Translations under genes and position numbers: made by a program
Part shown: piece by piece, positions 1-64,000 of the stretch
Layout: every line of letters begins with the position of its first letter
Numbering within the stretch: the stretch's first letter is position 1
From: Dudresnaya verticillata
Lineage: Eukaryota
Assembly: GCA_977862235.1 (NCBI GenBank)
Contig: OZ374563.1
Coordinates: forward strand, 1,674,001-1,738,000
Length of the DNA stretch: 64,000 bases
Direction of reading: 5' to 3'
Notes under the pieces: generated by a model
What the model saw: only the letters and a program-made list of their open reading frames with translations
What the model was told of the DNA's origin: nothing
Database searches by the model: none

Positions 1-2526
1 TTCCATGCGAAATGCACTGCACCGCGACGTATAGGACGCAGGAAAGTACTCAAACTTTAGAAGAAGCGAAACTTGTCATGTGTGCATGTTGCTGGAGGGA
101 CGTGCACTTGTGACTGTGTTCGATTGTTGTTGTGGATTGGGACAGCAATTAGCTTCTGGTGTAAAATTCCATGATGCCGCACTGCTATAGTTTAGGGTTG
201 GTTGCAGTTGGTCGTGAAGATTGGAAAGTCTTGTGAAGTGGGAGTTTGACCGCGGCTTGCTTGGGTTTCAAGCTGCTTCCGGGCGCTGCACCTAGTGTGC
301 ATCTGTGTCGCAGATGTAACAAGGCGGTCGGAATGAGAGAAAGAATCTTGCTTTTGTCCCGAGATCAGCGATCTTCAAGCAATCGCTCCCAGTCTTCGTT
401 TGTTGGCGCGTCTGGCACCTCGTGTCAACAAGCAAGATGTTCACGCGGTCAATTGCGCTAATGGCGTTCCGAGCCAGTATCTTGAACTTAGTGCCGGATG
501 TCTGTAATTCGCGATGTTGGATTACGGCCTGGCTGTTGGCACATTCGGGGAGGACCATGAGGGTTGGGCAGTTTGGATGTACGGTATGTGTACGTGTGTG
601 TCAGTGTACACAGTACTCTCTCCCTATCAACTGGGCGAGTGGCCTTCCATTTTTTGGACGTGTTTCCGATTAAACACAATTCAAGATCAAAGAGATTGTT
701 TTCCGACGTTCCGTTCATTGCGCATATGCCGTCAATCGGTGACGAATCAGCGCAACCAGCCATTGGTGGTTAACTCCCGCTACTTCGCCCTTTGCCGCAG
801 TGAGCTACTCTGGGAGGGACGCATAGAGACGCGATAGCGCCCCTCTACGAAAGACAAGTAAAGGGTCTCGTTCTCTTCCTCACCCCTGCAACTCTTGAAA
901 ATGTCGCCACCACGACGCCTAGTAGCGAGATCGCATGTACAGTGTAACGACGAAACCCAATGCCAAGTGATGAGTTGCAGTGTCGTGCAGAGCTGAAATC
1001 GCACAGCTGGTGTACCGCCAAAGTACCAGTCGTTCTTCCAGATGCCATCAAGCGAATCATTCTCTCGATCGGATTTTGGATGTTCGCAGACTAGTTGTAA
1101 GGCCAAAATGGTTTCATTATGTTGGGTGTGTGTGAGTGGGTGTGCTCCAAGCAAATCCTTTTTGTTGCTCTGCACTTTCCCCTCCCACCCGCCAGCCTGA
1201 AACACGAACTCTCCAGCTGCGGTGGTGCGCTTTGCGGTACGTACACATTCGCGGTACATACACGCAATCTCTACGGCGGAGCCATTTATCTTTCCGTTCG
1301 GGTAGTCCAACTGTAGGTGCCCGCGCAGCTGGTCGTATTAAACGTCCCGAAAGCGAAGTAGTCGAATTGCGAGATACCTTGGCAGGTGCAGGGAACATTC
1401 AATCTTTTTGCACTGAAGTGCAGTCTGCTGCATTGCCTCCTTCGCACTCTTGATTTTTCCGGCTGCAGATCAAGTTGTTGTACCAGAGCTCCTCTGAAAT
1501 ATGCTGCATCCGTCGAGTATGAAGTCTCTATATCGGAAGAATAATAAGAGGAACCCTGCAGCCACTGCTTGGCAAGCCGGTGGCAGGCCGGTTTTGAATA
1601 GTCTCCGAGAAAATCGACCAGACCCGCAGATGCCATTTACCACGACCAGTTAAAAATCTTGGAGGCGCAGTGCTGCATTTCGTTAATGAAAGGATATCCA
1701 ACCCTGAAAGAAAAAGCCCCCCTCCTCTCGCCAGCTCTGCGAAAGCACCTGCTTCTGTCTTTGCCCCATCTGCTGAAAAGAAGAAAGTAAATGCTGTGAG
1801 CCACCAGGCCAACCTTAGTGTCAGTTTGAAGGAAAACGGAAAAGCCGTGTCCAAGAGACGGCAGTCTTCTATCTCAACGACTCGCAGTTGGTTGAGGAAT
1901 GAATTTGCAGCACTGCGGACACTGCGTACTTGGGCTGCTTCGGGACGGACGTGGATCTTTCCCTGCCGTCCCGAATGGTTAGTGAAGCTAGGATACACGC
2001 TTTGGAGCTTGTATATCTTTCGCCCTCGACACATTAGGGCTTCTCTCTGCTATAGCGCATCCTGAGAGAACAACACCTGCCTCAAGATGGACCGTTACTT
2101 GCGTGCGCCTGCAAGGCTGTGCTTCGAAACTTTCTCGTGAAGCCTGCAGCACTCATTCGTTGTGCCACCTCGAAACCCTCATTGATCCAGATTTAGTGGC
2201 TCGACTTTGATCCGGATCCTACACCACACTAAATAATATATTGTTACTTTATTTAGAAAACGAAACACCAATCTCTGAAGCACACGTGAGCAACGTGGCG
2301 ATCCTATTGATCCAATACGGCGTTGACGCCGCCGTTGACATCGCCCGCCATTCGGCCTACTTCAAGACTTCACGAATGCCGCCAGATCTTCGTCGCAAGC
2401 GCGTCCCAGGTCACAGCTCCAAATCGCCCACCGCAGAACAGGACTCTCTACATCTTCCAAAGGCAGACTTGTGTGCTGCTGAATCAGTCTTAACTTAACG
2501 TCTCTACGACCGATCCAGCCGGCCAA

Positions 2527-3222
2527 ATGAGCAGCTGGGGCCGCGGGGGTGGTCGCGGTGGTCGAGGCGGAGGATACGGCGGAGGCTACGGCGGCGGTTT
2601 CGGCGGCAGGGGGCGCGGCTTTGGCGGTCGGGGCGGACGCTCTCCTGGCGGTTACGGTCGGGGTGGCGGCGGCGGGGGCCGCTTCGGGGGGCGCTATGAT
2701 GAGGGCCCGCCGGACACTGTTGTCGAGTCTGGCGCCTTCGTACATGACTGCCAGGGCGAGATGGTGTACAAGATGACCGCTGTGGCACAGGTACCCAAGT
2801 TCAACGCACCAGTGTTCCTGGAAAACAAGACGCAGATCGGCAAGATCGAGGAGGTCCTCGGCCCGATCTCGGAAGTCTTCTTCTCGGTCAAGCCGGCCGA
2901 GGGCGTCGTGGCGAGCAGCTTTCAGCCCGGCGATAAGATCTTTTTAGGCCCGGATAAGCTTATGCCCTTGCAGCGCTTCACCCAGCCGCAGAAGGGTGGC
3001 GGTGCAATTCGTAAGCCTGGGCGTGGCGGGCGTGGAGGACGTGGTGGACGAGGCGGCCGTGGTGGCGGCAGGGGGCGTGGCGGAAGAGGCGGCCGTGGTG
3101 GTGGCGGCGGCGGCGGCGGATGGGGTCGCGGCGGCGGCGGTGGCGGCGGCGGCGGCGGATGGAGCCGTGGTGGCGGCAGGGGCGGTTTCGGCCGTGGCCG
3201 TGGCGGCGGCGGATGGAGATAG
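2527..3222 (+). CDS. GAR1: H/ACA ribonucleoprotein complex subunit GAR1
   Basis: 231 aa; RGG-rich N- and C-termini flank the Gar1 core ([15 protein letters not shown]...[32 protein letters not shown]...KLMPLQRF). Confidence 0.97.
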
Positions 3223-3271
3223 AGAACTCGTTTTGTGTACAGAGGGTAAATCAATGGCGTTTTCTCAAGGT

Positions 3272-3297
3272 GAGAGAGAGAGAGAGAGAGAGAGAGA
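3272..3297 (+). repeat. (GA)n microsatellite downstream of GAR1
   Basis: Perfect GA dinucleotide run seen directly. Confidence 0.9.
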
Positions 3298-3591
3298 TAG
3301 TTTGGGTAGTCTCACTCGACGCAATGGAACGAGCTTGCTTTGGGCTTCTGAGAAGTGCCGGTCCAAGTTTCAGAAGTGACGCTTCTTTTCACTGCGGCCC
3401 AGAAATTCCGTCCTTTCTGTCTCATGAAGAAGCGTTTAGTGGGGTGGAAGGCACCAGTTCCAGCTTGTGTGAGCTTTGAGCTGGATCAAGAACATGCTTT
3501 TTGTTTATGATCATGAAAGTTAGTCTTCTCTTCGACCTATCTGCAGTGTGTGTCAATAAATATACAAGACTCTTATGTCTTGGTAGTCCTT

Positions 3592-6500
3592 CTATCTACA
3601 AAGTGGGTCACAACATGCTTCCGACAATTCTTCTAGGTGAACCACTACGTTGTCGTACAGGTGCTTCGGAAGGATCGTCACGTGGTCCTTTTTGGAATTC
3701 ATGAACTGCAACATGTCTTGAGTCAAATCCCCGATAACATCGATCCTCGGGTTGAGCCGCACGGACACCTGAGCAACTCTTCCATCCCACACTTCGGGTC
3801 TGTCCGGTGCAGGAGACACCTTAAACACCTCGGTCGGTTCATGAGCTGGCCGAATTCCTTTGATGGTCAGTTCCGATAGCATCATAAAGTCTCGGAACAA
3901 GTAGAAGCCGGGTCCTAGCTTCAATTCCAGATCACCCAGCAGTTCTACCGTGAGTTCCTTATCCGTATCAACCACTTTGAGCTTGAGTTTCGGGCTCGGT
4001 ACTCTGAATAAATCACTGTGGATTGCTCTTTCATCATCGTTATAGCTCATCCTTAGATTTTCGAAGTCAATGCCGAGTTCCTTGATATGCACAGCATTCC
4101 GTGAAAGAATACAACTATACTGGTAGTTCACGTCATATCTTGTAACCGATACCATTGCGCTGTGCTGTGTCTCCTCAAACTGATACCCTCGTAACACGGC
4201 GCTCAGACCGTCACCTCGTATGCTCACCTTCGTCCGTTTTCCACTTCGCTTCAGCTTCTGCGCGGGATCCGCAACGTCACTATGAGAGCTCGACGAATTG
4301 TCCCCAACAGTAGTGACATGCAAATGATTCATATCATCACGGCTCTTAGATGCATCTTCCTTGGCAACGAGCGAGTCCCCAGAACGACCGTCGAACGAAT
4401 ACAGTCGCGGTTGGGTTTTTCGTTTCGCACCTTTCGATACCTCTTTCTCGATGAGGAGCTTGACCTCGCCCATTAACTTCTTCGCCTGTCCCGTAAGTCT
4501 AAGAATAGACTTCATCATGGTATGCGAAAATTCACTTTTGACGATTGTGCTCTCAACCACTATGGTTCGGCTAGGCACTGACACGACAGCTGCCAATGCA
4601 TCTATTCCAAGTTTCATTGTGTGGTTGTCATGCTGCCTACTCTCGAACTGAAGGCGGTTCATGATATTCGTCACCACGATGGAGCCCCCATGCTCAGTTC
4701 GGACACCTGACATGGCACAGTTGAACAGATTCTCCCTCAGCCGAAGCTTGCAACTAACAATGTCCCACTGCCCTCGGAGATTCAGGTCATGTAAGGAAAC
4801 ATGGACACTCGAAGGAATAGCGTGAGCGTAAGGATCTCTCCGCACATGACCAATTCCAAGATGCAAGCGCTCGGCAAAAATGTCGACTTGATTGGATGGA
4901 GACTCTTTCTTGGACGGCAGTTTGAGTTGCAAACGGATGTTCGGCTCGATAAATGAATCTTGCGTAGGCTGGTTGTCAACCCCCTCCTCTTTGACTACAA
5001 GTTTTGGACGCCCAAAAGCTATCATGACGTTTCTCTCTGATGCGGCCTTTGGTAGCGCAGAATGGGACTTCGGTTCCACTGCAGAACCCGGACAAGGTCC
5101 CGATTTCTTTCTTGCTGCTTGAATACGGCCTTGGGTCAGTAGTAGTGTCTTCGCGTCCATTAGTGCTGTAACTCTCGTAATATTCAAAAGCGTGTGTGGA
5201 GGGCGAACTGGACTAATCCCGTGCAGGACCCGTGCGTCGATGAGCCGCAAGCTTTGCTCTCTTGCGCCTTCGATCAAAGGAGTGATTTCCAAAGCTAGTT
5301 TCGGAGAGACACCTGTGACTACCGTCGTATGCCCTATTTCGTCTCCGAAGAGCGGCGCTGTGGTAACGGAAACAAGAATAGATGACGTTCGACCCGCAAA
5401 GAACGAAAACTTTGACTCCACAGAAGTATTACCCTCCTCCTGGGCTTTGTACAGAGATTTTCCAAAGCGGATTAGCACAGACGTGTCGCGGGAAATCTCT
5501 CTCGGCTCATTGGCAGGGTTGATCATAATGTCTTGAATCGCGTCTTCCTGGTCGGATGCAACGGCTCCAAATAGGTCTGTGAATACGTTGGCGACCCTCT
5601 GCAGGCACTGTCTTGGGAATTCGCCTTCACGACCGGAGAAGTCTACATCAATTAAATCAAACGTCTCACGTTCGTCACGAACCACAGCAACACTGAAAGC
5701 TGGAACCGCCAACTTCGATGTTTCAGAAGATCTAGGTCTGCCGAGAGAATTTGACGGGCTGGCCACAATGTTTCTTGCCGGTTCGTCGCCCTCCAACCCT
5801 TCTATGAAGCCACTGGTTCGAAGAATCTTCAAGCGCAAGCTTTCAAACAATAGTCGGCCGTGCCTTTCTGTGGTGTTTGAGAAGGAATCTCCAGTGATGC
5901 TTCCGGCCTTTGATAGCACGTCAGGGAGAGACCCCAAAATGTCGCGCGATTTCTCTGCGGCCTTCTTATTCTCCCGTCCATTCTTGGCCTCAAGAATGGC
6001 CATCACAACATCTTTCCGAGGACAGATTCTCCATGTGCCTGCCAGCATAATAAGCTGCACCGAGCCGAAATGTGCATTGCTGAGAATAGAAGGGGGTTCT
6101 ATGCCCAAAGTTATTCGAGAATTATGAGAACTCAGCATCGCCGTATTCTCCCACAGGATACCGATGAAATCGCTCTTCACCTCAAAAATGTTTCTTCGGG
6201 GACGCTCATTTTCACTATCAAACCTCTGTCTCACCAAGAAATGTAGCTGAGTGACTCGCAGTGCAAGTCTTGACGAAGAATACTCCTCAGTATTGAGAAG
6301 GGGAACTGCCAACTTAAAGAGCTGTACTTTCGCACCAACAAGAATAACTCTGTGCTCGAGAGGTTTCGTCTGATCTGCCATCTTTGGTGACTTTGGTGTG
6401 CGAGGTCTCGACGACGCGAGTGCAGCAGTATTAATAGCCTGAAGGTCGGATACGAACTCCTGCTCGTCAGCCCATACAGCGGCATCAAGCAACATTCTCC

Positions 6501-9500
6501 ACGGACGCAGCTGTCCAGATACTCCGTACACATCGACTCGAAATATGAACGTGTGTGTCAATTCTTCCTGCGTCTTCAGAACGTCAAGCCGGGAACGTTC
6601 CAGGGCGATTGACATACTGGCGCGACGTTCGATATTTCGAATGCCGGCCGTAGTGAAGTCTGAGTTTAGCATTCTCAGGAACATCAATGATATTCTTGGA
6701 ACACTTACTGCAGCGCGCAACTGCACTCCGGAACGAACCAACTTGTTCCACTCAAAAATTCCTGTTATTGCTTCCATGTCAAACCGAGCAACCACTTGTC
6801 CGCTTGCCAAACTTACTGACATTGGACGAATAGAAACATCCATTCTGACACCCTTCGTGCGTTCCCAAGCAGCGAAAGACCTTGTGAATGGAGTGGCACC
6901 AGCACTTTGGGACTGGATCTGGCCTTCTGAGTAGACCTCCTTTATATCGGCGCTTTTTTGTCTCGGAGTGACCGGAAGAAAAGCATCGTTGACATCCATC
7001 GTTGGGGTGGTTGCCGTGTTTTGAAATGCCATCAACCCAGCAACCGTGAATATGACGTGACGAAGACCTTGGACTGATGTGGAATTGATAAGAGGCTCAG
7101 CATTAACTTTGAGAAGAGTCGGTAGACCGGTTGTTTCACCCCACTGTACCCCACGTGCGTCAAAGCTTGGGAAGTGAAATGTTTCCTCTTCCGACCATGA
7201 AGGAGAAGACAAAGAGAGTCCATGCCCGTACAGTCGCAATCCAAGGGTCAGCGCAGCACTGTCGTCCTCTGATGCGACGACCGAAAAGAAGAGCCCATCT
7301 AGAAGATACGAAAGACTCATCGCACTATCTTTTGGATGGAAGCCTTCTAGTCTTATTCTCGAATCTTCGCACAAGAGGTCAAATGCCATTGTAGAGTACA
7401 GCGTGCGCCCGGCATACAGAATTCTGGCGGCTGACAGCCTAGTCGCCCTTGCCATCTCAGAAATGGAGGACTTTGTCGTCAAAAACGCAGATACGACGGC
7501 CTTCAGATCAGATTTAAACTCTTCTCTGAAGTTCAAGACCGACTTCAAGTCTGTTGCATGCAGCGTTGTCTTGAATTCCGAAATCCTCGCAGATGCGATC
7601 AATTTTGGTAGAGTTGTCGGTACAAAGCCCTCTACAACACTCATTGTAGCTCCAACACTGCCAATTGATCCTTTAAGTACACAGTTCGGATTATTGCCCG
7701 ACTTCAGGCGAGATGAAGATGCTGTAACAACCATGGAATGACTTCCCTTTGATGGTTCTGACATGAACGTCACACGCGGTTCTCCAAGGAAAAGGCTGAT
7801 ATCAGCTTCCTTCTCGTAGCTCGCCGATATTGAATCCGGCAATGATTTTCGCCGGTAGTAACGACTGACAATCTCCCGAAATGATACAAAAAGTGTTAGG
7901 GCCGGTCGTTTCTTAGGACGCAACAGCTTCGGTCGAACAGGTGTTCCCTGGTCTGAACTTCGAGGGACTCTTTGTGAGAATGGTTCGTTGGAAGTATTGC
8001 TCTGGACATTCGTAGCGCTTCTGCGTTGCAGTGGGGCTGAAGCCTCTCTTCTGTGTGTTGGCGAAACGGGATTATACTGAGAGCCTGCCGAAAGCATTTC
8101 CGCAGTCCGCGATTTCTCTGAGCGTGAGAGCAAGTCCACATCCGAAAAAGCCGGAGGGGCTTGAGTTGAAACAAGTACTCGGGCTTTGGACCGCTTTCGG
8201 GGAGGGCCGGTCTCTCCGGCAGTCGGGACTGCTACGTAGGCAAAGTATTGATTGTCTTCTTCGAACACATCGCCTCTATTGTACCTGCCCTTTGATCCCA
8301 ATACCGACTGTCCAGCATCAACGGATTTTGGGCGTTCTGTTCGCTTGTCCCGAATAATACCAGCAAATGAGACGTGTGCGTTACCATTGCGTTTTGGAAA
8401 CGTGTTTCCTTCTTCACTGTCGTCGCCTGCCGAGCTACGCACAAGGGGATCTGATTTTGGACTCTTCGCAGCATGGAATGTATCACTAGCGTTCCCAGTC
8501 ATGGCTTCAGCACCTCGATGCGACGTCCGCTGCGAACTGGCCCCGAGTTGTCTCACAGAAAATGAATCCTGACCCCCCGATGCGGTTCGCGCTCTCGATT
8601 TAGAACGGCTGTACCAGTGCCCTCGACTCTTCCTCGATGACTGGTGGCTTCTCAAAGGAAAATGGATTCTTCTCTTGTGTTCATGGGCTAAGGAAGCCTG
8701 CTCAAGAGAGGTTCTTATGCTGGCCTTAAGGAATTCTTCGTTCATGTAGCTATACGAAAATAGCTCCGATGATTCCTTTTCTCCAGACGCACGCTGCGCA
8801 TCGTAGCGAAGCATGGGCATTGAAATAGTAGCTTGGCGGATGAACGATGCGACCTCAGATACCATGCGCAGAGTATTTGCAGCAATGTCATCTCTGATTG
8901 ACAGCGAAATGACTCCGAACGTAGCATTGAAAACGTGTCCTTCCAAAGCAGATTCAGTTTGAGCTCGTGCTGTCGAGCCCCCTTTGCAAGCCATGATGTC
9001 AGCCCTTATGATATCCTCCCCAGCCAGTCGGAGAGAGGTCTTTCTCACCGTGACATCCAAGGAAAAGATGATTCCGTACTTCACATTCCCGCTCGATCCC
9101 GTGGCCTCCTCCACTACAAACTGTGGCATGTCACGAAGAATCGCAACACCTTTTCCCTTCCCCGCAATTTCACTTTCTCTATCTAGAATCTGCTGGCTTG
9201 TCTCAGACAAGAATGTCCGCACGTATCCAGCTTCCATCGACGTGAGTTCGGCCATCGACAGGGGCAGCATCCCATGCACCAGATCTTCTATTTGGCCGTT
9301 TTTCATAGCTGCCAAAGACGCGTTTTCAAGCGAAAGTGCTCTGAGCATGAGTGTAAAAATCGAGGCAATCCGACCAACACATGCGTACTGCTGTAAACTG
9401 CTGTTCGGCCCTCCTAAACTAAGCGACGCGACCTTGGCAACTATCGCTTGCTTATCTTCTCTGACAGTTTCTCGTGCAACCTCTTCTGACTCAGAAGTCT

Positions 9501-12500
9501 CGCCAATTTTGGATTGCTCCCGAAGGATGACGACTATCCCTGAAATCTCCAACAACCCGTCATTGTTGCAACCGACCATTACCTTGGGGACCGAAGAATG
9601 AATTACTCTTGTGTGATCGACTCTGGAGACGAGGCCTTGCTGTTCGATTCCTTCATTTCCTGTGCTGGCATCCGAAACCTCCGTTTTCGATGCATCAAGA
9701 ATGTTGAACCCAAATGGCACCGTTAAGAAAAATTCCTCATCCTGTTCTGCCCCACTTGAGAAGAGCGGGTCACCGCTATGGACTTCACCCGGGAGCAAAG
9801 GCGATAGAAACACAACTGTGAATGCCTTTGCCTCAAACCCACGGAGCAAAACGCCTGACCGTGCATCCTCTACAACAGACCATGCAGGTGGCCTTGTAAC
9901 TTCGTATAGGTGCCAGAGGTCTGTGATATCAGTAAGAGAAACTTCAGGGGCTGCTTGATTGGAGTCTCGCTTGCTCTGCGAGAATATAGCTGACTCTTGT
10001 CCCCAGATTCCTTCCTTGTATCGAATGGCTATGTCGTTAGCGACCTCCAAAGTTTCTGGTGAGACTATGACCTTTACGTTCGAGACAATGTTGATAGAGA
10101 ACGTTTCCAATTTTCCAAGACGTGAATCATGCTCCCGCACGTGTTTTGTCAAGATCGACGCACGATGAGACTGACGAAGGTAAATCCACCAGTCAAGGTC
10201 GATTTCATCTTCTTCCAATGGTCCTGCATCTTCTGCCTCAAGTCCTGTCTCTAAACACCATACGGGCGTTTCCCCTCGCACCTTTTGGCTCTGTCCGGAC
10301 ACATGATGTCGTTGCAATTCTGCTACCGTCTGAGCCCACATTCGTGGTCGCGATTCGTGAACAATCTCCAGTGTAACATCTCTTACTGCAGCCGCCGTCC
10401 GCATCAATCCTCCACCCTGGAATGACCCATGCAGATTTCCATCTCTGACCAGCATTGCATGAGCAACTTGTGCTCGCAATGTTGCCTCGTCAATCCAAGG
10501 AGCGAGTTTCCCACCCCATGACATCAGCAGAGCCATGGAGACGTCAGGGAGGGTGAGCCTCGAATGTGCTGCAACTGTCTCCGATGAGAGGTTTGACAAG
10601 AAGAAGCGCAAACCCAATGGCGCTCGAAAGTGGGCAACTCCTGTTAAAAAAGTTGGGGCACTGCTTTGTTTTGTAGACCTTCTCCGGGATCTCTCGTGGC
10701 GCAGCATAGAAAGTTTGCTTACTTGGCCGGATCGCTCAGCAGAAGCATTGCTTGAGGCGGACAAGACGAGCAAGTCTACTTTGCCAACAACAACCTCGAT
10801 ATTCTCAACTGAGAGCAGTGCTGCAGCTGCGGCCTGGTCCTCAAAAAGAGGGTCAGGTACACCTGCAATACCTACCCGCGATGCGCACAATACATCACTG
10901 TCGTGAATGCAACCCGTCAAACTACCGATTCCAATAAGGAGTTGGGACTTATACGGTCCCCAATCAGCAGTTGCCAAAGAGCGTTTCCGAACTTGGAACT
11001 GCTCAATTGATATAGTTGGAGCAGTTGAGTCATCAGAGCGGGAACCGCCTTCTGATTCGCCTCTTTGCTCAACCGGTTCACGATAGTCATAGTGGAGTGT
11101 GACACGCTTATCCCTTGACTCAGGCGAACAGACTACATCAAGGCCTAGCCGAGATCCACGAACAGAACAAACAAACCTTCCACTCTCCAGAGAAGACAAA
11201 TTCTTGCTTCGCTTGTTGAAGGGGCTAAGGGCATGGGGTAGGTCATGAAATCTAGCCACGAGAGACTCAGTTTGGAAACCTACGGATATTAGCTCGTCCA
11301 TAGCTTTCCTGTGCTCAATCATCAAGAGTGTTTGGCCCGCAGGGAGCCCTAATACGACGCATTCCTTAAGAAACGGATATCGGCGTTCGTTCAAGACAAC
11401 ATGCGCAACGTCTCTACGCTTCGAGTGTAGTCGATCTCTTTCCACTGCTGTGAGCATATGAGCCCCAGCGCCCGCGTAGTTTCTCGAAAGATTGAGAAAG
11501 TGCGTAATGTGGTGCGGGTTAATGTCCAAAGCTAGTGACGATGCTCTTATATTAATGTCACTGCGGTCCACAGCATCAGGCAGCGATGGGAGAGAGGAAT
11601 TGAGAAAAGTCCGTCCTTCATTCAGAACAACCTTTCCAGATATGCTGAGTACTTTCCCAGCCTGGACAATTTCGGCTACATGTGTCCGTTCTCGCGGCTT
11701 GGCAGACTTGGTGTCAGAATGATGTAGATGACTAGCAAGCGTTTCCAACTGACTACGTACCCTCCTGGCTAACGAAGGTGCTCGACCCTTATGGTGGAGG
11801 GATCTATATGAGTCAGAGGGTCTTCCGGCACCTTCTCCATGCGGTTCAGCGGGGCTTGCTGCCGGTTTGTGCGGAAACGGAAGCTCGATTTTCCCCGTTG
11901 CATTTGGAAGGGAGAGAGTCCATGACACAACAGTGAAGTCCGGTAGAAACTCCGTAGGGACGCTAGGCGTTAGGACCAGCTCGGCGTTTTCTCCACAAAT
12001 CCTCATCTTACCATATTTGTCTGCTTTCAATGTATGTACATCATCCCATGCGTTGTCATGGCTGCAGGAAAAGATCACGCTGTACCCGTTCTCTGCCAAC
12101 ACTCTTGTCGTTTCCTTAAAAGGAACAAAATAACGAACATCTTGCGGCTTCTTCATGCAGCCCTGTATGTCTGCAATCATATCGTCGATCACTCGTTGCA
12201 TATCTGGCAAGTACACAGTTTGGCTATCTCTCAGTATGATATCGACTATGGAAGAGTGTACTCCGTTCCAAACCTGAGGAAGCTGCAAGGCGCGATTCAC
12301 CTCGGCACTGGACGCCTCAACTAGTGGCATATCAAGGACACCTCGTACTACTGCGCTCACAGCTCTTAGAGAGACATTCGTTCTTTGCTCAGCTCCAATA
12401 CGATACGGCACTTCAGTTCGAACTGAGACATGTCTTGCATGTATATCAACCGAACTCGGGGGAAGCCCAAATTCTACAGGTCTTTTGTCAGGCGGTGGAT

Positions 12501-14241
12501 CCTTTCCACTTCGCCTTGGCCATCTTCTTACGTCGAGGGATCTTAATGACGACCAAGACATTTCCCGTGGCTTAAACGGAATGGATATCAATGGGGCGTC
12601 TGCAGCGGTGTCGCTCTTCCGAGACGACAATGGCACAACAGGTGTCGCATCTACCTCTATCTGTATTCCAGTTGCAGAGCGCTTCCCGTCCTGTGATTGT
12701 GCCTTCATAGCAAGGGGCATGAGGTCATAAAACGCCGGTTGCAAGCGCTCCATGACTCGTTCGATATCGGCAATGGCCTTGGTGTCATACGAGAAAGACG
12801 CACCACGAAGCAATACTGACACCCGACAGACTGGTGGCGGATATGAACTCGTGTCCTCCGCATATGTCTCCGAAGATATGTCAGCAGGACCAGAACGGGT
12901 TCGACCCACAGCATCCTGACCTGCAACGTCTCGACCTGCAGCAGGGCCGGGCTCATCAAAAACATAGTCGACGACGGCAGTCTCAGAGGACAGGATATTC
13001 GCGCAGGGGAGTGGCTGTGACCTCCGCGCCTCCCACGCAGTAGCTCTGTTCTGATAGCGAAAGCTAGGACGGCGCTCGTTCAATGACGAGCGTGTAGGGG
13101 ACTTCGCGTCACTCCCAGAGGTAAACTTGCGAGGCCTCTTCGAGCTTAAGGAGCGTTGGCTAGTCCTGTTTCGTTCTCGGAATGGATCACTGATGCCCTT
13201 ATGGCCCAGAGCCATGACACGTCTAATCATCCGGTCTGTGTTGTCCTGCAGCACGTCCGGAGCCAAAGGAGGGGTTGGTCCCAGCACCGGTTCAGCAAGT
13301 TTGCGCACGGTCTCGCGGTCTGCGACGGAAACACGAAGGCCAGAGAGGCGTACGCGGAAGCGCTTGCGACATTCGTCAATAGGGCATGCGGCTGCACCGT
13401 ACCGATACCGAATCTTGGCCGAGTCGACGACGATGCGGATGAGCGGGCTTTCCCCCATGTCGCAAAAGTAGAACGAGCCACTAGTAATACGCAATGACAC
13501 GAGCTCAGCAATGCGCTGGCGCAGCGGTTTAGCATCCGTGGACTGTTCGGATTCGTACGATGAGGCGGAAGAGTCATGGCGATTAGGCGCAGTGGAGGTC
13601 TGCGTGAGCTCGGCAAGCTCGTTCACTGGGACGTCAAGGCGGCCGTTGCGCGCGGTCTTGGCGAGGGCGAGCACGCGGTTAACATGTTCGTAGTTGGCCT
13701 GCATGTTGACCAGGCGCGCGCGTAGGCCAACTGCAATGAGCGAGATGAGCGGCGGAGGTTCGGAAGCGTTTGCATCGGTCGGGCCGGCCGAGCGACGCCA
13801 CCAGCGGCGAAGACGGTAAAACAGGCGCTTCGGGAGGAAAGCAGAGTTTTGGCGCGCGAGCTCCTGCTCGGCGTGCGCGACCGGGTCGAGTGTGTGGGCG
13901 TCATCCACGGCGAGCAGCTGGCGGAACTGGCTCTCCGGGGCCTTGCGCCACCAGCGGATCTGTAACACGAGCTCCTCAGCTGTGATGGTGCCATCTGGGA
14001 CGGTGTAACGGAGTGAGTGGGCAACGGCGCGGCCGGCTAAGGGGTAGATGTGGAGGGTGGGGACGACAACGTGGAAGGCGCCGCGAGAAGCGCGGTTGGC
14101 GAGGAAGGCAAGGCCGCGGCCGAGCAGGCGGGGGAGGAGGAGGACGACTAGTACGACCCAGCAAACCGAGGCAAGCGCGAGGAGCGAGAAGGTGAGCAAG
14201 GATGGGTCATCTGCAACCTGTTGTCGCGTGGGGGCCTCCAT
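3592..14241 (-). CDS. Csf1/KIAA1109 (BLTP1/Tweek)-like bridge-like lipid transfer protein, intronless
   Basis: Uninterrupted 3549-aa ORF. An N-terminal TM anchor is followed by HIYPLAGR..HSLRYTVPDGTITAEELVLQIRWWRK, resembling the Csf1 N-terminal SLLGGRIFFK..RY....I.I..G.ITWRYW pattern. The body is long and rich in predicted beta-strand, and the C-terminus reads LNPRIDVIGDLT. Family call by eye. Confidence 0.75.
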   Translation of the reverse strand: MEAPTRQQVADDPSLLTFSLLALASVCWVVLVVLLLPRLLGRGLAFLANRASRGAFHVVVPTLHIYPLAGRAVAHSLRYTVPDGTITAEELVLQIRWWRKAPESQFRQLLAVDDAHTLDPVAHAEQELARQNSAFLPKRLFYRLRRWWRRSAGPTDANASEPPPLISLIAVGLRARLVNMQANYEHVNRVLALAKTARNGRLDVPVNELAELTQTSTAPNRHDSSASSYESEQSTDAKPLRQRIAELVSLRITSGSFYFCDMGESPLIRIVVDSAKIRYRYGAAACPIDECRKRFRVRLSGLRVSVADRETVRKLAEPVLGPTPPLAPDVLQDNTDRMIRRVMALGHKGISDPFRERNRTSQRSLSSKRPRKFTSGSDAKSPTRSSLNERRPSFRYQNRATAWEARRSQPLPCANILSSETAVVDYVFDEPGPAAGRDVAGQDAVGRTRSGPADISSETYAEDTSSYPPPVCRVSVLLRGASFSYDTKAIADIERVMERLQPAFYDLMPLAMKAQSQDGKRSATGIQIEVDATPVVPLSSRKSDTAADAPLISIPFKPREMSWSSLRSLDVRRWPRRSGKDPPPDKRPVEFGLPPSSVDIHARHVSVRTEVPYRIGAEQRTNVSLRAVSAVVRGVLDMPLVEASSAEVNRALQLPQVWNGVHSSIVDIILRDSQTVYLPDMQRVIDDMIADIQGCMKKPQDVRYFVPFKETTRVLAENGYSVIFSCSHDNAWDDVHTLKADKYGKMRICGENAELVLTPSVPTEFLPDFTVVSWTLSLPNATGKIELPFPHKPAASPAEPHGEGAGRPSDSYRSLHHKGRAPSLARRVRSQLETLASHLHHSDTKSAKPRERTHVAEIVQAGKVLSISGKVVLNEGRTFLNSSLPSLPDAVDRSDINIRASSLALDINPHHITHFLNLSRNYAGAGAHMLTAVERDRLHSKRRDVAHVVLNERRYPFLKECVVLGLPAGQTLLMIEHRKAMDELISVGFQTESLVARFHDLPHALSPFNKRSKNLSSLESGRFVCSVRGSRLGLDVVCSPESRDKRVTLHYDYREPVEQRGESEGGSRSDDSTAPTISIEQFQVRKRSLATADWGPYKSQLLIGIGSLTGCIHDSDVLCASRVGIAGVPDPLFEDQAAAAALLSVENIEVVVGKVDLLVLSASSNASAERSGQVSKLSMLRHERSRRRSTKQSSAPTFLTGVAHFRAPLGLRFFLSNLSSETVAAHSRLTLPDVSMALLMSWGGKLAPWIDEATLRAQVAHAMLVRDGNLHGSFQGGGLMRTAAAVRDVTLEIVHESRPRMWAQTVAELQRHHVSGQSQKVRGETPVWCLETGLEAEDAGPLEEDEIDLDWWIYLRQSHRASILTKHVREHDSRLGKLETFSINIVSNVKVIVSPETLEVANDIAIRYKEGIWGQESAIFSQSKRDSNQAAPEVSLTDITDLWHLYEVTRPPAWSVVEDARSGVLLRGFEAKAFTVVFLSPLLPGEVHSGDPLFSSGAEQDEEFFLTVPFGFNILDASKTEVSDASTGNEGIEQQGLVSRVDHTRVIHSSVPKVMVGCNNDGLLEISGIVVILREQSKIGETSESEEVARETVREDKQAIVAKVASLSLGGPNSSLQQYACVGRIASIFTLMLRALSLENASLAAMKNGQIEDLVHGMLPLSMAELTSMEAGYVRTFLSETSQQILDRESEIAGKGKGVAILRDMPQFVVEEATGSSGNVKYGIIFSLDVTVRKTSLRLAGEDIIRADIMACKGGSTARAQTESALEGHVFNATFGVISLSIRDDIAANTLRMVSEVASFIRQATISMPMLRYDAQRASGEKESSELFSYSYMNEEFLKASIRTSLEQASLAHEHKRRIHFPLRSHQSSRKSRGHWYSRSKSRARTASGGQDSFSVRQLGASSQRTSHRGAEAMTGNASDTFHAAKSPKSDPLVRSSAGDDSEEGNTFPKRNGNAHVSFAGIIRDKRTERPKSVDAGQSVLGSKGRYNRGDVFEEDNQYFAYVAVPTAGETGPPRKRSKARVLVSTQAPPAFSDVDLLSRSEKSRTAEMLSAGSQYNPVSPTHRREASAPLQRRSATNVQSNTSNEPFSQRVPRSSDQGTPVRPKLLRPKKRPALTLFVSFREIVSRYYRRKSLPDSISASYEKEADISLFLGEPRVTFMSEPSKGSHSMVVTASSSRLKSGNNPNCVLKGSIGSVGATMSVVEGFVPTTLPKLIASARISEFKTTLHATDLKSVLNFREEFKSDLKAVVSAFLTTKSSISEMARATRLSAARILYAGRTLYSTMAFDLLCEDSRIRLEGFHPKDSAMSLSYLLDGLFFSVVASEDDSAALTLGLRLYGHGLSLSSPSWSEEETFHFPSFDARGVQWGETTGLPTLLKVNAEPLINSTSVQGLRHVIFTVAGLMAFQNTATTPTMDVNDAFLPVTPRQKSADIKEVYSEGQIQSQSAGATPFTRSFAAWERTKGVRMDVSIRPMSVSLASGQVVARFDMEAITGIFEWNKLVRSGVQLRAAVSVPRISLMFLRMLNSDFTTAGIRNIERRASMSIALERSRLDVLKTQEELTHTFIFRVDVYGVSGQLRPWRMLLDAAVWADEQEFVSDLQAINTAALASSRPRTPKSPKMADQTKPLEHRVILVGAKVQLFKLAVPLLNTEEYSSSRLALRVTQLHFLVRQRFDSENERPRRNIFEVKSDFIGILWENTAMLSSHNSRITLGIEPPSILSNAHFGSVQLIMLAGTWRICPRKDVVMAILEAKNGRENKKAAEKSRDILGSLPDVLSKAGSITGDSFSNTTERHGRLLFESLRLKILRTSGFIEGLEGDEPARNIVASPSNSLGRPRSSETSKLAVPAFSVAVVRDERETFDLIDVDFSGREGEFPRQCLQRVANVFTDLFGAVASDQEDAIQDIMINPANEPREISRDTSVLIRFGKSLYKAQEEGNTSVESKFSFFAGRTSSILVSVTTAPLFGDEIGHTTVVTGVSPKLALEITPLIEGAREQSLRLIDARVLHGISPVRPPHTLLNITRVTALMDAKTLLLTQGRIQAARKKSGPCPGSAVEPKSHSALPKAASERNVMIAFGRPKLVVKEEGVDNQPTQDSFIEPNIRLQLKLPSKKESPSNQVDIFAERLHLGIGHVRRDPYAHAIPSSVHVSLHDLNLRGQWDIVSCKLRLRENLFNCAMSGVRTEHGGSIVVTNIMNRLQFESRQHDNHTMKLGIDALAAVVSVPSRTIVVESTIVKSEFSHTMMKSILRLTGQAKKLMGEVKLLIEKEVSKGAKRKTQPRLYSFDGRSGDSLVAKEDASKSRDDMNHLHVTTVGDNSSSSHSDVADPAQKLKRSGKRTKVSIRGDGLSAVLRGYQFEETQHSAMVSVTRYDVNYQYSCILSRNAVHIKELGIDFENLRMSYNDDERAIHSDLFRVPSPKLKLKVVDTDKELTVELLGDLELKLGPGFYLFRDFMMLSELTIKGIRPAHEPTEVFKVSPAPDRPEVWDGRVAQVSVRLNPRIDVIGDLTQDMLQFMNSKKDHVTILPKHLYDNVVVHLEELSEACCDPLCR

Positions 14242-15585
14242 GGTGGGACGTGAGGAGGCGAGAGAGAGAGACGGGGAGGTGAGCTTGGGAAGAAAGGGGG
14301 ATGGGACGTGCGGGGCGGAAGCTGGGGGTAAGCAGGGGGGTCGGTGTTGAAGGTAACGGGGATGGGCAGATGCTCTACTGTATCGAGATGGGCGCTTGGC
14401 ACTATTTTCAGCTTTTCGGTTGGGAGAGGGTCCGCCATGAGCCTACCGTTCAGGCCAGAATATTCAGCTCGACAACACGTTGCATACGTGTCTCAATGTG
14501 TCCCGTATTTGAGCTCGCTGATCGGGCCAATGCGCCGTGAATTGCTTGGCTAACTGTCCGTTCCGAAGGGAGCTTTTGACTGTACATGCAACGCCAGACA
14601 CTATTTGAATGGATTCCAGACCGCGAAACTTAGTACATGTGCCGGACTACTCTCCCTTTGTATAATGCCCGTGACATTGGTTGGCCCTCAAAGCACCTTG
14701 CCGCACACACCTGTTGGTACTCGGTGCCAGCTCTAGCGCCACCCACGCATAGATTGTTGTATAGGTGTATACGCAACAGTTCAAGGAAAGCCAAGAAGCG
14801 AAGTAGGGAGAAAGTCAAGTTAGTCCTCAAGGCATACATCTAAACAATTCAACATGCAATTGGCAATACAGAAAACTGTGGATATCTTTATTTGTTTTCT
14901 TCGCGCTGCTCCCGCCGAAAGTCCATTCTCCCAAATCATAATAATTGTCGCTGCCAAGATATCCCAGTCTATAGGACCCATAGACTGGAAATAAAAGGGC
15001 AATCTCCGAAAGCCTCCGGAGAAGTTTGCTCTCCAGAGTTCCTTGTACAGCACCACACGGGCCATATCACCAACCGGTCGGGCCCAATGGTTGCTCCGTC
15101 CTGAAACGACTCTTATTTGCACCGTTGGCGTTGGCAGCTCCCCACCTCCTCGTCTTCTGCGAAGCACTTTGGACAAGTGGTTTGTATACCTTGTAGTGTA
15201 TATACAGATTACAGGTGTTGTACTATGAGTATGCTGGAGTTTTACAACTTGTACATTACAAAAAGAGGCTTGCGCTTTTTAATACCATGCGTGGCGCATT
15301 TGCTTCCTTCACGGAAGACTTTGTTTCCAGTGAAGATGGTATTGCGATCTTTGTCACACGATCCTACTTCCCCGAAAAACGTTTCTCCGATCGAAATAGA
15401 ATTGGGAAAGCAGCACAGCTCATCCCAGCATTGCGCATCATGAACATGAACAACAGTGTGGCTGAGAAATCAGTTTGTGAATTGCAGTAGTACCCGCTGT
15501 GCAATCTACTGCTGGCGTCCCGCTGGCAACCTTCTTTCTAAGCCTTTCTGGTTTGCTTGCACCCAACACAGTGTACACAACACAG

Positions 15586-15630
15586 TACAACACAACACAG
15601 TACAACACAACACAGTACAACACAACACAG
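15586..15630 (+). repeat. Minisatellite, 3 x TACAACACAACACAG (plus degenerate partial copy upstream)
   Basis: Three exact 15-nt units at 15586, 15601 and 15616, immediately beyond the tRNA terminator. Confidence 0.9.
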
Positions 15631-15631
15631 C

Positions 15632-15638
15632 AAAAAAA
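15632..15638 (-). terminator. RNA polymerase III terminator (T7) of the permuted tRNA
   Basis: TTTTTTT on the minus strand about 20 nt after the end of the tRNA 5' half. Confidence 0.8.
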
Positions 15639-15657
15639 TAGAAGCGTAGTGGGTGCT

Positions 15658-15748
15658 TAGCGCCTTAGACCACTCGGCCACGCTGCCCTATCCCGTGACA
15701 GCGGTGAGATTCGAACTCACGCATACAAAGTATACTACGACCTGAACG
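15658..15748 (-). tRNA. trnL-CAG: Circularly permuted tRNA-Leu(CAG): 3' half 15748-15696, 8-nt spacer 15695-15688, 5' half 15687-15658
   Basis: Minus strand reads CGTTCAGGTCGTAGTATACTTTGTATGCGTGAGTTCGAATCTCACCGCTGTCA-cgggatag-GGCAGCGTGGCCGAGTGGTCTAAGGCGCTA. Swapping the halves gives a complete 83-nt class II cloverleaf: acceptor GGCAGCG/CGCTGTC plus A73, D arm GCCG-AGTGGTCTA-AGGC, anticodon stem CTACG/CGTAG with loop TT-CAG-GT, variable arm TATAC-TTT-GTATG, T arm GTGAG-TTCGAAT-CTCAC. Confidence 0.93.
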
Positions 15749-15800
15749 TTGCGCGCACCTAACACTGTAAATGCTTCTGATGGTGAACAGAAATTGGTCA

Positions 15801-15809
15801 TTATTTAAA
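15801..15809 (-). promoter_or_regulatory. TATA-like element upstream of the permuted tRNA
   Basis: TTTAAATAA on the minus strand about 52 nt upstream of the tRNA 3' half. Confidence 0.5.
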
Positions 15810-16392
15810 GCTGGGCCAAGCTCTGCCGGCCTCAAAACCGATTTTTTCCAAAAAGGAAAGAATTTTTTTCAGAAAATAATGGGAGAGTGTAATACGTCTA
15901 CTGTACTTGGATGTATATCATTTGCTTTCTCGTGTCAACATCCAAGATTTCCACCAACAAGCTGTGGGGAGCTTCATGAGGATGACGATATCAGGCAAGT
16001 CATCTGAGAGGACACATACCTGGCGAATCCCATTAATCCTTCCGTGCTAATCTTAGGCCAAGGGGGCGTGGACCGACACAATCCACTGGAGACTCGCGAC
16101 TCTCTCTCACGGCGATGAATTCTTTACTGCCACGTCTTGCCAGTCACTAAAGCATCGCTCTTCCGAGCATCTTCAACCGAACTACGTTGAGCTGAATCTC
16201 TCTGGAACTGGAACGAAGACAACCAAGTCCAGTACGGCAACTCTAGCTAAGCGCTACCAAGCTGGAATCGAACCTTTCAAGGCATCTATGTCCCGCAGCC
16301 TGCGCACTTCCGCCGCGAACATGGGCACGTTATACGACACATCGCAGTAAGTAAACATTCGCTTCTACTGCAACCATCTAGAGAACCTTCTT

Positions 16393-17229
16393 TTACTCGA
16401 CAGTAAACTGCTTTCGACTTTCCTCAATAACCAAGCTTTCACCCAGCGAGCTAGTCCCAGTGACGTCAGCGACAACGACGCCACGAACATCAACCCGCAA
16501 GCGCCAAGGAGTAGGACCCTCTCCACAACTGCGAGTATGCTCGACTTTAACCTCATAACGCCCCTTCTGCAGCCGCTTCTCACTTACGAAAACGACGCGC
16601 TCTTGTGCAAGCGAGGAGCGCCTCCTCCCACACTTCCTTCTATTACGATCCTTGAGCAACCGCCCGCCAGCTGCCCTCCTCCTCCCGAAGAACAGCTCCA
16701 TGCCAGACGGCGCCCGCACAAACACGTCCAAATCATCATTCGACCGCCACTCCAGCGTGATCTGCACCACGGACACCTTGACATGAAACGCGACACAGTC
16801 CCGCTGGCGCCCACCGCCGGTCACAGTGCGCCCGCCTTTCCGCGCGCGATAGCGCAACACGGGGAGGCGGACGCAGGCGCGGTGCAGCTTGGGGACGTAG
16901 AGCCTGGACGTAACAGAACTGCCTTGGCTGTCCCGCGCGACGGTGAGCACGTTCGCAGGCAACGACAGGTTGGACACGGGCTGCGCGACCATCCGCGGCA
17001 GCGTAACGACGGCCTCGCCCACGCGGTCGACCACCAGCCCCGACACGCCCAGGCGGCACAGAGGCGGCGACGCAGGCACGTTCGCGGCGGATAGACGGAC
17101 CAGCGCGCGCCCGGGGCAGAACGCGAACAGGCAGCGCGGGCCGCACGCGACGCGCGCGGCAAGCGCGGGCGCGGCGTGCTGCAGCAGCGCACTGAGGACG
17201 ACGGCGGCGACGGCGGAGACGGTACGCAT
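16393..17229 (-). CDS. Secreted protein with Cys-patterned N-domain and C-terminal YfaP/DUF2135-like domain
   Basis: 278 aa; signal peptide MRTVSAVAAVVLSALLQHAAPALA; motif VQITLEWRSNDDLDVFVRAPSG...GRLLKD...QERVVF...KGRYEVKVEH, typical of DUF2135/YfaP (L.W....DLDLHV..P.G). Confidence 0.7.
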   Translation of the reverse strand: MRTVSAVAAVVLSALLQHAAPALAARVACGPRCLFAFCPGRALVRLSAANVPASPPLCRLGVSGLVVDRVGEAVVTLPRMVAQPVSNLSLPANVLTVARDSQGSSVTSRLYVPKLHRACVRLPVLRYRARKGGRTVTGGGRQRDCVAFHVKVSVVQITLEWRSNDDLDVFVRAPSGMELFFGRRRAAGGRLLKDRNRRKCGRRRSSLAQERVVFVSEKRLQKGRYEVKVEHTRSCGEGPTPWRLRVDVRGVVVADVTGTSSLGESLVIEESRKQFTVE

Positions 17230-18495
17230 GGTGGTGGTGGCAGGTTTCGCTCGCGCGTACGGTAGGTACGTGCTGCGAGCGTGCGAATGCGCGAGAGAAG
17301 GGGCGCGCGAGAGAGGGAGCGCGCGACGGCGGAGGCGCTGGGTGGGCGCCGCGCGCCGCCGCGCGCCGCCGCTCGCGCGGCGTTGTTATGTGGATAGCGA
17401 GGCGATGGAAGGCGGGCGGTGAGGGACGGACGCGATGTCGACAGTCGGTCGGCGCGTATGGAAGTCTGACTGCTGCACGCGCTGGGGCGTCGTGCTGTTG
17501 TGTGTTCCGTGCATGCCTCTCGCGGACCGCTTCCCCCGTCGCGCACCGTTACAGCGCGGAGTGGTGGACGTTGACGCTTCCCCGCGCGACGTGTGCAGCC
17601 GGCCAATCGCCCCGCGCGCTGGTCCGCGATCGTGTTTCTGCGGCGCTACTGATTGGGCCGCTGCCGTGCACCCATCGGCAACTGCTCGCGGCCTGGCGTG
17701 ATCTTCGCGGACAAACCGCACCTCTGAGCCTTCCAGCTCGAGCATCTGCGACTTGTTCCGGTGCAGCCGCGCGGCCTCCCCCGCAGGGCGCTTCTACGCT
17801 CTGTTGATGTTGACAGCAATAGCATCGGCCCGTTCTTCCGGCCTGCTTGAAGAGCAGTCCATGCGTGATGGGCGTGCAGTCTGGCCCGCGGCATGCCCAC
17901 TCCGTACGTACTAGCTGTAGGCAGCTGCGGCTGTGCGACGCGCGTGCGCCATCCTGGCGCTTCGCAGGAGACGCGACGCCACGCGGGGACATTGCAAACG
18001 TGTTCGTACCGTGGTCCCTGTTGAAAATCCTTCACTGGGTTTACCTCATATGTACAGTACCTCATGCATATGTTATCGTCGACCCGCGCGGAGGTTTGAC
18101 GCACTTGTTATCGACGATACATGCGATAACGCTGCGCGCCTACCGCTGCCAGAAGCCAAGAAGAGAGGACGCTATTGTCAACACGTCGCGCAATGCCCGC
18201 AGCGTCCGGCAAAGCCAACCAGGCTCGCAACCGCAGCTCCCAGCTTCGGAACTTCCGTGCATCCGTCTCTGTCAACAGCCTCCGCTGCTTCCACTGTACC
18301 CTACTTTTGGTGCGGCACGTTTGCTTTGGCGTCATACTGTAGCACGACACGGCTATACACCGCCGTAGCCACAGACTTTGCCGGTTTTACACCTTAGTAC
18401 AGTACCACAACATCAGGGGCCCAGCGCTTCTATGCTTTCGCTCAAACTGCAGTCTACGGAACTCTGTACATACTCAATACGCAAACCGTTTCATT

Positions 18496-21400
18496 CTACC
18501 CAGCTCCATGCAGCCGCTGCATCTCCTCGACGCGCTGCACTAAATCTTCCACCCCGACGTTAACCATCGCGCTCACCTTGGTCATTTGCGCCATGTTCAG
18601 GTCCAAAAACCGTTCTATCAGGTCTCCATCCAAGTAATTCTTCGCCGGCGCCTTGCGAGGCGGCCGATCCGTCACCATCTCCCTATACTCTCCGTGCTGC
18701 AGCCCGCCCACTCCGGGAATAAGCGTCGCCATCGCGTTCTCCAGCCGCTGGAAGAAATCGTACATGTCCTGTCGCAAGTTCGCAATCACACCAAGCATCC
18801 CATCCGTAGTTCCAAATATCAGCGTCTTCACTGCAGGGCCTTCATTCTCTGGCATTTGCATCACTAGTGATCCGTGTTGAATACGGTTCACACGTGTCCC
18901 AAGGTGAAACTGACCCACCCGTTCAAGCCGTCCACGTTCCGCATCTGTCGGTGCATACGAGTTCCGTTGATACGTATAAAGATGTTTAGAGTGCTCTGCC
19001 ACAATGTACATGTCGTCATCGAGCATCTCCATGGCCATCACCCAAGTTACATCGTAATCGCGCGCCACCTGCTCCAGCCGATAGCAGTCACCAACCTTCT
19101 TGCATGTGAGTACGTTGATCGAACGCAAAATATCTCCAACCAGTATGAAATCTCCGCGCAATGCGATCCGGTAGCATAAGATATGTCCAAGATGTCGGTC
19201 CTCTTCTTTCAGCGACAAAACCCCACCTTTGCGCTCTGCGAGCGAGAGCAGTTGTACCTCATTCCCTACGCTCGCCAGTACCATTCCGTTGAAAGCACAA
19301 AGACTATACACGGCTCCTCGTACTTCGTGCTCAGCCACCAACATTGGTGTTCCCTCCATCACTCGATACACAAGTACTCGCCCATCGGTTGGATCTTCCT
19401 CAGTGGGCTTCTCAATTCCAGTACCTACCACCAAGAACTGTTCATCTTTGTTGACATTCTTGCCAATGAAAGTGGTTGCTAATATCGAAGACCCTGCTTC
19501 CATTGCCTTGAGCTTTGTCCTTGACAGCGTGTCGTACCGGGTATCATCAATAGTTCTCACAAACTGCTCTGCAACTTCGTCTCCGTTCTCGTCTATAAAA
19601 GTAGATTCCGTCAGCACAGCGAATACACGAGCCGTCTCCATATGGGCAATGCGTCTCGGGTGCTCGTTTAAGGGAACTGTAGAAATATGAAGCTTCTGGA
19701 TCTCATCCACTGCCCCCAGATGTAACCCGCTCTCGGTTGCTATAGCCAAACAGTCTGGGAATGCTTCTGTGTCAAAACCACAAACTCGAGTAACTTCCTG
19801 CAAATTCACATTCGATATCAACAACTTGCCACCTCCCGTCGCCGCATATACGACCGTCGGCCTGTCGCACGCGGCAAATACATGATCCGCTCCACGGCTC
19901 TTGAATACGTTCAGGTCAGCCGGTTGTGTTCCCACACTCAGCTTTCTCCTCTCCGAGACAACTGGTGCTTTGTTCATTGCATTTTGAACATCTGGGTCCT
20001 TTGATTGCGCCGCGACCAATGCCGCTTCAGCGTTGAGGGAATACGCCAGTAGATACCCATCTCCGAGGGCAACAAGAAGATAATGATGAGCTTCCATAGT
20101 ACACAGCAGCACGCAGCGCGCAATCACGTCGCCCCCGAGTTCGACTGTGTGAATCGTAGTTAAGGACGGCAATGCGACAAGTTTGACCACCGGCGATTCC
20201 TTCACCTCAGCCCAGAGTCCCACGGCAGCGACAAATGCTTTGCCGTCCTCAGGGAGCTGTTCGCTTGAGTCTGTCATTTCTGACGACATCTGCAAGGTGC
20301 TGCAGTTGACGCAAGCAATCTCATTATCCATTTTGCTGTGTGCCTTCTGCACAACTGTTCTCTTCTCCATGTCAGCTGCCAAGAAGAACAGATTTCCGCC
20401 TGTGGTTGCTAGAAGAAGCTGTGTCGAATTTCCTGATGCTAAGGAAATTCTTGCTCCTGGAGGTGGTGTCCACGCTAGGACTGGGTGTGCCGCCATAGTC
20501 GCGCAATCCGTAACCTGCACCCCTTTCGCTGTCACTTGGACCAATACATCCCCAGCCATATTTGCTGCATGCAATGTAGGGCTAGACTCATCAAATCCTG
20601 GTAGCTTGGCCGGTGCCATTTCCTCTGCCCCAATAAGTTCAAGCACTCTTGTCTCAGACGTGAAGCTTTGTAGTAAGTAGGAGTGATATCGATCACCGTA
20701 GCGACGGCGCAAGGAATACATATCCTTGATCCCGGGCAGATCTACGGAAGCTTGTTCCGAAATGCCAATACCATTGCGTATAACGCGCAATGATCCATCC
20801 TTCCCAACACCCGAGCAAGTAACCACCTGTCCCTGACCCTGGCGCAGATACCCCATTCCCTTCACAATACAAAAGTCCACGATTGGTCCCAGATGCGGGA
20901 AGGTCTGCTGAACCTCCAGATATGTCCCTGTTTCTGGGATGAGAGTCGTACTCAATCTGATCAGCTGTGAGTCACCCATGTCCGAACCGATATAAACATA
21001 GCCATTGTCGAGGTAGGCAATAGAGCTAGCACCGCTGGTTTCGCCCAAAGTCTCTACTTTGAGTTGAGTGACAACACCACTGCTGGAATCACCCTCTAGC
21101 AAAAGCATCATGAGCTGGCCCTTATGGTCACCAACAAGATACCGGGTGCCCTCTTGATCGATGCGGCCGACTGCGGTGATGATAGTCGCGTCAATAGGCT
21201 GCTGGACGTCCTTACCGTCCGGGGATAGATAATAGATAGAATCGTCGCCGAACACCAGGACGCCACCGTACGGTTCTGGGACGGCCAACATCTTAACACA
21301 CGAGGTGTCTAGATTGAGCCGGCGCCACTCACCCCAGGATATGTCCTGCTCATGCATGCTGATTTCGTAGGTACGCAACTCATGGGCCTGACGGCCGCGG

Positions 21401-21951
21401 GTGCAGAGCACGGCTATGGTCGGATTCGGACGACCGTGCAAGAAAACAATGTCATGAACCTGGTCCTCGAGCATGCGGACGTTAAAGGCCGTCCTGTCCG
21501 CGTCGCGAGCTGTTGGGATAACCTTGAGGAGCCGGGGATACTGATGCAGTGCGATGCACCTGGCGTTCGGATCAACGACGCCGATGCGCTCAGAGGTCAT
21601 ATGAGCGACAAAGTGGTCTTGGGTGTCGCCGGAGGAGACGACATGGCAGCGGTTCTCAGCCGTACTCCAGCGAAGGATGACAAGCTTGTACTTCTCCGTG
21701 AGCAGGACGAGGTGGTGCTGCGGGTCGTGCGGCATGCGCATGAGATGCATGACCGAGATGGTTCCATGGATGGGCAGCTCGACGGCACAGACGAGCCCCT
21801 CTGGGGCGATATTGTACACCTCGATGTGGTTGACCTTCGCAACGAGCAGGTTGTGTTGGTCGGGCCCGAGGAAGTTGCCAACGGCAGTGTGCGACACGCG
21901 AGAAGGCTTGCGCGCCGTCACGACGTAGTTGTACATCGCGGCGCGACTCAT
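18496..21951 (-). CDS. DDB1: DNA damage-binding protein 1 (DDB1, CUL4 adaptor)
   Basis: 1151 aa from MSRAAMYNYVVTARKPS; hallmark segments YLDNGYVYIGS..GDSQL, LGPIVDF, QGQGQVVTCSG.GKDGSLRVIRNGIGISEQAS, FAACDRPTVVY, DEIQKLHI, YLDGDLIERFLDL. Confidence 0.97.
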   Translation of the reverse strand: MSRAAMYNYVVTARKPSRVSHTAVGNFLGPDQHNLLVAKVNHIEVYNIAPEGLVCAVELPIHGTISVMHLMRMPHDPQHHLVLLTEKYKLVILRWSTAENRCHVVSSGDTQDHFVAHMTSERIGVVDPNARCIALHQYPRLLKVIPTARDADRTAFNVRMLEDQVHDIVFLHGRPNPTIAVLCTRGRQAHELRTYEISMHEQDISWGEWRRLNLDTSCVKMLAVPEPYGGVLVFGDDSIYYLSPDGKDVQQPIDATIITAVGRIDQEGTRYLVGDHKGQLMMLLLEGDSSSGVVTQLKVETLGETSGASSIAYLDNGYVYIGSDMGDSQLIRLSTTLIPETGTYLEVQQTFPHLGPIVDFCIVKGMGYLRQGQGQVVTCSGVGKDGSLRVIRNGIGISEQASVDLPGIKDMYSLRRRYGDRYHSYLLQSFTSETRVLELIGAEEMAPAKLPGFDESSPTLHAANMAGDVLVQVTAKGVQVTDCATMAAHPVLAWTPPPGARISLASGNSTQLLLATTGGNLFFLAADMEKRTVVQKAHSKMDNEIACVNCSTLQMSSEMTDSSEQLPEDGKAFVAAVGLWAEVKESPVVKLVALPSLTTIHTVELGGDVIARCVLLCTMEAHHYLLVALGDGYLLAYSLNAEAALVAAQSKDPDVQNAMNKAPVVSERRKLSVGTQPADLNVFKSRGADHVFAACDRPTVVYAATGGGKLLISNVNLQEVTRVCGFDTEAFPDCLAIATESGLHLGAVDEIQKLHISTVPLNEHPRRIAHMETARVFAVLTESTFIDENGDEVAEQFVRTIDDTRYDTLSRTKLKAMEAGSSILATTFIGKNVNKDEQFLVVGTGIEKPTEEDPTDGRVLVYRVMEGTPMLVAEHEVRGAVYSLCAFNGMVLASVGNEVQLLSLAERKGGVLSLKEEDRHLGHILCYRIALRGDFILVGDILRSINVLTCKKVGDCYRLEQVARDYDVTWVMAMEMLDDDMYIVAEHSKHLYTYQRNSYAPTDAERGRLERVGQFHLGTRVNRIQHGSLVMQMPENEGPAVKTLIFGTTDGMLGVIANLRQDMYDFFQRLENAMATLIPGVGGLQHGEYREMVTDRPPRKAPAKNYLDGDLIERFLDLNMAQMTKVSAMVNVGVEDLVQRVEEMQRLHGAG

Positions 21952-22493
21952 ATCAGCTGGCAATAGCGGCGAGGGACCTGCACAGGTGGACCGGGGCGAG
22001 TGAAGAGCTTCGTTTCCTCTGCTACGAAGCGACGAAGGGATAACAAAGAAAATACCGAGTACCTTCGGGTAGCGTGGCGTAGTGCAATTGGTGCGGTGAA
22101 GTACCACAGCGGGGCCCTCTTGGTTCGCGCAGCGGAGGAAACGGCGAAATCGCGGGAAAACTCGAGACGGAGAACACTCTCCAGCGGATCAATACCGCAG
22201 AATACCGCAGCATTACAGTATCTGCTATAGAGCTTCTCCTTACTGTTGCTAAAAACGTGTGCAGCTGGACATCTGGACACGTGTTTGAAGCGGCAGAGAA
22301 AAAATGGCGACTTGTTTGCTTTTGTGAGTCCTGTGGAGCTGTTGTGCGAGGAAAAGTCTGAGTAGCTTTAAAGCCATGGTCTCAACATCTCTTGGAGTCG
22401 AACGCTCTCAAGAAGAGAAATACTCGACAGGAAAGTTTTGAGGTATTGCTTTCAAATTTGTTCAATCCGTTGTTCAAAATCTACTTGCTCCAT

Positions 22494-23105
22494 CTACATC
22501 ATTGCACAACCCTCAATAGCTTCAACAACAAAAAGCCACCTCGGCATCCTGCGTGTCCATACGTCTTCGACAATTCCCTCCCGCACACTTTCAAACTTCC
22601 TCCCAGCAATATCGCTCAAAACCAACTTCCTACAAACCTTCAGTCCCTGGAGCCCGCGACAAATCCTCCTAGCAGCTCTCCAAACCTCCCAAACCTCACA
22701 CTTGGGGCAAACCTGAACCACAATATCCTTTCCAAGCAGCACGTCACGGTTCTCATGTCCTCGCATGCGAACATTAACAAGCACGTTCAAAACTTCCCTC
22801 TTGCGACGGCGCTCGCCACCACGCCTGCGCCCGCCCTCCCCTCGCACCTTCTCCCTGCTGCGACCACGCTCGCGTCTCAAACTTCCGTCGCGAGCCTTCC
22901 CCCTCCCGCGTTCAAAACTCACAGCATCCCTGCCCCTGCCCCTGCTCCGGCTTCGGCTCTGCTCCCGGCGAATTCTACGCTCCCATTCGGCACGCCTGCC
23001 CCGCTCCCCGCGCGCCTCCCGCTCTGATGCGGAGACTGGGATTTGAATAATGTCATCGGGTGTGGGGTCTCGGAAGCGCACTTTCTTCATGAGGCTGGCC
23101 TCCAT
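22494..23105 (-). CDS. Hypothetical Arg-rich protein (203 aa)
   Basis: ATG-started ORF in CCATGG context; KKVRF (RVxF-like) motif, an RE/RS-rich middle and a globular-looking C-terminus. No family recognised. Confidence 0.5.
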   Translation of the reverse strand: MEASLMKKVRFRDPTPDDIIQIPVSASEREARGERGRRAEWERRIRREQSRSRSRGRGRDAVSFERGRGKARDGSLRRERGRSREKVRGEGGRRRGGERRRKREVLNVLVNVRMRGHENRDVLLGKDIVVQVCPKCEVWEVWRAARRICRGLQGLKVCRKLVLSDIAGRKFESVREGIVEDVWTRRMPRWLFVVEAIEGCAMM

Positions 23106-26100
23106 GGTTTCGTGTGAAGATGTTCAAAGTTGGTGCTAATGTTCGCCGGGCGGGATGCGTCCTTTTATGCTATCCTCGTTTCCTTGCCTGCCGAACCTTG
23201 CAACCAGCGCGTCTCGTCAGGTGAACAACAAGAGCTGACCCGAGCGGTGCCAACACGTCATCCCGCTATTGCGTGTGGGGGTTGCATGGCATGCTGGCTC
23301 ACGGAATCCGCTTTCGTCCCGCCCGTTGGAGCTTTTCGGCAGCATGTTTTTGATTTCGTTCATGCCGCGCGCTGCGCACGGCGCGTTTATCGTTTCTTTC
23401 GCACATGTTCGTGAGTTTTGCGCTAACCGCTAGCCCAACGGACATGCGCCAAGATGCGCGATTGGTGTTTGCCTTGTACGGGGCTGAAAAGCCATGGCCT
23501 AGGTTCGAAAGATCCGGAAAACGGCAACCTTCTGCTTCTAGATAAGGGTACGATGGACCACCTGTCCTGCTAAAAGTTTATTTATATCAATGAAGTTGTC
23601 GTTTTCGGTATTGTTCATGTAACACTAGCCAAAGGTCACAGTCAACTTTTTCAACACAACTCAGATGAAGCTCTCCATTGTGTCTGAAGCGCATGTCAGC
23701 TGACGTCGCAGCGTTGGGTTTTGTCTTGCACGGAGCATCTAAAACAGTACAATCACACGTCCATTCTTGCTCATGTGGCTGGGTCAAATTCTGTGTTTCC
23801 CCATTGAAGAGTACGTCCTATTCGCTGCAGAACCAGAACTGATCAATGAAGTTGTTTGGGGTCTGCGTCAAGATGTCATCCGTTCTCAACTGACTGAGAG
23901 CGTACGAAGTATTGAATGCTTTCCTAAGGGCAAAATGTCAGAGGGCAGTATTCTGCCTTGGGTTTGAGCCAAAGCTCGGTGCCCCTGCGTGCGTTTGGGC
24001 TCTTTTTAGCCAGCCTTGCCAACAGCTAAAAATCGCTTCAGCAAGTATGTCATTACTGGACGTCCAAAGCTACGTCTCCATTCTCTATCAAAAGCTCAAA
24101 GCAGTGGGAACATATTATGTAACACTCAGCCGTTTTACGGAAGTATGTTACTTGTCTTTTTCTTAGGATCAGTGCAATCAGAACCTCCTCAACTCCCCAT
24201 TAATAAATACCTCTCTCTCCCTCTCCATGAAGTGCACGTATGAGTCATTGCACATTTCCAAATCCCCTGAAAACTCTTCGGTTGTGATGATAGAGCTCAT
24301 TCCTTCGGTAATAAAAGAGTCACTCACAGACCTACGGTTGTTTCTCTGAAGATATTTTGATGTTCCCCACATTCTTCGGGCTGTTTGTGTAATCCAGATC
24401 AATGCGTTCAGCTCCAGGCGCCTCAGATGTTCTGGCTCATCGTCAAAGTAGTAGTAATGCATACCCGAACCACATGGTAAAGCACTGAAACCCCTTCTCG
24501 TAAGCACCTGACAGGGAACTTTATGTGAGTACAAAGGGACAATGATTCCCTTGTTTGTCTCTGCCAGCTTTGAGGGGAAAGAGGAAGTACAACTCCTCTG
24601 CATTGGTTCAGATAGTAGCTTCGAGGTTGAATAACAATGTGGCGAGTACTGTGGAGCGGATACAGGCTAGTTTGCCATGAAGATAGAGTGATTGCTTCTA
24701 TACCGGGACTGAAAGAGGAGCAGGTTCCAGTTGAGGGCCCCTATTGCGGCACATCGGTTTTCAAATTACTGAGAACAACGTTTCTTCAAAGGGCACAACT
24801 TTAAAAATACTAGAAGCTATAGCTGTTCTGCAAATATCTGTTCCCAATTCAACATGACACGAAATCGTCAACAAGAAGGCATCAAGCACCTCGTATATTT
24901 TCTGTTTTGGCACCGGACCTGCGTAGAGAGGAGAAGAATAGAACCAAGGTGACTCTCGCGAGTCTTCGTCTACCAAGTTGCGGAAAGGCATGATCTAGTT
25001 TCTGATTTAAAGTTTGCTTGATGTTTGCTGCGAATTCTGCAGTACTGAGTGAACAGACCGTTTCCCTACTAATTATTGCAAATTCATGAACAAAGTCATG
25101 TGAAGGGCTCCAGACTTCGCTAATGGAAGTTTGTGAGCGGGAAATCTTGGAATACCGGCTAAGCTGCTTTACCAAACCTTCTCGTCGCAGGAATCCCCGT
25201 CTTTTGTGCGGCTGAGCTTTACCGAGCGTCATCACAGCATGTACTATCCAACGCACTTAAGAGAGGATGAGCTCCCCCTTCCCCAGAACGACATCCGAAC
25301 TCAGAACCAGCTCGTGTCCTGTTCTGCATTGTGAGGATACTCTCATCATGGCCAGGGGTACCTTCAAAACCGATGCCTTTCCCGCCACAGGTAGCCACTT
25401 TCCATCCTGCTGGCATTAGACCCTCTGTGCCATCTGCACGTCAGCCGCATAACAGGGAACAGGGAGCTTGGCGCACGGAGCTCTGCTGCATTCGACCCAT
25501 TCTGGGTTGCAGTCGTGCAAACCAAATCGTACCTCCAAAACGCCGACCCAGGCGATGGTTTGTCTCGGCCAGGACTGACACACTTCTTCAGGGCTTCGCG
25601 GAACTGTGTTGCCAGGGTAAGCGAAAGTGCTCAAAAGGCGTCTTCGGCTTGCTTACGAATGTTTGCGTTTCAACCAGGTGAATGATACTGCTACTAGACC
25701 ATTCGCTGCGGTACTGTTGGGTCAACGGTATACGTTCCTGCGCGACAGTTTTCCAGCCATCGTCGTTTTCTATGGCTGGAACCTCTGCCATGCCCAGACT
25801 CAATCTGTGCCCGTGATTGTTCAACGTTATGCCCGACATCTCCTTAGACAACCTGGCAATTACATACCTTCTCCATTCGATACTCACCCGACCGATGAGA
25901 CCAAGTCTCTGACACTCAGCCTGGACTGCTGCCTACTTTGCAGTTGGGCCCTCGCGCTCAATCACTGAAAGCTCAGTGCGCCAACCTCTGAGGATCCTAG
26001 TCCGCTAGTTCCTCAGGCACTCTGTAAACCTTCAGAAAAGTTTCCTGTCTCCTTCCGCAAGAGCCGAGTATCTGAATCCGACCTGGCCCATCCTGTAGCT

Positions 26101-27092
26101 GTTGTTGTGTATTTCATGGAATCGAGGCTGCGATAGGTGACGACAAGTAATGTATTGACTGCGGTCGAAGTCGAGCTGTAGAGTTGCAGATAAGAAGCGC
26201 AGGATGAGTTTTCATGAAAAGCGCCCTTACATCATACTTGTTCCGACGCGGGACTGCACCGAACAAAGTAGGTCGTTCCAGAAGACGTTGAAATGAAGCT
26301 ATACTGCAACACAAACTGTATTCAGAAGTTGTCCAGCTCGATCAAGGTTCTGCTGTTGATAGCTGTACTGTGACCACTGAGACCCTCCGTCGCAACGAAG
26401 ATTCTCCTTCTGCATGGTCCGTTTTGCCCACCAACACGAAGGGTGCTCAAGATTGCCACCATGCACATACGGTGACAGGTAAGATACGCCTGTACCCAGT
26501 GTCATTAGGCTTCCTGTTGTCGAACACGTTGTCCCATCGGTGGGGGGAGGGCGCCCGGGGCAAGGCGTGGCTCAGGAGGAACAACATTTTCTGAGCAGCA
26601 ATTCCATCCAGTGGCTGTCTTTTGAAGTTGCAAATTTTGCCCTTCTGGCGGCATTTCGAGGGGGGGGGGATGGTGATCGGAAAACGCCAACGAGGGTATT
26701 TCGGACGTTGAAGGAAAGGGCGTCCTTCACCTGTTTTGAAGGCCTATGGTACGCGTAGACCTTAAAGACGAGTACTTCTAAGTACAAGCAATGCCGCTGA
26801 ATGACCTTCGCCTGCTGGCCTTCCCTACGTGTATGAATCAAGCCCAATTTGCTGACAATTCCTGAGCGATGCTAAGTCGAGTTATCGGTTACAAACAGGT
26901 GAACGGAAATTCGATCGGCATTCCGGTGCAGGCCGGATGTACTTGCAAACTTGTTCTAGGAAAGGTTTCACGTGCCTAGCCTCGCGGGATCCAACGCAGC
27001 TTCCGTGACATGTGAGAACAGGACGACGCCGCTCAGTGTTGGCGATAGATAGACAAACGGAGTACCTTGTTAAGGTTCAAGTCACGTCCACC

Positions 27093-27942
27093 ATGGCGAC
27101 GGACTACTTCGAAAGGGCGGTGGTAGCCGTATTTCTCATCGTCATCATCATCATGAAAGCCGTGTCCGCGCTAGCGCATGCTATTCAAAACTCTCTGGGC
27201 CGCTGTGGCTCACTATTCTACCAAGTCGCATTCTTCATCAACTTTGGGCATGAACATTTTTGCCGGAATTGCCTTCCCCGCCTCCCTACTGTGGGCGGCC
27301 TATGAGTTACTGTCTGGCATCCGAGACCTAGACGCGTGGCTTGCTGCAGTTGTGGACAGGTTATGGTACAGCCTGGAGCGGGTCCAGCACGCCGTACAAA
27401 ACCTGTATAGCGTGCAGAAAAGAAGGATAATACTTATTGCCTCTCTTGGGGAATATCAACGCTCTGCTGAGCAAACCGATGTTGATGGGGATATGCTTGC
27501 AGCTCCGTTGCCAGTCAAACGGAAGCAGCGCACGGCACCTTGGTGGACTATCGAGGAGAGAAAGGCAAAGAGGTACTGGGACGGCGTGGTGAAGGAGCAG
27601 GGACGGCTCATTCGGTAAATGGATGGCCAGTTGCGAGTTCTTGCAAGGCAAGGCGTTGCAATGGCGCTCTCGGGGGATTATGACGAGTCTAGCTTGCGGT
27701 GCTGGGGTGGCGGCATGTTGGCCGACCAGGCACGGTTTCACAACAGCCCTCTTGAAGCTGTTGCGAAGTGCTCTGACTGGGCAGTTATGTTTGGGGGTAT
27801 AGAGGGAAAGCAGCTCAAGCAAAGCTTTGATGAGCATGCGAAGGACTGGACAAATGATGAGATGGAGAGGTTTGGAACTGTTGCGAAGGGCATCCGTGGT
27901 GATGGTCTCCAGTACGTGCGGCAAAATGGATGGCTAAAGTAG
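27093..27942 (+). pseudogene. Probable disrupted membrane-protein gene (frameshift near 27170-27240, in-frame TAA at 27616-27618)
   Basis: ATG at 27093 begins a hydrophobic segment. Coding-like sequence continues in the +1 frame to TAA 27618 and is followed directly, in frame, by a 107-aa ORF. Confidence 0.45.
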
Positions 27943-28294
27943 AGACCTCGGAACGGTGATGCTTTCTTTTATACTGTGTGACATTGCAAGCATTACGTGT
28001 TGTACAAGGCCATTCTAGAGCGCGTACGATGGCCGTGCATTAGAACTCGCGAAAAATGGGGCGAGGCATCCCGTGGCGGAATTCGGCCCACTGCGGCTGC
28101 AGAGCAACTGTGAAGGGTGGCTGGCGGGGGGCATCCGTGCACGATATGTAGTTGTTGCACCATGCCATTCTGACATGCCTCATCTCCAGGAGTTACTTGC
28201 GTGTAATGTATAACTTAAAACTTTGTTTGATCCAATAAATAGCGACGCTATGATACAAAAAAAACAAATGCACAATCGGAGCAACATTGAGTTG

Positions 28295-29110
28295 TCAGTC
28301 CTCCCCGCTTTGGAGGACATCATCGAGGGCCTCATCCGAGAAGCTATCCTGCTGCGAGCCCCCCTCGGTTGGAGATGGAGGGTTGGAGAGAGGCTCGGGC
28401 GGAACAATCGGACCAATGTACTTCGAGAGCCTCGGCGAGAAGACCTCATGCACGGTAAGAAACGGGACTGCGTTCTGCCTGAACACATAGTCTCGCGCCC
28501 ACATTCCCGCACCCTGCTGGACATCAAAAAATTGGGCTAGCGGAGAGCATGTCCCGAAATGCACGGCAAGAATCTCTCTCGAGCACTCCAAGCGGTGGTC
28601 AGCAAAAACCTCCCACAGGGCGCGGTGCTCGCAGCCTGTCATGATGCGGGCGTAGGCGTCGGCGTCCCAGACCGAGCTGACGTGCAGCAGCGGGCGTCCC
28701 TCGGGCCCGCGCAGGGCGATGCGGCGGTGGACGGTGAGCGGGGTGTGGGTGGTATGCAGGAGCGAGAGGGTTGTCTGGTGCCTGGTCAGCGTGGCGAGAT
28801 GGTGCTCGACGTGGCCGTCCGACAGCAGGACGAAACGCCAGAGCGGGACCGGTGTCACCGAGCGAGCCAGATCCTCTGTGAATTGCGGGTGGGGGAGCGT
28901 GTACAAGGGGTTTATGTGCGGGGCCTGCGGCACGGGCGGAAGGATGCGTTCCGCGGGGGAGGGCGGATGGTGCAGCCGGTGTTTCTTGGGGGTGGTGCCA
29001 GTGGATCGCGGGGTGTGCCGGCCATTTGGGCGGTTACCTGGTGCGTGCGATGGCCTATGCGTTGCGTGCGGTAGCGTCAACGCGAAAGCGACGGGGTCAG
29101 GTGGTGGCAT
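28295..29110 (-). CDS. Ycf21/DUF98 chorismate pyruvate-lyase-like protein with putative plastid transit peptide
   Basis: 271 aa; LWRFVLLSDGH...HL, RRIAL...GRPLLHVSSVW, SREILAVHFG, MWARDYVFRQNAVPFLTVHEVFSP match the Ycf21 pattern (W..LLL.DGS.TRHL ... W.R.Y.F.....PLT.I.EVFSP). The N-terminal extension is Pro/Arg/His-rich with an early AF motif. Confidence 0.75.
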   Translation of the reverse strand: MPPPDPVAFALTLPHATHRPSHAPGNRPNGRHTPRSTGTTPKKHRLHHPPSPAERILPPVPQAPHINPLYTLPHPQFTEDLARSVTPVPLWRFVLLSDGHVEHHLATLTRHQTTLSLLHTTHTPLTVHRRIALRGPEGRPLLHVSSVWDADAYARIMTGCEHRALWEVFADHRLECSREILAVHFGTCSPLAQFFDVQQGAGMWARDYVFRQNAVPFLTVHEVFSPRLSKYIGPIVPPEPLSNPPSPTEGGSQQDSFSDEALDDVLQSGED

Positions 29111-29757
29111 TGTGAGAAGCGGGTGGTGGCATTGTGAGAAGCGGGAGCGGCGGATGCAATGGGGCGGGTTGTGGGGGGGGGGCGGGGGCCAGTTCCAGTG
29201 CCCGAAATTTACATAAATACGCCCACCGCCAGCGTGGTACAGAGTAAATACGGCTTCCCAGCCAAATAGAACTTCGCGTATTTATGGGTATTTCGTCTAT
29301 TGTATCGCAGTTTTCTCGTAAATCGGAAGGCACCAATCGCCTCCCCGTAAAAAAGAGCTGTACGGGTGTTGCTGCTGCCCTTATTGCTGGCCGAGAAGCC
29401 GTATTTACAACCAAGCTGAGCACGCAGTGGGAAGGCAATGCTTGGCATTTTCTTGGCAGCGCAGCTTCTCTTGGACATTGCGATTCGCGCCAGCCAGCAG
29501 TTTCGATTTCCAAGAGACACGTGGCGCGGCCGTATTGGCCTGCATGACACAGCAGGGCCATATCGATTTGGGTAGAGAGTCAACCAACAGGCAACTGGTT
29601 GCTTGAAGCTGGCTACCCACTCTTGCGGTGTCCCTTGCAGCTCAAGCCTCGAGTTCGATCCACGCTTCCGTCTCCCGACGTTGGAGCAGCGCTCGCACGT
29701 TCCAACGCTCGCAGCTAGACCGAACCGGAAACAGAGCGCTTCAGCAGAGCACAAGCC

Positions 29758-29910
29758 ATGTTTGGAAACACATTATCGCTAGCCGTAGGCATTGGGCTGG
29801 GCATCTACATCGCCCAAAACTACAACATCCCAGACATCAAGAAGCTACTCGACCGTGGTTATAAGATGGCTACCAATTTGGAGAAGACGGCACGGAAGGA
29901 GGATTCGTGA
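29758..29910 (+). CDS. STMP1: Short transmembrane mitochondrial protein 1-like microprotein (DUF4535 family), 50 aa
   Basis: Translated by hand: MFGNTLSLAVGIGLGIYIAQNYNIPDIKKLLDRGYKMATNLEKTARKEDS*. It contains the family signature G.Y.AQNY..P. It falls below the ORF-track cut-off. Confidence 0.85.
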   Translation: MFGNTLSLAVGIGLGIYIAQNYNIPDIKKLLDRGYKMATNLEKTARKEDS

Positions 29911-30157
29911 CAGAGGGAAACCTTTATCCTACTGTTTCAACTCTTCTGCCCTGTGCTGCTGTGGAACAAGTCGCAAGGCTTGGCTCTGGCGACAAGAGGG
30001 GCATCGGCTCTTGTGATGTACAGTTTGCGTCTTTTTCCATGCTCGCTGGCATGCCACTCGCGTCCGTACTTCAAGACAGGCCCACTCCGGGCCCCGGCCC
30101 TACTCGAGCGCTGAGTTTGCAACCATCCCATGTCCTGGCGCGCGGGCCTTCTCACGA

Positions 30158-31459
30158 TCAAACAACTCCGTTTGTTGTCCTCGACTGCAGATCCTCCTCG
30201 TGTGCTTTGCTACCAGCCTCGCCCTTCGGCGTGACGAGTACGGCGACATTGATCTTATCTACGACCTTGTCATTCATAGGAATCCCGCCCTCTAATAAAA
30301 TCTGCTGAGCGTCCATTCCCTTAAACCGTTTTAGGTCCTCACTCGAATAGTTGCTAATCCCGCGTGCCAGCTCCAGCCCATCCGTCCCGCGGATGCAAAC
30401 CGCAGAGTAGGCGTCAAAGTTGCGGTGGCAGTCGACGACCCCGACGGTGCGCAAAGGGGACCCGGAGCGCAGCAGCATGGCTGCACGAGTGGAAATAATG
30501 ATCTCGCCGCGGGGCGGCAGGCAGTTCGAGATCCACTTCTTGCGTTCTATGTCCAGAGGGGTGGCGAGCGGCTCGAAGACAGTGCCAAGGCGTTTAGCGC
30601 GGTCATGTACAAAGTCTAGCACGCGCGGAGGATGGCTCCCGTGCACCAGACATACGCGTACGCCGGCTGCAGTAGCCAGCCGGGCCGCGGTGATCTTCGT
30701 CTGCATGCCGCCCGTCCCCCACTGTGTGCCTGTTGCGTTGGACTGCAGATTCACCTTGAGGGACTCGATGTTCTCCACGACGTCGATGGGTGTCGCGGAC
30801 TTATCCACGCGTGGGTTGGCTGTGTACAGGCGCTCCACGTCCGTCAGCAAGAAGAGCCATTCAGCACCCACCGCTGTGCTGACCACGGCTGAAAGCCAGT
30901 CGTTGTCGCCATACTTGAGTTCCTCTGTGGCCACCGTGTCGTTCTCGTTAACAATAGGAATAACGCCCATGGACAGAAGTGCATTAAGTGTGTTCTTCGC
31001 GTTGAAGTATTGGTACTCGTTGCTCATATCAGTAGCTGTGAGAAGTACCTGTGCGACCCGCTGGTTGGCCATGCCGAGAAGATGGTCGTACGTCTTCATA
31101 AGCACACTCTGCCCAACAGCAGCATATCCTTGAATAGTTGCGAGTATTCTAGCCCGCTCCTGCTTGGGCGTGTCGGTCGACACGGTGGGACGCTTCTTCA
31201 CGCCGAGCTCGCGACATCCAACGCCGACGGCACCGGACGTGACTAGGATGACGTGGTACCCATCGCGGCGTAACGCGAGCAAGGTATCGACGAGGAGCGC
31301 GAGGGTGGACACGGCGAGCTCTCCCTCACCGGCCTGCAGATTGCGGCCGGCGTGCGAAGAGACGGTGTGCGCGGCGCCGGAGCCGCCGTCGCGCATAAGC
31401 GTCGACGTGCCGATTTTGACGACTACGATGGGTCGGTCAGACAGGTTCTCGCCCGTCAT
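30158..31459 (-). CDS. proB: Glutamate 5-kinase with C-terminal PUA domain
   Basis: 433 aa; VVVKIGTS, VTSGAVGVG, AAVGQ, VAQVLLT, IPIVNENDTVAT.E.KYGDNDWLSA, LTDVERLYTANP, GTGGMQTKITAA, ELARGISNYSS. Confidence 0.96.
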   Translation of the reverse strand: MTGENLSDRPIVVVKIGTSTLMRDGGSGAAHTVSSHAGRNLQAGEGELAVSTLALLVDTLLALRRDGYHVILVTSGAVGVGCRELGVKKRPTVSTDTPKQERARILATIQGYAAVGQSVLMKTYDHLLGMANQRVAQVLLTATDMSNEYQYFNAKNTLNALLSMGVIPIVNENDTVATEELKYGDNDWLSAVVSTAVGAEWLFLLTDVERLYTANPRVDKSATPIDVVENIESLKVNLQSNATGTQWGTGGMQTKITAARLATAAGVRVCLVHGSHPPRVLDFVHDRAKRLGTVFEPLATPLDIERKKWISNCLPPRGEIIISTRAAMLLRSGSPLRTVGVVDCHRNFDAYSAVCIRGTDGLELARGISNYSSEDLKRFKGMDAQQILLEGGIPMNDKVVDKINVAVLVTPKGEAGSKAHEEDLQSRTTNGVV

Positions 31460-34400
31460 GGTGTCTTATGTGGAATGTTCTGCTGCGGCGTGCTGAGCGT
31501 GGACGAAGCTGGCGACGTTGGGGCACCGCACCGAGCATTAGCAATGCATCACGAGGGTGTCTGGGACCCCGCAGGAATGCGCAGCCCAAGACCGGCGTGT
31601 AGACGAGCTTGCTCACACGTTGCGCTGGCACACGGCCAATCCGCGATCTTCGCGGGCCACGTGAGAGGCCATGCGGGACGGCCATGCGCCAGCCCGACGC
31701 ATGATGCGCAATTGCAAGCAATTGGGCCTACAGACCGGGCCCTGGTCACGTGCTGCTATTGGACGAGCTGGCGGGCAAGGCTTTGATTGGATGATGGTTT
31801 CCGGTGACGACTCTGCGAGAGGCGTTCGAAAAAACTTTCAACACCTTGAGAACGCACGGTGCGAAACGGTGAGATCCAGGACAGGAGACGCAGTTCAAAG
31901 TCTCCAAGGTTCATCCTTCAGTCTGTCTTGCCACTGACTCAGGTTGGCAGTGCGCTCTCGTCATTTCCGAGCTTTATAACATGCGAGCTGCACTTGTTAG
32001 GTCAGTGCTGCTTGTCAGCGGAGACCAAGAGCAGATGTCTCCACTACCGGTGTATGCGTGCCGCAACGGCAGGACAGTTGCCGTTGGAAGGAGCATCAAG
32101 ACGAATAAACGTTTGTAGCTTCCGGACACGTCAGAGCAATGGGGTGTTGGCTTCGCTACTACCACTGACTTGGAAACTGTGTATCTCACCCAGCTGCTGC
32201 TAGGAAAAGAGGCGGCGCTGAAGTGCTTCCACAGCACCAACGAACTCTGACCAAGCAGGTTGCCACAACAACCCCAAGACCAGTGCAGCGCGTCCGCACA
32301 TACATGCCCTGTGGTAGCGGTCGCTGGAATCGGCGGCGCTTTGCTCCTACGACGCAGTTACATCCGGGCCTCAGAACAGAGAAAAGAAACCTTAACCGCA
32401 TCGTGACGCATCCTGACAACGTCTTCGCTACCAAGACACCGTTTCCCTTTCGATGGCCGCTTCTGCAACGTATTTCTGTGCAAGCTCTAGACCACGTCAA
32501 TGTGAATATGCTATGCACACGCACGCCAATGGAACTGTTAACAGGAACAGCCAAGTATGCAAAGCGCATCCGCACCCTTTCCCATGCGAAATCGTCTAAC
32601 TCAGCCAGCGTGTCCGAAGTCAGACGTTTGCACCTCGACGAAGCAGCGGCTCTCCAACGCCGCTATGGCACGTGCTCACGTGCAATCAGCGTGCTTGTCA
32701 CGCCGTCGGGGAACAGGGAGCAGAGGATTTGCCAACGCGCGGAGATGGTAGCTTCCATTCGTTTCAGTTGCAACCCTTCATAATCCGGTTGCAAAATGAC
32801 GATGTGGTGTCCGAGCTGCGACGGGTCGCATCCTCTCGAGGTCACAAAAATGCATCGTCAAAGTCGGCGAAGGCGTTGGCGAGCGCATCTCGCGCACGCG
32901 GTGGTCACGTTGTTCTCTCTCCGCACACGAAGACATGCACGAGCGTTTGCCTCGTGCAGCGTCGAGTCGTGCGTGTCATTTGACCGACCCTCTGCAAGCA
33001 CCTCCGCGTGGAGCGTGCACGTGACCCGGGATGGTCCCGGTGCGGGGCACAGCGTAAGCACGGGCTGCGTGGTGGGTGTTGACAAACGCGTGTGGAAACG
33101 TTGCGCGGTGAATGCTTACCCAATGCGGAGACCGGAGAGCGTGTGAGCGAGCATGTTTTGATATGCATGTGCGGTTGGCTGTACGTAGGGCGCGGTCTGC
33201 TGTGGCTTGTGAGATGGTCTTGAAGACGAGCTTAACGGAATGTGTGGCTTTCGAGTTGGGTTCCCGCTCCCTTATGCCCTCCACCTCGGCGAGCTGTTCG
33301 CTTCGTGGCAGCGGTCGGGGTTATGTGCGCGACCTGTTACAGTGCATAGAGTAGGAAAGCTGTGGAGGCGGAGAAAACGCCTCCAAAGCTTTTGTAGTGG
33401 TTGAAGCCAACGGCAAGCTGACCGGAAAGTATGTTCATGCGTAGGTAATAAGGCAGGCTAGCGTTCGCTGCGTAGTCAAACGGAAAAGAAAAGCGGAACA
33501 GCCAACAGCACGCGGCCTCTCGCACAAACAAAAGGTGGGCCCAGCTCTGCCGAAAACAGACCTCTTCGAACCCGAAACACACTACCAATAGGTGTATACA
33601 TGAACACCAATCGAGGCGTACACGGTAAGCATCAAAGAGCCTTTGCTTCACGTTCAAACCGAAAGGCGCAACGAAACGACGAACAGCCTATCGCCTTGCT
33701 CAAGTGAAAAACGAAAAGAGAAGCCATGGCCGCACTCCACAACCGGGCGGTTCCAGTTGTGGTGCACCAACCATCACAACTCAGCAAGAAGAAATGCGCA
33801 CATTCCGTCCCTTGAATAAAGCCGCGGCTGCATTCATGGGCGTGCTGCCACACACCTCACGCTTGCGATCGCACATGACAGTGCACGGACGTATGCGCTG
33901 ACGCGAAGACGGTCGGCAACAACATGGCGGCAGCTGCGGTGACAGGCACAAGCATGTGGGAGAAAAGTGGGGGCACGGCTACACTTCCGTGCACCCCGAT
34001 TCGCCACCGCAGGCGGCGGCCCTGACAAAGCCGCCACCGCCTGGCCGGTGTCCTAGCCGAGAGAGCGGAATGAGGCGCGAGTTTGGCGTGCACGAAGGGC
34101 TGCACGCCCTGGCGACAAGCTCGAGACGGAAGTTGTGGGAACAACGCAACACGTTGGTCTGACGCACCGGCGAGAACGGTGCCGTGGTGTACGCGCACGC
34201 GGGCGCAAGCACATGACGGCTTTGTACGCAGGCTTAGGACAAGCGGCGTTTTTGATGCTCTCCGCGCGCGGCGAAAGCAGGAGAGCGGAATGAAAAGTGA
34301 CGGTGGACCCAAGTGCTGCGCAAGACCGTTAGGGAAGGCGGTTGTGCCGTGTTTGCTGTACTCGGTGCACACATGCGCTGCCCTTGTTCGTCTTCAAGGC

Positions 34401-37400
34401 TTGATGTTGGTGGCTCCCAGCCTCGACGTTTTCGACTTGCCAACGGTTCGGATATCCGACGCGTAGGCGTGTGCGGTTTTTGGTTGTGTTGCAAATGGAG
34501 CGAGCTGGGTGCGCTCAGCGCGTGCAGAGGGCAGGGAATGTTGCTCGCGTTCGCGGCGCAGTCGATGACACACGATAGGCGGGCAATGGATCGGTATGCA
34601 GTGTTCGGGGGGGGGCGCTGGAAGACATGCGCTCGGTAATGGGCTGCTGGAGAGCGGAATTCCATCGTGCCACCTCCCTCCGCGAACATGTATCTGATCG
34701 GATCTGGTGTGCTTGTTTCGAAGCACGAAGGGGGTGCCGAAAGAAAGGGGTAGTCATTGCGATGCTCACGAGCGTGACGGTGACGCCGGGGCAGCGACCG
34801 GACCGGGGCAGGCGGGGGGCAAAAGGAGAAAAAGGAGGCGACCCGGTCGGTCTCCTTTTCCTAAAAATACGGCACGCGGTGGGATTGCGTGTGGCATAGA
34901 TCAGGGCTTTCAGCGCTTCCTTCCCCGTGACACCGCGAAGCGGCGGGGGGGGGGGGGGGGGGGGGGCGAGGGTGCGAGCCGGGGCTCTACGGGCGGCTCG
35001 ACAGGCTGTTTCAAAAGGCGGCGGCGGAGACGACGTTGTATATTTCGCCGACGTGGGCAAATGGTGCGTGTGCCATCTCGGCGGCTGCTTGCTGTGCGGC
35101 GCAGGGCGCACGCAAGCAGCGGTGCGACGGCGAGAGCGGCGAGTGCGCCGAGCGAACGGCGCCGCGTGCGCCGCGGTTCCTGGTTGGATCACGGGAATTG
35201 GCGCAACCGCGGCGTGACTGTCGGGCACAGATGCGCATCGCAGCTGGCTACTGTACGTGCGGGGCAAGTGGATGGCTCACAGGCGCACGCGAAAAAGGGA
35301 AAAAGCTGGTCTCGCGCGGTCGCGTGAGCGCAGGTGGATCGAAAACGGCCTTGGATGGCTGTGAGATGCCAATGGGCGTTGTGTGCTCAGGAGGAAAGGG
35401 GCTAATGACAGGTTTTGATCTTTGCGAGCGCGGCCTAGCAAGGAATAATCGGAGTTTAGGCTTGAGCGAGTGACAAGGAGACTTGTTTTTATGACACTGG
35501 CATTATTATTAACGGAGAGGCGCTCTTGCACGACATCGGGGCGAGAGCGTGTTCACCACAAGTCGAAGTCCTGCGTGGACCAATGCAGTCCTGAAGCACT
35601 GCAGATAATGCGTACAGAGCGCACAACCCTTTTTTTAGGACGAGTAGCGGTTGTTTGTTGACAGCCTTTCTCGTCAATAATCGCCAATAAATAGCCAAGT
35701 TGAGTTCCGTGGTACATACTGTACTGTGTATAGCATCAGCTTCCGATCTGTGGTTGCCGGCAACAGGTGATGATCATCTTGTACGTTGTTTAAACTTGCT
35801 AGTCGCCTTACACGTTTTTTAAAGTAGTGGCCTCTCGTTGTCGTATTGCGATCAATCCACAAAAATCCCTCGCATTTACGCTTAATATGTCGTGACTGCG
35901 GCGGTGCGCTCGAGAGACAAAGTAAAACTGCACTCTACTCCTGCAGTCGAGCATGACAGACGCGACCCAACATTATTATTACAGTACAGCTACACAGGAG
36001 GCTGCTGCTGGCGTCTTCCTGGCACTGCTACACTACATATTGCAACATGTTAGAGGTCGCGGTTCTTCGCAGCGGCGCGCAGAGTCCTGTGATGAATAAT
36101 AATAAATAATATTATTCGATGGGAGGTTACGGAAGCGACTAGAGAGTGGTTCAAAGCGAGGTAGGGGTAGGTTTGACGCGGGCGTAGGTGCTTGGTGGGT
36201 GTGCAGTGGACTTTGCGCTATGCGGTGTCCAGATGGGAACGAAGGACGTTGCAGCTGCAAGAGTGGATATGCTTTTATTTATGCCTTTTTACTACTACTT
36301 CCTGCACGCTGTTGTGACTAGCAGCAGACGACTGTACCGAACTCGAGCACCACGGTTGTGGCAATAGCGACTTGTGTGCGACACAATTCGGAGCGTGGCG
36401 CACGGCCGCGGAGTGGGCGAGGCGAGGCGACGAAGAAACGAACAGAACGGGCGCGGGGTGGCTGGCTGCACAAAGATGCAGAAATGAGACGACTTGTTTT
36501 TGCGCTACGGAGAGGGGTCTCTACTTGGCGGAAATGTGATATGTACGACTGTACTGTTCGTCTGCATCAAGCGCAAAATGACGTGTTTTCGCATATACTA
36601 GATGATCGGTATTCGGTATGCGCAGGCAGGGCGCAAAGCTGGGAAAGAAAGCTTGCAAACCGCGTCGCGCGTGGTGCAAGGCTCGGCTCGACCGTTCGTA
36701 CGCGTACGGGACAGATGGATGTTTAGCGCGTAACAAGAGAGATTGTCAGAGATGGCTTTGACAAATATGTGTGCATTAGGTAAAGTTTGCTTTCTCTCTT
36801 TATCTCTCTTTATCTCTGAACAGTCATGTTGCGCGCGGCAGGGCGTCAGCCAGACTGCCCGCGTGAGACTCGCTCAAAAAAGAAGCAAGGCAATTCTTAT
36901 TATTAGTATTGTTATTTCACAGTACTGTAGTAGTAGCGAGATCGAAAGCTACGCAAAGGGTATATAATTTTGAGCGAGAAAGTGAATGGTTTCCAAAGCG
37001 AGCGCGAGCGTGCGCTTACAGGTCGATGAGAAACGCCGGAGGTGGCAGGTGGAGAGAGTAGTAACAAGAAGTTGCAGCAGCTTCTCTCTCTGCGGGGCAA
37101 GCACGAATGCCACTTTTACGGAGGGCAAAGCAGTGCATGTGTAGGCGCAGCTGCGCTGACAAACTTCTCAACGATGTCACACACTGTGAGCTCGCGCGGA
37201 CGCGAGCAGCGCGAGTTGCGCGCGCTGCAGCAGAGCTGCCCGCCTGTGTTTGTCAGTGCGGGTGCGGCAGGCAGAGGAGAGTCGCCCACACGATTACGGA
37301 CGGTCTGGACAGTCAGTCACCATTCGGGCATGCAGCGCGCCAGCAGCAAGAGGGACGGACTTCCAACGGCGGCACGGCACGCTGTGTGTGCGCAATATGC

Positions 37401-38245
37401 CACCGGAGCGCGCGGGGCGCCGTCTGTAGCAGTTGTGGATGGAGGATCGTCGGAGGCGACACTGCCACCGACCTGCGCGGCGTGACTGTCGCTCGGCGCG
37501 TGATTCTTTCGCAGCTTTGTCAGTTCGATCGCGCCATGCGGTGTTGCGGACCGCGCGCGGAGACCGATGGGTCCGCTGCGCGCGCCCCGCGGACCGGCAG
37601 TGCACGGATCGAGGCACTCGCGCTACGGCAGCTTGTGCGGCTGGTGGCGTTGCCGCTCACGCGCGCGCTCGCCGCCGCCGCTGGCGAGGTGTGCGTGTCT
37701 TACCGACCGTGTGCGTGTGGCGAGGCGCGGGCGCGGACTGGCGACTGTTTGGAGCGCGCGACGGGAGCGTGGGGGTGCGGGCGGGCGGGCGTGCTGGCGG
37801 CGCGGTGGACAGGTTGCAGGTGGCGCTGTGCGTGTGCGTGCGCCGGTGGGCGCAGATACCGCTGCTTATTTTGGTGCGAGTTGGCTTTATCGGATGGACG
37901 CGTGGTGGCGCTGATGAGACCGTCACCGCGCATCCGGCTACGAACGGCGAACGGCGTGAGGGGGTACATGTACAGTTCTGTACTGTAACATGTGCGAATG
38001 GCGCCGAGCGGCTTTTCCGTACCAAATAATCCGCTGCGCACGGCAGTTGCCGCCGCCGCCGCCGCCGGGGCGCGTCGCCACGGGGCCGCCAGATGCGCGC
38101 GCAAGCCGGGGCGACGCGGCGACGGGGCGGCGGCGGGCTCTCGCGACGCGACGAGGGCGAGGCGGTGTGTTTGTGTGTGTGCGTGCGCGGGGTGTGTTAT
38201 CAATGCGCGCGAATGCGGAGCAGGGCAGAGTGTGGAATAACGAGT

Positions 38246-38246
38246 G

Positions 38247-38279
<33 letters not shown>

Positions 38280-38280
38280 G
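38246..38280 (+). repeat. (GTGC)n microsatellite in a GC-rich low-complexity upstream region
   Basis: Tandem GTGC/GCGT units; nearby GGC/GCA tracts and a C-run at about 38625-38644. Confidence 0.8.
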
Positions 38281-38938
38281 CGCGGCGGCGGGTGGGGTCT
38301 GGACGGCGGCGGCGGCTGCAGCAGCCGGGCGGCGGCGGCTGCAGCAGCCGCAGCAGCCGCGGCAGCGGCGCGGCGGTGCGACGGCCTCGACGCGGCCGCG
38401 CGGCGCAGCCGGGGCGCGTGGGGGCCGTTGCGTGCGGTCCGCCGCGCAAGCTGTGACGCGCGGGGGATAATATCTGCCGGGGCCGCGCATCAAACGCATC
38501 GCCGCATGCGCGGCCCGCTGTAATGCCCGTCACGCGGATCAACCCGCCGCCGCCCGTTTCGTCACGTTCCCGCCCCGCTCGCCGGGCCTCGCTTACACAC
38601 CGGGCCGCCCCTACCGCAACTCCGCCCCCCCCCCCCCCCCCCCCATGCACACGCACACGCACACACACACTCAAGTCGGACAGTTGCTCCCGACACCCCC
38701 TATCTTGTCCCCAGCCTTGCCCTACCCCGACACCCCCACCCCCCACTTCCTTCCCATTCCCCCTCCAGCCCCTCTGTGTGCCTCACGCGCGCGCGAGTCC
38801 CCACCATCGCCCCATCCCTGCTGCTGCTGCCGCCGCCGCCGCCGCCGCCGCCGTCGTCGTCTCGGTCTTCGCGGCTTCGTCCGTACCCACGTGCGCACCA
38901 CCAGCCCGCACCGGCCCGCTCGGCCCCGGCGCGCCGCC

Positions 38939-40951
38939 ATGGAGATCCACGCAGAGTACTTCCTCAAGTGCTCGGAGGCCGCAAAGTGGCTCAACACCCC
39001 GCAGCCGGTCACGGGCGTCCCGAAGGAGTTTCTGGACGGCGCCCACGCAGTCACCAACCACATCTTGTCGGCCTGTCCGCGCAACCCGCCACCGCCGCCG
39101 TCCCCGCTGTCTCCGGAACCCCCGCATCAGCATCCCTGGCCGCAGTCCCCAGGTCACCCACGCTTATCCATTGAGAAGAAGCGCCGCCCGTCCCTCACCT
39201 CGTCCTCCAAGGCTGCCCGCACCTCCGCCGCCGCCTGTCTGCGCCCGCCCCGTGTCGACAAGCACGCCTGTCCGCACGACGACATACCCGCTCATGATCG
39301 CGACGTCCATGCCCTGTCGCGCCCCTTCCCTGCCCTCACCGACCTCGCCAACGCGCAAGTCGACATTATCAAGTCCCTGCTCTACGTCCCGGTTGAGCTG
39401 CACGAGCACTTTGTCTTCGGCGTCGCACTGGGCTGCCCTGTCCCGCCACCGGTCGGCGTGTCCTCTGCCGAGTGGCGCCCGCTCGTCAACCGCTTTGTTT
39501 TGGATGCAGGTCGCAAGTGCTGTCTCATGTTTTCCTACTTTGCCGAGGGCTCCATAGTCGTCTCGGTCGACTGCTTTGACGAGGTTGGCGATCACTTCTC
39601 CGAAGTCACCTTTTTCGAGCCCACCCCTGTAGTAGGCGTCTTTCCCCGTGGAATCCGTGGCCGAATGCAGATTTTCGAGAAGCGCGACTGCCCGGCTTGC
39701 ACCACTGCGTGCGTCTCGTGCTCCTGTCCAGTTCAGGAGCGCATCGAAGCCATTGTCAAGGCCCGCCAGAGCCGAGTTCTAGTACCTGAGCATGGTCCTG
39801 CCCATGCAGGCTCCAGCTACAAGGACGAAAACGTTACCATCCAGACCTACCCGTACTGGGCCCAGGTTCTGGACGAGTACAAGTGGAGCCGCCTTGGTTC
39901 CTATTGCGTCCAGATTCAATATAACCCGGCTGGCAATCGTGCAAGCTCCTCGGCGGCCATGTCCCACCCTCCCGAGCCAACCAACCTGGCATACAGCTCG
40001 TCTTTTGTCGCAGAGCCGCGCGCCTCTGTTGAAAAGATGCTCCGCGTCGGCCTGTTTGATAAGGGCGTATCCGCCTTGAAACCTCCAGCAACTGATGTCC
40101 GCTGGGAAACGTCGAGCACTGTGGCTGTCAATGCAAATAATGAAATTCGCGTCGAATCCGACCCTGCAAACGCCGTGTGCGTCACAGACTGGCACAAGCT
40201 TCCAGGATTTCAAGAAGATTACCTCCTTGTGGCCCCATCAAATATCGTTTCTGGTGCTCACGCTCGTGAAGAACTCGCTCGTGCAGAAGCAGAGCGACTG
40301 GCCGCACGAGCACGAATGGGTGTTCCAGTTTTGCCGTCCTGGGCCTCTGGCCGTGCTGGGGTCTTTGAGCATATTCTGAATGAGAGTGGACCAGAACTAG
40401 AGATGTTCCGAGAGGCGGTGGAGAACGATGAGGTTGCAGATCAATCGGGGGACTTCCATGCGCGTATGCTTCGGCAACTGCCGCAGGCCTCTGTAGGTAC
40501 AGTCATGCGCCCGCGGTGCAGTCTGGACAGTGCGGGCAAGCGCGTAGGACTTGGCGAGGAGAGGCGGCGGCCAAATGTGGGCGAGAATTACCGCCGTGTC
40601 AGCTTGGAGAGTGCTGTTGACATTGCTCGACGACCTGCTCGTGGACTGGACTTGGGGCGACGACCGTCTTCGGACCATGCTCGGCGACCTGCACCAGAGG
40701 TACGGGGAATGGCAGGCTTGGACGTGGCCCGAGCTGCCTCTGGGGGTAGTTCTCGAAGAAGGACCGGGTTGGATTTGCAGCGAAGGGGAAGTCACGACAG
40801 TACTGTGATCACCCCACGCAATTCGGATGAAAACATACGACGTCGTGACGGCGTACGGACCTCGGTTGACTCCAACCGTGCAGCGACTGAGTCGGAGCGG
40901 AAACGACGATCGGATTACGTTCCCTCCCCAGTCTCGGTCGTGCCTTTATGA
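38939..40951 (+). CDS. Hypothetical protein (about 670 aa) with Cys clusters
   Basis: Long ORF with strong GC3 bias from GCCGCCATGG at 38939 (MEIHAEYFLKC...); CPACTTACVSCSC cluster and a disordered Arg/Ser-rich tail. No family recognised. Confidence 0.75.
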   Translation: MEIHAEYFLKCSEAAKWLNTPQPVTGVPKEFLDGAHAVTNHILSACPRNPPPPPSPLSPEPPHQHPWPQSPGHPRLSIEKKRRPSLTSSSKAARTSAAACLRPPRVDKHACPHDDIPAHDRDVHALSRPFPALTDLANAQVDIIKSLLYVPVELHEHFVFGVALGCPVPPPVGVSSAEWRPLVNRFVLDAGRKCCLMFSYFAEGSIVVSVDCFDEVGDHFSEVTFFEPTPVVGVFPRGIRGRMQIFEKRDCPACTTACVSCSCPVQERIEAIVKARQSRVLVPEHGPAHAGSSYKDENVTIQTYPYWAQVLDEYKWSRLGSYCVQIQYNPAGNRASSSAAMSHPPEPTNLAYSSSFVAEPRASVEKMLRVGLFDKGVSALKPPATDVRWETSSTVAVNANNEIRVESDPANAVCVTDWHKLPGFQEDYLLVAPSNIVSGAHAREELARAEAERLAARARMGVPVLPSWASGRAGVFEHILNESGPELEMFREAVENDEVADQSGDFHARMLRQLPQASVGTVMRPRCSLDSAGKRVGLGEERRRPNVGENYRRVSLESAVDIARRPARGLDLGRRPSSDHARRPAPEVRGMAGLDVARAASGGSSRRRTGLDLQRRGSHDSTVITPRNSDENIRRRDGVRTSVDSNRAATESERKRRSDYVPSPVSVVPL

Positions 40952-42103
40952 TCTGGAACGCTGGTGAGGGATGCATTCTTTTCATTAGTTTATAGAGGAA
41001 GGCTGACAGAGCGGATTTACTTGGGCACGGGAAAAGGAAAGCATGTTATGAGGTTCAGAACAATGACAGAAAGATGGTGCGAAACGAAAGGCGGTTCGCG
41101 ATAGGCTTGGTTCTCCATTTTACAGTTTAGGAATGAGATTGGAGGTTTTAGGATGTGGTGGTGAACCGCCAGGAGCTGTCGTGACAGTGCTGTAACATAA
41201 ATTATCGTGTCGAATGACTTTTTTTAGGCCTCTGTTTTGCGCACTACTGACCTTCCCGGTTAATCCTGTCTGTCGGAAGCCTGTCATCGGGCAACGAACG
41301 CATGCGAACCACAGTTTCCCTAAGACGCGCAGTACGTTCGTGGTTCCAAAGTGCCCCATGTACTCACAAGCGCGTCCCAAGCTGTCATAGTTCCCGCTTC
41401 GTTGCAAGAATTGCAGCTTTGTCCAACCTGTTTGGTCTGACAAGGATGGGAAGAGTAGTAGACGGTTGTACAGAAACACTTTGTTGAACGTGTTTTTGGT
41501 GCGTTTTTCTTCGCACTAGCTACGAAGGAATATGCAGGCCGTGGCTCAAACTTATTGCAAACGAAGCATGCTGTTTATGAGAGTAACACTCGCAGCTGCC
41601 ATCCTCAAGACCTTGCCGACGAGAGAAAGCTTTTGATCTTGAAAAGTGCAACTTGGTGCCAGATATCCTCTACAGCATTGACAACATCGACTCGGCTCTG
41701 TTCAGAAGAGTTCTACGGAAGCTGGCAAGAAGGTATTGCATCTTGCCATAGCCGTGCCGTTCCGACTCGAAATAGAAACAGTCCAGATCCTCCTACAGTA
41801 AGAGGGTCATCATGATGACCCAAAAAAGCTCCCAGATGGCATTTGGCCACCCGAATGAGCAAAAGCCGCCAATTTACGAGAACAGTAGTGCCACACAATC
41901 CAATCCCGCCCGCCGCTCCCCATCGCTATCGGCAAAGCCTGTCAAACACAAAGCGCATGGGTGACTCCAATTCCGCTCAGATCTGAGTACGTTCAGGCCG
42001 TCTTGGTCTGTCGAGAGTTCAACAGTCAGACCATCTTCCGCGCCTGTGCGCCAGCACCACCGCCGCCATTGCGCTACTGCAACGCCGCTTCCCCTATGCG
42101 CAC

Positions 42104-43215
42104 ATGGGCGATGACCCTCCCAGCGTGCGCGCGGTAGACCCGCGTCTCGCCGCCATGTCCGGCGCAATGTCTGGCGCTCTTGGTATGTCTCGCTCCTCGC
42201 CTATTCTCTTGCGCGCGTCGCTCCTATGCAATTGCTGGATGCAAAACTCCAAACCTTCGCTGCAGTTGGGAGTAGCTAACCTTCGAACATCTCTGCGCTT
42301 GCGCTTCGCATGGTTGCCTTCATTGATCCCGCAGCTTCGCTCGCCACCCACCCTCTGGATGTCGTGCGCACTAAGCTAGCCGTGCAGAGGCAGATTCGAG
42401 GTGAGGAGCTGCCGAAGTACAAGGGCACGATCGGGACGCTGCGTCGCGTGTTTAGGGAGGAGGGCGTGCGAGGGCTCTTTCGAGGCATCACACCAGCCCT
42501 TGTAAGCCATGCTCCAGCGGCCGCAATATTCTTCAGCACATACTCGTTTCTCAAGGTGCGTGTACCAGACGTCATGTCGCCGTCGCATGTCCCACTCGAA
42601 GTCGGTAAGTCCTCGTGGGCCGCTGGCGGCGCGTGGTCTGCTACATGCCTGCTCTTAAACCCCCTCTTCGTGTTGAAGACTAAGCAACAGACACAGTTGG
42701 TTAGAGCATCGCGCGATGCCCCACTGAAGTACACAGGACTGGTGTCGTCTTTTCGCGTCATTCTTTCGGAGCAGGGGGTCAGGGGATTGTACGTGGGGAC
42801 TACTGCAGCAATGGCAGGGTTCCCAGGAGCGATGATTCAAATGCCGCTTTATGAGTACTTGAAACGTAAGGGCCCCGAGGAGACTCCTTCACATGCGCGT
42901 GTAGCGATGTCAAGTGCAATCTCAGCCTCAACCGCTGGAATACTCATGTATCCAATTGAGGTTGTTCGATTGCGGCTGCAGGCACAAATCCCTTCATTGG
43001 GGCCTGGTGTACAATACAATGGCATTATTGATGCGTTCCGCAAGATATTCCATGCTGAAGGAATACATGCCTTTCATCGCGGATTGGGGACGGGCCTGAT
43101 TAGGACGGTACCGCAAAGCGCAATAGGCCTGAGTTGCTATGAAACGATACTCCGGCTCAGTACAGCGATAGCGGAAGTGTGGAGAACAGAAAAGCAAGAG
43201 AAGCGCTTGTTGTGA
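42104..43215 (+). CDS. Mitochondrial carrier family (SLC25) protein, NAD+/folate-carrier-like; exons 42104-42182 and 42335-43215
   Basis: Three carrier repeats: HPLDVVRTK, NPLFVLKTK, YPIEVVRLR, with EG..GL.RG elements. Splicing restores helix 1 (AAMSGAMSGALASLATHPLD) in frame, giving about 319 aa. Confidence 0.9.
42183..42334 (+). other. Spliceosomal intron (152 nt, phase 1)
   Basis: GTATGT donor, GCTAAC branch point at 42275-42280 and CCCGCAG acceptor; removal keeps the frame and completes the first TM helix. Confidence 0.85.
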
Positions 43216-43771
43216 TTGTCAATGAAAGCGTCAGGAGCCTACATCCGTAGTTGGTAGGAACAGATCTATGATCGCTATCGCGGCATTTTGAGAAGCCTTG
43301 TAAAGGGCGGTGGTCACACTGCGCATGGCTGATGTCATTACTACGACAAGGGCGCAAGTTCTTAAAGCGGGGGAAGTTTTGAAGTGTACAGCCACATTGC
43401 CTACTAGGTCTACAAGACCCGACTACAATGACAGTCTATCTCCTGCCTTGTGTCTCCTGGTTTCTGCGTGTCGGAAAATCTCAATCGGGTACGGGTACTG
43501 CCCAGCAAAGAACCTGCGCCGATTGCTATGAAGATGCTACCAAATGCCGAGCAATTAGACTGGCGCCTAGCTCTCAAATGATGACGAACGCATAATCCTG
43601 CTGACTGCCCAGCAGAACGCCTAACACAAAAAGCCGCATACGGCCTGGGACCGTCCCAAGGATGCACGACTTTTTGCATAATGTGACTTTGTCCCGCAAG
43701 TCTGGAAACAATCCTTATCAACGCTTCCGCTCCGACCCACCAAGGTGGCAAACAGTCAGTCAATGGAGTTG

Positions 43772-46135
43772 CTACAACTTACGTACTTCTTCCCGTGCAA
43801 CTTGCAGCAACTCATTGATGAACAGGGGCAGATTTTCCTCCGGGTGCAGTACATCGATAACCCCTGGCTTCTTCATTGCAAAAAAGGAGGGGTCATCGTG
43901 CACCACAATCAGCCTTGGGCTTAGGGATGGTGGTCTTTGCTCAGCTAGATGCTTTGCGCGCTGCACCCATATCTGTTCGTACGCTCTACCAACCTCAAAA
44001 GCCATAACCGTCCCAAGCCGCGACAACTGCCGGTCCGTTAATGGCAGTTTGGTCACATTGAAGGGTGGTCCGCCATCTGCGCCGAGCAGTGCTGGATTGT
44101 ACTGTCCCATATGCATGTGCAATGAGAGCTGCACAAATAACGGAGTCTTTGTCAGATCGATAAGTGCGGCTCTTACCTTTTCGTTCGCGAAATCGCAGAA
44201 CACCTGCACATGCAGACGGACAGGTAGATCACAAACTATAGTGCGTGCTCGCTTTCTGGGTGGAACATAACTGTTAACCGCCCCTGATGGACCTGGGATC
44301 TTTGGGTCCGAACCCTGAGCTGGCATCTGCGGGCTTGTCCTCCTGAGCGCGTTCACTTGCGAAGCTGCGGGACTGGCTGCTGTTTCTGCTGGCGTCCTGC
44401 TCGGGCCGTTCATTTGCGAAGATGTAGATCTGCTCACTGCTTCCGCAGCCATCTTGCTTGGAGAGTTTTCTTGCGAAGATGAAGGCTTCGTCATCCCTCC
44501 TGGCGGAAGAGGTTGAGCTTTTTGCGGAATGCCCTTCGCACCAACAGACCGCGCGTTCGCGGTACTTGCCACGCCAGGCATCTCTTCAGCCGCGCCGGTC
44601 TTGCCAGCGAGCAGCTCCTTCACAGCCTGCTCTTCCATCGGTCTATTGAGCTGAACGGCCTTCCCACCAGTCACGCCAGTCACAGGTGTGGACACGCGGG
44701 GAGCAACGGCCGCAAGGACAGCAGTAGCAGGCACCCCCGAGGACGAGCCCGTCGCAGCAATAGAAGTATTCATGAGAGTCGCAGCCATCTGCGCTCCACT
44801 GTGCGCAGCGGACATCTCCCGACTCGAAGAGGTCGCCTGCCGCGAGACAGGCCGAGAAACAAGCCCTGTAACTGCCTTCGACGGCGGTGCGACCGGGCGC
44901 GAAAGAGGAACCGTTACTGGCTTCGATGGTGAATGATGTCCAGCAGGCAGTACGCGAACGCCCGGCAGCTGTGACACAGGGAGCGGTGGCGGCTTCCTCA
45001 AAGGCAGATCGCGCGACACCAGAGCAGCAACCTGCTTCTTCCGTGGCACACGGATCTCGGCCACGGAGGGTTGCTCGGCGGGAGCATTGGATAGCGACGG
45101 TGACGAGGGCCCAGCCGTTGTGCGTGTGCCATTTACCACAGGCGGTGCCCCGGCGTTGCTCGCTTGCAAGCCGCCTGGGCGTGCCGGCAATGCAATAGCA
45201 GGATTCGTCCCTGGGGCAGCATCAGTCTTGGCATGCACCGACGACACGCCTACAACGGCCGTAGTTTCCACGCGCAATGGGGCAGCTCTAGCAGGTGCAG
45301 CCGTGGTGGTGGTCCCATTCGGCTCAGAATCAGTCCCTGGTGAAACTTCGGCCAGCCGCGGCGGTGCCTGCGGTTTGCCAGAGGGCAATGCTATAGTATT
45401 CGGGCTGGGGATGCCATCCTCCAATGCCGGAATGGGGCCAGGCGGGCCGGGCCTCGTTTCCACGGCGGTGACCCCAGGAGCCATGTTGGATTCCTCGACA
45501 GCTCCCTCCTCCACAACATGCTGCGCGACTTCCTCGAGCTCGGGATCAGGCTCTCTATCAACATAAAACAGAGGCGGCGTATCGGGCTGCAACGGGGCGG
45601 GGGGCGGCTGCCTCTGTGTGGGTAATCTCGGCGTGGCTTCTTCCGATAGCAGGAGCTCACCTTCTTCGATATCGTCCTCACTTCTCACGGCGGGGAACGT
45701 GACACCTGCCTGAGAAGCGAGAAGAGCAAGCATGCGATGCGCAGCATGACGCCTGGACGCCAGCTTGGACCTGCCGACGCCGTCAACTTTATATCCCAGC
45801 GGGACGAGCTCAAGATTGGTGCGGAACAGCGGGCAGTGGTCCTCCCCGCCCGAGCGACGGGTGGTGTGGATGGGTCGCGCGTGCATGGTGCGCGCGACGA
45901 AGTTGAGCTGGTCGCAGGAGTTGGTGACGGGCGCCGTCGGGGGCGGGGGGCCGGGTGGCAACGGCGGCGGCGGAGGCGGCGGAGGCGGCGGAGGCGGCGC
46001 CAGCAGCGGCGGCTGCGCCGAGAACGGGCGGAACGGGGCACCCGGCGGCCCCGGCGGCTTCGACAAGGCGGGCGGCGGCAGCCCGCCTCGCCCTGACGCG
46101 CCCGGCGGGAGGCGACGCGGGTCTGGCCGGTCCAT
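43772..46135 (-). CDS. dsRNA-binding-motif (DSRM) protein with Pro-rich linker and a C-terminal globular domain
   Basis: NSCDQLNFVAR...P.HT..RSGGEDHCPLFRTNLEL....VDGVGRSKLASRRHAAHRMLALL is a DSRM pattern. The ATG at 46135 (GCCATGG) is the likely start. Confidence 0.75.
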   Translation of the reverse strand: MDRPDPRRLPPGASGRGGLPPPALSKPPGPPGAPFRPFSAQPPLLAPPPPPPPPPPPPLPPGPPPPTAPVTNSCDQLNFVARTMHARPIHTTRRSGGEDHCPLFRTNLELVPLGYKVDGVGRSKLASRRHAAHRMLALLASQAGVTFPAVRSEDDIEEGELLLSEEATPRLPTQRQPPPAPLQPDTPPLFYVDREPDPELEEVAQHVVEEGAVEESNMAPGVTAVETRPGPPGPIPALEDGIPSPNTIALPSGKPQAPPRLAEVSPGTDSEPNGTTTTAAPARAAPLRVETTAVVGVSSVHAKTDAAPGTNPAIALPARPGGLQASNAGAPPVVNGTRTTAGPSSPSLSNAPAEQPSVAEIRVPRKKQVAALVSRDLPLRKPPPLPVSQLPGVRVLPAGHHSPSKPVTVPLSRPVAPPSKAVTGLVSRPVSRQATSSSREMSAAHSGAQMAATLMNTSIAATGSSSGVPATAVLAAVAPRVSTPVTGVTGGKAVQLNRPMEEQAVKELLAGKTGAAEEMPGVASTANARSVGAKGIPQKAQPLPPGGMTKPSSSQENSPSKMAAEAVSRSTSSQMNGPSRTPAETAASPAASQVNALRRTSPQMPAQGSDPKIPGPSGAVNSYVPPRKRARTIVCDLPVRLHVQVFCDFANEKVRAALIDLTKTPLFVQLSLHMHMGQYNPALLGADGGPPFNVTKLPLTDRQLSRLGTVMAFEVGRAYEQIWVQRAKHLAEQRPPSLSPRLIVVHDDPSFFAMKKPGVIDVLHPEENLPLFINELLQVAREEVRKL

Positions 46136-46450
46136 GGCGACGGCGGGAGGGTGCGGCACGTGGAGGGGCGGGGGGAGAGGGCGGGAGAGGAGGTGTCGCG
46201 GCGGTATGACTGAGAATGGGCGGAGGTTGCGACTCGCCAGTCTCGCGGGCTATTGCAGTAAGGGAGGGCTGTAAGGAGGGCACTGGCGGAATCCGCGACA
46301 AGCTCTCAGCGCATTTGCGCGAGAGCGGTTTCTCATCAGAACGGTCCGCTACTGCTGCGGCGCCTACCTTCCTATTTCCTAATTCTCTCTGTAACTGTTA
46401 GTTCAAGCTGCTACCCCATATGCTGCCTTCAGTACACCCTCCGCTGCTCT

Positions 46451-47347
46451 TCACAACACCTCGAAATCGAACCTTGACCCTGGTGCGCTCATCCCACCGT
46501 CACCGTCTGCTACCCCGCTGCGCTCCCGCACCACCACACCGCCAATGTACACCCTGACTGTCCAGCCAGTGCGTCCCTCGCGGCAGTTGTCAAACTGGCT
46601 GACGCGCACCTTGTACCGGCCCTTCTCCAGCGGCCCAACCCTCCCAAACACGGCTGCCTCCCGCCCGCCCACGGACGTATCACTACACGCGCCTGCGTTA
46701 CCATCTCCGAGTAGCTCTCCGCTTGCGGTCAGCGGGGCCATGTAGTACACCTCTTCTCCTCCGGGGGCCGTGACATGCAGGTCGAGATCGTCCTTCGAGT
46801 CCCACGTCAGCTCCACACCGACTGCGGGAACATACGCCTCGAAGGCAACGCAATCCCTTCTGACCGGCCCCCCATCGACATGCTTGACATGTCCGCGGTC
46901 GGAATAGCTGTACCTGCTCATCGGCAGCACATAGCACCCGCCGTCAACCGCCTTGAGCTGCGCAGGCGAGGCGGCCTGTCGCGCAATGCTGACGCCACGG
47001 CCAGTTGAAAGGCGCACGGTCTTGAAGAAGGTCGGCGGCAGGGCGTCGCGCGAGATCGGGCTGGGCGAGGTGCCGTCCATGCGCACGGCCTCGCTGCTTT
47101 CGGCGTTGAGCAGGCGGCGGCCGGCGCGGCACAGCGGCGGCGCGTGCGCCACGTCGGCCGCGAACAGCGGCAGCGACGTGGACCCGTCACAGAACGTCAG
47201 GCGGCACGCCGCGGCGCACGGGTCCGGCGCCAGGTTGGGCGACAGCGCGCGCAGCTGCGGCGCGCGCGGCTTGGCGCTGCGCGCGGCGCGCAGCAGCGAC
47301 ATCAGCAGCAGGGCGGACAGCGGGTGCAGAGGGTGCGCGCGCGGCAT
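46451..47347 (-). CDS. Secreted protein with C-terminal YfaP/DUF2135-like domain (paralogue of 16393-17229)
   Basis: 298 aa from MPRAHPLHPLSALLLMSLLRAARS; VGVELTWDSKDDLDLHVTAPGGEEVYY...REAAVF...KGRYKVRV; shares the C...C...FC, PPLCR, EAV, C..LP..RY and RDCVAF pattern with its paralogue. Confidence 0.75.
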   Translation of the reverse strand: MPRAHPLHPLSALLLMSLLRAARSAKPRAPQLRALSPNLAPDPCAAACRLTFCDGSTSLPLFAADVAHAPPLCRAGRRLLNAESSEAVRMDGTSPSPISRDALPPTFFKTVRLSTGRGVSIARQAASPAQLKAVDGGCYVLPMSRYSYSDRGHVKHVDGGPVRRDCVAFEAYVPAVGVELTWDSKDDLDLHVTAPGGEEVYYMAPLTASGELLGDGNAGACSDTSVGGREAAVFGRVGPLEKGRYKVRVSQFDNCREGRTGWTVRVYIGGVVVRERSGVADGDGGMSAPGSRFDFEVL

Positions 47348-48703
47348 GGCGGAGGGCGGGGCGAGGGCGACGGTGATTGCGCGGCGTGGCGATGGCGGGG
47401 GGGCGCGGGGCGCGGGGCGGTGGGGGGGAATGGTGACATAAGTAGGGGGAAACGGCTGGGAGCGGCGATGTGTGATCTCTCGTGGGGTGAGACTGTGACT
47501 CTGAGAGTGGTGGCGGGATGCGGCAGCGGCAGGAGGGATGGCGTGCTGCAGCGATAGATGCGGCTCCAACGTAACCGCAAATTGCGCGGGCAGTCTCGAG
47601 TGATATTGCGGAAAGTTGTGCGGTTCTTATGACTTCGCTAATGTGATGAACGTTACGAAGCGCTGTTGCGGCTCCCGTCGGGTGCGTATGTGATCACAGT
47701 ACGGTAGACGCACTGCTACCTGTACGTCATGTACCTTTGAAGGTATAACACTATTATACTGCACAGGGCAGCTACAGCGGCTTCGCAGTCGCGTCTCCCA
47801 ATATCTACGCGATGACACGCACAGCACTCCCACCTTCCTCCTTGCAACCGCCAGTCTTGCTCCTCGCTACTTGTTGTTTGCGTTATCCAAAGAATAACAA
47901 GAAAAAAGCAAGTGGGACTAGACTACACTAGAATCAAGTGGGCCAAGTGCAAGTTGCCGAGACCGGTTTGCTTGTTGTAGTCCCCCCAGCTGTAGAGTGT
48001 GCATCAGTTCCAACCGAATATCAAACAGACCTTGACCCTTGCAAGGTATAGCAAAAAGTCGGATACGAAAATGTCGCCATTCTCGAAAACGCTCCGCGTG
48101 ATTCGCACTTCCTCCATGTCCATCATTTCGAACACATTATTATGCAAACACTTGTTGTACTATCCAGGCATGTCCCAATGGCAGCAAACAAAGTCGCACT
48201 ATCATTCCATCCCGGCCTCAGTAACACTTTGGCCTTGTGGTACCACCTTATTAACACCATCGAAAAAACTTCAGACGGGAACGAATGTATTGGGCCCATC
48301 ACTAGCAAACTGGCTTTGGGGCCTTTACATATTTGCAGCCCCAGCTCAGCAAGCCTTTCGCACCTCTTCATCATTTCAGCCCACTTCCGTAGAGATTAGA
48401 GTATGTAATTCCCAGAAAACTCGGGGCAAGAATGTGGACTCCATATCGCAGGTTAACGAGACTTCGCCAGAGTCTATCATTTTCATACCTTCTGTAGGGC
48501 ACAGCACTATTTTTCGCCCATTGCTTGCATCGCTTCTGATTTTCAATGAGTTCCGTAGCAAACTTCTTCTTAAGAAGGCAGGAAAAGAAGGGGGGGAAAT
48601 TAAACTCTCCGAAGATGTCGAATCCAACGCGTTCAGGAGCAGATACATAACCTGATTTCAGAGCCATTGTGGGGACCGCGTTACATTACTGGCGACGTCT
48701 GAA

Positions 48704-49822
48704 ATGGTTTTCATCCCAGTCCGTTCTTCCTTGGTTGGTTATTTTATCGAGGGTGTTTCGATATTCACCGAGCTGGCTCTCCTCAAGGGATTACTCAACT
48801 TGCGAGCCTATTTCGAGTGCAAGGAGTTAGAGAAAGGGAAAGGTATTAGAATTAAAGCGCATCTGACTCGCGTCCGCGTCATCCAGATATCTGCTGTGGT
48901 GCTATTTATTGCCGCAGAAGGTTTGGTATCTGCTTTTAATCAACCCGGGAAAGAAAAAATCCCGAGAACAGACCGTTGCATAAAAACGTCCTTTGGAATT
49001 TCTAAGAAGGATGAAACTCCACTGTCAGAAATTGTCTCCTATGGGTGCCTTACTGTTGAGAAAAACATCATTTCTTTCAAGACGGGCAACTTTAGCTTGG
49101 AAAATGGTCAAGCTACTTGCAGCAATGAGACAGCGTTCAGTTTCAAACTCGGCGAAGTAGTGAAAATTTCGAAAAGAGATGCTGGAGATGTTGAAGAAAA
49201 GTGCGGCGATGAATCCTGTTCTCTGGTGGCTTGGAAAGATGGGCGATTGCTGTATTCTGGTGAGTACCCGAAGGATTTGATAAATGACAAACCTATAGAA
49301 TTTTATCCCACAAATGTTACAAAAGATATTAGTAACGACCTTCCTCGCTACGCCGAGAAGGCTCACAAACTGAATGCAGTTCCTGTGACTGACACTGTTG
49401 TTTTTAGAAGGAGGTTGCTGATCGGATGGGAGGAAGGTGAATGTCCGTTCGAGAGCGACAAGCGTGATGGCACAGACCTTCCCTTAGCAATCATCATAAT
49501 CACTGGTGCAATATGGACATTGACTATCGCCTTTTTCTTGGGAACACTGCCGTTGAAGCGCAATATCTTCTTTGACTTAAATGATAGGAAGAAAGTTCTG
49601 ACCAACACAATTATTAATGGAGACATGAGTAGGGGCTCGCCCGACGATGGAATCATCCGTTTGCAGGGCAGCACGTCCGGTACAAGAAGAGTTACCATTA
49701 CTACCGTAAATCAACGTCCAACAAGTCGTTCCAACCGTACTAGTCTGGGTGGCAGTTCGGTTGATACAAAGGACCAAGAGGGAACCGCTTCTCTGCCTGA
49801 CACGATAGACACGATGGCCTAA
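48704..49822 (+). CDS. Multi-pass membrane protein with Cys-containing loop, paralogue A (372 aa)
   Basis: Intact AT-rich ORF with 2-3 hydrophobic helices flanking a loop of about 180 aa with 6 Cys; frame conserved in the diverged paralogue at 55836. Confidence 0.75.
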   Translation: MVFIPVRSSLVGYFIEGVSIFTELALLKGLLNLRAYFECKELEKGKGIRIKAHLTRVRVIQISAVVLFIAAEGLVSAFNQPGKEKIPRTDRCIKTSFGISKKDETPLSEIVSYGCLTVEKNIISFKTGNFSLENGQATCSNETAFSFKLGEVVKISKRDAGDVEEKCGDESCSLVAWKDGRLLYSGEYPKDLINDKPIEFYPTNVTKDISNDLPRYAEKAHKLNAVPVTDTVVFRRRLLIGWEEGECPFESDKRDGTDLPLAIIIITGAIWTLTIAFFLGTLPLKRNIFFDLNDRKKVLTNTIINGDMSRGSPDDGIIRLQGSTSGTRRVTITTVNQRPTSRSNRTSLGGSSVDTKDQEGTASLPDTIDTMA

Positions 49823-51043
49823 GGGTGAGGAACGACCTCCATTTATGTCTCTTCTTCGCTCGAAGTCGTTCCTGGGCATGAAGTCGATTGAAATACAGGG
49901 CGTGTGCTACGCCCTTCTTTCGTCTTGCTTATGGAGCTCCGCAGCTGTCATCCAGCACATTGTGCAACCTATTTATCACGGACTAGTTGTATGACGGATT
50001 TCCACGTTCTGGGAGAGAGCCACGACGTGCTGCTACACCTTGCTATTCCATGGCCTTTTCTACATCAAAATCGGTACACTTCTGGGTGCCGTTCATTGCA
50101 ACCTTTTATTTAATGTAGTCGTTGATATGCTGCAGCTGAGGTCACTTTCCGGATCTCATTTCTTCTGCACTAACCTATAAATACGTGTTCGGCATTCTAT
50201 TCACAGCTTCCAGCAATCACTCCCAGAGGCAATAACAATAAGCGATGATTTCGATAGAATGAATAGGCAGAGCCTTAGAAGAGCATTTGAATCTACGAGG
50301 AAAATCCTCAATAGCACAAATCTTGCGCAGCGCAACTGGTTATCAGCGGCAACTTTCTGCTTAGCTACATGCTGATACCACCTCTCCTTGGAGGGCTCCC
50401 AAGTAGCACAGCGCCTCCTCCGTGGTACCACTGGGGGAGCAGCAGGCACGTGATCGACAATAGAAGCGTGTTTGTTACATGGAGCTGGCGTCAGCCTGCA
50501 TAGAAAACTTACTCTTCTCTTTCCGTGCAGTGACCTCTCATGTGGTCCACTCCGGTAGGACGAGCGTATGAAGCTCTTTCTCAGGAGAACACTAAAGTGC
50601 AGCGCAGGTGGCAAAAAGACTGTTGGCATCTTGTGGGCTGTGTTGTTCATCGTGTCGCGGGCGCAAAAAGGACAGGAGTCCAATCCAAGAGTCTGACCGA
50701 CGTTTGTCCAGGGACGCCACACCTGCGCACGCCCTGCTTTCGCTCTCACCATGAATGTCGCGAGATGCAAAAGTGTGTTCGTATGCTCCCAGGAGGCACG
50801 TGCTGCGCACATTTTATTGGATGCTGCCCGTTTTGCTTTGAGATGGGCCCTCACCAAGCCATTTACGGCAATTTCACCTCCCACATCACAATTCCGTGAT
50901 GTGCGCTGTCCAAGTCGAAGACCAAGTCACACCTTCCACACGAAACGCCGGGGGCACAAGACGGACGCCGTCGGTGAACCCGCTCGTCGCGGGCAACGGC
51001 GCAGCACAGCGCAACCCCAGCCCGACCTCGGCGCCTCTCCGCG

Positions 51044-52111
51044 ATGCAATTCTCTCGGGCAGTATCCGCGCTACCGCGGCGAACCTTTGCGCAGCACCAC
51101 GTGCGCCGGCTACAGGGCACGCCGCCGCGGGGCACGCCGCGGAAGACGATGCGCACGCTGCGCCACAAGTACGAGCGAGGCGGGTCGCTGACCATGCTGA
51201 CTGCGTACGACTACCCCTCCGCGCTGCACGCGGACCGCGCGGGCGTGGACGCCGTGCTGGTCGGCGACTCGCTGGGCATGGTCGTGCTGGGCTCGCGCAC
51301 CACGCAGGCAGTCACGCTGGACGATATGGTACACCACGCGCGCGCTGCGCGTCGCGGAGTGCACGACGCTTTGCTCGTGGCTGACCTACCGTTCGGTACG
51401 TACGAGACGAGCACGTCGCAGGCAGTTTCGTCCGCAGTGCGACTGGTCAAGGAAGCCGGCGTGGACGCCGTTAAGCTGGAGGGCGGCCGCGATCGGCAGC
51501 ACATCCTGTCTGCTGTGGTTGACGCCGGTGTCGCCGTCATGGGCCATGTCGGGTTGCAGCCGCAGGCTGTGAGCAGGCTAGGGGGCTTTCGCGCTGTTGG
51601 TAAGAGCTGTGGAGAAGCCTGGCGCGTACTGGACGACGCTCGTGCTGTGGAGGCTGCAGGCGCATTCGCGTTCGTCATCGAGTGTGTACCGGAGCGCCTC
51701 GCGGGTGTTGTTCGCCGCGCCGTGGACATTCCAACGGTGGGCATTGGTAGTGGTGTGGAATGTGACGGGCAGGTGTTGGTGTATCATGATATGCTTGGGA
51801 TTCTGTCGCACCCGCACCATGCCAAGGTAGCACCCAAGTTTTCCAAGCTGTTTGCCGAGCTTGGCCCCCTTATCGACGAGGCCATTAGAGAGTACTGCCG
51901 TCAGGTCGAACAGGGCGAATTTCCAAGTGAGAGGTATTCGCCATACTCCATTCCGGATAAAGAGTTTGATGACTTTCTGCGACAAGCCGGGGATCTGGAG
52001 GTGCGCAAGCGTGCCATCGAGGCTCGCGAGGAACGCCAGCAGCCACTGAAAGACGCTGGATCTCCTCGCGACGCCAGTCCACAAAGCACACAAGGTATTT
52101 CCGTATACTGA
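51044..52111 (+). CDS. panB: 3-methyl-2-oxobutanoate hydroxymethyltransferase (ketopantoate hydroxymethyltransferase), mitochondrial-type presequence
   Basis: LTMLTAYDY, VLVGDSLGMVVLG, VTLDDMVHH, VADLPFGTY, AVKLEGG, VMGHVGL.PQ, PTVGIGSG..CDGQVLVYHDMLG, PKF. Confidence 0.97.
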   Translation: MQFSRAVSALPRRTFAQHHVRRLQGTPPRGTPRKTMRTLRHKYERGGSLTMLTAYDYPSALHADRAGVDAVLVGDSLGMVVLGSRTTQAVTLDDMVHHARAARRGVHDALLVADLPFGTYETSTSQAVSSAVRLVKEAGVDAVKLEGGRDRQHILSAVVDAGVAVMGHVGLQPQAVSRLGGFRAVGKSCGEAWRVLDDARAVEAAGAFAFVIECVPERLAGVVRRAVDIPTVGIGSGVECDGQVLVYHDMLGILSHPHHAKVAPKFSKLFAELGPLIDEAIREYCRQVEQGEFPSERYSPYSIPDKEFDDFLRQAGDLEVRKRAIEAREERQQPLKDAGSPRDASPQSTQGISVY

Positions 52112-52162
52112 GTAGCTTGGAATCGGCACATGACAGTCGGTGATGAGGTTAAAACATCTGTG

Positions 52163-52940
52163 TTAAGGTCGTTCCCCTACGCCCCCACACATGTCATACA
52201 CAGCCTGTGCTATTTGCAGGGCAATCTCATCTGCCTTGCCACCACTCCCGACAGGCGCCTCGGCGTACACTCGAACAATATCTTCTGTACCACTCGGCCG
52301 TACGAAAGCCCGACAGCCCTCTCCGGTAGAAATCTTCATGACAGCGTCGCGAAGTGCCCGCGGCTCCCTGACGAGACGGTCGCAGTCCTCCGTAGCGATC
52401 ACACTCTTATCAGCAATACGCACCACGAGATTGCTACTGCATCTCTCGTCGTACAGCATAAGGCAATCCGCGAACGACATCCCTTCACTCGCGAGAATGC
52501 CCAGCACGAGCAGCAAGTCGGCCACGCCGTCGCCCACAGCCTGGTTGGCCAGCTCACTCATCGCAAGCAGCAGGGACAGACTGAGTTTTTGCTCCGATTC
52601 GGCCGGCTCACCCCCCAGGCGATCCATCGCCGCGGACAGGGCCGCGACGGCGTTGTCGCCGAACAAAATTGTGCCGTGTCCATTCGGTTCCCAATAAATA
52701 CCTATATCAAACGTCCGCACGGCACGCTCCAGATGCTTGACGCCTGTCTTCGCGATGACGACCTCCACGCCGGCGAGGGCGGACAAAAATTCTGTGGCAG
52801 CGCCGTTTGAGTACGCCGTCTGTGCAACAGCAACGGTGAGTCCAGATACGGCGGCCTGCGTGAGATGTCTGGCCACAAACGACGAGACAAGCGCGGCAAA
52901 GCGGTCGCCGTCGGCCAACACGACATCCTGCCCCTTCGGG
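52163..52940 (-). pseudogene. PGM3: 5'-truncated phosphoacetylglucosamine mutase (PGM3/AGM1), C-terminal half only
   Basis: LADGDR, QTAYSNG, KTGVKHL, FDIGIYWEPNGHGTILF, NQAVGDGVADLL and RAFVRPSGTEDIVRVYAEA are present. The N-terminal TASHN active site and DGDADR metal loop are not found upstream. Confidence 0.8.
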
Positions 52941-53739
52941 CGTGTAGACAGTTCTATTGTCTGCCGTGGTTGAGAGGTACCTTCAAGGTAGGCACGAAGT
53001 CGATAATAACATAGAAGCGTGCTTACGCGGAGATACAGTTGTAGCGTCTGCAGGAGTTGAGAGGTAGAAAGTGCGGAAAGGAGTGGGATCATCTGCTGCA
53101 ACTCCAGAGCGAAAGGCGCAACCTGGGTAGAGATGATGCGTGCACCGGGGGGCCAGTCGCGCAGCTAATTGAAGGCAATTTCACACCATTCACGAAGTCT
53201 TTTTTTGAAGTCATGGGTGCCGACCAGCAATGAATGTGCGCACGTAGGACGTCATTTTGATGAACGCGCTTCAGATGAAGTGTTCCAATTGTTCACACCT
53301 CCTCATGAAAAGGTAGACAAGGTGAAACTGAAAAGTTCCACCCTTCTGTTTCCAAATCACGTGCGTCTCCGTCATTGTTTCCAGCAAACTTGCTGCAGAT
53401 CAGGCAGGAGTTTTCCTCCACATCAACTCGTTCGAGACAGGTCCTCTCCATCTCCTCGTCCCCGAGCTGTACTGTTGCTCCACACCTCCAAGTCGCGAAG
53501 CAAGACTCTTGCAGCATTCCATACCCGCAATTCTGCAAGACAACGGCGATGTCGCTGTCCCAATTGCCAAATTAACGTCCATCTGCAGGAAAAATGGTAA
53601 GACAACAAGAGCATGTAAGGTGAGCTGTCACCGTTGGCAAGTCCTGCCAACTTGAAGGGAGAACCCAGTTTATACGTCAGCAGGCCATGAGGCCTTCGGT
53701 TCCGGATGTTCATTCCATGAAGGCTGAGCACCTGCACAC

Positions 53740-53746
53740 TATATAA
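53740..53746 (+). promoter_or_regulatory. TATA box upstream of the 281-aa ORF
   Basis: TATATAA about 150 nt before ATG 53892, followed by a pyrimidine-rich leader. Confidence 0.5.
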
Positions 53747-53891
53747 CGATTGAATTCAGACTTCGCTCCCCCGCCTTGCTTTCCTGCGCCTGCTATCCTC
53801 AGCACCTGGTTCTAACTCACGCCCGCCCTTTGCACCATTCCATCTCGAATCTGAGCTGCTCAGCCCTAACATCAATCCTCTTCCAACTACC

Positions 53892-54737
53892 ATGGACTGC
53901 GGCGACTTTTACGAAGCCGGCTACGCCTGGCTCGTCGACAGCGACGCAATAGACTCCATCCGCCCGATGACCAAGTACGAGATCCTTCAGGAGAGCGCGT
54001 CGTGCTGGTTCCATGTCGAGACGGGCGCCGCCGCCGCGGGCGAGGGGCTCTGCCAGCTCCCGTGGCAGAAGAAGTTCACGTCCATCCACGGCAACGACAT
54101 CCAGGGATGCCATGCTATGTTTGAGGAGGAGAAGAGGCGTGCCAGATACCCGGTGTACAAGTGCGCCATCTCCTACAAGCACCGTCTGGACAGGGGCGGA
54201 GATGTCCCAGTTCTGACCGACACACAATTGGGATACCTTAAGAAGCTCCTCCATCTCGTTAAACGTGATAACCAACATATTGGCAACCACAAGGCCACAT
54301 ACGCACTGTGGCTTGACGACGTGTACACGTTCAGGGTGCGGGACAAGACCAGATCTAGTCGGTGGGTGAGTCATGGCCTCAAGCCGTACATGAGCAGCAC
54401 CGTGCTGGCGCTCAACCATCCCGTCTATGCTTGCGGCGGCGGCAAGCTTGGGTTTTGGCTTTGTGCAGAGCAATGGCTCGGGCAGTCTAGCGGGACCAGG
54501 TTCTATCGTATCATGGGTGGGCAAGCGCACCATACAGAATATAAACTTTCTAAACGCAGTGATCCTCTGGGCACGCTGGCGCTTCTTGTTAAGCTTGCTA
54601 GACAGCATGGCCGTCTGAGGCTGAACGATCCCCATGGGGCGGTAGAAGATTTCTTGAGAAGGCATACAAGGGAAAACGTGCCTATGGATAAAGGCATTCA
54701 GAGAGAGTTTCTGAGGTTTCTTGGAAAGGAGATATGA
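53892..54737 (+). CDS. Hypothetical protein with HET/TIR-like motif order (281 aa)
   Basis: ACCATGG start and 5' GC3 bias; motifs CAISYKH...ALWLDDVY...W..HGLKPY...TVLAL...FWLCAE. Confidence 0.65.
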   Translation: MDCGDFYEAGYAWLVDSDAIDSIRPMTKYEILQESASCWFHVETGAAAAGEGLCQLPWQKKFTSIHGNDIQGCHAMFEEEKRRARYPVYKCAISYKHRLDRGGDVPVLTDTQLGYLKKLLHLVKRDNQHIGNHKATYALWLDDVYTFRVRDKTRSSRWVSHGLKPYMSSTVLALNHPVYACGGGKLGFWLCAEQWLGQSSGTRFYRIMGGQAHHTEYKLSKRSDPLGTLALLVKLARQHGRLRLNDPHGAVEDFLRRHTRENVPMDKGIQREFLRFLGKEI

Positions 54738-55835
54738 GATGGGAGGGAAACTCTTGGATGTAGACGGCTTGTAATGGTGGTTATTCAGTTTTGGGATGCT
54801 GCAACTGTATCCGTCTCAGTAAAGCGTTCGTTTCTATGTGATATAGACCACCGTTTGCATCGTCGAAGATTGAAAGCATTGGTATCAAAGGTTGCCCTTC
54901 ATCACACAAGATTTCTTATAGTTGCAAGCAGCTGGGGGTACTGAAGGCGAGATTGAAATGAGGCAGACTGTCGTTCTCATCCGCCCAATGTGTACGAGCG
55001 AAGAGACATGCAATGCGCCTTGTACAAGGTAAGGCAATGGATTTTCTAAGCCGCTTGCTGGCCTCCCGTTGGGGAAAAATGCACGACGGGCACGTGAGGA
55101 TCAAGCCGGGTGGGGAAGAAGCGTTCACGACAGCAACAGTGTTGATGTCAACAGACCGATCACAGCTCATGCACTGAGATTCTTGCGACCAGCGGCCCAA
55201 TGACAGCAATTTCAGCTCTCCCATGACATTTCCGCGACATTTCCATGATTTGCACTGTCGCAGAGCAGGTTAGCGAGACTTCGCCATCATCTATCATTTT
55301 CATACCTTCTGTAGGGCACACCACAATTTTTCGCTCATTGCTTGCACCGCTTCTGAGTTTCAATGAGTTCCGTAGCAAACTTCTTCTTAAGAAGGTAGGA
55401 AAAGAAGAAATAAATTGAAACTCTCCGAAGATGTGGAATTCAAAGCGTAACTTTCATTTCAGAGTGTAGACTGCAGTCGGCAGTCGGCCTCTCCTAACAA
55501 CTGCATTTTGCTGAGGGCAATATCTAGTTTTGTTTTAGACTCTCACGTTGTGTTGAGGTCTGACTACATCATTTGGTTCTTGTTTTAACGATAGAGGACC
55601 CTCCTCTCCCGAGAGAGTCAATCCTCTCCGAGAAAAGAATCTACTCTTGAACATCGAGTTTCCTTTACAAGCACTGTAGTATAAGTAGCGGCCAGCGTGC
55701 AGCTTTCCGAATAAAAAAGGGCATCAGACTCGACAAAGGAGCTGGTCGTTTACGCCACTGCTTCTGCTCAATGCTTCGCGGCGCGTGTAAAAGAGTCATT
55801 GTGGGGACCGCATTACATTACTTGCCAAGCCTTAA

Positions 55836-56918
55836 ATGGTTTTCATCCCAGTCCGTTCTTCCTGGGTTGGTTATTTTATCGAGTTTGTGTCGATATTCAC
55901 CGAGCTGGCTCTCCTCAAGGGATTACTCAACTTGCGAGCCTATTTCGAGTGCAAGGAGTTAGAGAAAGGGAATGATATTAGAATTAAAGCGCATCTGACT
56001 CGCGTCCGCATTATCAAGATATCTGCTCTGGTGCTATTTGTTTTTTCAGGAGGTTTGGTATCTGCTTATAATCAACCCAGGAAAGAAAAAATCAAGAGAA
56101 CAGACCGTTGCATAAAAACGTCCTTTGGAATTTCTAAGAAGGATGAAACTACCCTGTCAGAAATTATCTCCTATGGGTGCCTTACTGTTGAGAAAAACAT
56201 CATTTATTTCAAGACGGGCAACTTTAGCTTGAGAAATGGTCAAGGTACTTGCAACAATGAGTTAGCGTTCAGTTTCCAGCTGGGCGAAGTAGTGAAAATT
56301 TCGAAAAGAGATGCTGGAGATGTTGAAGAAAAGTGCGGCGATGGATCCTGTTCTCTGGTGGCTTGGAAAGATGGGCGATTGCTGGATTCTGGTTTGCAGC
56401 CGCCCCGTTTGACAGATGACGAACGTATATCTTTTTATCCCACAAATGTTACAAAAGATATTAGTAACGACCTGCCTCGCTACGCCGAGAAGGCTTACAA
56501 CCTGAATGCAGTTCCTGTGACTGACACTGTTGTTTTTAGAAGGAGGTTGCTGATCGGATGGGAGGAAGGTGAATGTCCGTTCGAGAGCGACAAGCGTGAT
56601 GGTACAGACCTTCCCTTAGCAATCATCATAATCACTGGTGCAATATGGACACTGACTATCGCCTTTTTCTTGGGAACACTGGTGTTGAAGCACAATTGCA
56701 ACATCTTGTATGACCTCAATGATATCAAGAAAATTCTGACCAACACAATTATTAATGGAGACATGAGTAGGACCTCGCCCGACGACGGAGTCATCTGTTT
56801 ACAGGAGGACAGCACGTCCGGTACAAGAAGAGTTACCTATACTACAGTAACTCAACGTCCAACAAAGGACCAAGAGGGAACCGCTTCTCTGCCTGACACG
56901 ATAGACACGATGGCCTAA
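55836..56918 (+). CDS. Multi-pass membrane protein, paralogue B (360 aa)
   Basis: Colinear with 48704-49822, with substitutions and frame-preserving indels. Confidence 0.75.
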   Translation: MVFIPVRSSWVGYFIEFVSIFTELALLKGLLNLRAYFECKELEKGNDIRIKAHLTRVRIIKISALVLFVFSGGLVSAYNQPRKEKIKRTDRCIKTSFGISKKDETTLSEIISYGCLTVEKNIIYFKTGNFSLRNGQGTCNNELAFSFQLGEVVKISKRDAGDVEEKCGDGSCSLVAWKDGRLLDSGLQPPRLTDDERISFYPTNVTKDISNDLPRYAEKAYNLNAVPVTDTVVFRRRLLIGWEEGECPFESDKRDGTDLPLAIIIITGAIWTLTIAFFLGTLVLKHNCNILYDLNDIKKILTNTIINGDMSRTSPDDGVICLQEDSTSGTRRVTYTTVTQRPTKDQEGTASLPDTIDTMA

Positions 56919-57201
56919 GGGTGAGGAACGACCTCCATTTATGTCTCTTCTTCGCTCGAAGTCGTTCCTGGGCATGAAGTCGATTGAAATACAGGGCGTG
57001 TGCTACACCTTTCTTTCGTCTTGCTTATGGAGCTCCGCAGCTGTCATCCAGCACATTGTGCAACCTATTTATCACGGACTAGTTGTATGACGGATTTCCA
57101 CGTTCTGGGAGAGAGCCACGACGTGCTGCTACACCTTGCTATTCCATGGCCTTTTCTATATCAAAATCGGTACACTTCTGGGTGCCGTTCATTGCAACCT
57201 T

Positions 57202-57405
57202 TTATTTAATGTAGTCGTTGATATGCTGCAGCGACGTGGACCCGTCGCAGAAGGTCAGGCGGCACGCCGCGGCGCACGGGTCCGGCGCCAGGTTGGGCGA
57301 CAGCGCGCGCAGCTGCGGCGCGCGCGGCTTGGCGCTGCGCGCGGCGCGCAGCAGCGACATCAGCAGCAGGGCGGACAGCGGGTGCAGAGGGTGCGCGCGC
57401 GGCAT
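57202..57405 (-). pseudogene. Truncated, chimeric copy of the secreted DUF2135-like gene at the duplication junction (67 aa)
   Basis: Same start and signal peptide as 47347, broken after TFCDGSTSL and ending QHINDYIK* in unrelated flank. Confidence 0.8.
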
Positions 57406-58761
57406 GGCGGAGGGCGGGGCGAGGGCGACGGTGATTGCGCGGCGTGGCGATGGCGGGGGGGCGCGGGGCGCGGGGCGGTGGGGGGGAATGGTGACATAAG
57501 TAGGGGGAAACGGCTGGGAGCGGCGATGTGTGATCTCTCGTGGGGTGAGACTGTGACTCTGAGAGTGGTGGCGGGATGCGGCAGCGGCAGGAGGGATGGC
57601 GTGCTGCAGCGATAGATGCGGCTCCAACGTAACCGCAAATTGCGCGGGCAGTCTCGAGTGATATTGCGGAAAGTTGTGCGGTTCTTATGACTTCGCTAAT
57701 GTGATGAACGTTACGAAGCGCTGTTGCGGCTCCCGTCGGGTGCGTATGTGATCACAGTACGGTAGACGCACTGCTACCTGTACGTCATGTACCTTTGAAG
57801 GTATAACACTATTATACTGCACAGGGCAGCTACAGCGGCTTCGCAGTCGCGTCTCCCAATATCTACGCGATGACACGCACAGCACTCCCACCTTCCTCCT
57901 TGCAACCGCCAGTCTTGCTCCTCGCTACTTGTTGTTTGCGTTATCCAAAGAATAACAAGAAAAAAGCAAGTGGGACTAGACTACACTAGAATCAAGTGGG
58001 CCAAGTGCAAGTTGCCGAGACCGGTTTGCTTGTTGTAGTCCCCCCAGCTGTAGAGTGTGCATCAGTTCCAACCGAATATCAAACAGACCTTGACCCTTGC
58101 AAGGTATAGCAAAAAGTCGGATACGAAAATGTCGCCATTCTCGAAAACGCTCCGCGTGATTCGCACTTCCTCCATGTCCATCATTTCGAACACATTATTA
58201 TGCAAACACTTGTTGTACTATCCAGGCATGTCCCAATGGCAGCAAACAAAGTCGCACTATCATTCCATCCCGGCCTCAGTAACACTTTGGCCTTGTGGTA
58301 CCACCTTATTAACACCATCGAAAAAACTTCAGACGGGAACGAATGTATTGGGCCCATCACTAGCAAACTGGCTTTGGGGCCTTTACATATTTGCAGCCCC
58401 AGCTCAGCAAGCCTTTCGCACCTCTTCATCATTTCAGCCCACTTCCGTAGAGATTAGAGTATGTAATTCCCAGAAAACTCGGGGCAAGAATGTGGACTCC
58501 ATATCGCAGGTTAACGAGACTTCGCCAGAGTCTATCATTTTCATACCTTCTGTAGGGCACAGCACTATTTTTCGCCCATTGCTTGCATCGCTTCTGATTT
58601 TCAATGAGTTCCGTAGCAAACTTCTTCTTAAGAAGGCAGGAAAAGAAGGGGGGGAAATTAAACTCTCCGAAGATGTCGAATCCAACGCGTTCAGGAGCAG
58701 ATACATAACCTGATTTCAGAGCCATTGTGGGGACCGCGTTACATTACTGGCGACGTCTGAA

Positions 58762-59880
58762 ATGGTTTTCATCCCAGTCCGTTCTTCCTTGGTTGGTTAT
58801 TTTATCGAGGGTGTTTCGATATTCACCGAGCTGGCTCTCCTCAAGGGATTACTCAACTTGCGAGCCTATTTCGAGTGCAAGGAGTTAGAGAAAGGGAAAG
58901 GTATTAGAATTAAAGCGCATCTGACTCGCGTCCGCGTCATCCAGATATCTGCTGTGGTGCTATTTATTGCCGCAGAAGGTTTGGTATCTGCTTTTAATCA
59001 ACCCGGGAAAGAAAAAATCCCGAGAACAGACCGTTGCATAAAAACGTCCTTTGGAATTTCTAAGAAGGATGAAACTCCACTGTCAGAAATTGTCTCCTAT
59101 GGGTGCCTTACTGTTGAGAAAAACATCATTTCTTTCAAGACGGGCAACTTTAGCTTGGAAAATGGTCAAGCTACTTGCAGCAATGAGACAGCGTTCAGTT
59201 TCAAACTCGGCGAAGTAGTGAAAATTTCGAAAAGAGATGCTGGAGATGTTGAAGAAAAGTGCGGCGATGAATCCTGTTCTCTGGTGGCTTGGAAAGATGG
59301 GCGATTGCTGTATTCTGGTGAGTACCCGAAGGATTTGATAAATGACAAACCTATAGAATTTTATCCCACAAATGTTACAAAAGATATTAGTAACGACCTT
59401 CCTCGCTACGCCGAGAAGGCTCACAAACTGAATGCAGTTCCTGTGACTGACACTGTTGTTTTTAGAAGGAGGTTGCTGATCGGATGGGAGGAAGGTGAAT
59501 GTCCGTTCGAGAGCGACAAGCGTGATGGCACAGACCTTCCCTTAGCAATCATCATAATCACTGGTGCAATATGGACATTGACTATCGCCTTTTTCTTGGG
59601 AACACTGCCGTTGAAGCGCAATATCTTCTTTGACTTAAATGATAGGAAGAAAGTTCTGACCAACACAATTATTAATGGAGACATGAGTAGGGGCTCGCCC
59701 GACGATGGAATCATCCGTTTGCAGGGCAGCACGTCCGGTACAAGAAGAGTTACCATTACTACCGTAAATCAACGTCCAACAAGTCGTTCCAACCGTACTA
59801 GTCTGGGTGGCAGTTCGGTTGATACAAAGGACCAAGAGGGAACCGCTTCTCTGCCTGACACGATAGACACGATGGCCTAA
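58762..59880 (+). CDS. Membrane protein paralogue A, second copy
   Basis: Translation identical to 48704-49822. Confidence 0.75.
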   Translation: MVFIPVRSSLVGYFIEGVSIFTELALLKGLLNLRAYFECKELEKGKGIRIKAHLTRVRVIQISAVVLFIAAEGLVSAFNQPGKEKIPRTDRCIKTSFGISKKDETPLSEIVSYGCLTVEKNIISFKTGNFSLENGQATCSNETAFSFKLGEVVKISKRDAGDVEEKCGDESCSLVAWKDGRLLYSGEYPKDLINDKPIEFYPTNVTKDISNDLPRYAEKAHKLNAVPVTDTVVFRRRLLIGWEEGECPFESDKRDGTDLPLAIIIITGAIWTLTIAFFLGTLPLKRNIFFDLNDRKKVLTNTIINGDMSRGSPDDGIIRLQGSTSGTRRVTITTVNQRPTSRSNRTSLGGSSVDTKDQEGTASLPDTIDTMA

Positions 59881-61101
59881 GGGTGAGGAACGACCTCCAT
59901 TTATGTCTCTTCTTCGCTCGAAGTCGTTCCTGGGCATGAAGTCGATTGAAATACAGGGCGTGTGCTACGCCCTTCTTTCGTCTTGCTTATGGAGCTCCGC
60001 AGCTGTCATCCAGCACATTGTGCAACCTATTTATCACGGACTAGTTGTATGACGGATTTCCACGTTCTGGGAGAGAGCCACGACGTGCTGCTACACCTTG
60101 CTATTCCATGGCCTTTTCTACATCAAAATCGGTACACTTCTGGGTGCCGTTCATTGCAACCTTTTATTTAATGTAGTCGTTGATATGCTGCAGCTGAGGT
60201 CACTTTCCGGATCTCATTTCTTCTGCACTAACCTATAAATACGTGTTCGGCATTCTATTCACAGCTTCCAGCAATCACTCCCAGAGGCAATAACAATAAG
60301 CGATGATTTCGATAGAATGAATAGGCAGAGCCTTAGAAGAGCATTTGAATCTACGAGGAAAATCCTCAATAGCACAAATCTTGCGCAGCGCAACTGGTTA
60401 TCAGCGGCAACTTTCTGCTTAGCTACATGCTGATACCACCTCTCCTTGGAGGGCTCCCAAGTAGCACAGCGCCTCCTCCGTGGTACCACTGGGGGAGCAG
60501 CAGGCACGTGATCGACAATAGAAGCGTGTTTGTTACATGGAGCTGGCGTCAGCCTGCATAGAAAACTTACTCTTCTCTTTCCGTGCAGTGACCTCTCATG
60601 TGGTCCACTCCGGTAGGACGAGCGTATGAAGCTCTTTCTCAGGAGAACACTAAAGTGCAGCGCAGGTGGCAAAAAGACTGTTGGCATCTTGTGGGCTGTG
60701 TTGTTCATCGTGTCGCGGGCGCAAAAAGGACAGGAGTCCAATCCAAGAGTCTGACCGACGTTTGTCCAGGGACGCCACACCTGCGCACGCCCTGCTTTCG
60801 CTCTCACCATGAATGTCGCGAGATGCAAAAGTGTGTTCGTATGCTCCCAGGAGGCACGTGCTGCGCACATTTTATTGGATGCTGCCCGTTTTGCTTTGAG
60901 ATGGGCCCTCACCAAGCCATTTACGGCAATTTCACCTCCCACATCACAATTCCGTGATGTGCGCTGTCCAAGTCGAAGACCAAGTCACACCTTCCACACG
61001 AAACGCCGGGGGCACAAGACGGACGCCGTCGGTGAACCCGCTCGTCGCGGGCAACGGCGCAGCACAGCGCAACCCCAGCCCGACCTCGGCGCCTCTCCGC
61101 G

Positions 61102-62169
61102 ATGCAATTCTCTCGGGCAGTATCCGCGCTACCGCGGCGAACCTTTGCGCAGCACCACGTGCGCCGGCTACAGGGCACGCCGCCGCGGGGCACGCCGCGG
61201 AAGACGATGCGCACGCTGCGCCACAAGTACGAGCGAGGCGGGTCGCTGACCATGCTGACTGCGTACGACTACCCCTCCGCGCTGCACGCGGACCGCGCGG
61301 GCGTGGACGCCGTGCTGGTCGGCGACTCGCTGGGCATGGTCGTGCTGGGCTCGCGCACCACGCAGGCAGTCACGCTGGACGATATGGTACACCACGCGCG
61401 CGCTGCGCGTCGCGGAGTGCACGACGCTTTGCTCGTGGCTGACCTACCGTTCGGTACGTACGAGACGAGCACGTCGCAGGCAGTTTCGTCCGCAGTGCGA
61501 CTGGTCAAGGAAGCCGGCGTGGACGCCGTTAAGCTGGAGGGCGGCCGCGATCGGCAGCACATCCTGTCTGCTGTGGTTGACGCCGGTGTCGCCGTCATGG
61601 GCCATGTCGGGTTGCAGCCGCAGGCTGTGAGCAGGCTAGGGGGCTTTCGCGCTGTTGGTAAGAGCTGTGGAGAAGCCTGGCGCGTACTGGACGACGCTCG
61701 TGCTGTGGAGGCTGCAGGCGCATTCGCGTTCGTCATCGAGTGTGTACCGGAGCGCCTCGCGGGTGTTGTTCGCCGCGCCGTGGACATTCCAACGGTGGGC
61801 ATTGGTAGTGGTGTGGAATGTGACGGGCAGGTGTTGGTGTATCATGATATGCTTGGGATTCTGTCGCACCCGCACCATGCCAAGGTAGCACCCAAGTTTT
61901 CCAAGCTGTTTGCCGAGCTTGGCCCCCTTATCGACGAGGCCATTAGAGAGTACTGCCGTCAGGTCGAACAGGGCGAATTTCCAAGTGAGAGGTATTCGCC
62001 ATACTCCATTCCGGATAAAGAGTTTGATGACTTTCTGCGACAAGCCGGGGATCTGGAGGTGCGCAAGCGTGCCATCGAGGCTCGCGAGGAACGCCAGCAG
62101 CCACTGAAAGACGCTGGATCTCCTCGCGACGCCAGTCCACAAAGCACACAAGGTATTTCCGTATACTGA
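61102..62169 (+). CDS. panB: Ketopantoate hydroxymethyltransferase, second copy
   Basis: Translation identical to 51044-52111. Confidence 0.95.
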   Translation: MQFSRAVSALPRRTFAQHHVRRLQGTPPRGTPRKTMRTLRHKYERGGSLTMLTAYDYPSALHADRAGVDAVLVGDSLGMVVLGSRTTQAVTLDDMVHHARAARRGVHDALLVADLPFGTYETSTSQAVSSAVRLVKEAGVDAVKLEGGRDRQHILSAVVDAGVAVMGHVGLQPQAVSRLGGFRAVGKSCGEAWRVLDDARAVEAAGAFAFVIECVPERLAGVVRRAVDIPTVGIGSGVECDGQVLVYHDMLGILSHPHHAKVAPKFSKLFAELGPLIDEAIREYCRQVEQGEFPSERYSPYSIPDKEFDDFLRQAGDLEVRKRAIEAREERQQPLKDAGSPRDASPQSTQGISVY

Positions 62170-62220
62170 GTAGCTTGGAATCGGCACATGACAGTCGGTG
62201 ATGAGGTTAAAACATCTGTG

Positions 62221-62998
62221 TTAAGGTCGTTCCCCTACGCCCCCACACATGTCATACACAGCCTGTGCTATTTGCAGGGCAATCTCATCTGCCTTGCCAC
62301 CACTCCCGACAGGCGCCTCGGCGTACACTCGAACAATATCTTCTGTACCACTCGGCCGTACGAAAGCCCGACAGCCCTCTCCGGTAGAAATCTTCATGAC
62401 AGCGTCGCGAAGTGCCCGCGGCTCCCTGACGAGACGGTCGCAGTCCTCCGTAGCGATCACACTCTTATCAGCAATACGCACCACGAGATTGCTACTGCAT
62501 CTCTCGTCGTACAGCATAAGGCAATCCGCGAACGACATCCCTTCACTCGCGAGAATGCCCAGCACGAGCAGCAAGTCGGCCACGCCGTCGCCCACAGCCT
62601 GGTTGGCCAGCTCACTCATCGCAAGCAGCAGGGACAGACTGAGTTTTTGCTCCGATTCGGCCGGCTCACCCCCCAGGCGATCCATCGCCGCGGACAGGGC
62701 CGCGACGGCGTTGTCGCCGAACAAAATTGTGCCGTGTCCATTCGGTTCCCAATAAATACCTATATCAAACGTCCGCACGGCACGCTCCAGATGCTTGACG
62801 CCTGTCTTCGCGATGACGACCTCCACGCCGGCGAGGGCGGACAAAAATTCTGTGGCAGCGCCGTTTGAGTACGCCGTCTGTGCAACAGCAACGGTGAGTC
62901 CAGATACGGCGGCCTGCGTGAGATGTCTGGCCACAAACGACGAGACAAGCGCGGCAAAGCGGTCGCCGTCGGCCAACACGACATCCTGCCCCTTCGGG
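62221..62998 (-). pseudogene. PGM3: 5'-truncated PGM3/AGM1, second copy
   Basis: Identical to 52163-52940. Confidence 0.8.
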
Positions 62999-63949
62999 CG
63001 TGTAGACAGTTCTATTGTCTGCCGTGGTTGAGAGGTACCTTCAAGGTAGGCACGAAGTCGATAATAACATAGAAGCGTGCTTACGCGGAGATACAGTTGT
63101 AGCGTCTGCAGGAGTTGAGAGGTAGAAAGTGCGGAAAGGAGTGGGATCATCTGCTGCAACTCCAGAGCGAAAGGCGCAACCTGGGTAGAGATGATGCGTG
63201 CACCGGGGGGCCAGTCGCGCAGCTAATTGAAGGCAATTTCACACCATTCACGAAGTCTTTTTTTGAAGTCATGGGTGCCGACCAGCAATGAATGTGCGCA
63301 CGTAGGACGTCATTTTGATGAACGCGCTTCAGATGAAGTGTTCCAATTGTTCACACCTCCTCATGAAAAGGTAGACAAGGTGAAACTGAAAAGTTCCACC
63401 CTTCTGTTTCCAAATCACGTGCGTCTCCGTCATTGTTTCCAGCAAACTTGCTGCAGATCAGGCAGGAGTTTTCCTCCACATCAACTCGTTCGAGACAGGT
63501 CCTCTCCATCTCCTCGTCCCCGAGCTGTACTGTTGCTCCACACCTCCAAGTCGCGAAGCAAGACTCTTGCAGCATTCCATACCCGCAATTCTGCAAGACA
63601 ACGGCGATGTCGCTGTCCCAATTGCCAAATTAACGTCCATCTGCAGGAAAAATGGTAAGACAACAAGAGCATGTAAGGTGAGCTGTCACCGTTGGCAAGT
63701 CCTGCCAACTTGAAGGGAGAACCCAGTTTATACGTCAGCAGGCCATGAGGCCTTCGGTTCCGGATGTTCATTCCATGAAGGCTGAGCACCTGCACACTAT
63801 ATAACGATTGAATTCAGACTTCGCTCCCCCGCCTTGCTTTCCTGCGCCTGCTATCCTCAGCACCTGGTTCTAACTCACGCCCGCCCTTTGCACCATTCCA
63901 TCTCGAATCTGAGCTGCTCAGCCCTAACATCAATCCTCTTCCAACTACC

Positions 63950-64000
63950 ATGGACTGCGGCGACTTTTACGAAGCCGGCTACGCCTGGCTCGTCGACAGC
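63950..64000 (+). CDS. Start of the second copy of the HET/TIR-like ORF (cut by window end)
   Basis: ATGGACTGCGGCGAC... identical to 53892 onward. Confidence 0.65.
   Translation, partial: MDCGDFYEAGYAWLVDS

Follow-up and report, generated by a model that had tools for sequence, protein, structure and literature searches.

How would a tRNA be assembled from a locus in which the 3' half precedes the 5' half, and at which position would the two halves be joined? The question is raised by a tRNA-Leu(CAG) locus in a 64,000-nt stretch of Dudresnaya verticillata DNA (hereafter the window, to which all positions refer). We consider it probable, from the sequence and from modelled folds, that this is a circularly permuted gene whose precursor would be cut at a relaxed bulge–helix–bulge (BHB) motif and whose pieces would be joined at 29/30, within the anticodon stem. 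Sources bearing a PMC number are cited throughout from their accessible parts.

Gene layout and the predicted tRNA

Read on the minus strand, the locus consists of a TATA-like element, a leader, the 3' piece, an 8-nt spacer, the 5' piece, a trailer and a T7 run (Table 1). The 3' piece holds the anticodon CAG (15744-15742), the long variable arm, the T arm and the 3' strand of the acceptor stem, and does not encode CCA. Joined to each other, the 5' and 3' pieces form an 83-nt tRNA-Leu(CAG) cloverleaf with a long variable arm (ARAGORN), which has the consensus bases U8, G18G19, U33 and U54U55C56. ARAGORN run on the window did not detect the permuted gene in place, and an Rfam search of 14000-17500 gave no match.

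Table 1. Features of the putative permuted tRNA-Leu(CAG) gene, in the order of transcription
Feature	Positions	Strand	Basis and remarks
TATA-like element TTTAAATAA	15801..15809	-	53-61 nt upstream of C30; sequence match; likely an external Pol III promoter
Leader strand of outer helix h' (GGUGC, -11..-7)	15755..15759	-	Pairs with 15656-15652, probability 0.80-1.0
Leader strand of central helix H (GCGC, -6..-3)	15751..15754	-	4/4 Watson-Crick pairs with G24-C27, in the 29/30 register only
Leader AA (-2,-1), bulge/loop nucleotides 1-2 at the 3' splice site	15749..15750	-	Predicted cut 15749^15748
tRNA-Leu(CAG) 3' piece, C30-A73	15696..15748	-	ARAGORN cloverleaf once joined; single copy in the window
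8-nt spacer closing the acceptor stem	15688..15695	-	Sequence; variable in length and letters among related contigs
tRNA-Leu(CAG) 5' piece, G1-A29	15658..15687	-	Cloverleaf; G24-C27 (15663-15660) double as the tRNA strand of H
3-nt bulge U28-A29-A(+1)	15657..15659	-	Unpaired probability 0.86-1.0; predicted cut 15658^15657
Trailer strand of outer helix h' (GCACC, +2..+6)	15652..15656	-	Pairs with leader GGUGC
T7 run	15632..15638	-	Sequence match; likely Pol III terminator

As in circularly permuted tRNA genes, the 3' half lies before the 5' half on one strand, across a short spacer free of a terminator, and sequence matching places a TATA-like element upstream and a T run downstream; upstream TATA-like elements have been described for permuted genes (PMC3978253). 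The pattern T[AT]TAAATA occurs four times in the window and runs of T7 or longer occur seven times, both strands being counted. A split (trans-spliced) tRNA gene was rejected, since only 8 nt separate the halves and this spacer holds neither a T run nor a TATA-like element, and so was an ordinary gene with an intron at 29/30, since the exon order is inverted and each piece occurs just once in the 64-kb window. No ORF of at least 150 aa in the window overlaps the gene. In a set of seven ORFs from the window that have Pfam matches, CUG is the leucine codon used most (96/298); a tRNA-Leu(UAG) could also read CUG, by wobble.

Two proteins encoded in the window identify the host as a florideophyte red seaweed. 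The best named match of the glutamate 5-kinase (30158-31459) is Agarophyton chilense (67%), ahead of Pyropia, Porphyridium and Galdieria, and a quick 52-row tree places it within a 31-row clade (SH-aLRT 96) with Agarophyton, apart from Pyropia; a mitochondrial carrier has named matches in Agarophyton (75%) and Chondrus (74% over part). Other features of the window are a 15-nt tandem repeat of 4.5 copies directly after the T7 run (15564-15630), a 3549-aa ORF without a Pfam match downstream of the tRNA gene (3592-14241, minus strand), and a 6.8-kb repeat of 99.96% identity (47167-53942 and 57225-64000) that reaches the window end, carries PanB-like and phosphoacetylglucosamine-mutase ORFs, and is either a recent tandem duplication or an assembly artefact. 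The single tRNA that ARAGORN calls in the window, a tRNA-Val (38358-38447), sits within repetitive, GC-rich DNA and is probably a false call.

Predicted junction helices and position of the joint

The preliminary description of this DNA had paired the leader with the last nucleotides of the 5' half and with the trailer as an outer helix GGUGC/GCACC, a central helix GCGC/GCGC and two 3-nt bulges. Its letters and coordinates are correct and both helices are present: when the precursor is folded from five assumed starts, the pair probability is 0.80-1.0 for the outer helix h' and 0.86-0.99 for the central helix H, and the UAA bulge is unpaired with a probability of 0.86-1.0. The leader and trailer thus offer the elements of a relaxed BHB, namely four of four pairs in H, a 3-nt bulge and a 5-bp h'. 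Of the two bulges described, UAA alone is a true one: on the AAC side, C30 is predicted to be mostly paired in a local hairpin (unpaired 0.12-0.15). The exon-side helix h, of which a strict hBHBh' motif needs at least two pairs, has none in the 29/30 register, so that the motif had rightly been called relaxed but the helix that had been called weak is absent. With h lacking and C30 largely taken up in a hairpin, the motif is, in these models, a relaxed HBh' and not a strict BHB; HBh' is among the relaxed forms named in PMC3978253 and PMC6379350. A repeat of the anticodon-stem pentamer in the trailer (15649-15645) was rejected as an intron end or decoy, its pair probability being 0.00-0.01, and it is absent from the related trailers shown.

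The two helices do not weigh equally. Taken by itself, H is weak support, since GCGC is self-complementary and since the leader resembles the tRNA itself, positions -6..-1 being identical to tRNA 24-29 at five of six letters. The outer helix is the independent part of the support for the permuted model. Out of 1,000,000 random leader/trailer draws from the window, only 11 give H together with a Watson-Crick-only 5-bp h' in the 29/30 register, and 49 do so when G-U is permitted in the outer helix. The earlier argument that the BHB supports the permuted model independently is therefore retained for h' but not for H.

Seventeen junction registers, from 21/22 to 37/38, were compared. Full anticodon stems (5/5 pairs) are obtained in 28/29 and 29/30 only, and 29/30 is the only register that combines 4/4 pairs in H with five pairs in h', the values for 28/29 being 3/4 and 0. 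The two registers yield identical mature RNA because the leader nucleotide -1 is A, like A29, and therefore the choice of 29/30 rests on BHB geometry, not on the product sequence; the earlier statement that the cuts rebuild the anticodon stem at 29/30 is true, with the qualification that 28/29 rebuilds it too and is excluded by geometry only. The tRNA splicing endonuclease cuts between bulge nucleotides 2 and 3 (PMC12397907), in agreement with the rule given in the preliminary description, and the predicted cuts therefore fall at A29^A and A^C30. None of the known permuted types I-V (20/21, 37/38, 50/51, 59/60 and 15/16) fits the locus, and a 37/38 join would destroy the CAG loop.

A joint at 28/29 in the same permuted gene, with a 5' piece ending at U28 and the last A of the leader becoming position 29, would give the same mature tRNA, and it is consistent with the retention of A at -1 in the related contigs that reach it and with one contig of run X6 (see below) whose leader gives its best 4-bp helix in that register, if the 5' piece is unchanged (by hand). 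We nevertheless regard it as unlikely: besides its incomplete H and missing h' in the window, it would need, with the observed helices, cuts after the first bulge nucleotide, contrary to the geometry of PMC12397907, and the A at 15658 is retained in every related contig reaching it, whereas +1 varies.

If the joint is at 29/30, the use of G24 and C25 in H implies that the D-stem would be partly open during endonuclease action. D-stem pairs have a probability of 0 in the folded precursor, and a splicing endonuclease that acts independently of the tRNA body is likely on these models, since H takes G24/C25 and the D-stem is lost in the fold. An open D-stem is not certain, because a fold that keeps it, with h' also retained, is only 3.9 kcal/mol less stable than the best fold, a cost that tertiary contacts could offset.

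We propose, from the pathway of algal permuted tRNAs in Cyanidioschyzon merolae (PMC3978253), that Pol III, directed by the TATA-like element and stopping at the T7 run, would make a single transcript, in which the leader would pair with the trailer and the splicing endonuclease would cut at A29^A and A^C30. Ligation of A29 to C30 would produce a circle, from which RNase P and tRNase Z would excise the 8-nt spacer, and CCA would then be added. A D-stem opened as described above would point to an endonuclease that recognises local structure instead of measuring, like the usual ruler, from the folded body of the tRNA. The gene might also be functional and processed otherwise, by a ruler-type endonuclease acting on the folded body, by another nuclease, or with pieces that stay unligated or are joined in trans; the conformer that keeps both D-stem and h', the 3' site without an exon-side helix, and the related run X8, which has no 3-nt bulge in register, all point in that direction. 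This seems to us quite unlikely, as circular intermediates have been reported for algal permuted tRNAs (PMC3978253), as the 8-nt spacer is free of promoter-like and T-run elements, and as a D-loop insertion found in X6 forms a perfect 4-bp helix under the register rule applied above (by hand); a nick in the anticodon stem would, moreover, be unlikely to serve decoding.

Related contigs and wider scans

Relatives were found by a shared-word run search, which listed 24 public runs, each with a small word share, and eight of these were examined as contigs. Among these contigs there was no circle, no sequence read through the joint and no mature tRNA. The permuted order (3' piece, spacer, 5' piece) is present on single contigs in seven of the eight runs (X1, X6, X8, X10, X18, X20 and X23), which represent seven studies and seven organisms; we infer that the source organisms are seaweeds, because the tRNA sequences are near-identical. 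The contigs of the eighth run, X19, hold an ordinary Leu(AAG) gene only, which is not counted as absence of the permuted gene. The differences listed for the related contigs lie in the spacer, which holds most of them and also varies in length, at 15727 and 15729 of the variable-arm loop, and at 15672, position 16 of the D-loop. Judged by these comparisons, the gene is real and conserved as a permuted tRNA-Leu(CAG).

The related contigs also bear on the 5' piece and on the flanking helix. The identity of four of them ends exactly at 15658 (A29) and five others match 3-10 nt beyond; the +1 letter in those four is U, U, U and G, never the C that position 30 requires. Both sides of h' are fully visible on one contig in only one of the seven runs, X18, where a single 16.9-kb contig has GUCAC/GUGGC vs GGUGC/GCACC in the window (by hand). 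Three of the five positions are changed on both strands and all of them pair, two as Watson-Crick pairs and one as U-G, the chance that three random position pairs all pair being about 0.05. Two contigs of X6, presumptively matched by depth, give 9/10 pairs in register (by hand), two h' pairs are visible in X1 and X10, and the leader is cut off in X20 and X23. Run X8 shows neither the in-register outer helix (its first pair would be C/A) nor a 3-nt bulge in register; a perfect 7-bp helix is found shifted by 7 nt (by hand), and no T run occurs within the first 30 nt of the trailer. Covariation of the flanking helix, which had been suggested as a check, is thus seen in the compensatory changes of X18 but not in X8, which is out of register. 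T runs of at least five lie downstream of the trailer in X1, X6, X10, X18 and X20, and in X20 and X23, guessed to be RNA runs, the sequence is flanked and unprocessed. Conservation of H is partly selected, because relatives whose leader is identical are the ones that a shared-word search tends to pick; the h' changes fall outside the letters matched by that search. The stretch covered by the related contigs ends short of the TATA-like element.

These comparisons weigh on the idea that the locus is a non-functional relic of a tandem duplication, made of the inner halves of adjacent tRNA-Leu genes, with GCGCAA as a decayed copy of 24-29. The resemblance of the leader to tRNA 24-29 is what such an origin would leave, the palindromic GCGC makes H obtainable without selection, and tandem duplication is one proposed origin of permuted genes (PMC3978253). 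We hold a relic to be very unlikely, since the same layout recurs in seven of eight runs, where changes cluster in the spacer and in loops, since h' lies outside the tRNA-derived sequence and shows double-sided changes in X18, since a distant X6 copy keeps its 7-bp acceptor stem through two changed pairs, and since T runs follow the trailer. The preferred reading remains a permuted gene in use, joined at 29/30.

Two contigs of run X6 carry variant copies. In the first, a 155-nt contig (window 15653-15724), the gene is permuted and its D-loop is enlarged by a 12-nt insertion; placed at 20a/20b, the insertion gives 4/4 Watson-Crick pairs by the register rule, one of them using a U16-to-C change, and on its sequence this gene is likely both permuted and intron-containing. 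A 7115-nt contig (window 15702-15749) carries a more distant permuted tRNA gene with a 9-nt spacer and a different leader, its trailer and anticodon being out of view; its 7-bp acceptor stem is fully paired despite the two changed pairs (by hand), and its leader fits 28/29 better than 29/30 (by hand). In X1, X8, X10, X18, X19 and X23 there is an ordinary tRNA-Leu(AAG) gene in which much of the 5' piece and of the T arm recurs, and this gene is likely, by its sequence, a close paralogue of the permuted one.

A pattern scan of metagenomes gave 45 loci with 24 distinct sequences, 20 of which are ordinary neighbouring tRNA genes, three permuted Leu genes apparently joined at 37/38, and one locus L033; no relative of the permuted tRNA-Leu(CAG) is among the 24, and pattern scans of prokaryote genomes and viral contigs likewise gave none. 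L033 (1-853) was rejected as a permuted gene and judged degenerate, decayed tRNA-Leu pieces in a tRNA cluster mimicking the permuted order. The permuted metagenome genes, which have short spacers and this apparent 37/38 joint, are tRNA-Leu(UAG) and tRNA-Leu(AAG) (L007, L016, L027; L018, L038, L041; L025, L030), anticodons that are absent from the 2014 table of permuted genes (PMC3978253). Applied to L007 as a positive control, the register rule gives its best value, 3/4, at 37/38; in L018 and L025 the script misplaced the stem.

Novelty and comparison with known systems

The 2014 table of 34 permuted genes gives junctions at 20/21, 37/38, 50/51 and 59/60 and a doubtful type V at 15/16 (PMC3978253); the preliminary description had named the first four and omitted the fifth. 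Permuted tRNA genes are known from unicellular algae, nucleomorphs and one archaeon (PMC3978253, PMC12633428, PMC4033280, PMC4494063). In the accessible parts of the literature we found no 29/30 permutation in work on permuted tRNAs (PMC2237900, PMC6379350, PMC4033280, 10.64898/2026.07.10.737489), and no permuted tRNA gene of a florideophyte in work on permuted tRNAs, red seaweeds and macroalgae. Both the 29/30 permutation junction and the florideophyte host group are thus probably new; this is not proven, because Soma 2007 and Maruyama 2010 are represented there through reviews and the Auxenochlorella junctions lie outside its view. We lean slightly towards a broader reading, in which florideophytes would share a conserved, overlooked permuted tRNA-Leu(CAG) joined at 29/30 and cut by an endonuclease that does without the folded tRNA body, some copies having a D-loop intron or maybe a 28/29 joint, and in which the gene would be missing from published seaweed tRNA sets.

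If this is true, no earlier permutation junction would lie in an anticodon stem, and multicellular algae would have their first permuted tRNA gene; a conserved seaweed example would alter the known distribution of these genes and would suggest that red seaweed annotations miss the tRNA gene that serves a much-used codon. Work on C. merolae has left open by what means the splicing endonuclease of a eukaryote cuts at sites other than 37/38, and whether a mature tRNA body is required (PMC3978253). An anticodon-stem junction with D-stem bases in the helix would put both points to a direct test, and a ready series of natural substrates would be at hand in the copies with a shifted outer helix, an extra D-loop intron or a possible joint at 28/29.

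The nearest known system is the type II tRNA-Leu(CAG) gene of C. merolae, a red algal nuclear gene for the same isoacceptor with the 3' half first, which likewise has a TATA-like element upstream, a T run downstream, BHB-type termini and no encoded CCA, and whose spacer is 9 nt compared with 8 nt in Dudresnaya (PMC3978253). The junction is at 37/38 in C. merolae and would be at 29/30 in Dudresnaya, and the hosts are a unicellular extremophile and a florideophyte seaweed, respectively. The permuted junctions of C. merolae are 20/21, 37/38, 50/51 and 59/60 (PMC3978253), and its 42 introns lie at 37/38 and in the D-stem, D-loop, variable arm, T-stem and T-loop, with none in the anticodon stem according to the accessible part of PMC3728597. 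The type II genes of Ostreococcus, Micromonas and chlorarachniophyte nucleomorphs are also permuted, class II tRNAs (Leu, Ser) being common among them, but their junctions are at 37/38 with hBH motifs, apart from one doubtful 15/16, in contrast with 29/30 in Dudresnaya (PMC3978253, PMC4494063); one permuted gene of O. lucimarinus has an intron at 27/28, its junction being still 37/38 (same sources). The Auxenochlorella genes share the permuted order (PMC12633428).

Within the same algal class, Chondrus crispus has tRNA introns at 20/21 and 58/59, whose splicing was confirmed by RT-PCR (PlantRNA 2.0, 10.1101/2021.12.21.473619). The host is a florideophyte and splicing takes place away from 37/38, as would be the case in Dudresnaya, but the Chondrus genes have the ordinary order and their introns are at loop positions. 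Because these introns are spliced, such endonuclease activity exists in this class; the broad-specificity endonuclease that the preliminary description had seen implied by the BHB was, for florideophytes, already implied by Chondrus. No permuted gene of Chondrus is reported in the main text of PlantRNA 2.0 (10.1101/2021.12.21.473619), and C. crispus, the reference florideophyte, is without permuted tRNA genes according to the accessible part of a 2026 review (PMC13578239).

The position itself is known from archaea, where 29/30 is an intron site and the split site of Caldivirga maquilingensis tRNA-Ala(CGC/UGC) (PMC4090602), and where a split tRNA-Lys is joined at 30/31 (PMC3218864). The suggestion that 29/30 may be a new type therefore applies to permutation, for which no report was found in the literature cited above, but not to BHB-type processing at this tRNA position, which the archaeal 29/30 introns and split tRNAs would share with Dudresnaya. 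The archaeal cases are cis introns in genes of normal order or halves from separate loci, whereas the Dudresnaya gene is one eukaryotic locus with its halves inverted.

Follow-up and report, generated by a model that had tools for sequence, protein, structure and literature searches.

A circularly permuted tRNA-Leu(CAG) gene with a predicted 29/30 junction in a genome that groups with florideophyte red algae

Gene order and identity of the locus

The locus described here is an intact tRNA-Leu(CAG) gene in circularly permuted order, 83 nt long once re-ordered. It lies between a 278-aa and a 3,549-aa open reading frame (ORF) of the 64,000-nt stretch of DNA that was analysed (the window), and no ORF of at least 60 aa runs over either half. 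The 3′ half stands upstream of the 5′ half on the same strand and neither is part of a complete tRNA (Table 1). The initial annotation had given this order, 15748-15696 followed by 15687-15658 on the minus strand, and its coordinates are exact.

Table 1. Features of the permuted locus, in window coordinates
Feature	Position	Strand	Remarks
AT-only 10-mer, TATA-like	15800..15809	minus	upstream of the 3′ half by about 50-60 nt
Leader arm of the predicted HBh′ motif	15749..15759	minus	from fold and register test
Outer helix, leader strand	15759-15755	minus	pairs with 15656-15652
Central helix, leader strand	15754-15751	minus	paired to tRNA positions 24-27
Two unpaired leader bases	15750-15749	minus	just before the predicted cut
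tRNA 3′ half, positions 30-73, 53 nt	15696..15748	minus	first in gene order; holds the larger part of the anticodon arm, the variable region (14 nt), the T arm with the B box, the acceptor 3′ strand and A73
Anticodon CAG	15744-15742	minus	inside the 3′ half
Intervening sequence (spacer), 8 nt	15688..15695	minus	loop closing the acceptor stem
tRNA 5′ half, positions 1-29, 30 nt	15658..15687	minus	second in gene order; acceptor 5′ strand, D arm, first three anticodon-stem bases
A box	15680-15672	minus	in the D arm of the 5′ half
Trailer arm of the predicted HBh′ motif	15652..15657	minus	15657 is the third base of the bulge; 15656-15652 form the outer helix strand
Further predicted leader-trailer helix	15643..15647 with 15766-15762	minus	5 pairs, one G.U; folding prediction only
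T7 run, likely Pol III terminator	15632..15638	minus	20 nt past the 5′ half

The exons carry the invariant bases that had been claimed for them (U8, A14, G18G19, U33 and the T loop), together with the R15:Y48 pair (G15-C48) and the discriminator A73, after which no CCA is encoded. The statement that all stems pair holds for the acceptor stem (six Watson-Crick pairs and one G.U), the anticodon stem (5/5), in which A29-U41 joins the two halves, and the T stem (5/5). It does not hold for the D stem, which has three Watson-Crick pairs and a G13.A22 mismatch; G13 and A22 are invariant in all 15 colinear Leu genes of an alignment of retrieved loci. The spacer is predicted to bridge the acceptor stem, with acceptor pair probabilities of 0.94-1.0, and its length falls within the 1-74 nt given for known permuted genes in the consulted parts of Soma 2014 (PMC3978253).

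The Leu(CAG) identity is borne out by ARAGORN, which calls the re-ordered sequence tRNA-Leu(cag), 83 nt, and by the closest tRNAs. Among 165 distinct complete tRNAs from 82 retrieved loci, the best three matches are colinear Leu(CAG) genes with 68, 67 and 66 identities over 83 positions, and the joined anticodon stem is identical to the one seen in two of the natural Leu(CAG) genes with colinear order (L080 and L081). In genomic order both ARAGORN and Rfam at its gathering threshold are silent, so that these two scanners miss the gene, as had been anticipated. The sole ARAGORN call in the window is a tRNA-Val(gac) at 38358-38447 (plus strand), in very GC-rich low-complexity DNA, and is likely a false positive, since a T loop cannot be recognised in it and Rfam does not support it.

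A covariance model was built from 15 of 26 colinear Leu genes, namely those with at least 55 identities. It gives seven matches in the window at E ≤ 1. The tRNA halves reach 39.6 and 23.9 bits, against 10.5 bits at most for any other match (the E-values are rough). A T-arm scan finds no other T arm in the window, both halves are single-copy there, and in 200 codon-block shuffles of the window none of 77 T arms was followed downstream by an acceptor strand together with U8, A14 and GG. Three further candidates were discarded. A colinear D-armless fold taken from the covariance-model alignment, with 15769-15763 as acceptor strand, has a pair probability of 0.0, and such a strand is found in 2,484 of 20,000 random pieces. 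A decayed 5′ half upstream, with an A-box-like motif (15827-15811), is equalled in score by 1,228 of 5,000 random pieces, and a decayed 3′ half downstream by 991 of 5,000.

A T run, likely a Pol III terminator, lies downstream of the tRNA halves; a T6 within 30 nt is seen at 0.7% of random window positions and at 2.2% of local ones. The AT-only 10-mer upstream may possibly act as an external promoter, a weak case given that an AT9 within 70 nt occurs at 3.2% of random window positions and at 16% of local ones, the common background around this element. The box order is reversed, with the B box before the A box, an order described as unsuited to TFIIIC in the consulted parts of Soma 2014 (PMC3978253). 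Among the Leu codons of seven window ORFs, CUG is used most often (156 of 637). It could also be read by a Leu(UAG) tRNA. Directly after the T7 run there is a 15-nt tandem repeat (window 15575-15634).

The junction and its flanks

The flanks of the two halves contain a signal that the initial annotation had not described and that supports its 29/30 split. All 18 junction registers that keep a length of 83 nt (20/21 to 37/38) were tested. A perfect anticodon stem is obtained at 28/29 and 29/30 only, with the same product from both, and 29/30 is the sole register of the 18 where leader and trailer also form a central helix with 4/4 and an outer helix with 5/5 Watson-Crick pairs, separated by a 3-nt bulge. 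Registers 20/21 and 37/38 fail this flank-pairing test. The leader and trailer are thus predicted to form a BHB-type motif, and we assign it to the relaxed HBh′ form rather than the strict hBHBh′ form because the exon-side helix h has just 2/3 pairs; the exon side of the predicted fold opens into a multiloop. The predicted cleavage point, which lies two bases 3′ from the central helix, follows the canonical geometry (Yoshihisa 2014, PMC4090602, in the part consulted).

How often would such flanks arise by chance? Both helices appear in 17 of 2,000,000 draws of random flanks, or in 380 of 2,000,000 when G.U pairs are allowed. Positions 24-27 are self-complementary in this tRNA and the final six leader bases match positions 24-29 at 5/6, therefore the central helix may come from a duplicate and is not independent evidence. 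As it is possibly inherited, the conservative chance figure is that of the outer helix alone, which is matched by 1,129 of 1,000,000 random 5-mer pairs. Both helices are present in the minimum-energy fold, with pair probabilities that depend on the precursor start: 0.99 for a start at 15772, 0.87 at 15780 and 0.65-0.67 at 15800. The folding energy of the precursor is itself unexceptional (z = -1.65; 12 of 200 shuffles are equally stable).

The leader match is just what a duplicate would leave, and it suits a reading of the locus as a silent relic, either the middle of a tandem tRNA-Leu duplication that has shed its outer halves or a disused permuted gene, with colinear Leu(CAG) or Leu(UAG) genes elsewhere doing the work. 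The window also has a recent tandem duplication, if the 6.8-kb repeat described below is taken as one. We nevertheless consider a relic unlikely. Both halves are intact and share one common junction, as the earlier judgement that the gene is not decayed would have it, and a T7 run follows the gene. Beyond those six leader bases the flanks show no likeness to a tRNA (0/10 and 2/10 in register) yet are 5/5 paired to each other.

Host lineage and known permuted genes

The initial annotation had guessed at a multicellular red alga as host, and the neighbouring proteins point the same way. The DDB1 protein encoded 2.7 kb from the locus is 73% identical to that of Chondrus crispus, 66-67% to those of two Gracilaria, 50% to that of Galdieria and 47% to that of Hildenbrandia. 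In a DDB1 tree of 49 database rows (the best 44 matches plus five named ones) it joins Chondrus in a clade of 10 rows (support 99), itself nested in a 27-row clade with Gracilaria (100). In a PanB tree of 53 of the 120 matches, the PanB of the window likewise shares a clade of 10 rows with Chondrus crispus (support 99). Both are FastTree trees with SH-like support and few named taxa, in which Hildenbrandia is misplaced on a long branch; read with this in mind, they place the host with Chondrus, inside the florideophytes. Florideophytes are multicellular.

On the other side of the locus, the intron-less 3,549-aa ORF (window 3592-14241, minus strand) has no Pfam match and 15 matches of similar size, among which Gracilaria domingensis is the sole one with a species name. 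In the ESM Atlas its first 1,500 aa fall near the Csf1/BLTP1 (KIAA1109) family of bridge-like lipid transfer proteins (0.96, with a low recognition score), which is a tentative pointer. The Gracilaria domingensis orthologues of this ORF, DDB1 and PanB are each assigned to a contig 643,102 bp long, and the order of genes near the tRNA locus is likely conserved. The protein pairs P0128/P0268 and P0134/P0270 likewise lie on contigs of equal size within each pair.

These neighbours also bear on whether the locus is an assembly artefact or contaminant sequence, which we regard as extremely improbable. A 6.8-kb direct repeat of 99.96% identity elsewhere in the window (47167-53942 and 57225-64000, 10,058 nt apart) could be an assembly duplication, or equally a recent tandem one. 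Against a misjoin at the tRNA, the large genes on both sides have florideophyte sequences as best named matches, the tRNA halves are single-copy in the window, and a misjoin would not yield mutually complementary flanks in the endonuclease register. The repeat contains PanB and part of a phosphoacetylglucosamine mutase, and a 1.07-kb ORF that belongs to no Pfam family is present in three copies (48660, 55792 and 58718), the middle one at 91%.

The closest counterparts of the locus are the permuted genes (types I-IV) found in Cyanidioschyzon merolae, a red alga. According to the consulted parts of PMC3978253 and PMC3728597, these likewise have the 3′ half first, a BHB-type junction (HBh′ forms included) and no encoded CCA; their T run downstream stands as it does here, and their TATA-like element upstream has a possible counterpart in the AT-only 10-mer (PMC3978253, in part). 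C. merolae even has a permuted Leu(CAG) gene, with the same anticodon and a 9-nt spacer against 8 nt here, but its junction is at 37/38, and those of C. merolae overall are at 20/21, 37/38, 50/51 and 59/60 rather than 29/30 (PMC3978253, in part). The two also differ in that C. merolae belongs to the Cyanidiophyceae, whereas the present locus groups with florideophytes, and in that processing has been demonstrated in C. merolae and is predicted here. Because the junction differs, an independent origin from the C. merolae genes may be inferred.

The same gene order and a BHB-dependent model are described for prasinophytes, chlorarachniophyte nucleomorphs, Auxenochlorella and Thermofilum pendens, where class II tRNAs (Ser and Leu) are often permuted, as Leu is here (consulted parts of PMC3978253, PMC4494063, PMC12633428 and PMC3218864). 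Their hosts are all unicellular and the junctions are at 37/38 in green algae (one at 15/16) and 59/60 in Thermofilum, in contrast to 29/30 here (PMC3978253, in part). Table 1 of PMC3978253, from the part of that paper compared, has the junctions 15/16, 20/21, 37/38, 50/51 and 59/60 only, and 29/30 lies outside all five of these types (I-V), a comparison that covers this table and not the Auxenochlorella junctions of its Fig. S1. Archaea provide the same splice position, with introns at 29/30 and a Caldivirga split tRNA-Ala at 29/30, although these are cis-introns or trans-spliced halves and not a permuted nuclear gene (Yoshihisa 2014, PMC4090602, in part).

A comparison nearer to the host is Chondrus crispus, a close relative in which BHB-like processing outside 37/38 has been confirmed by RT-PCR (PlantRNA 2.0 preprint; PMC13578239, in part). 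Its introns at 20/21 and 58/59 sit in colinear genes, unlike the permuted 29/30 arrangement described here, and none is listed in the anticodon stem (PlantRNA 2.0 preprint). An excerpt of an EMBO J 2026 review (PMC13578239) states that Chondrus crispus lacks permuted tRNA genes. In the openly accessible papers and preprints searched, among them PMC4033280, PMC13353863 and bioRxiv 10.64898/2026.07.10.737489, we found no report of a permuted tRNA gene from a multicellular red alga, only reports from unicellular algae and one archaeon. This agrees with the view first taken of the locus; to the known hosts named at that time, Auxenochlorella and the Amorphochlora nucleomorph are to be added. Relative to these papers, what is new here is the 29/30 junction and the host lineage; the permuted gene architecture is already known.

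Proposed maturation and origin

We think it likely, with a good degree of confidence, that this is a nuclear permuted tRNA-Leu(CAG) gene that is probably functional, transcribed as one Pol III transcript and matured via a circular intermediate that is cut and rejoined at 29/30. The order of the halves, the intact tRNA sequence and the complementary flanks in the HBh′ register are read directly from the locus, and the processing is modelled on Cyanidioschyzon. Pol III would start downstream of the AT-rich element and stop at the T7 run, and the precursor would fold with the spacer loop closing the acceptor stem. The tRNA splicing endonuclease would then cleave each strand at a distance of two bases 3′ from the 4-bp central helix, and tRNA ligase would join A29 to C30 to give a 91-nt circle. 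RNase P and tRNase Z would remove the 8-nt spacer, CCA would be added last, and the mature product would read CUG codons.

Is 29/30 a plausible place for such a cut? Archaea splice or split tRNAs at 29/30, so an endonuclease can use this position as a BHB site, and since Chondrus crispus splices introns in the D and T loops, a relative does process non-canonical sites. Cutting in the anticodon stem by a red-algal enzyme is an extrapolation, because no intron listed for C. merolae (none of 42 is in the anticodon stem) or C. crispus sits there. A permuted gene of this kind in a relative of Chondrus would mean that the splicing endonuclease of red algae may act within the anticodon stem, off its usual ruler position.

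An RNA that is expressed and not matured to a tRNA, such as a closed-acceptor tRNA mimic in the manner of the bacterial Y RNA YrlA, or an RNA left nicked in two pieces, seems to us very unlikely. YrlA is described as resembling a permuted tRNA (bioRxiv 10.1101/312249, in part), and the sole Rfam match of the locus at a relaxed threshold is indeed YrlA (RF02553; 18.5 bits, E 0.39). We attribute this likeness to the permuted order, which itself produces it. The match is far from the RF02553 gathering score of 69, and where YrlA has no anticodon loop (bioRxiv 10.1101/312249, in part) the locus has a complete CAG loop along with a 7-bp acceptor stem and A73, so that it does not qualify as a YrlA or Y RNA on either count.

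Under the preferred reading as a permuted gene that yields a tRNA, the junction position makes it possible to test directly by what route permuted genes come about. Published origin models start from the duplication of an intron-bearing tRNA gene, whereas the tRNA's own palindrome could have supplied the central helix here. Two tandem intron-less Leu copies could pair at positions 24-27, giving a 4-bp helix with symmetric cuts at exactly 29/30; a relaxed red-algal splicing endonuclease could use those sites, and the outer helix would have been gained afterwards by selection. Such an origin would explain both the 29/30 junction and the 5/6 match of the leader, and positions 24-27 are self-complementary in 9 of 15 colinear Leu genes. 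An ancestral intron at 29/30 accounts for the data equally well. A search of the flanks for larger remnants of the outer tRNA halves found none.

Permuted tRNA genes have so far passed for an oddity of very small unicellular algae and a single archaeon, and the seaweed genome with the best curation is said to be without them. A permuted gene in a relative of Chondrus would mean that the tRNA sets of red seaweeds may be under-annotated. The most far-reaching reading would make this gene the first of its permuted kind in any multicellular organism, with 29/30 as a new class of junction. It would belong to a scanner-missed set across florideophyte seaweeds, the hidden class envisaged in the initial annotation, here represented by one gene in one species, and would have arisen without an ancestral intron via the 24-27 palindrome, the outer helix being selected later. 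Taken as a whole, we put this forward tentatively and think it somewhat doubtful.

A search for an orthologue with exact patterns, allowing no mismatch, found no second copy in viral, metagenome or GTDB collections, which hold little or no red-algal nuclear DNA. Given this scarcity and the exact patterns, the blank says little. With no orthologous locus in these collections, there is also no cross-species covariation for the flanks. The pattern loci that were found are mostly ordinary arrays: in 74 of the 77 in viral contigs a full tRNA covers one motif or more (in three it covers none), all five in metagenomes are tandem arrays and all six in GTDB are tandem full tRNAs. Two giant-virus tRNA clusters (L011 and L026, each at about 255-370) have a Leu/Ser-type 5′ half that is preceded, at 3-4 nt, by a T arm with an acceptor 3′ strand. 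Neither half belongs to a complete tRNA, and a common pair of complementary motifs flanks them. These look like permuted tRNA layouts with a common insert, in which a clean BHB register was looked for and not found. Three of the metagenome contigs (L078, L080 and L081) carry densely packed arrays in which about 20 different tRNA genes of eukaryote type are set apart by short spacers.
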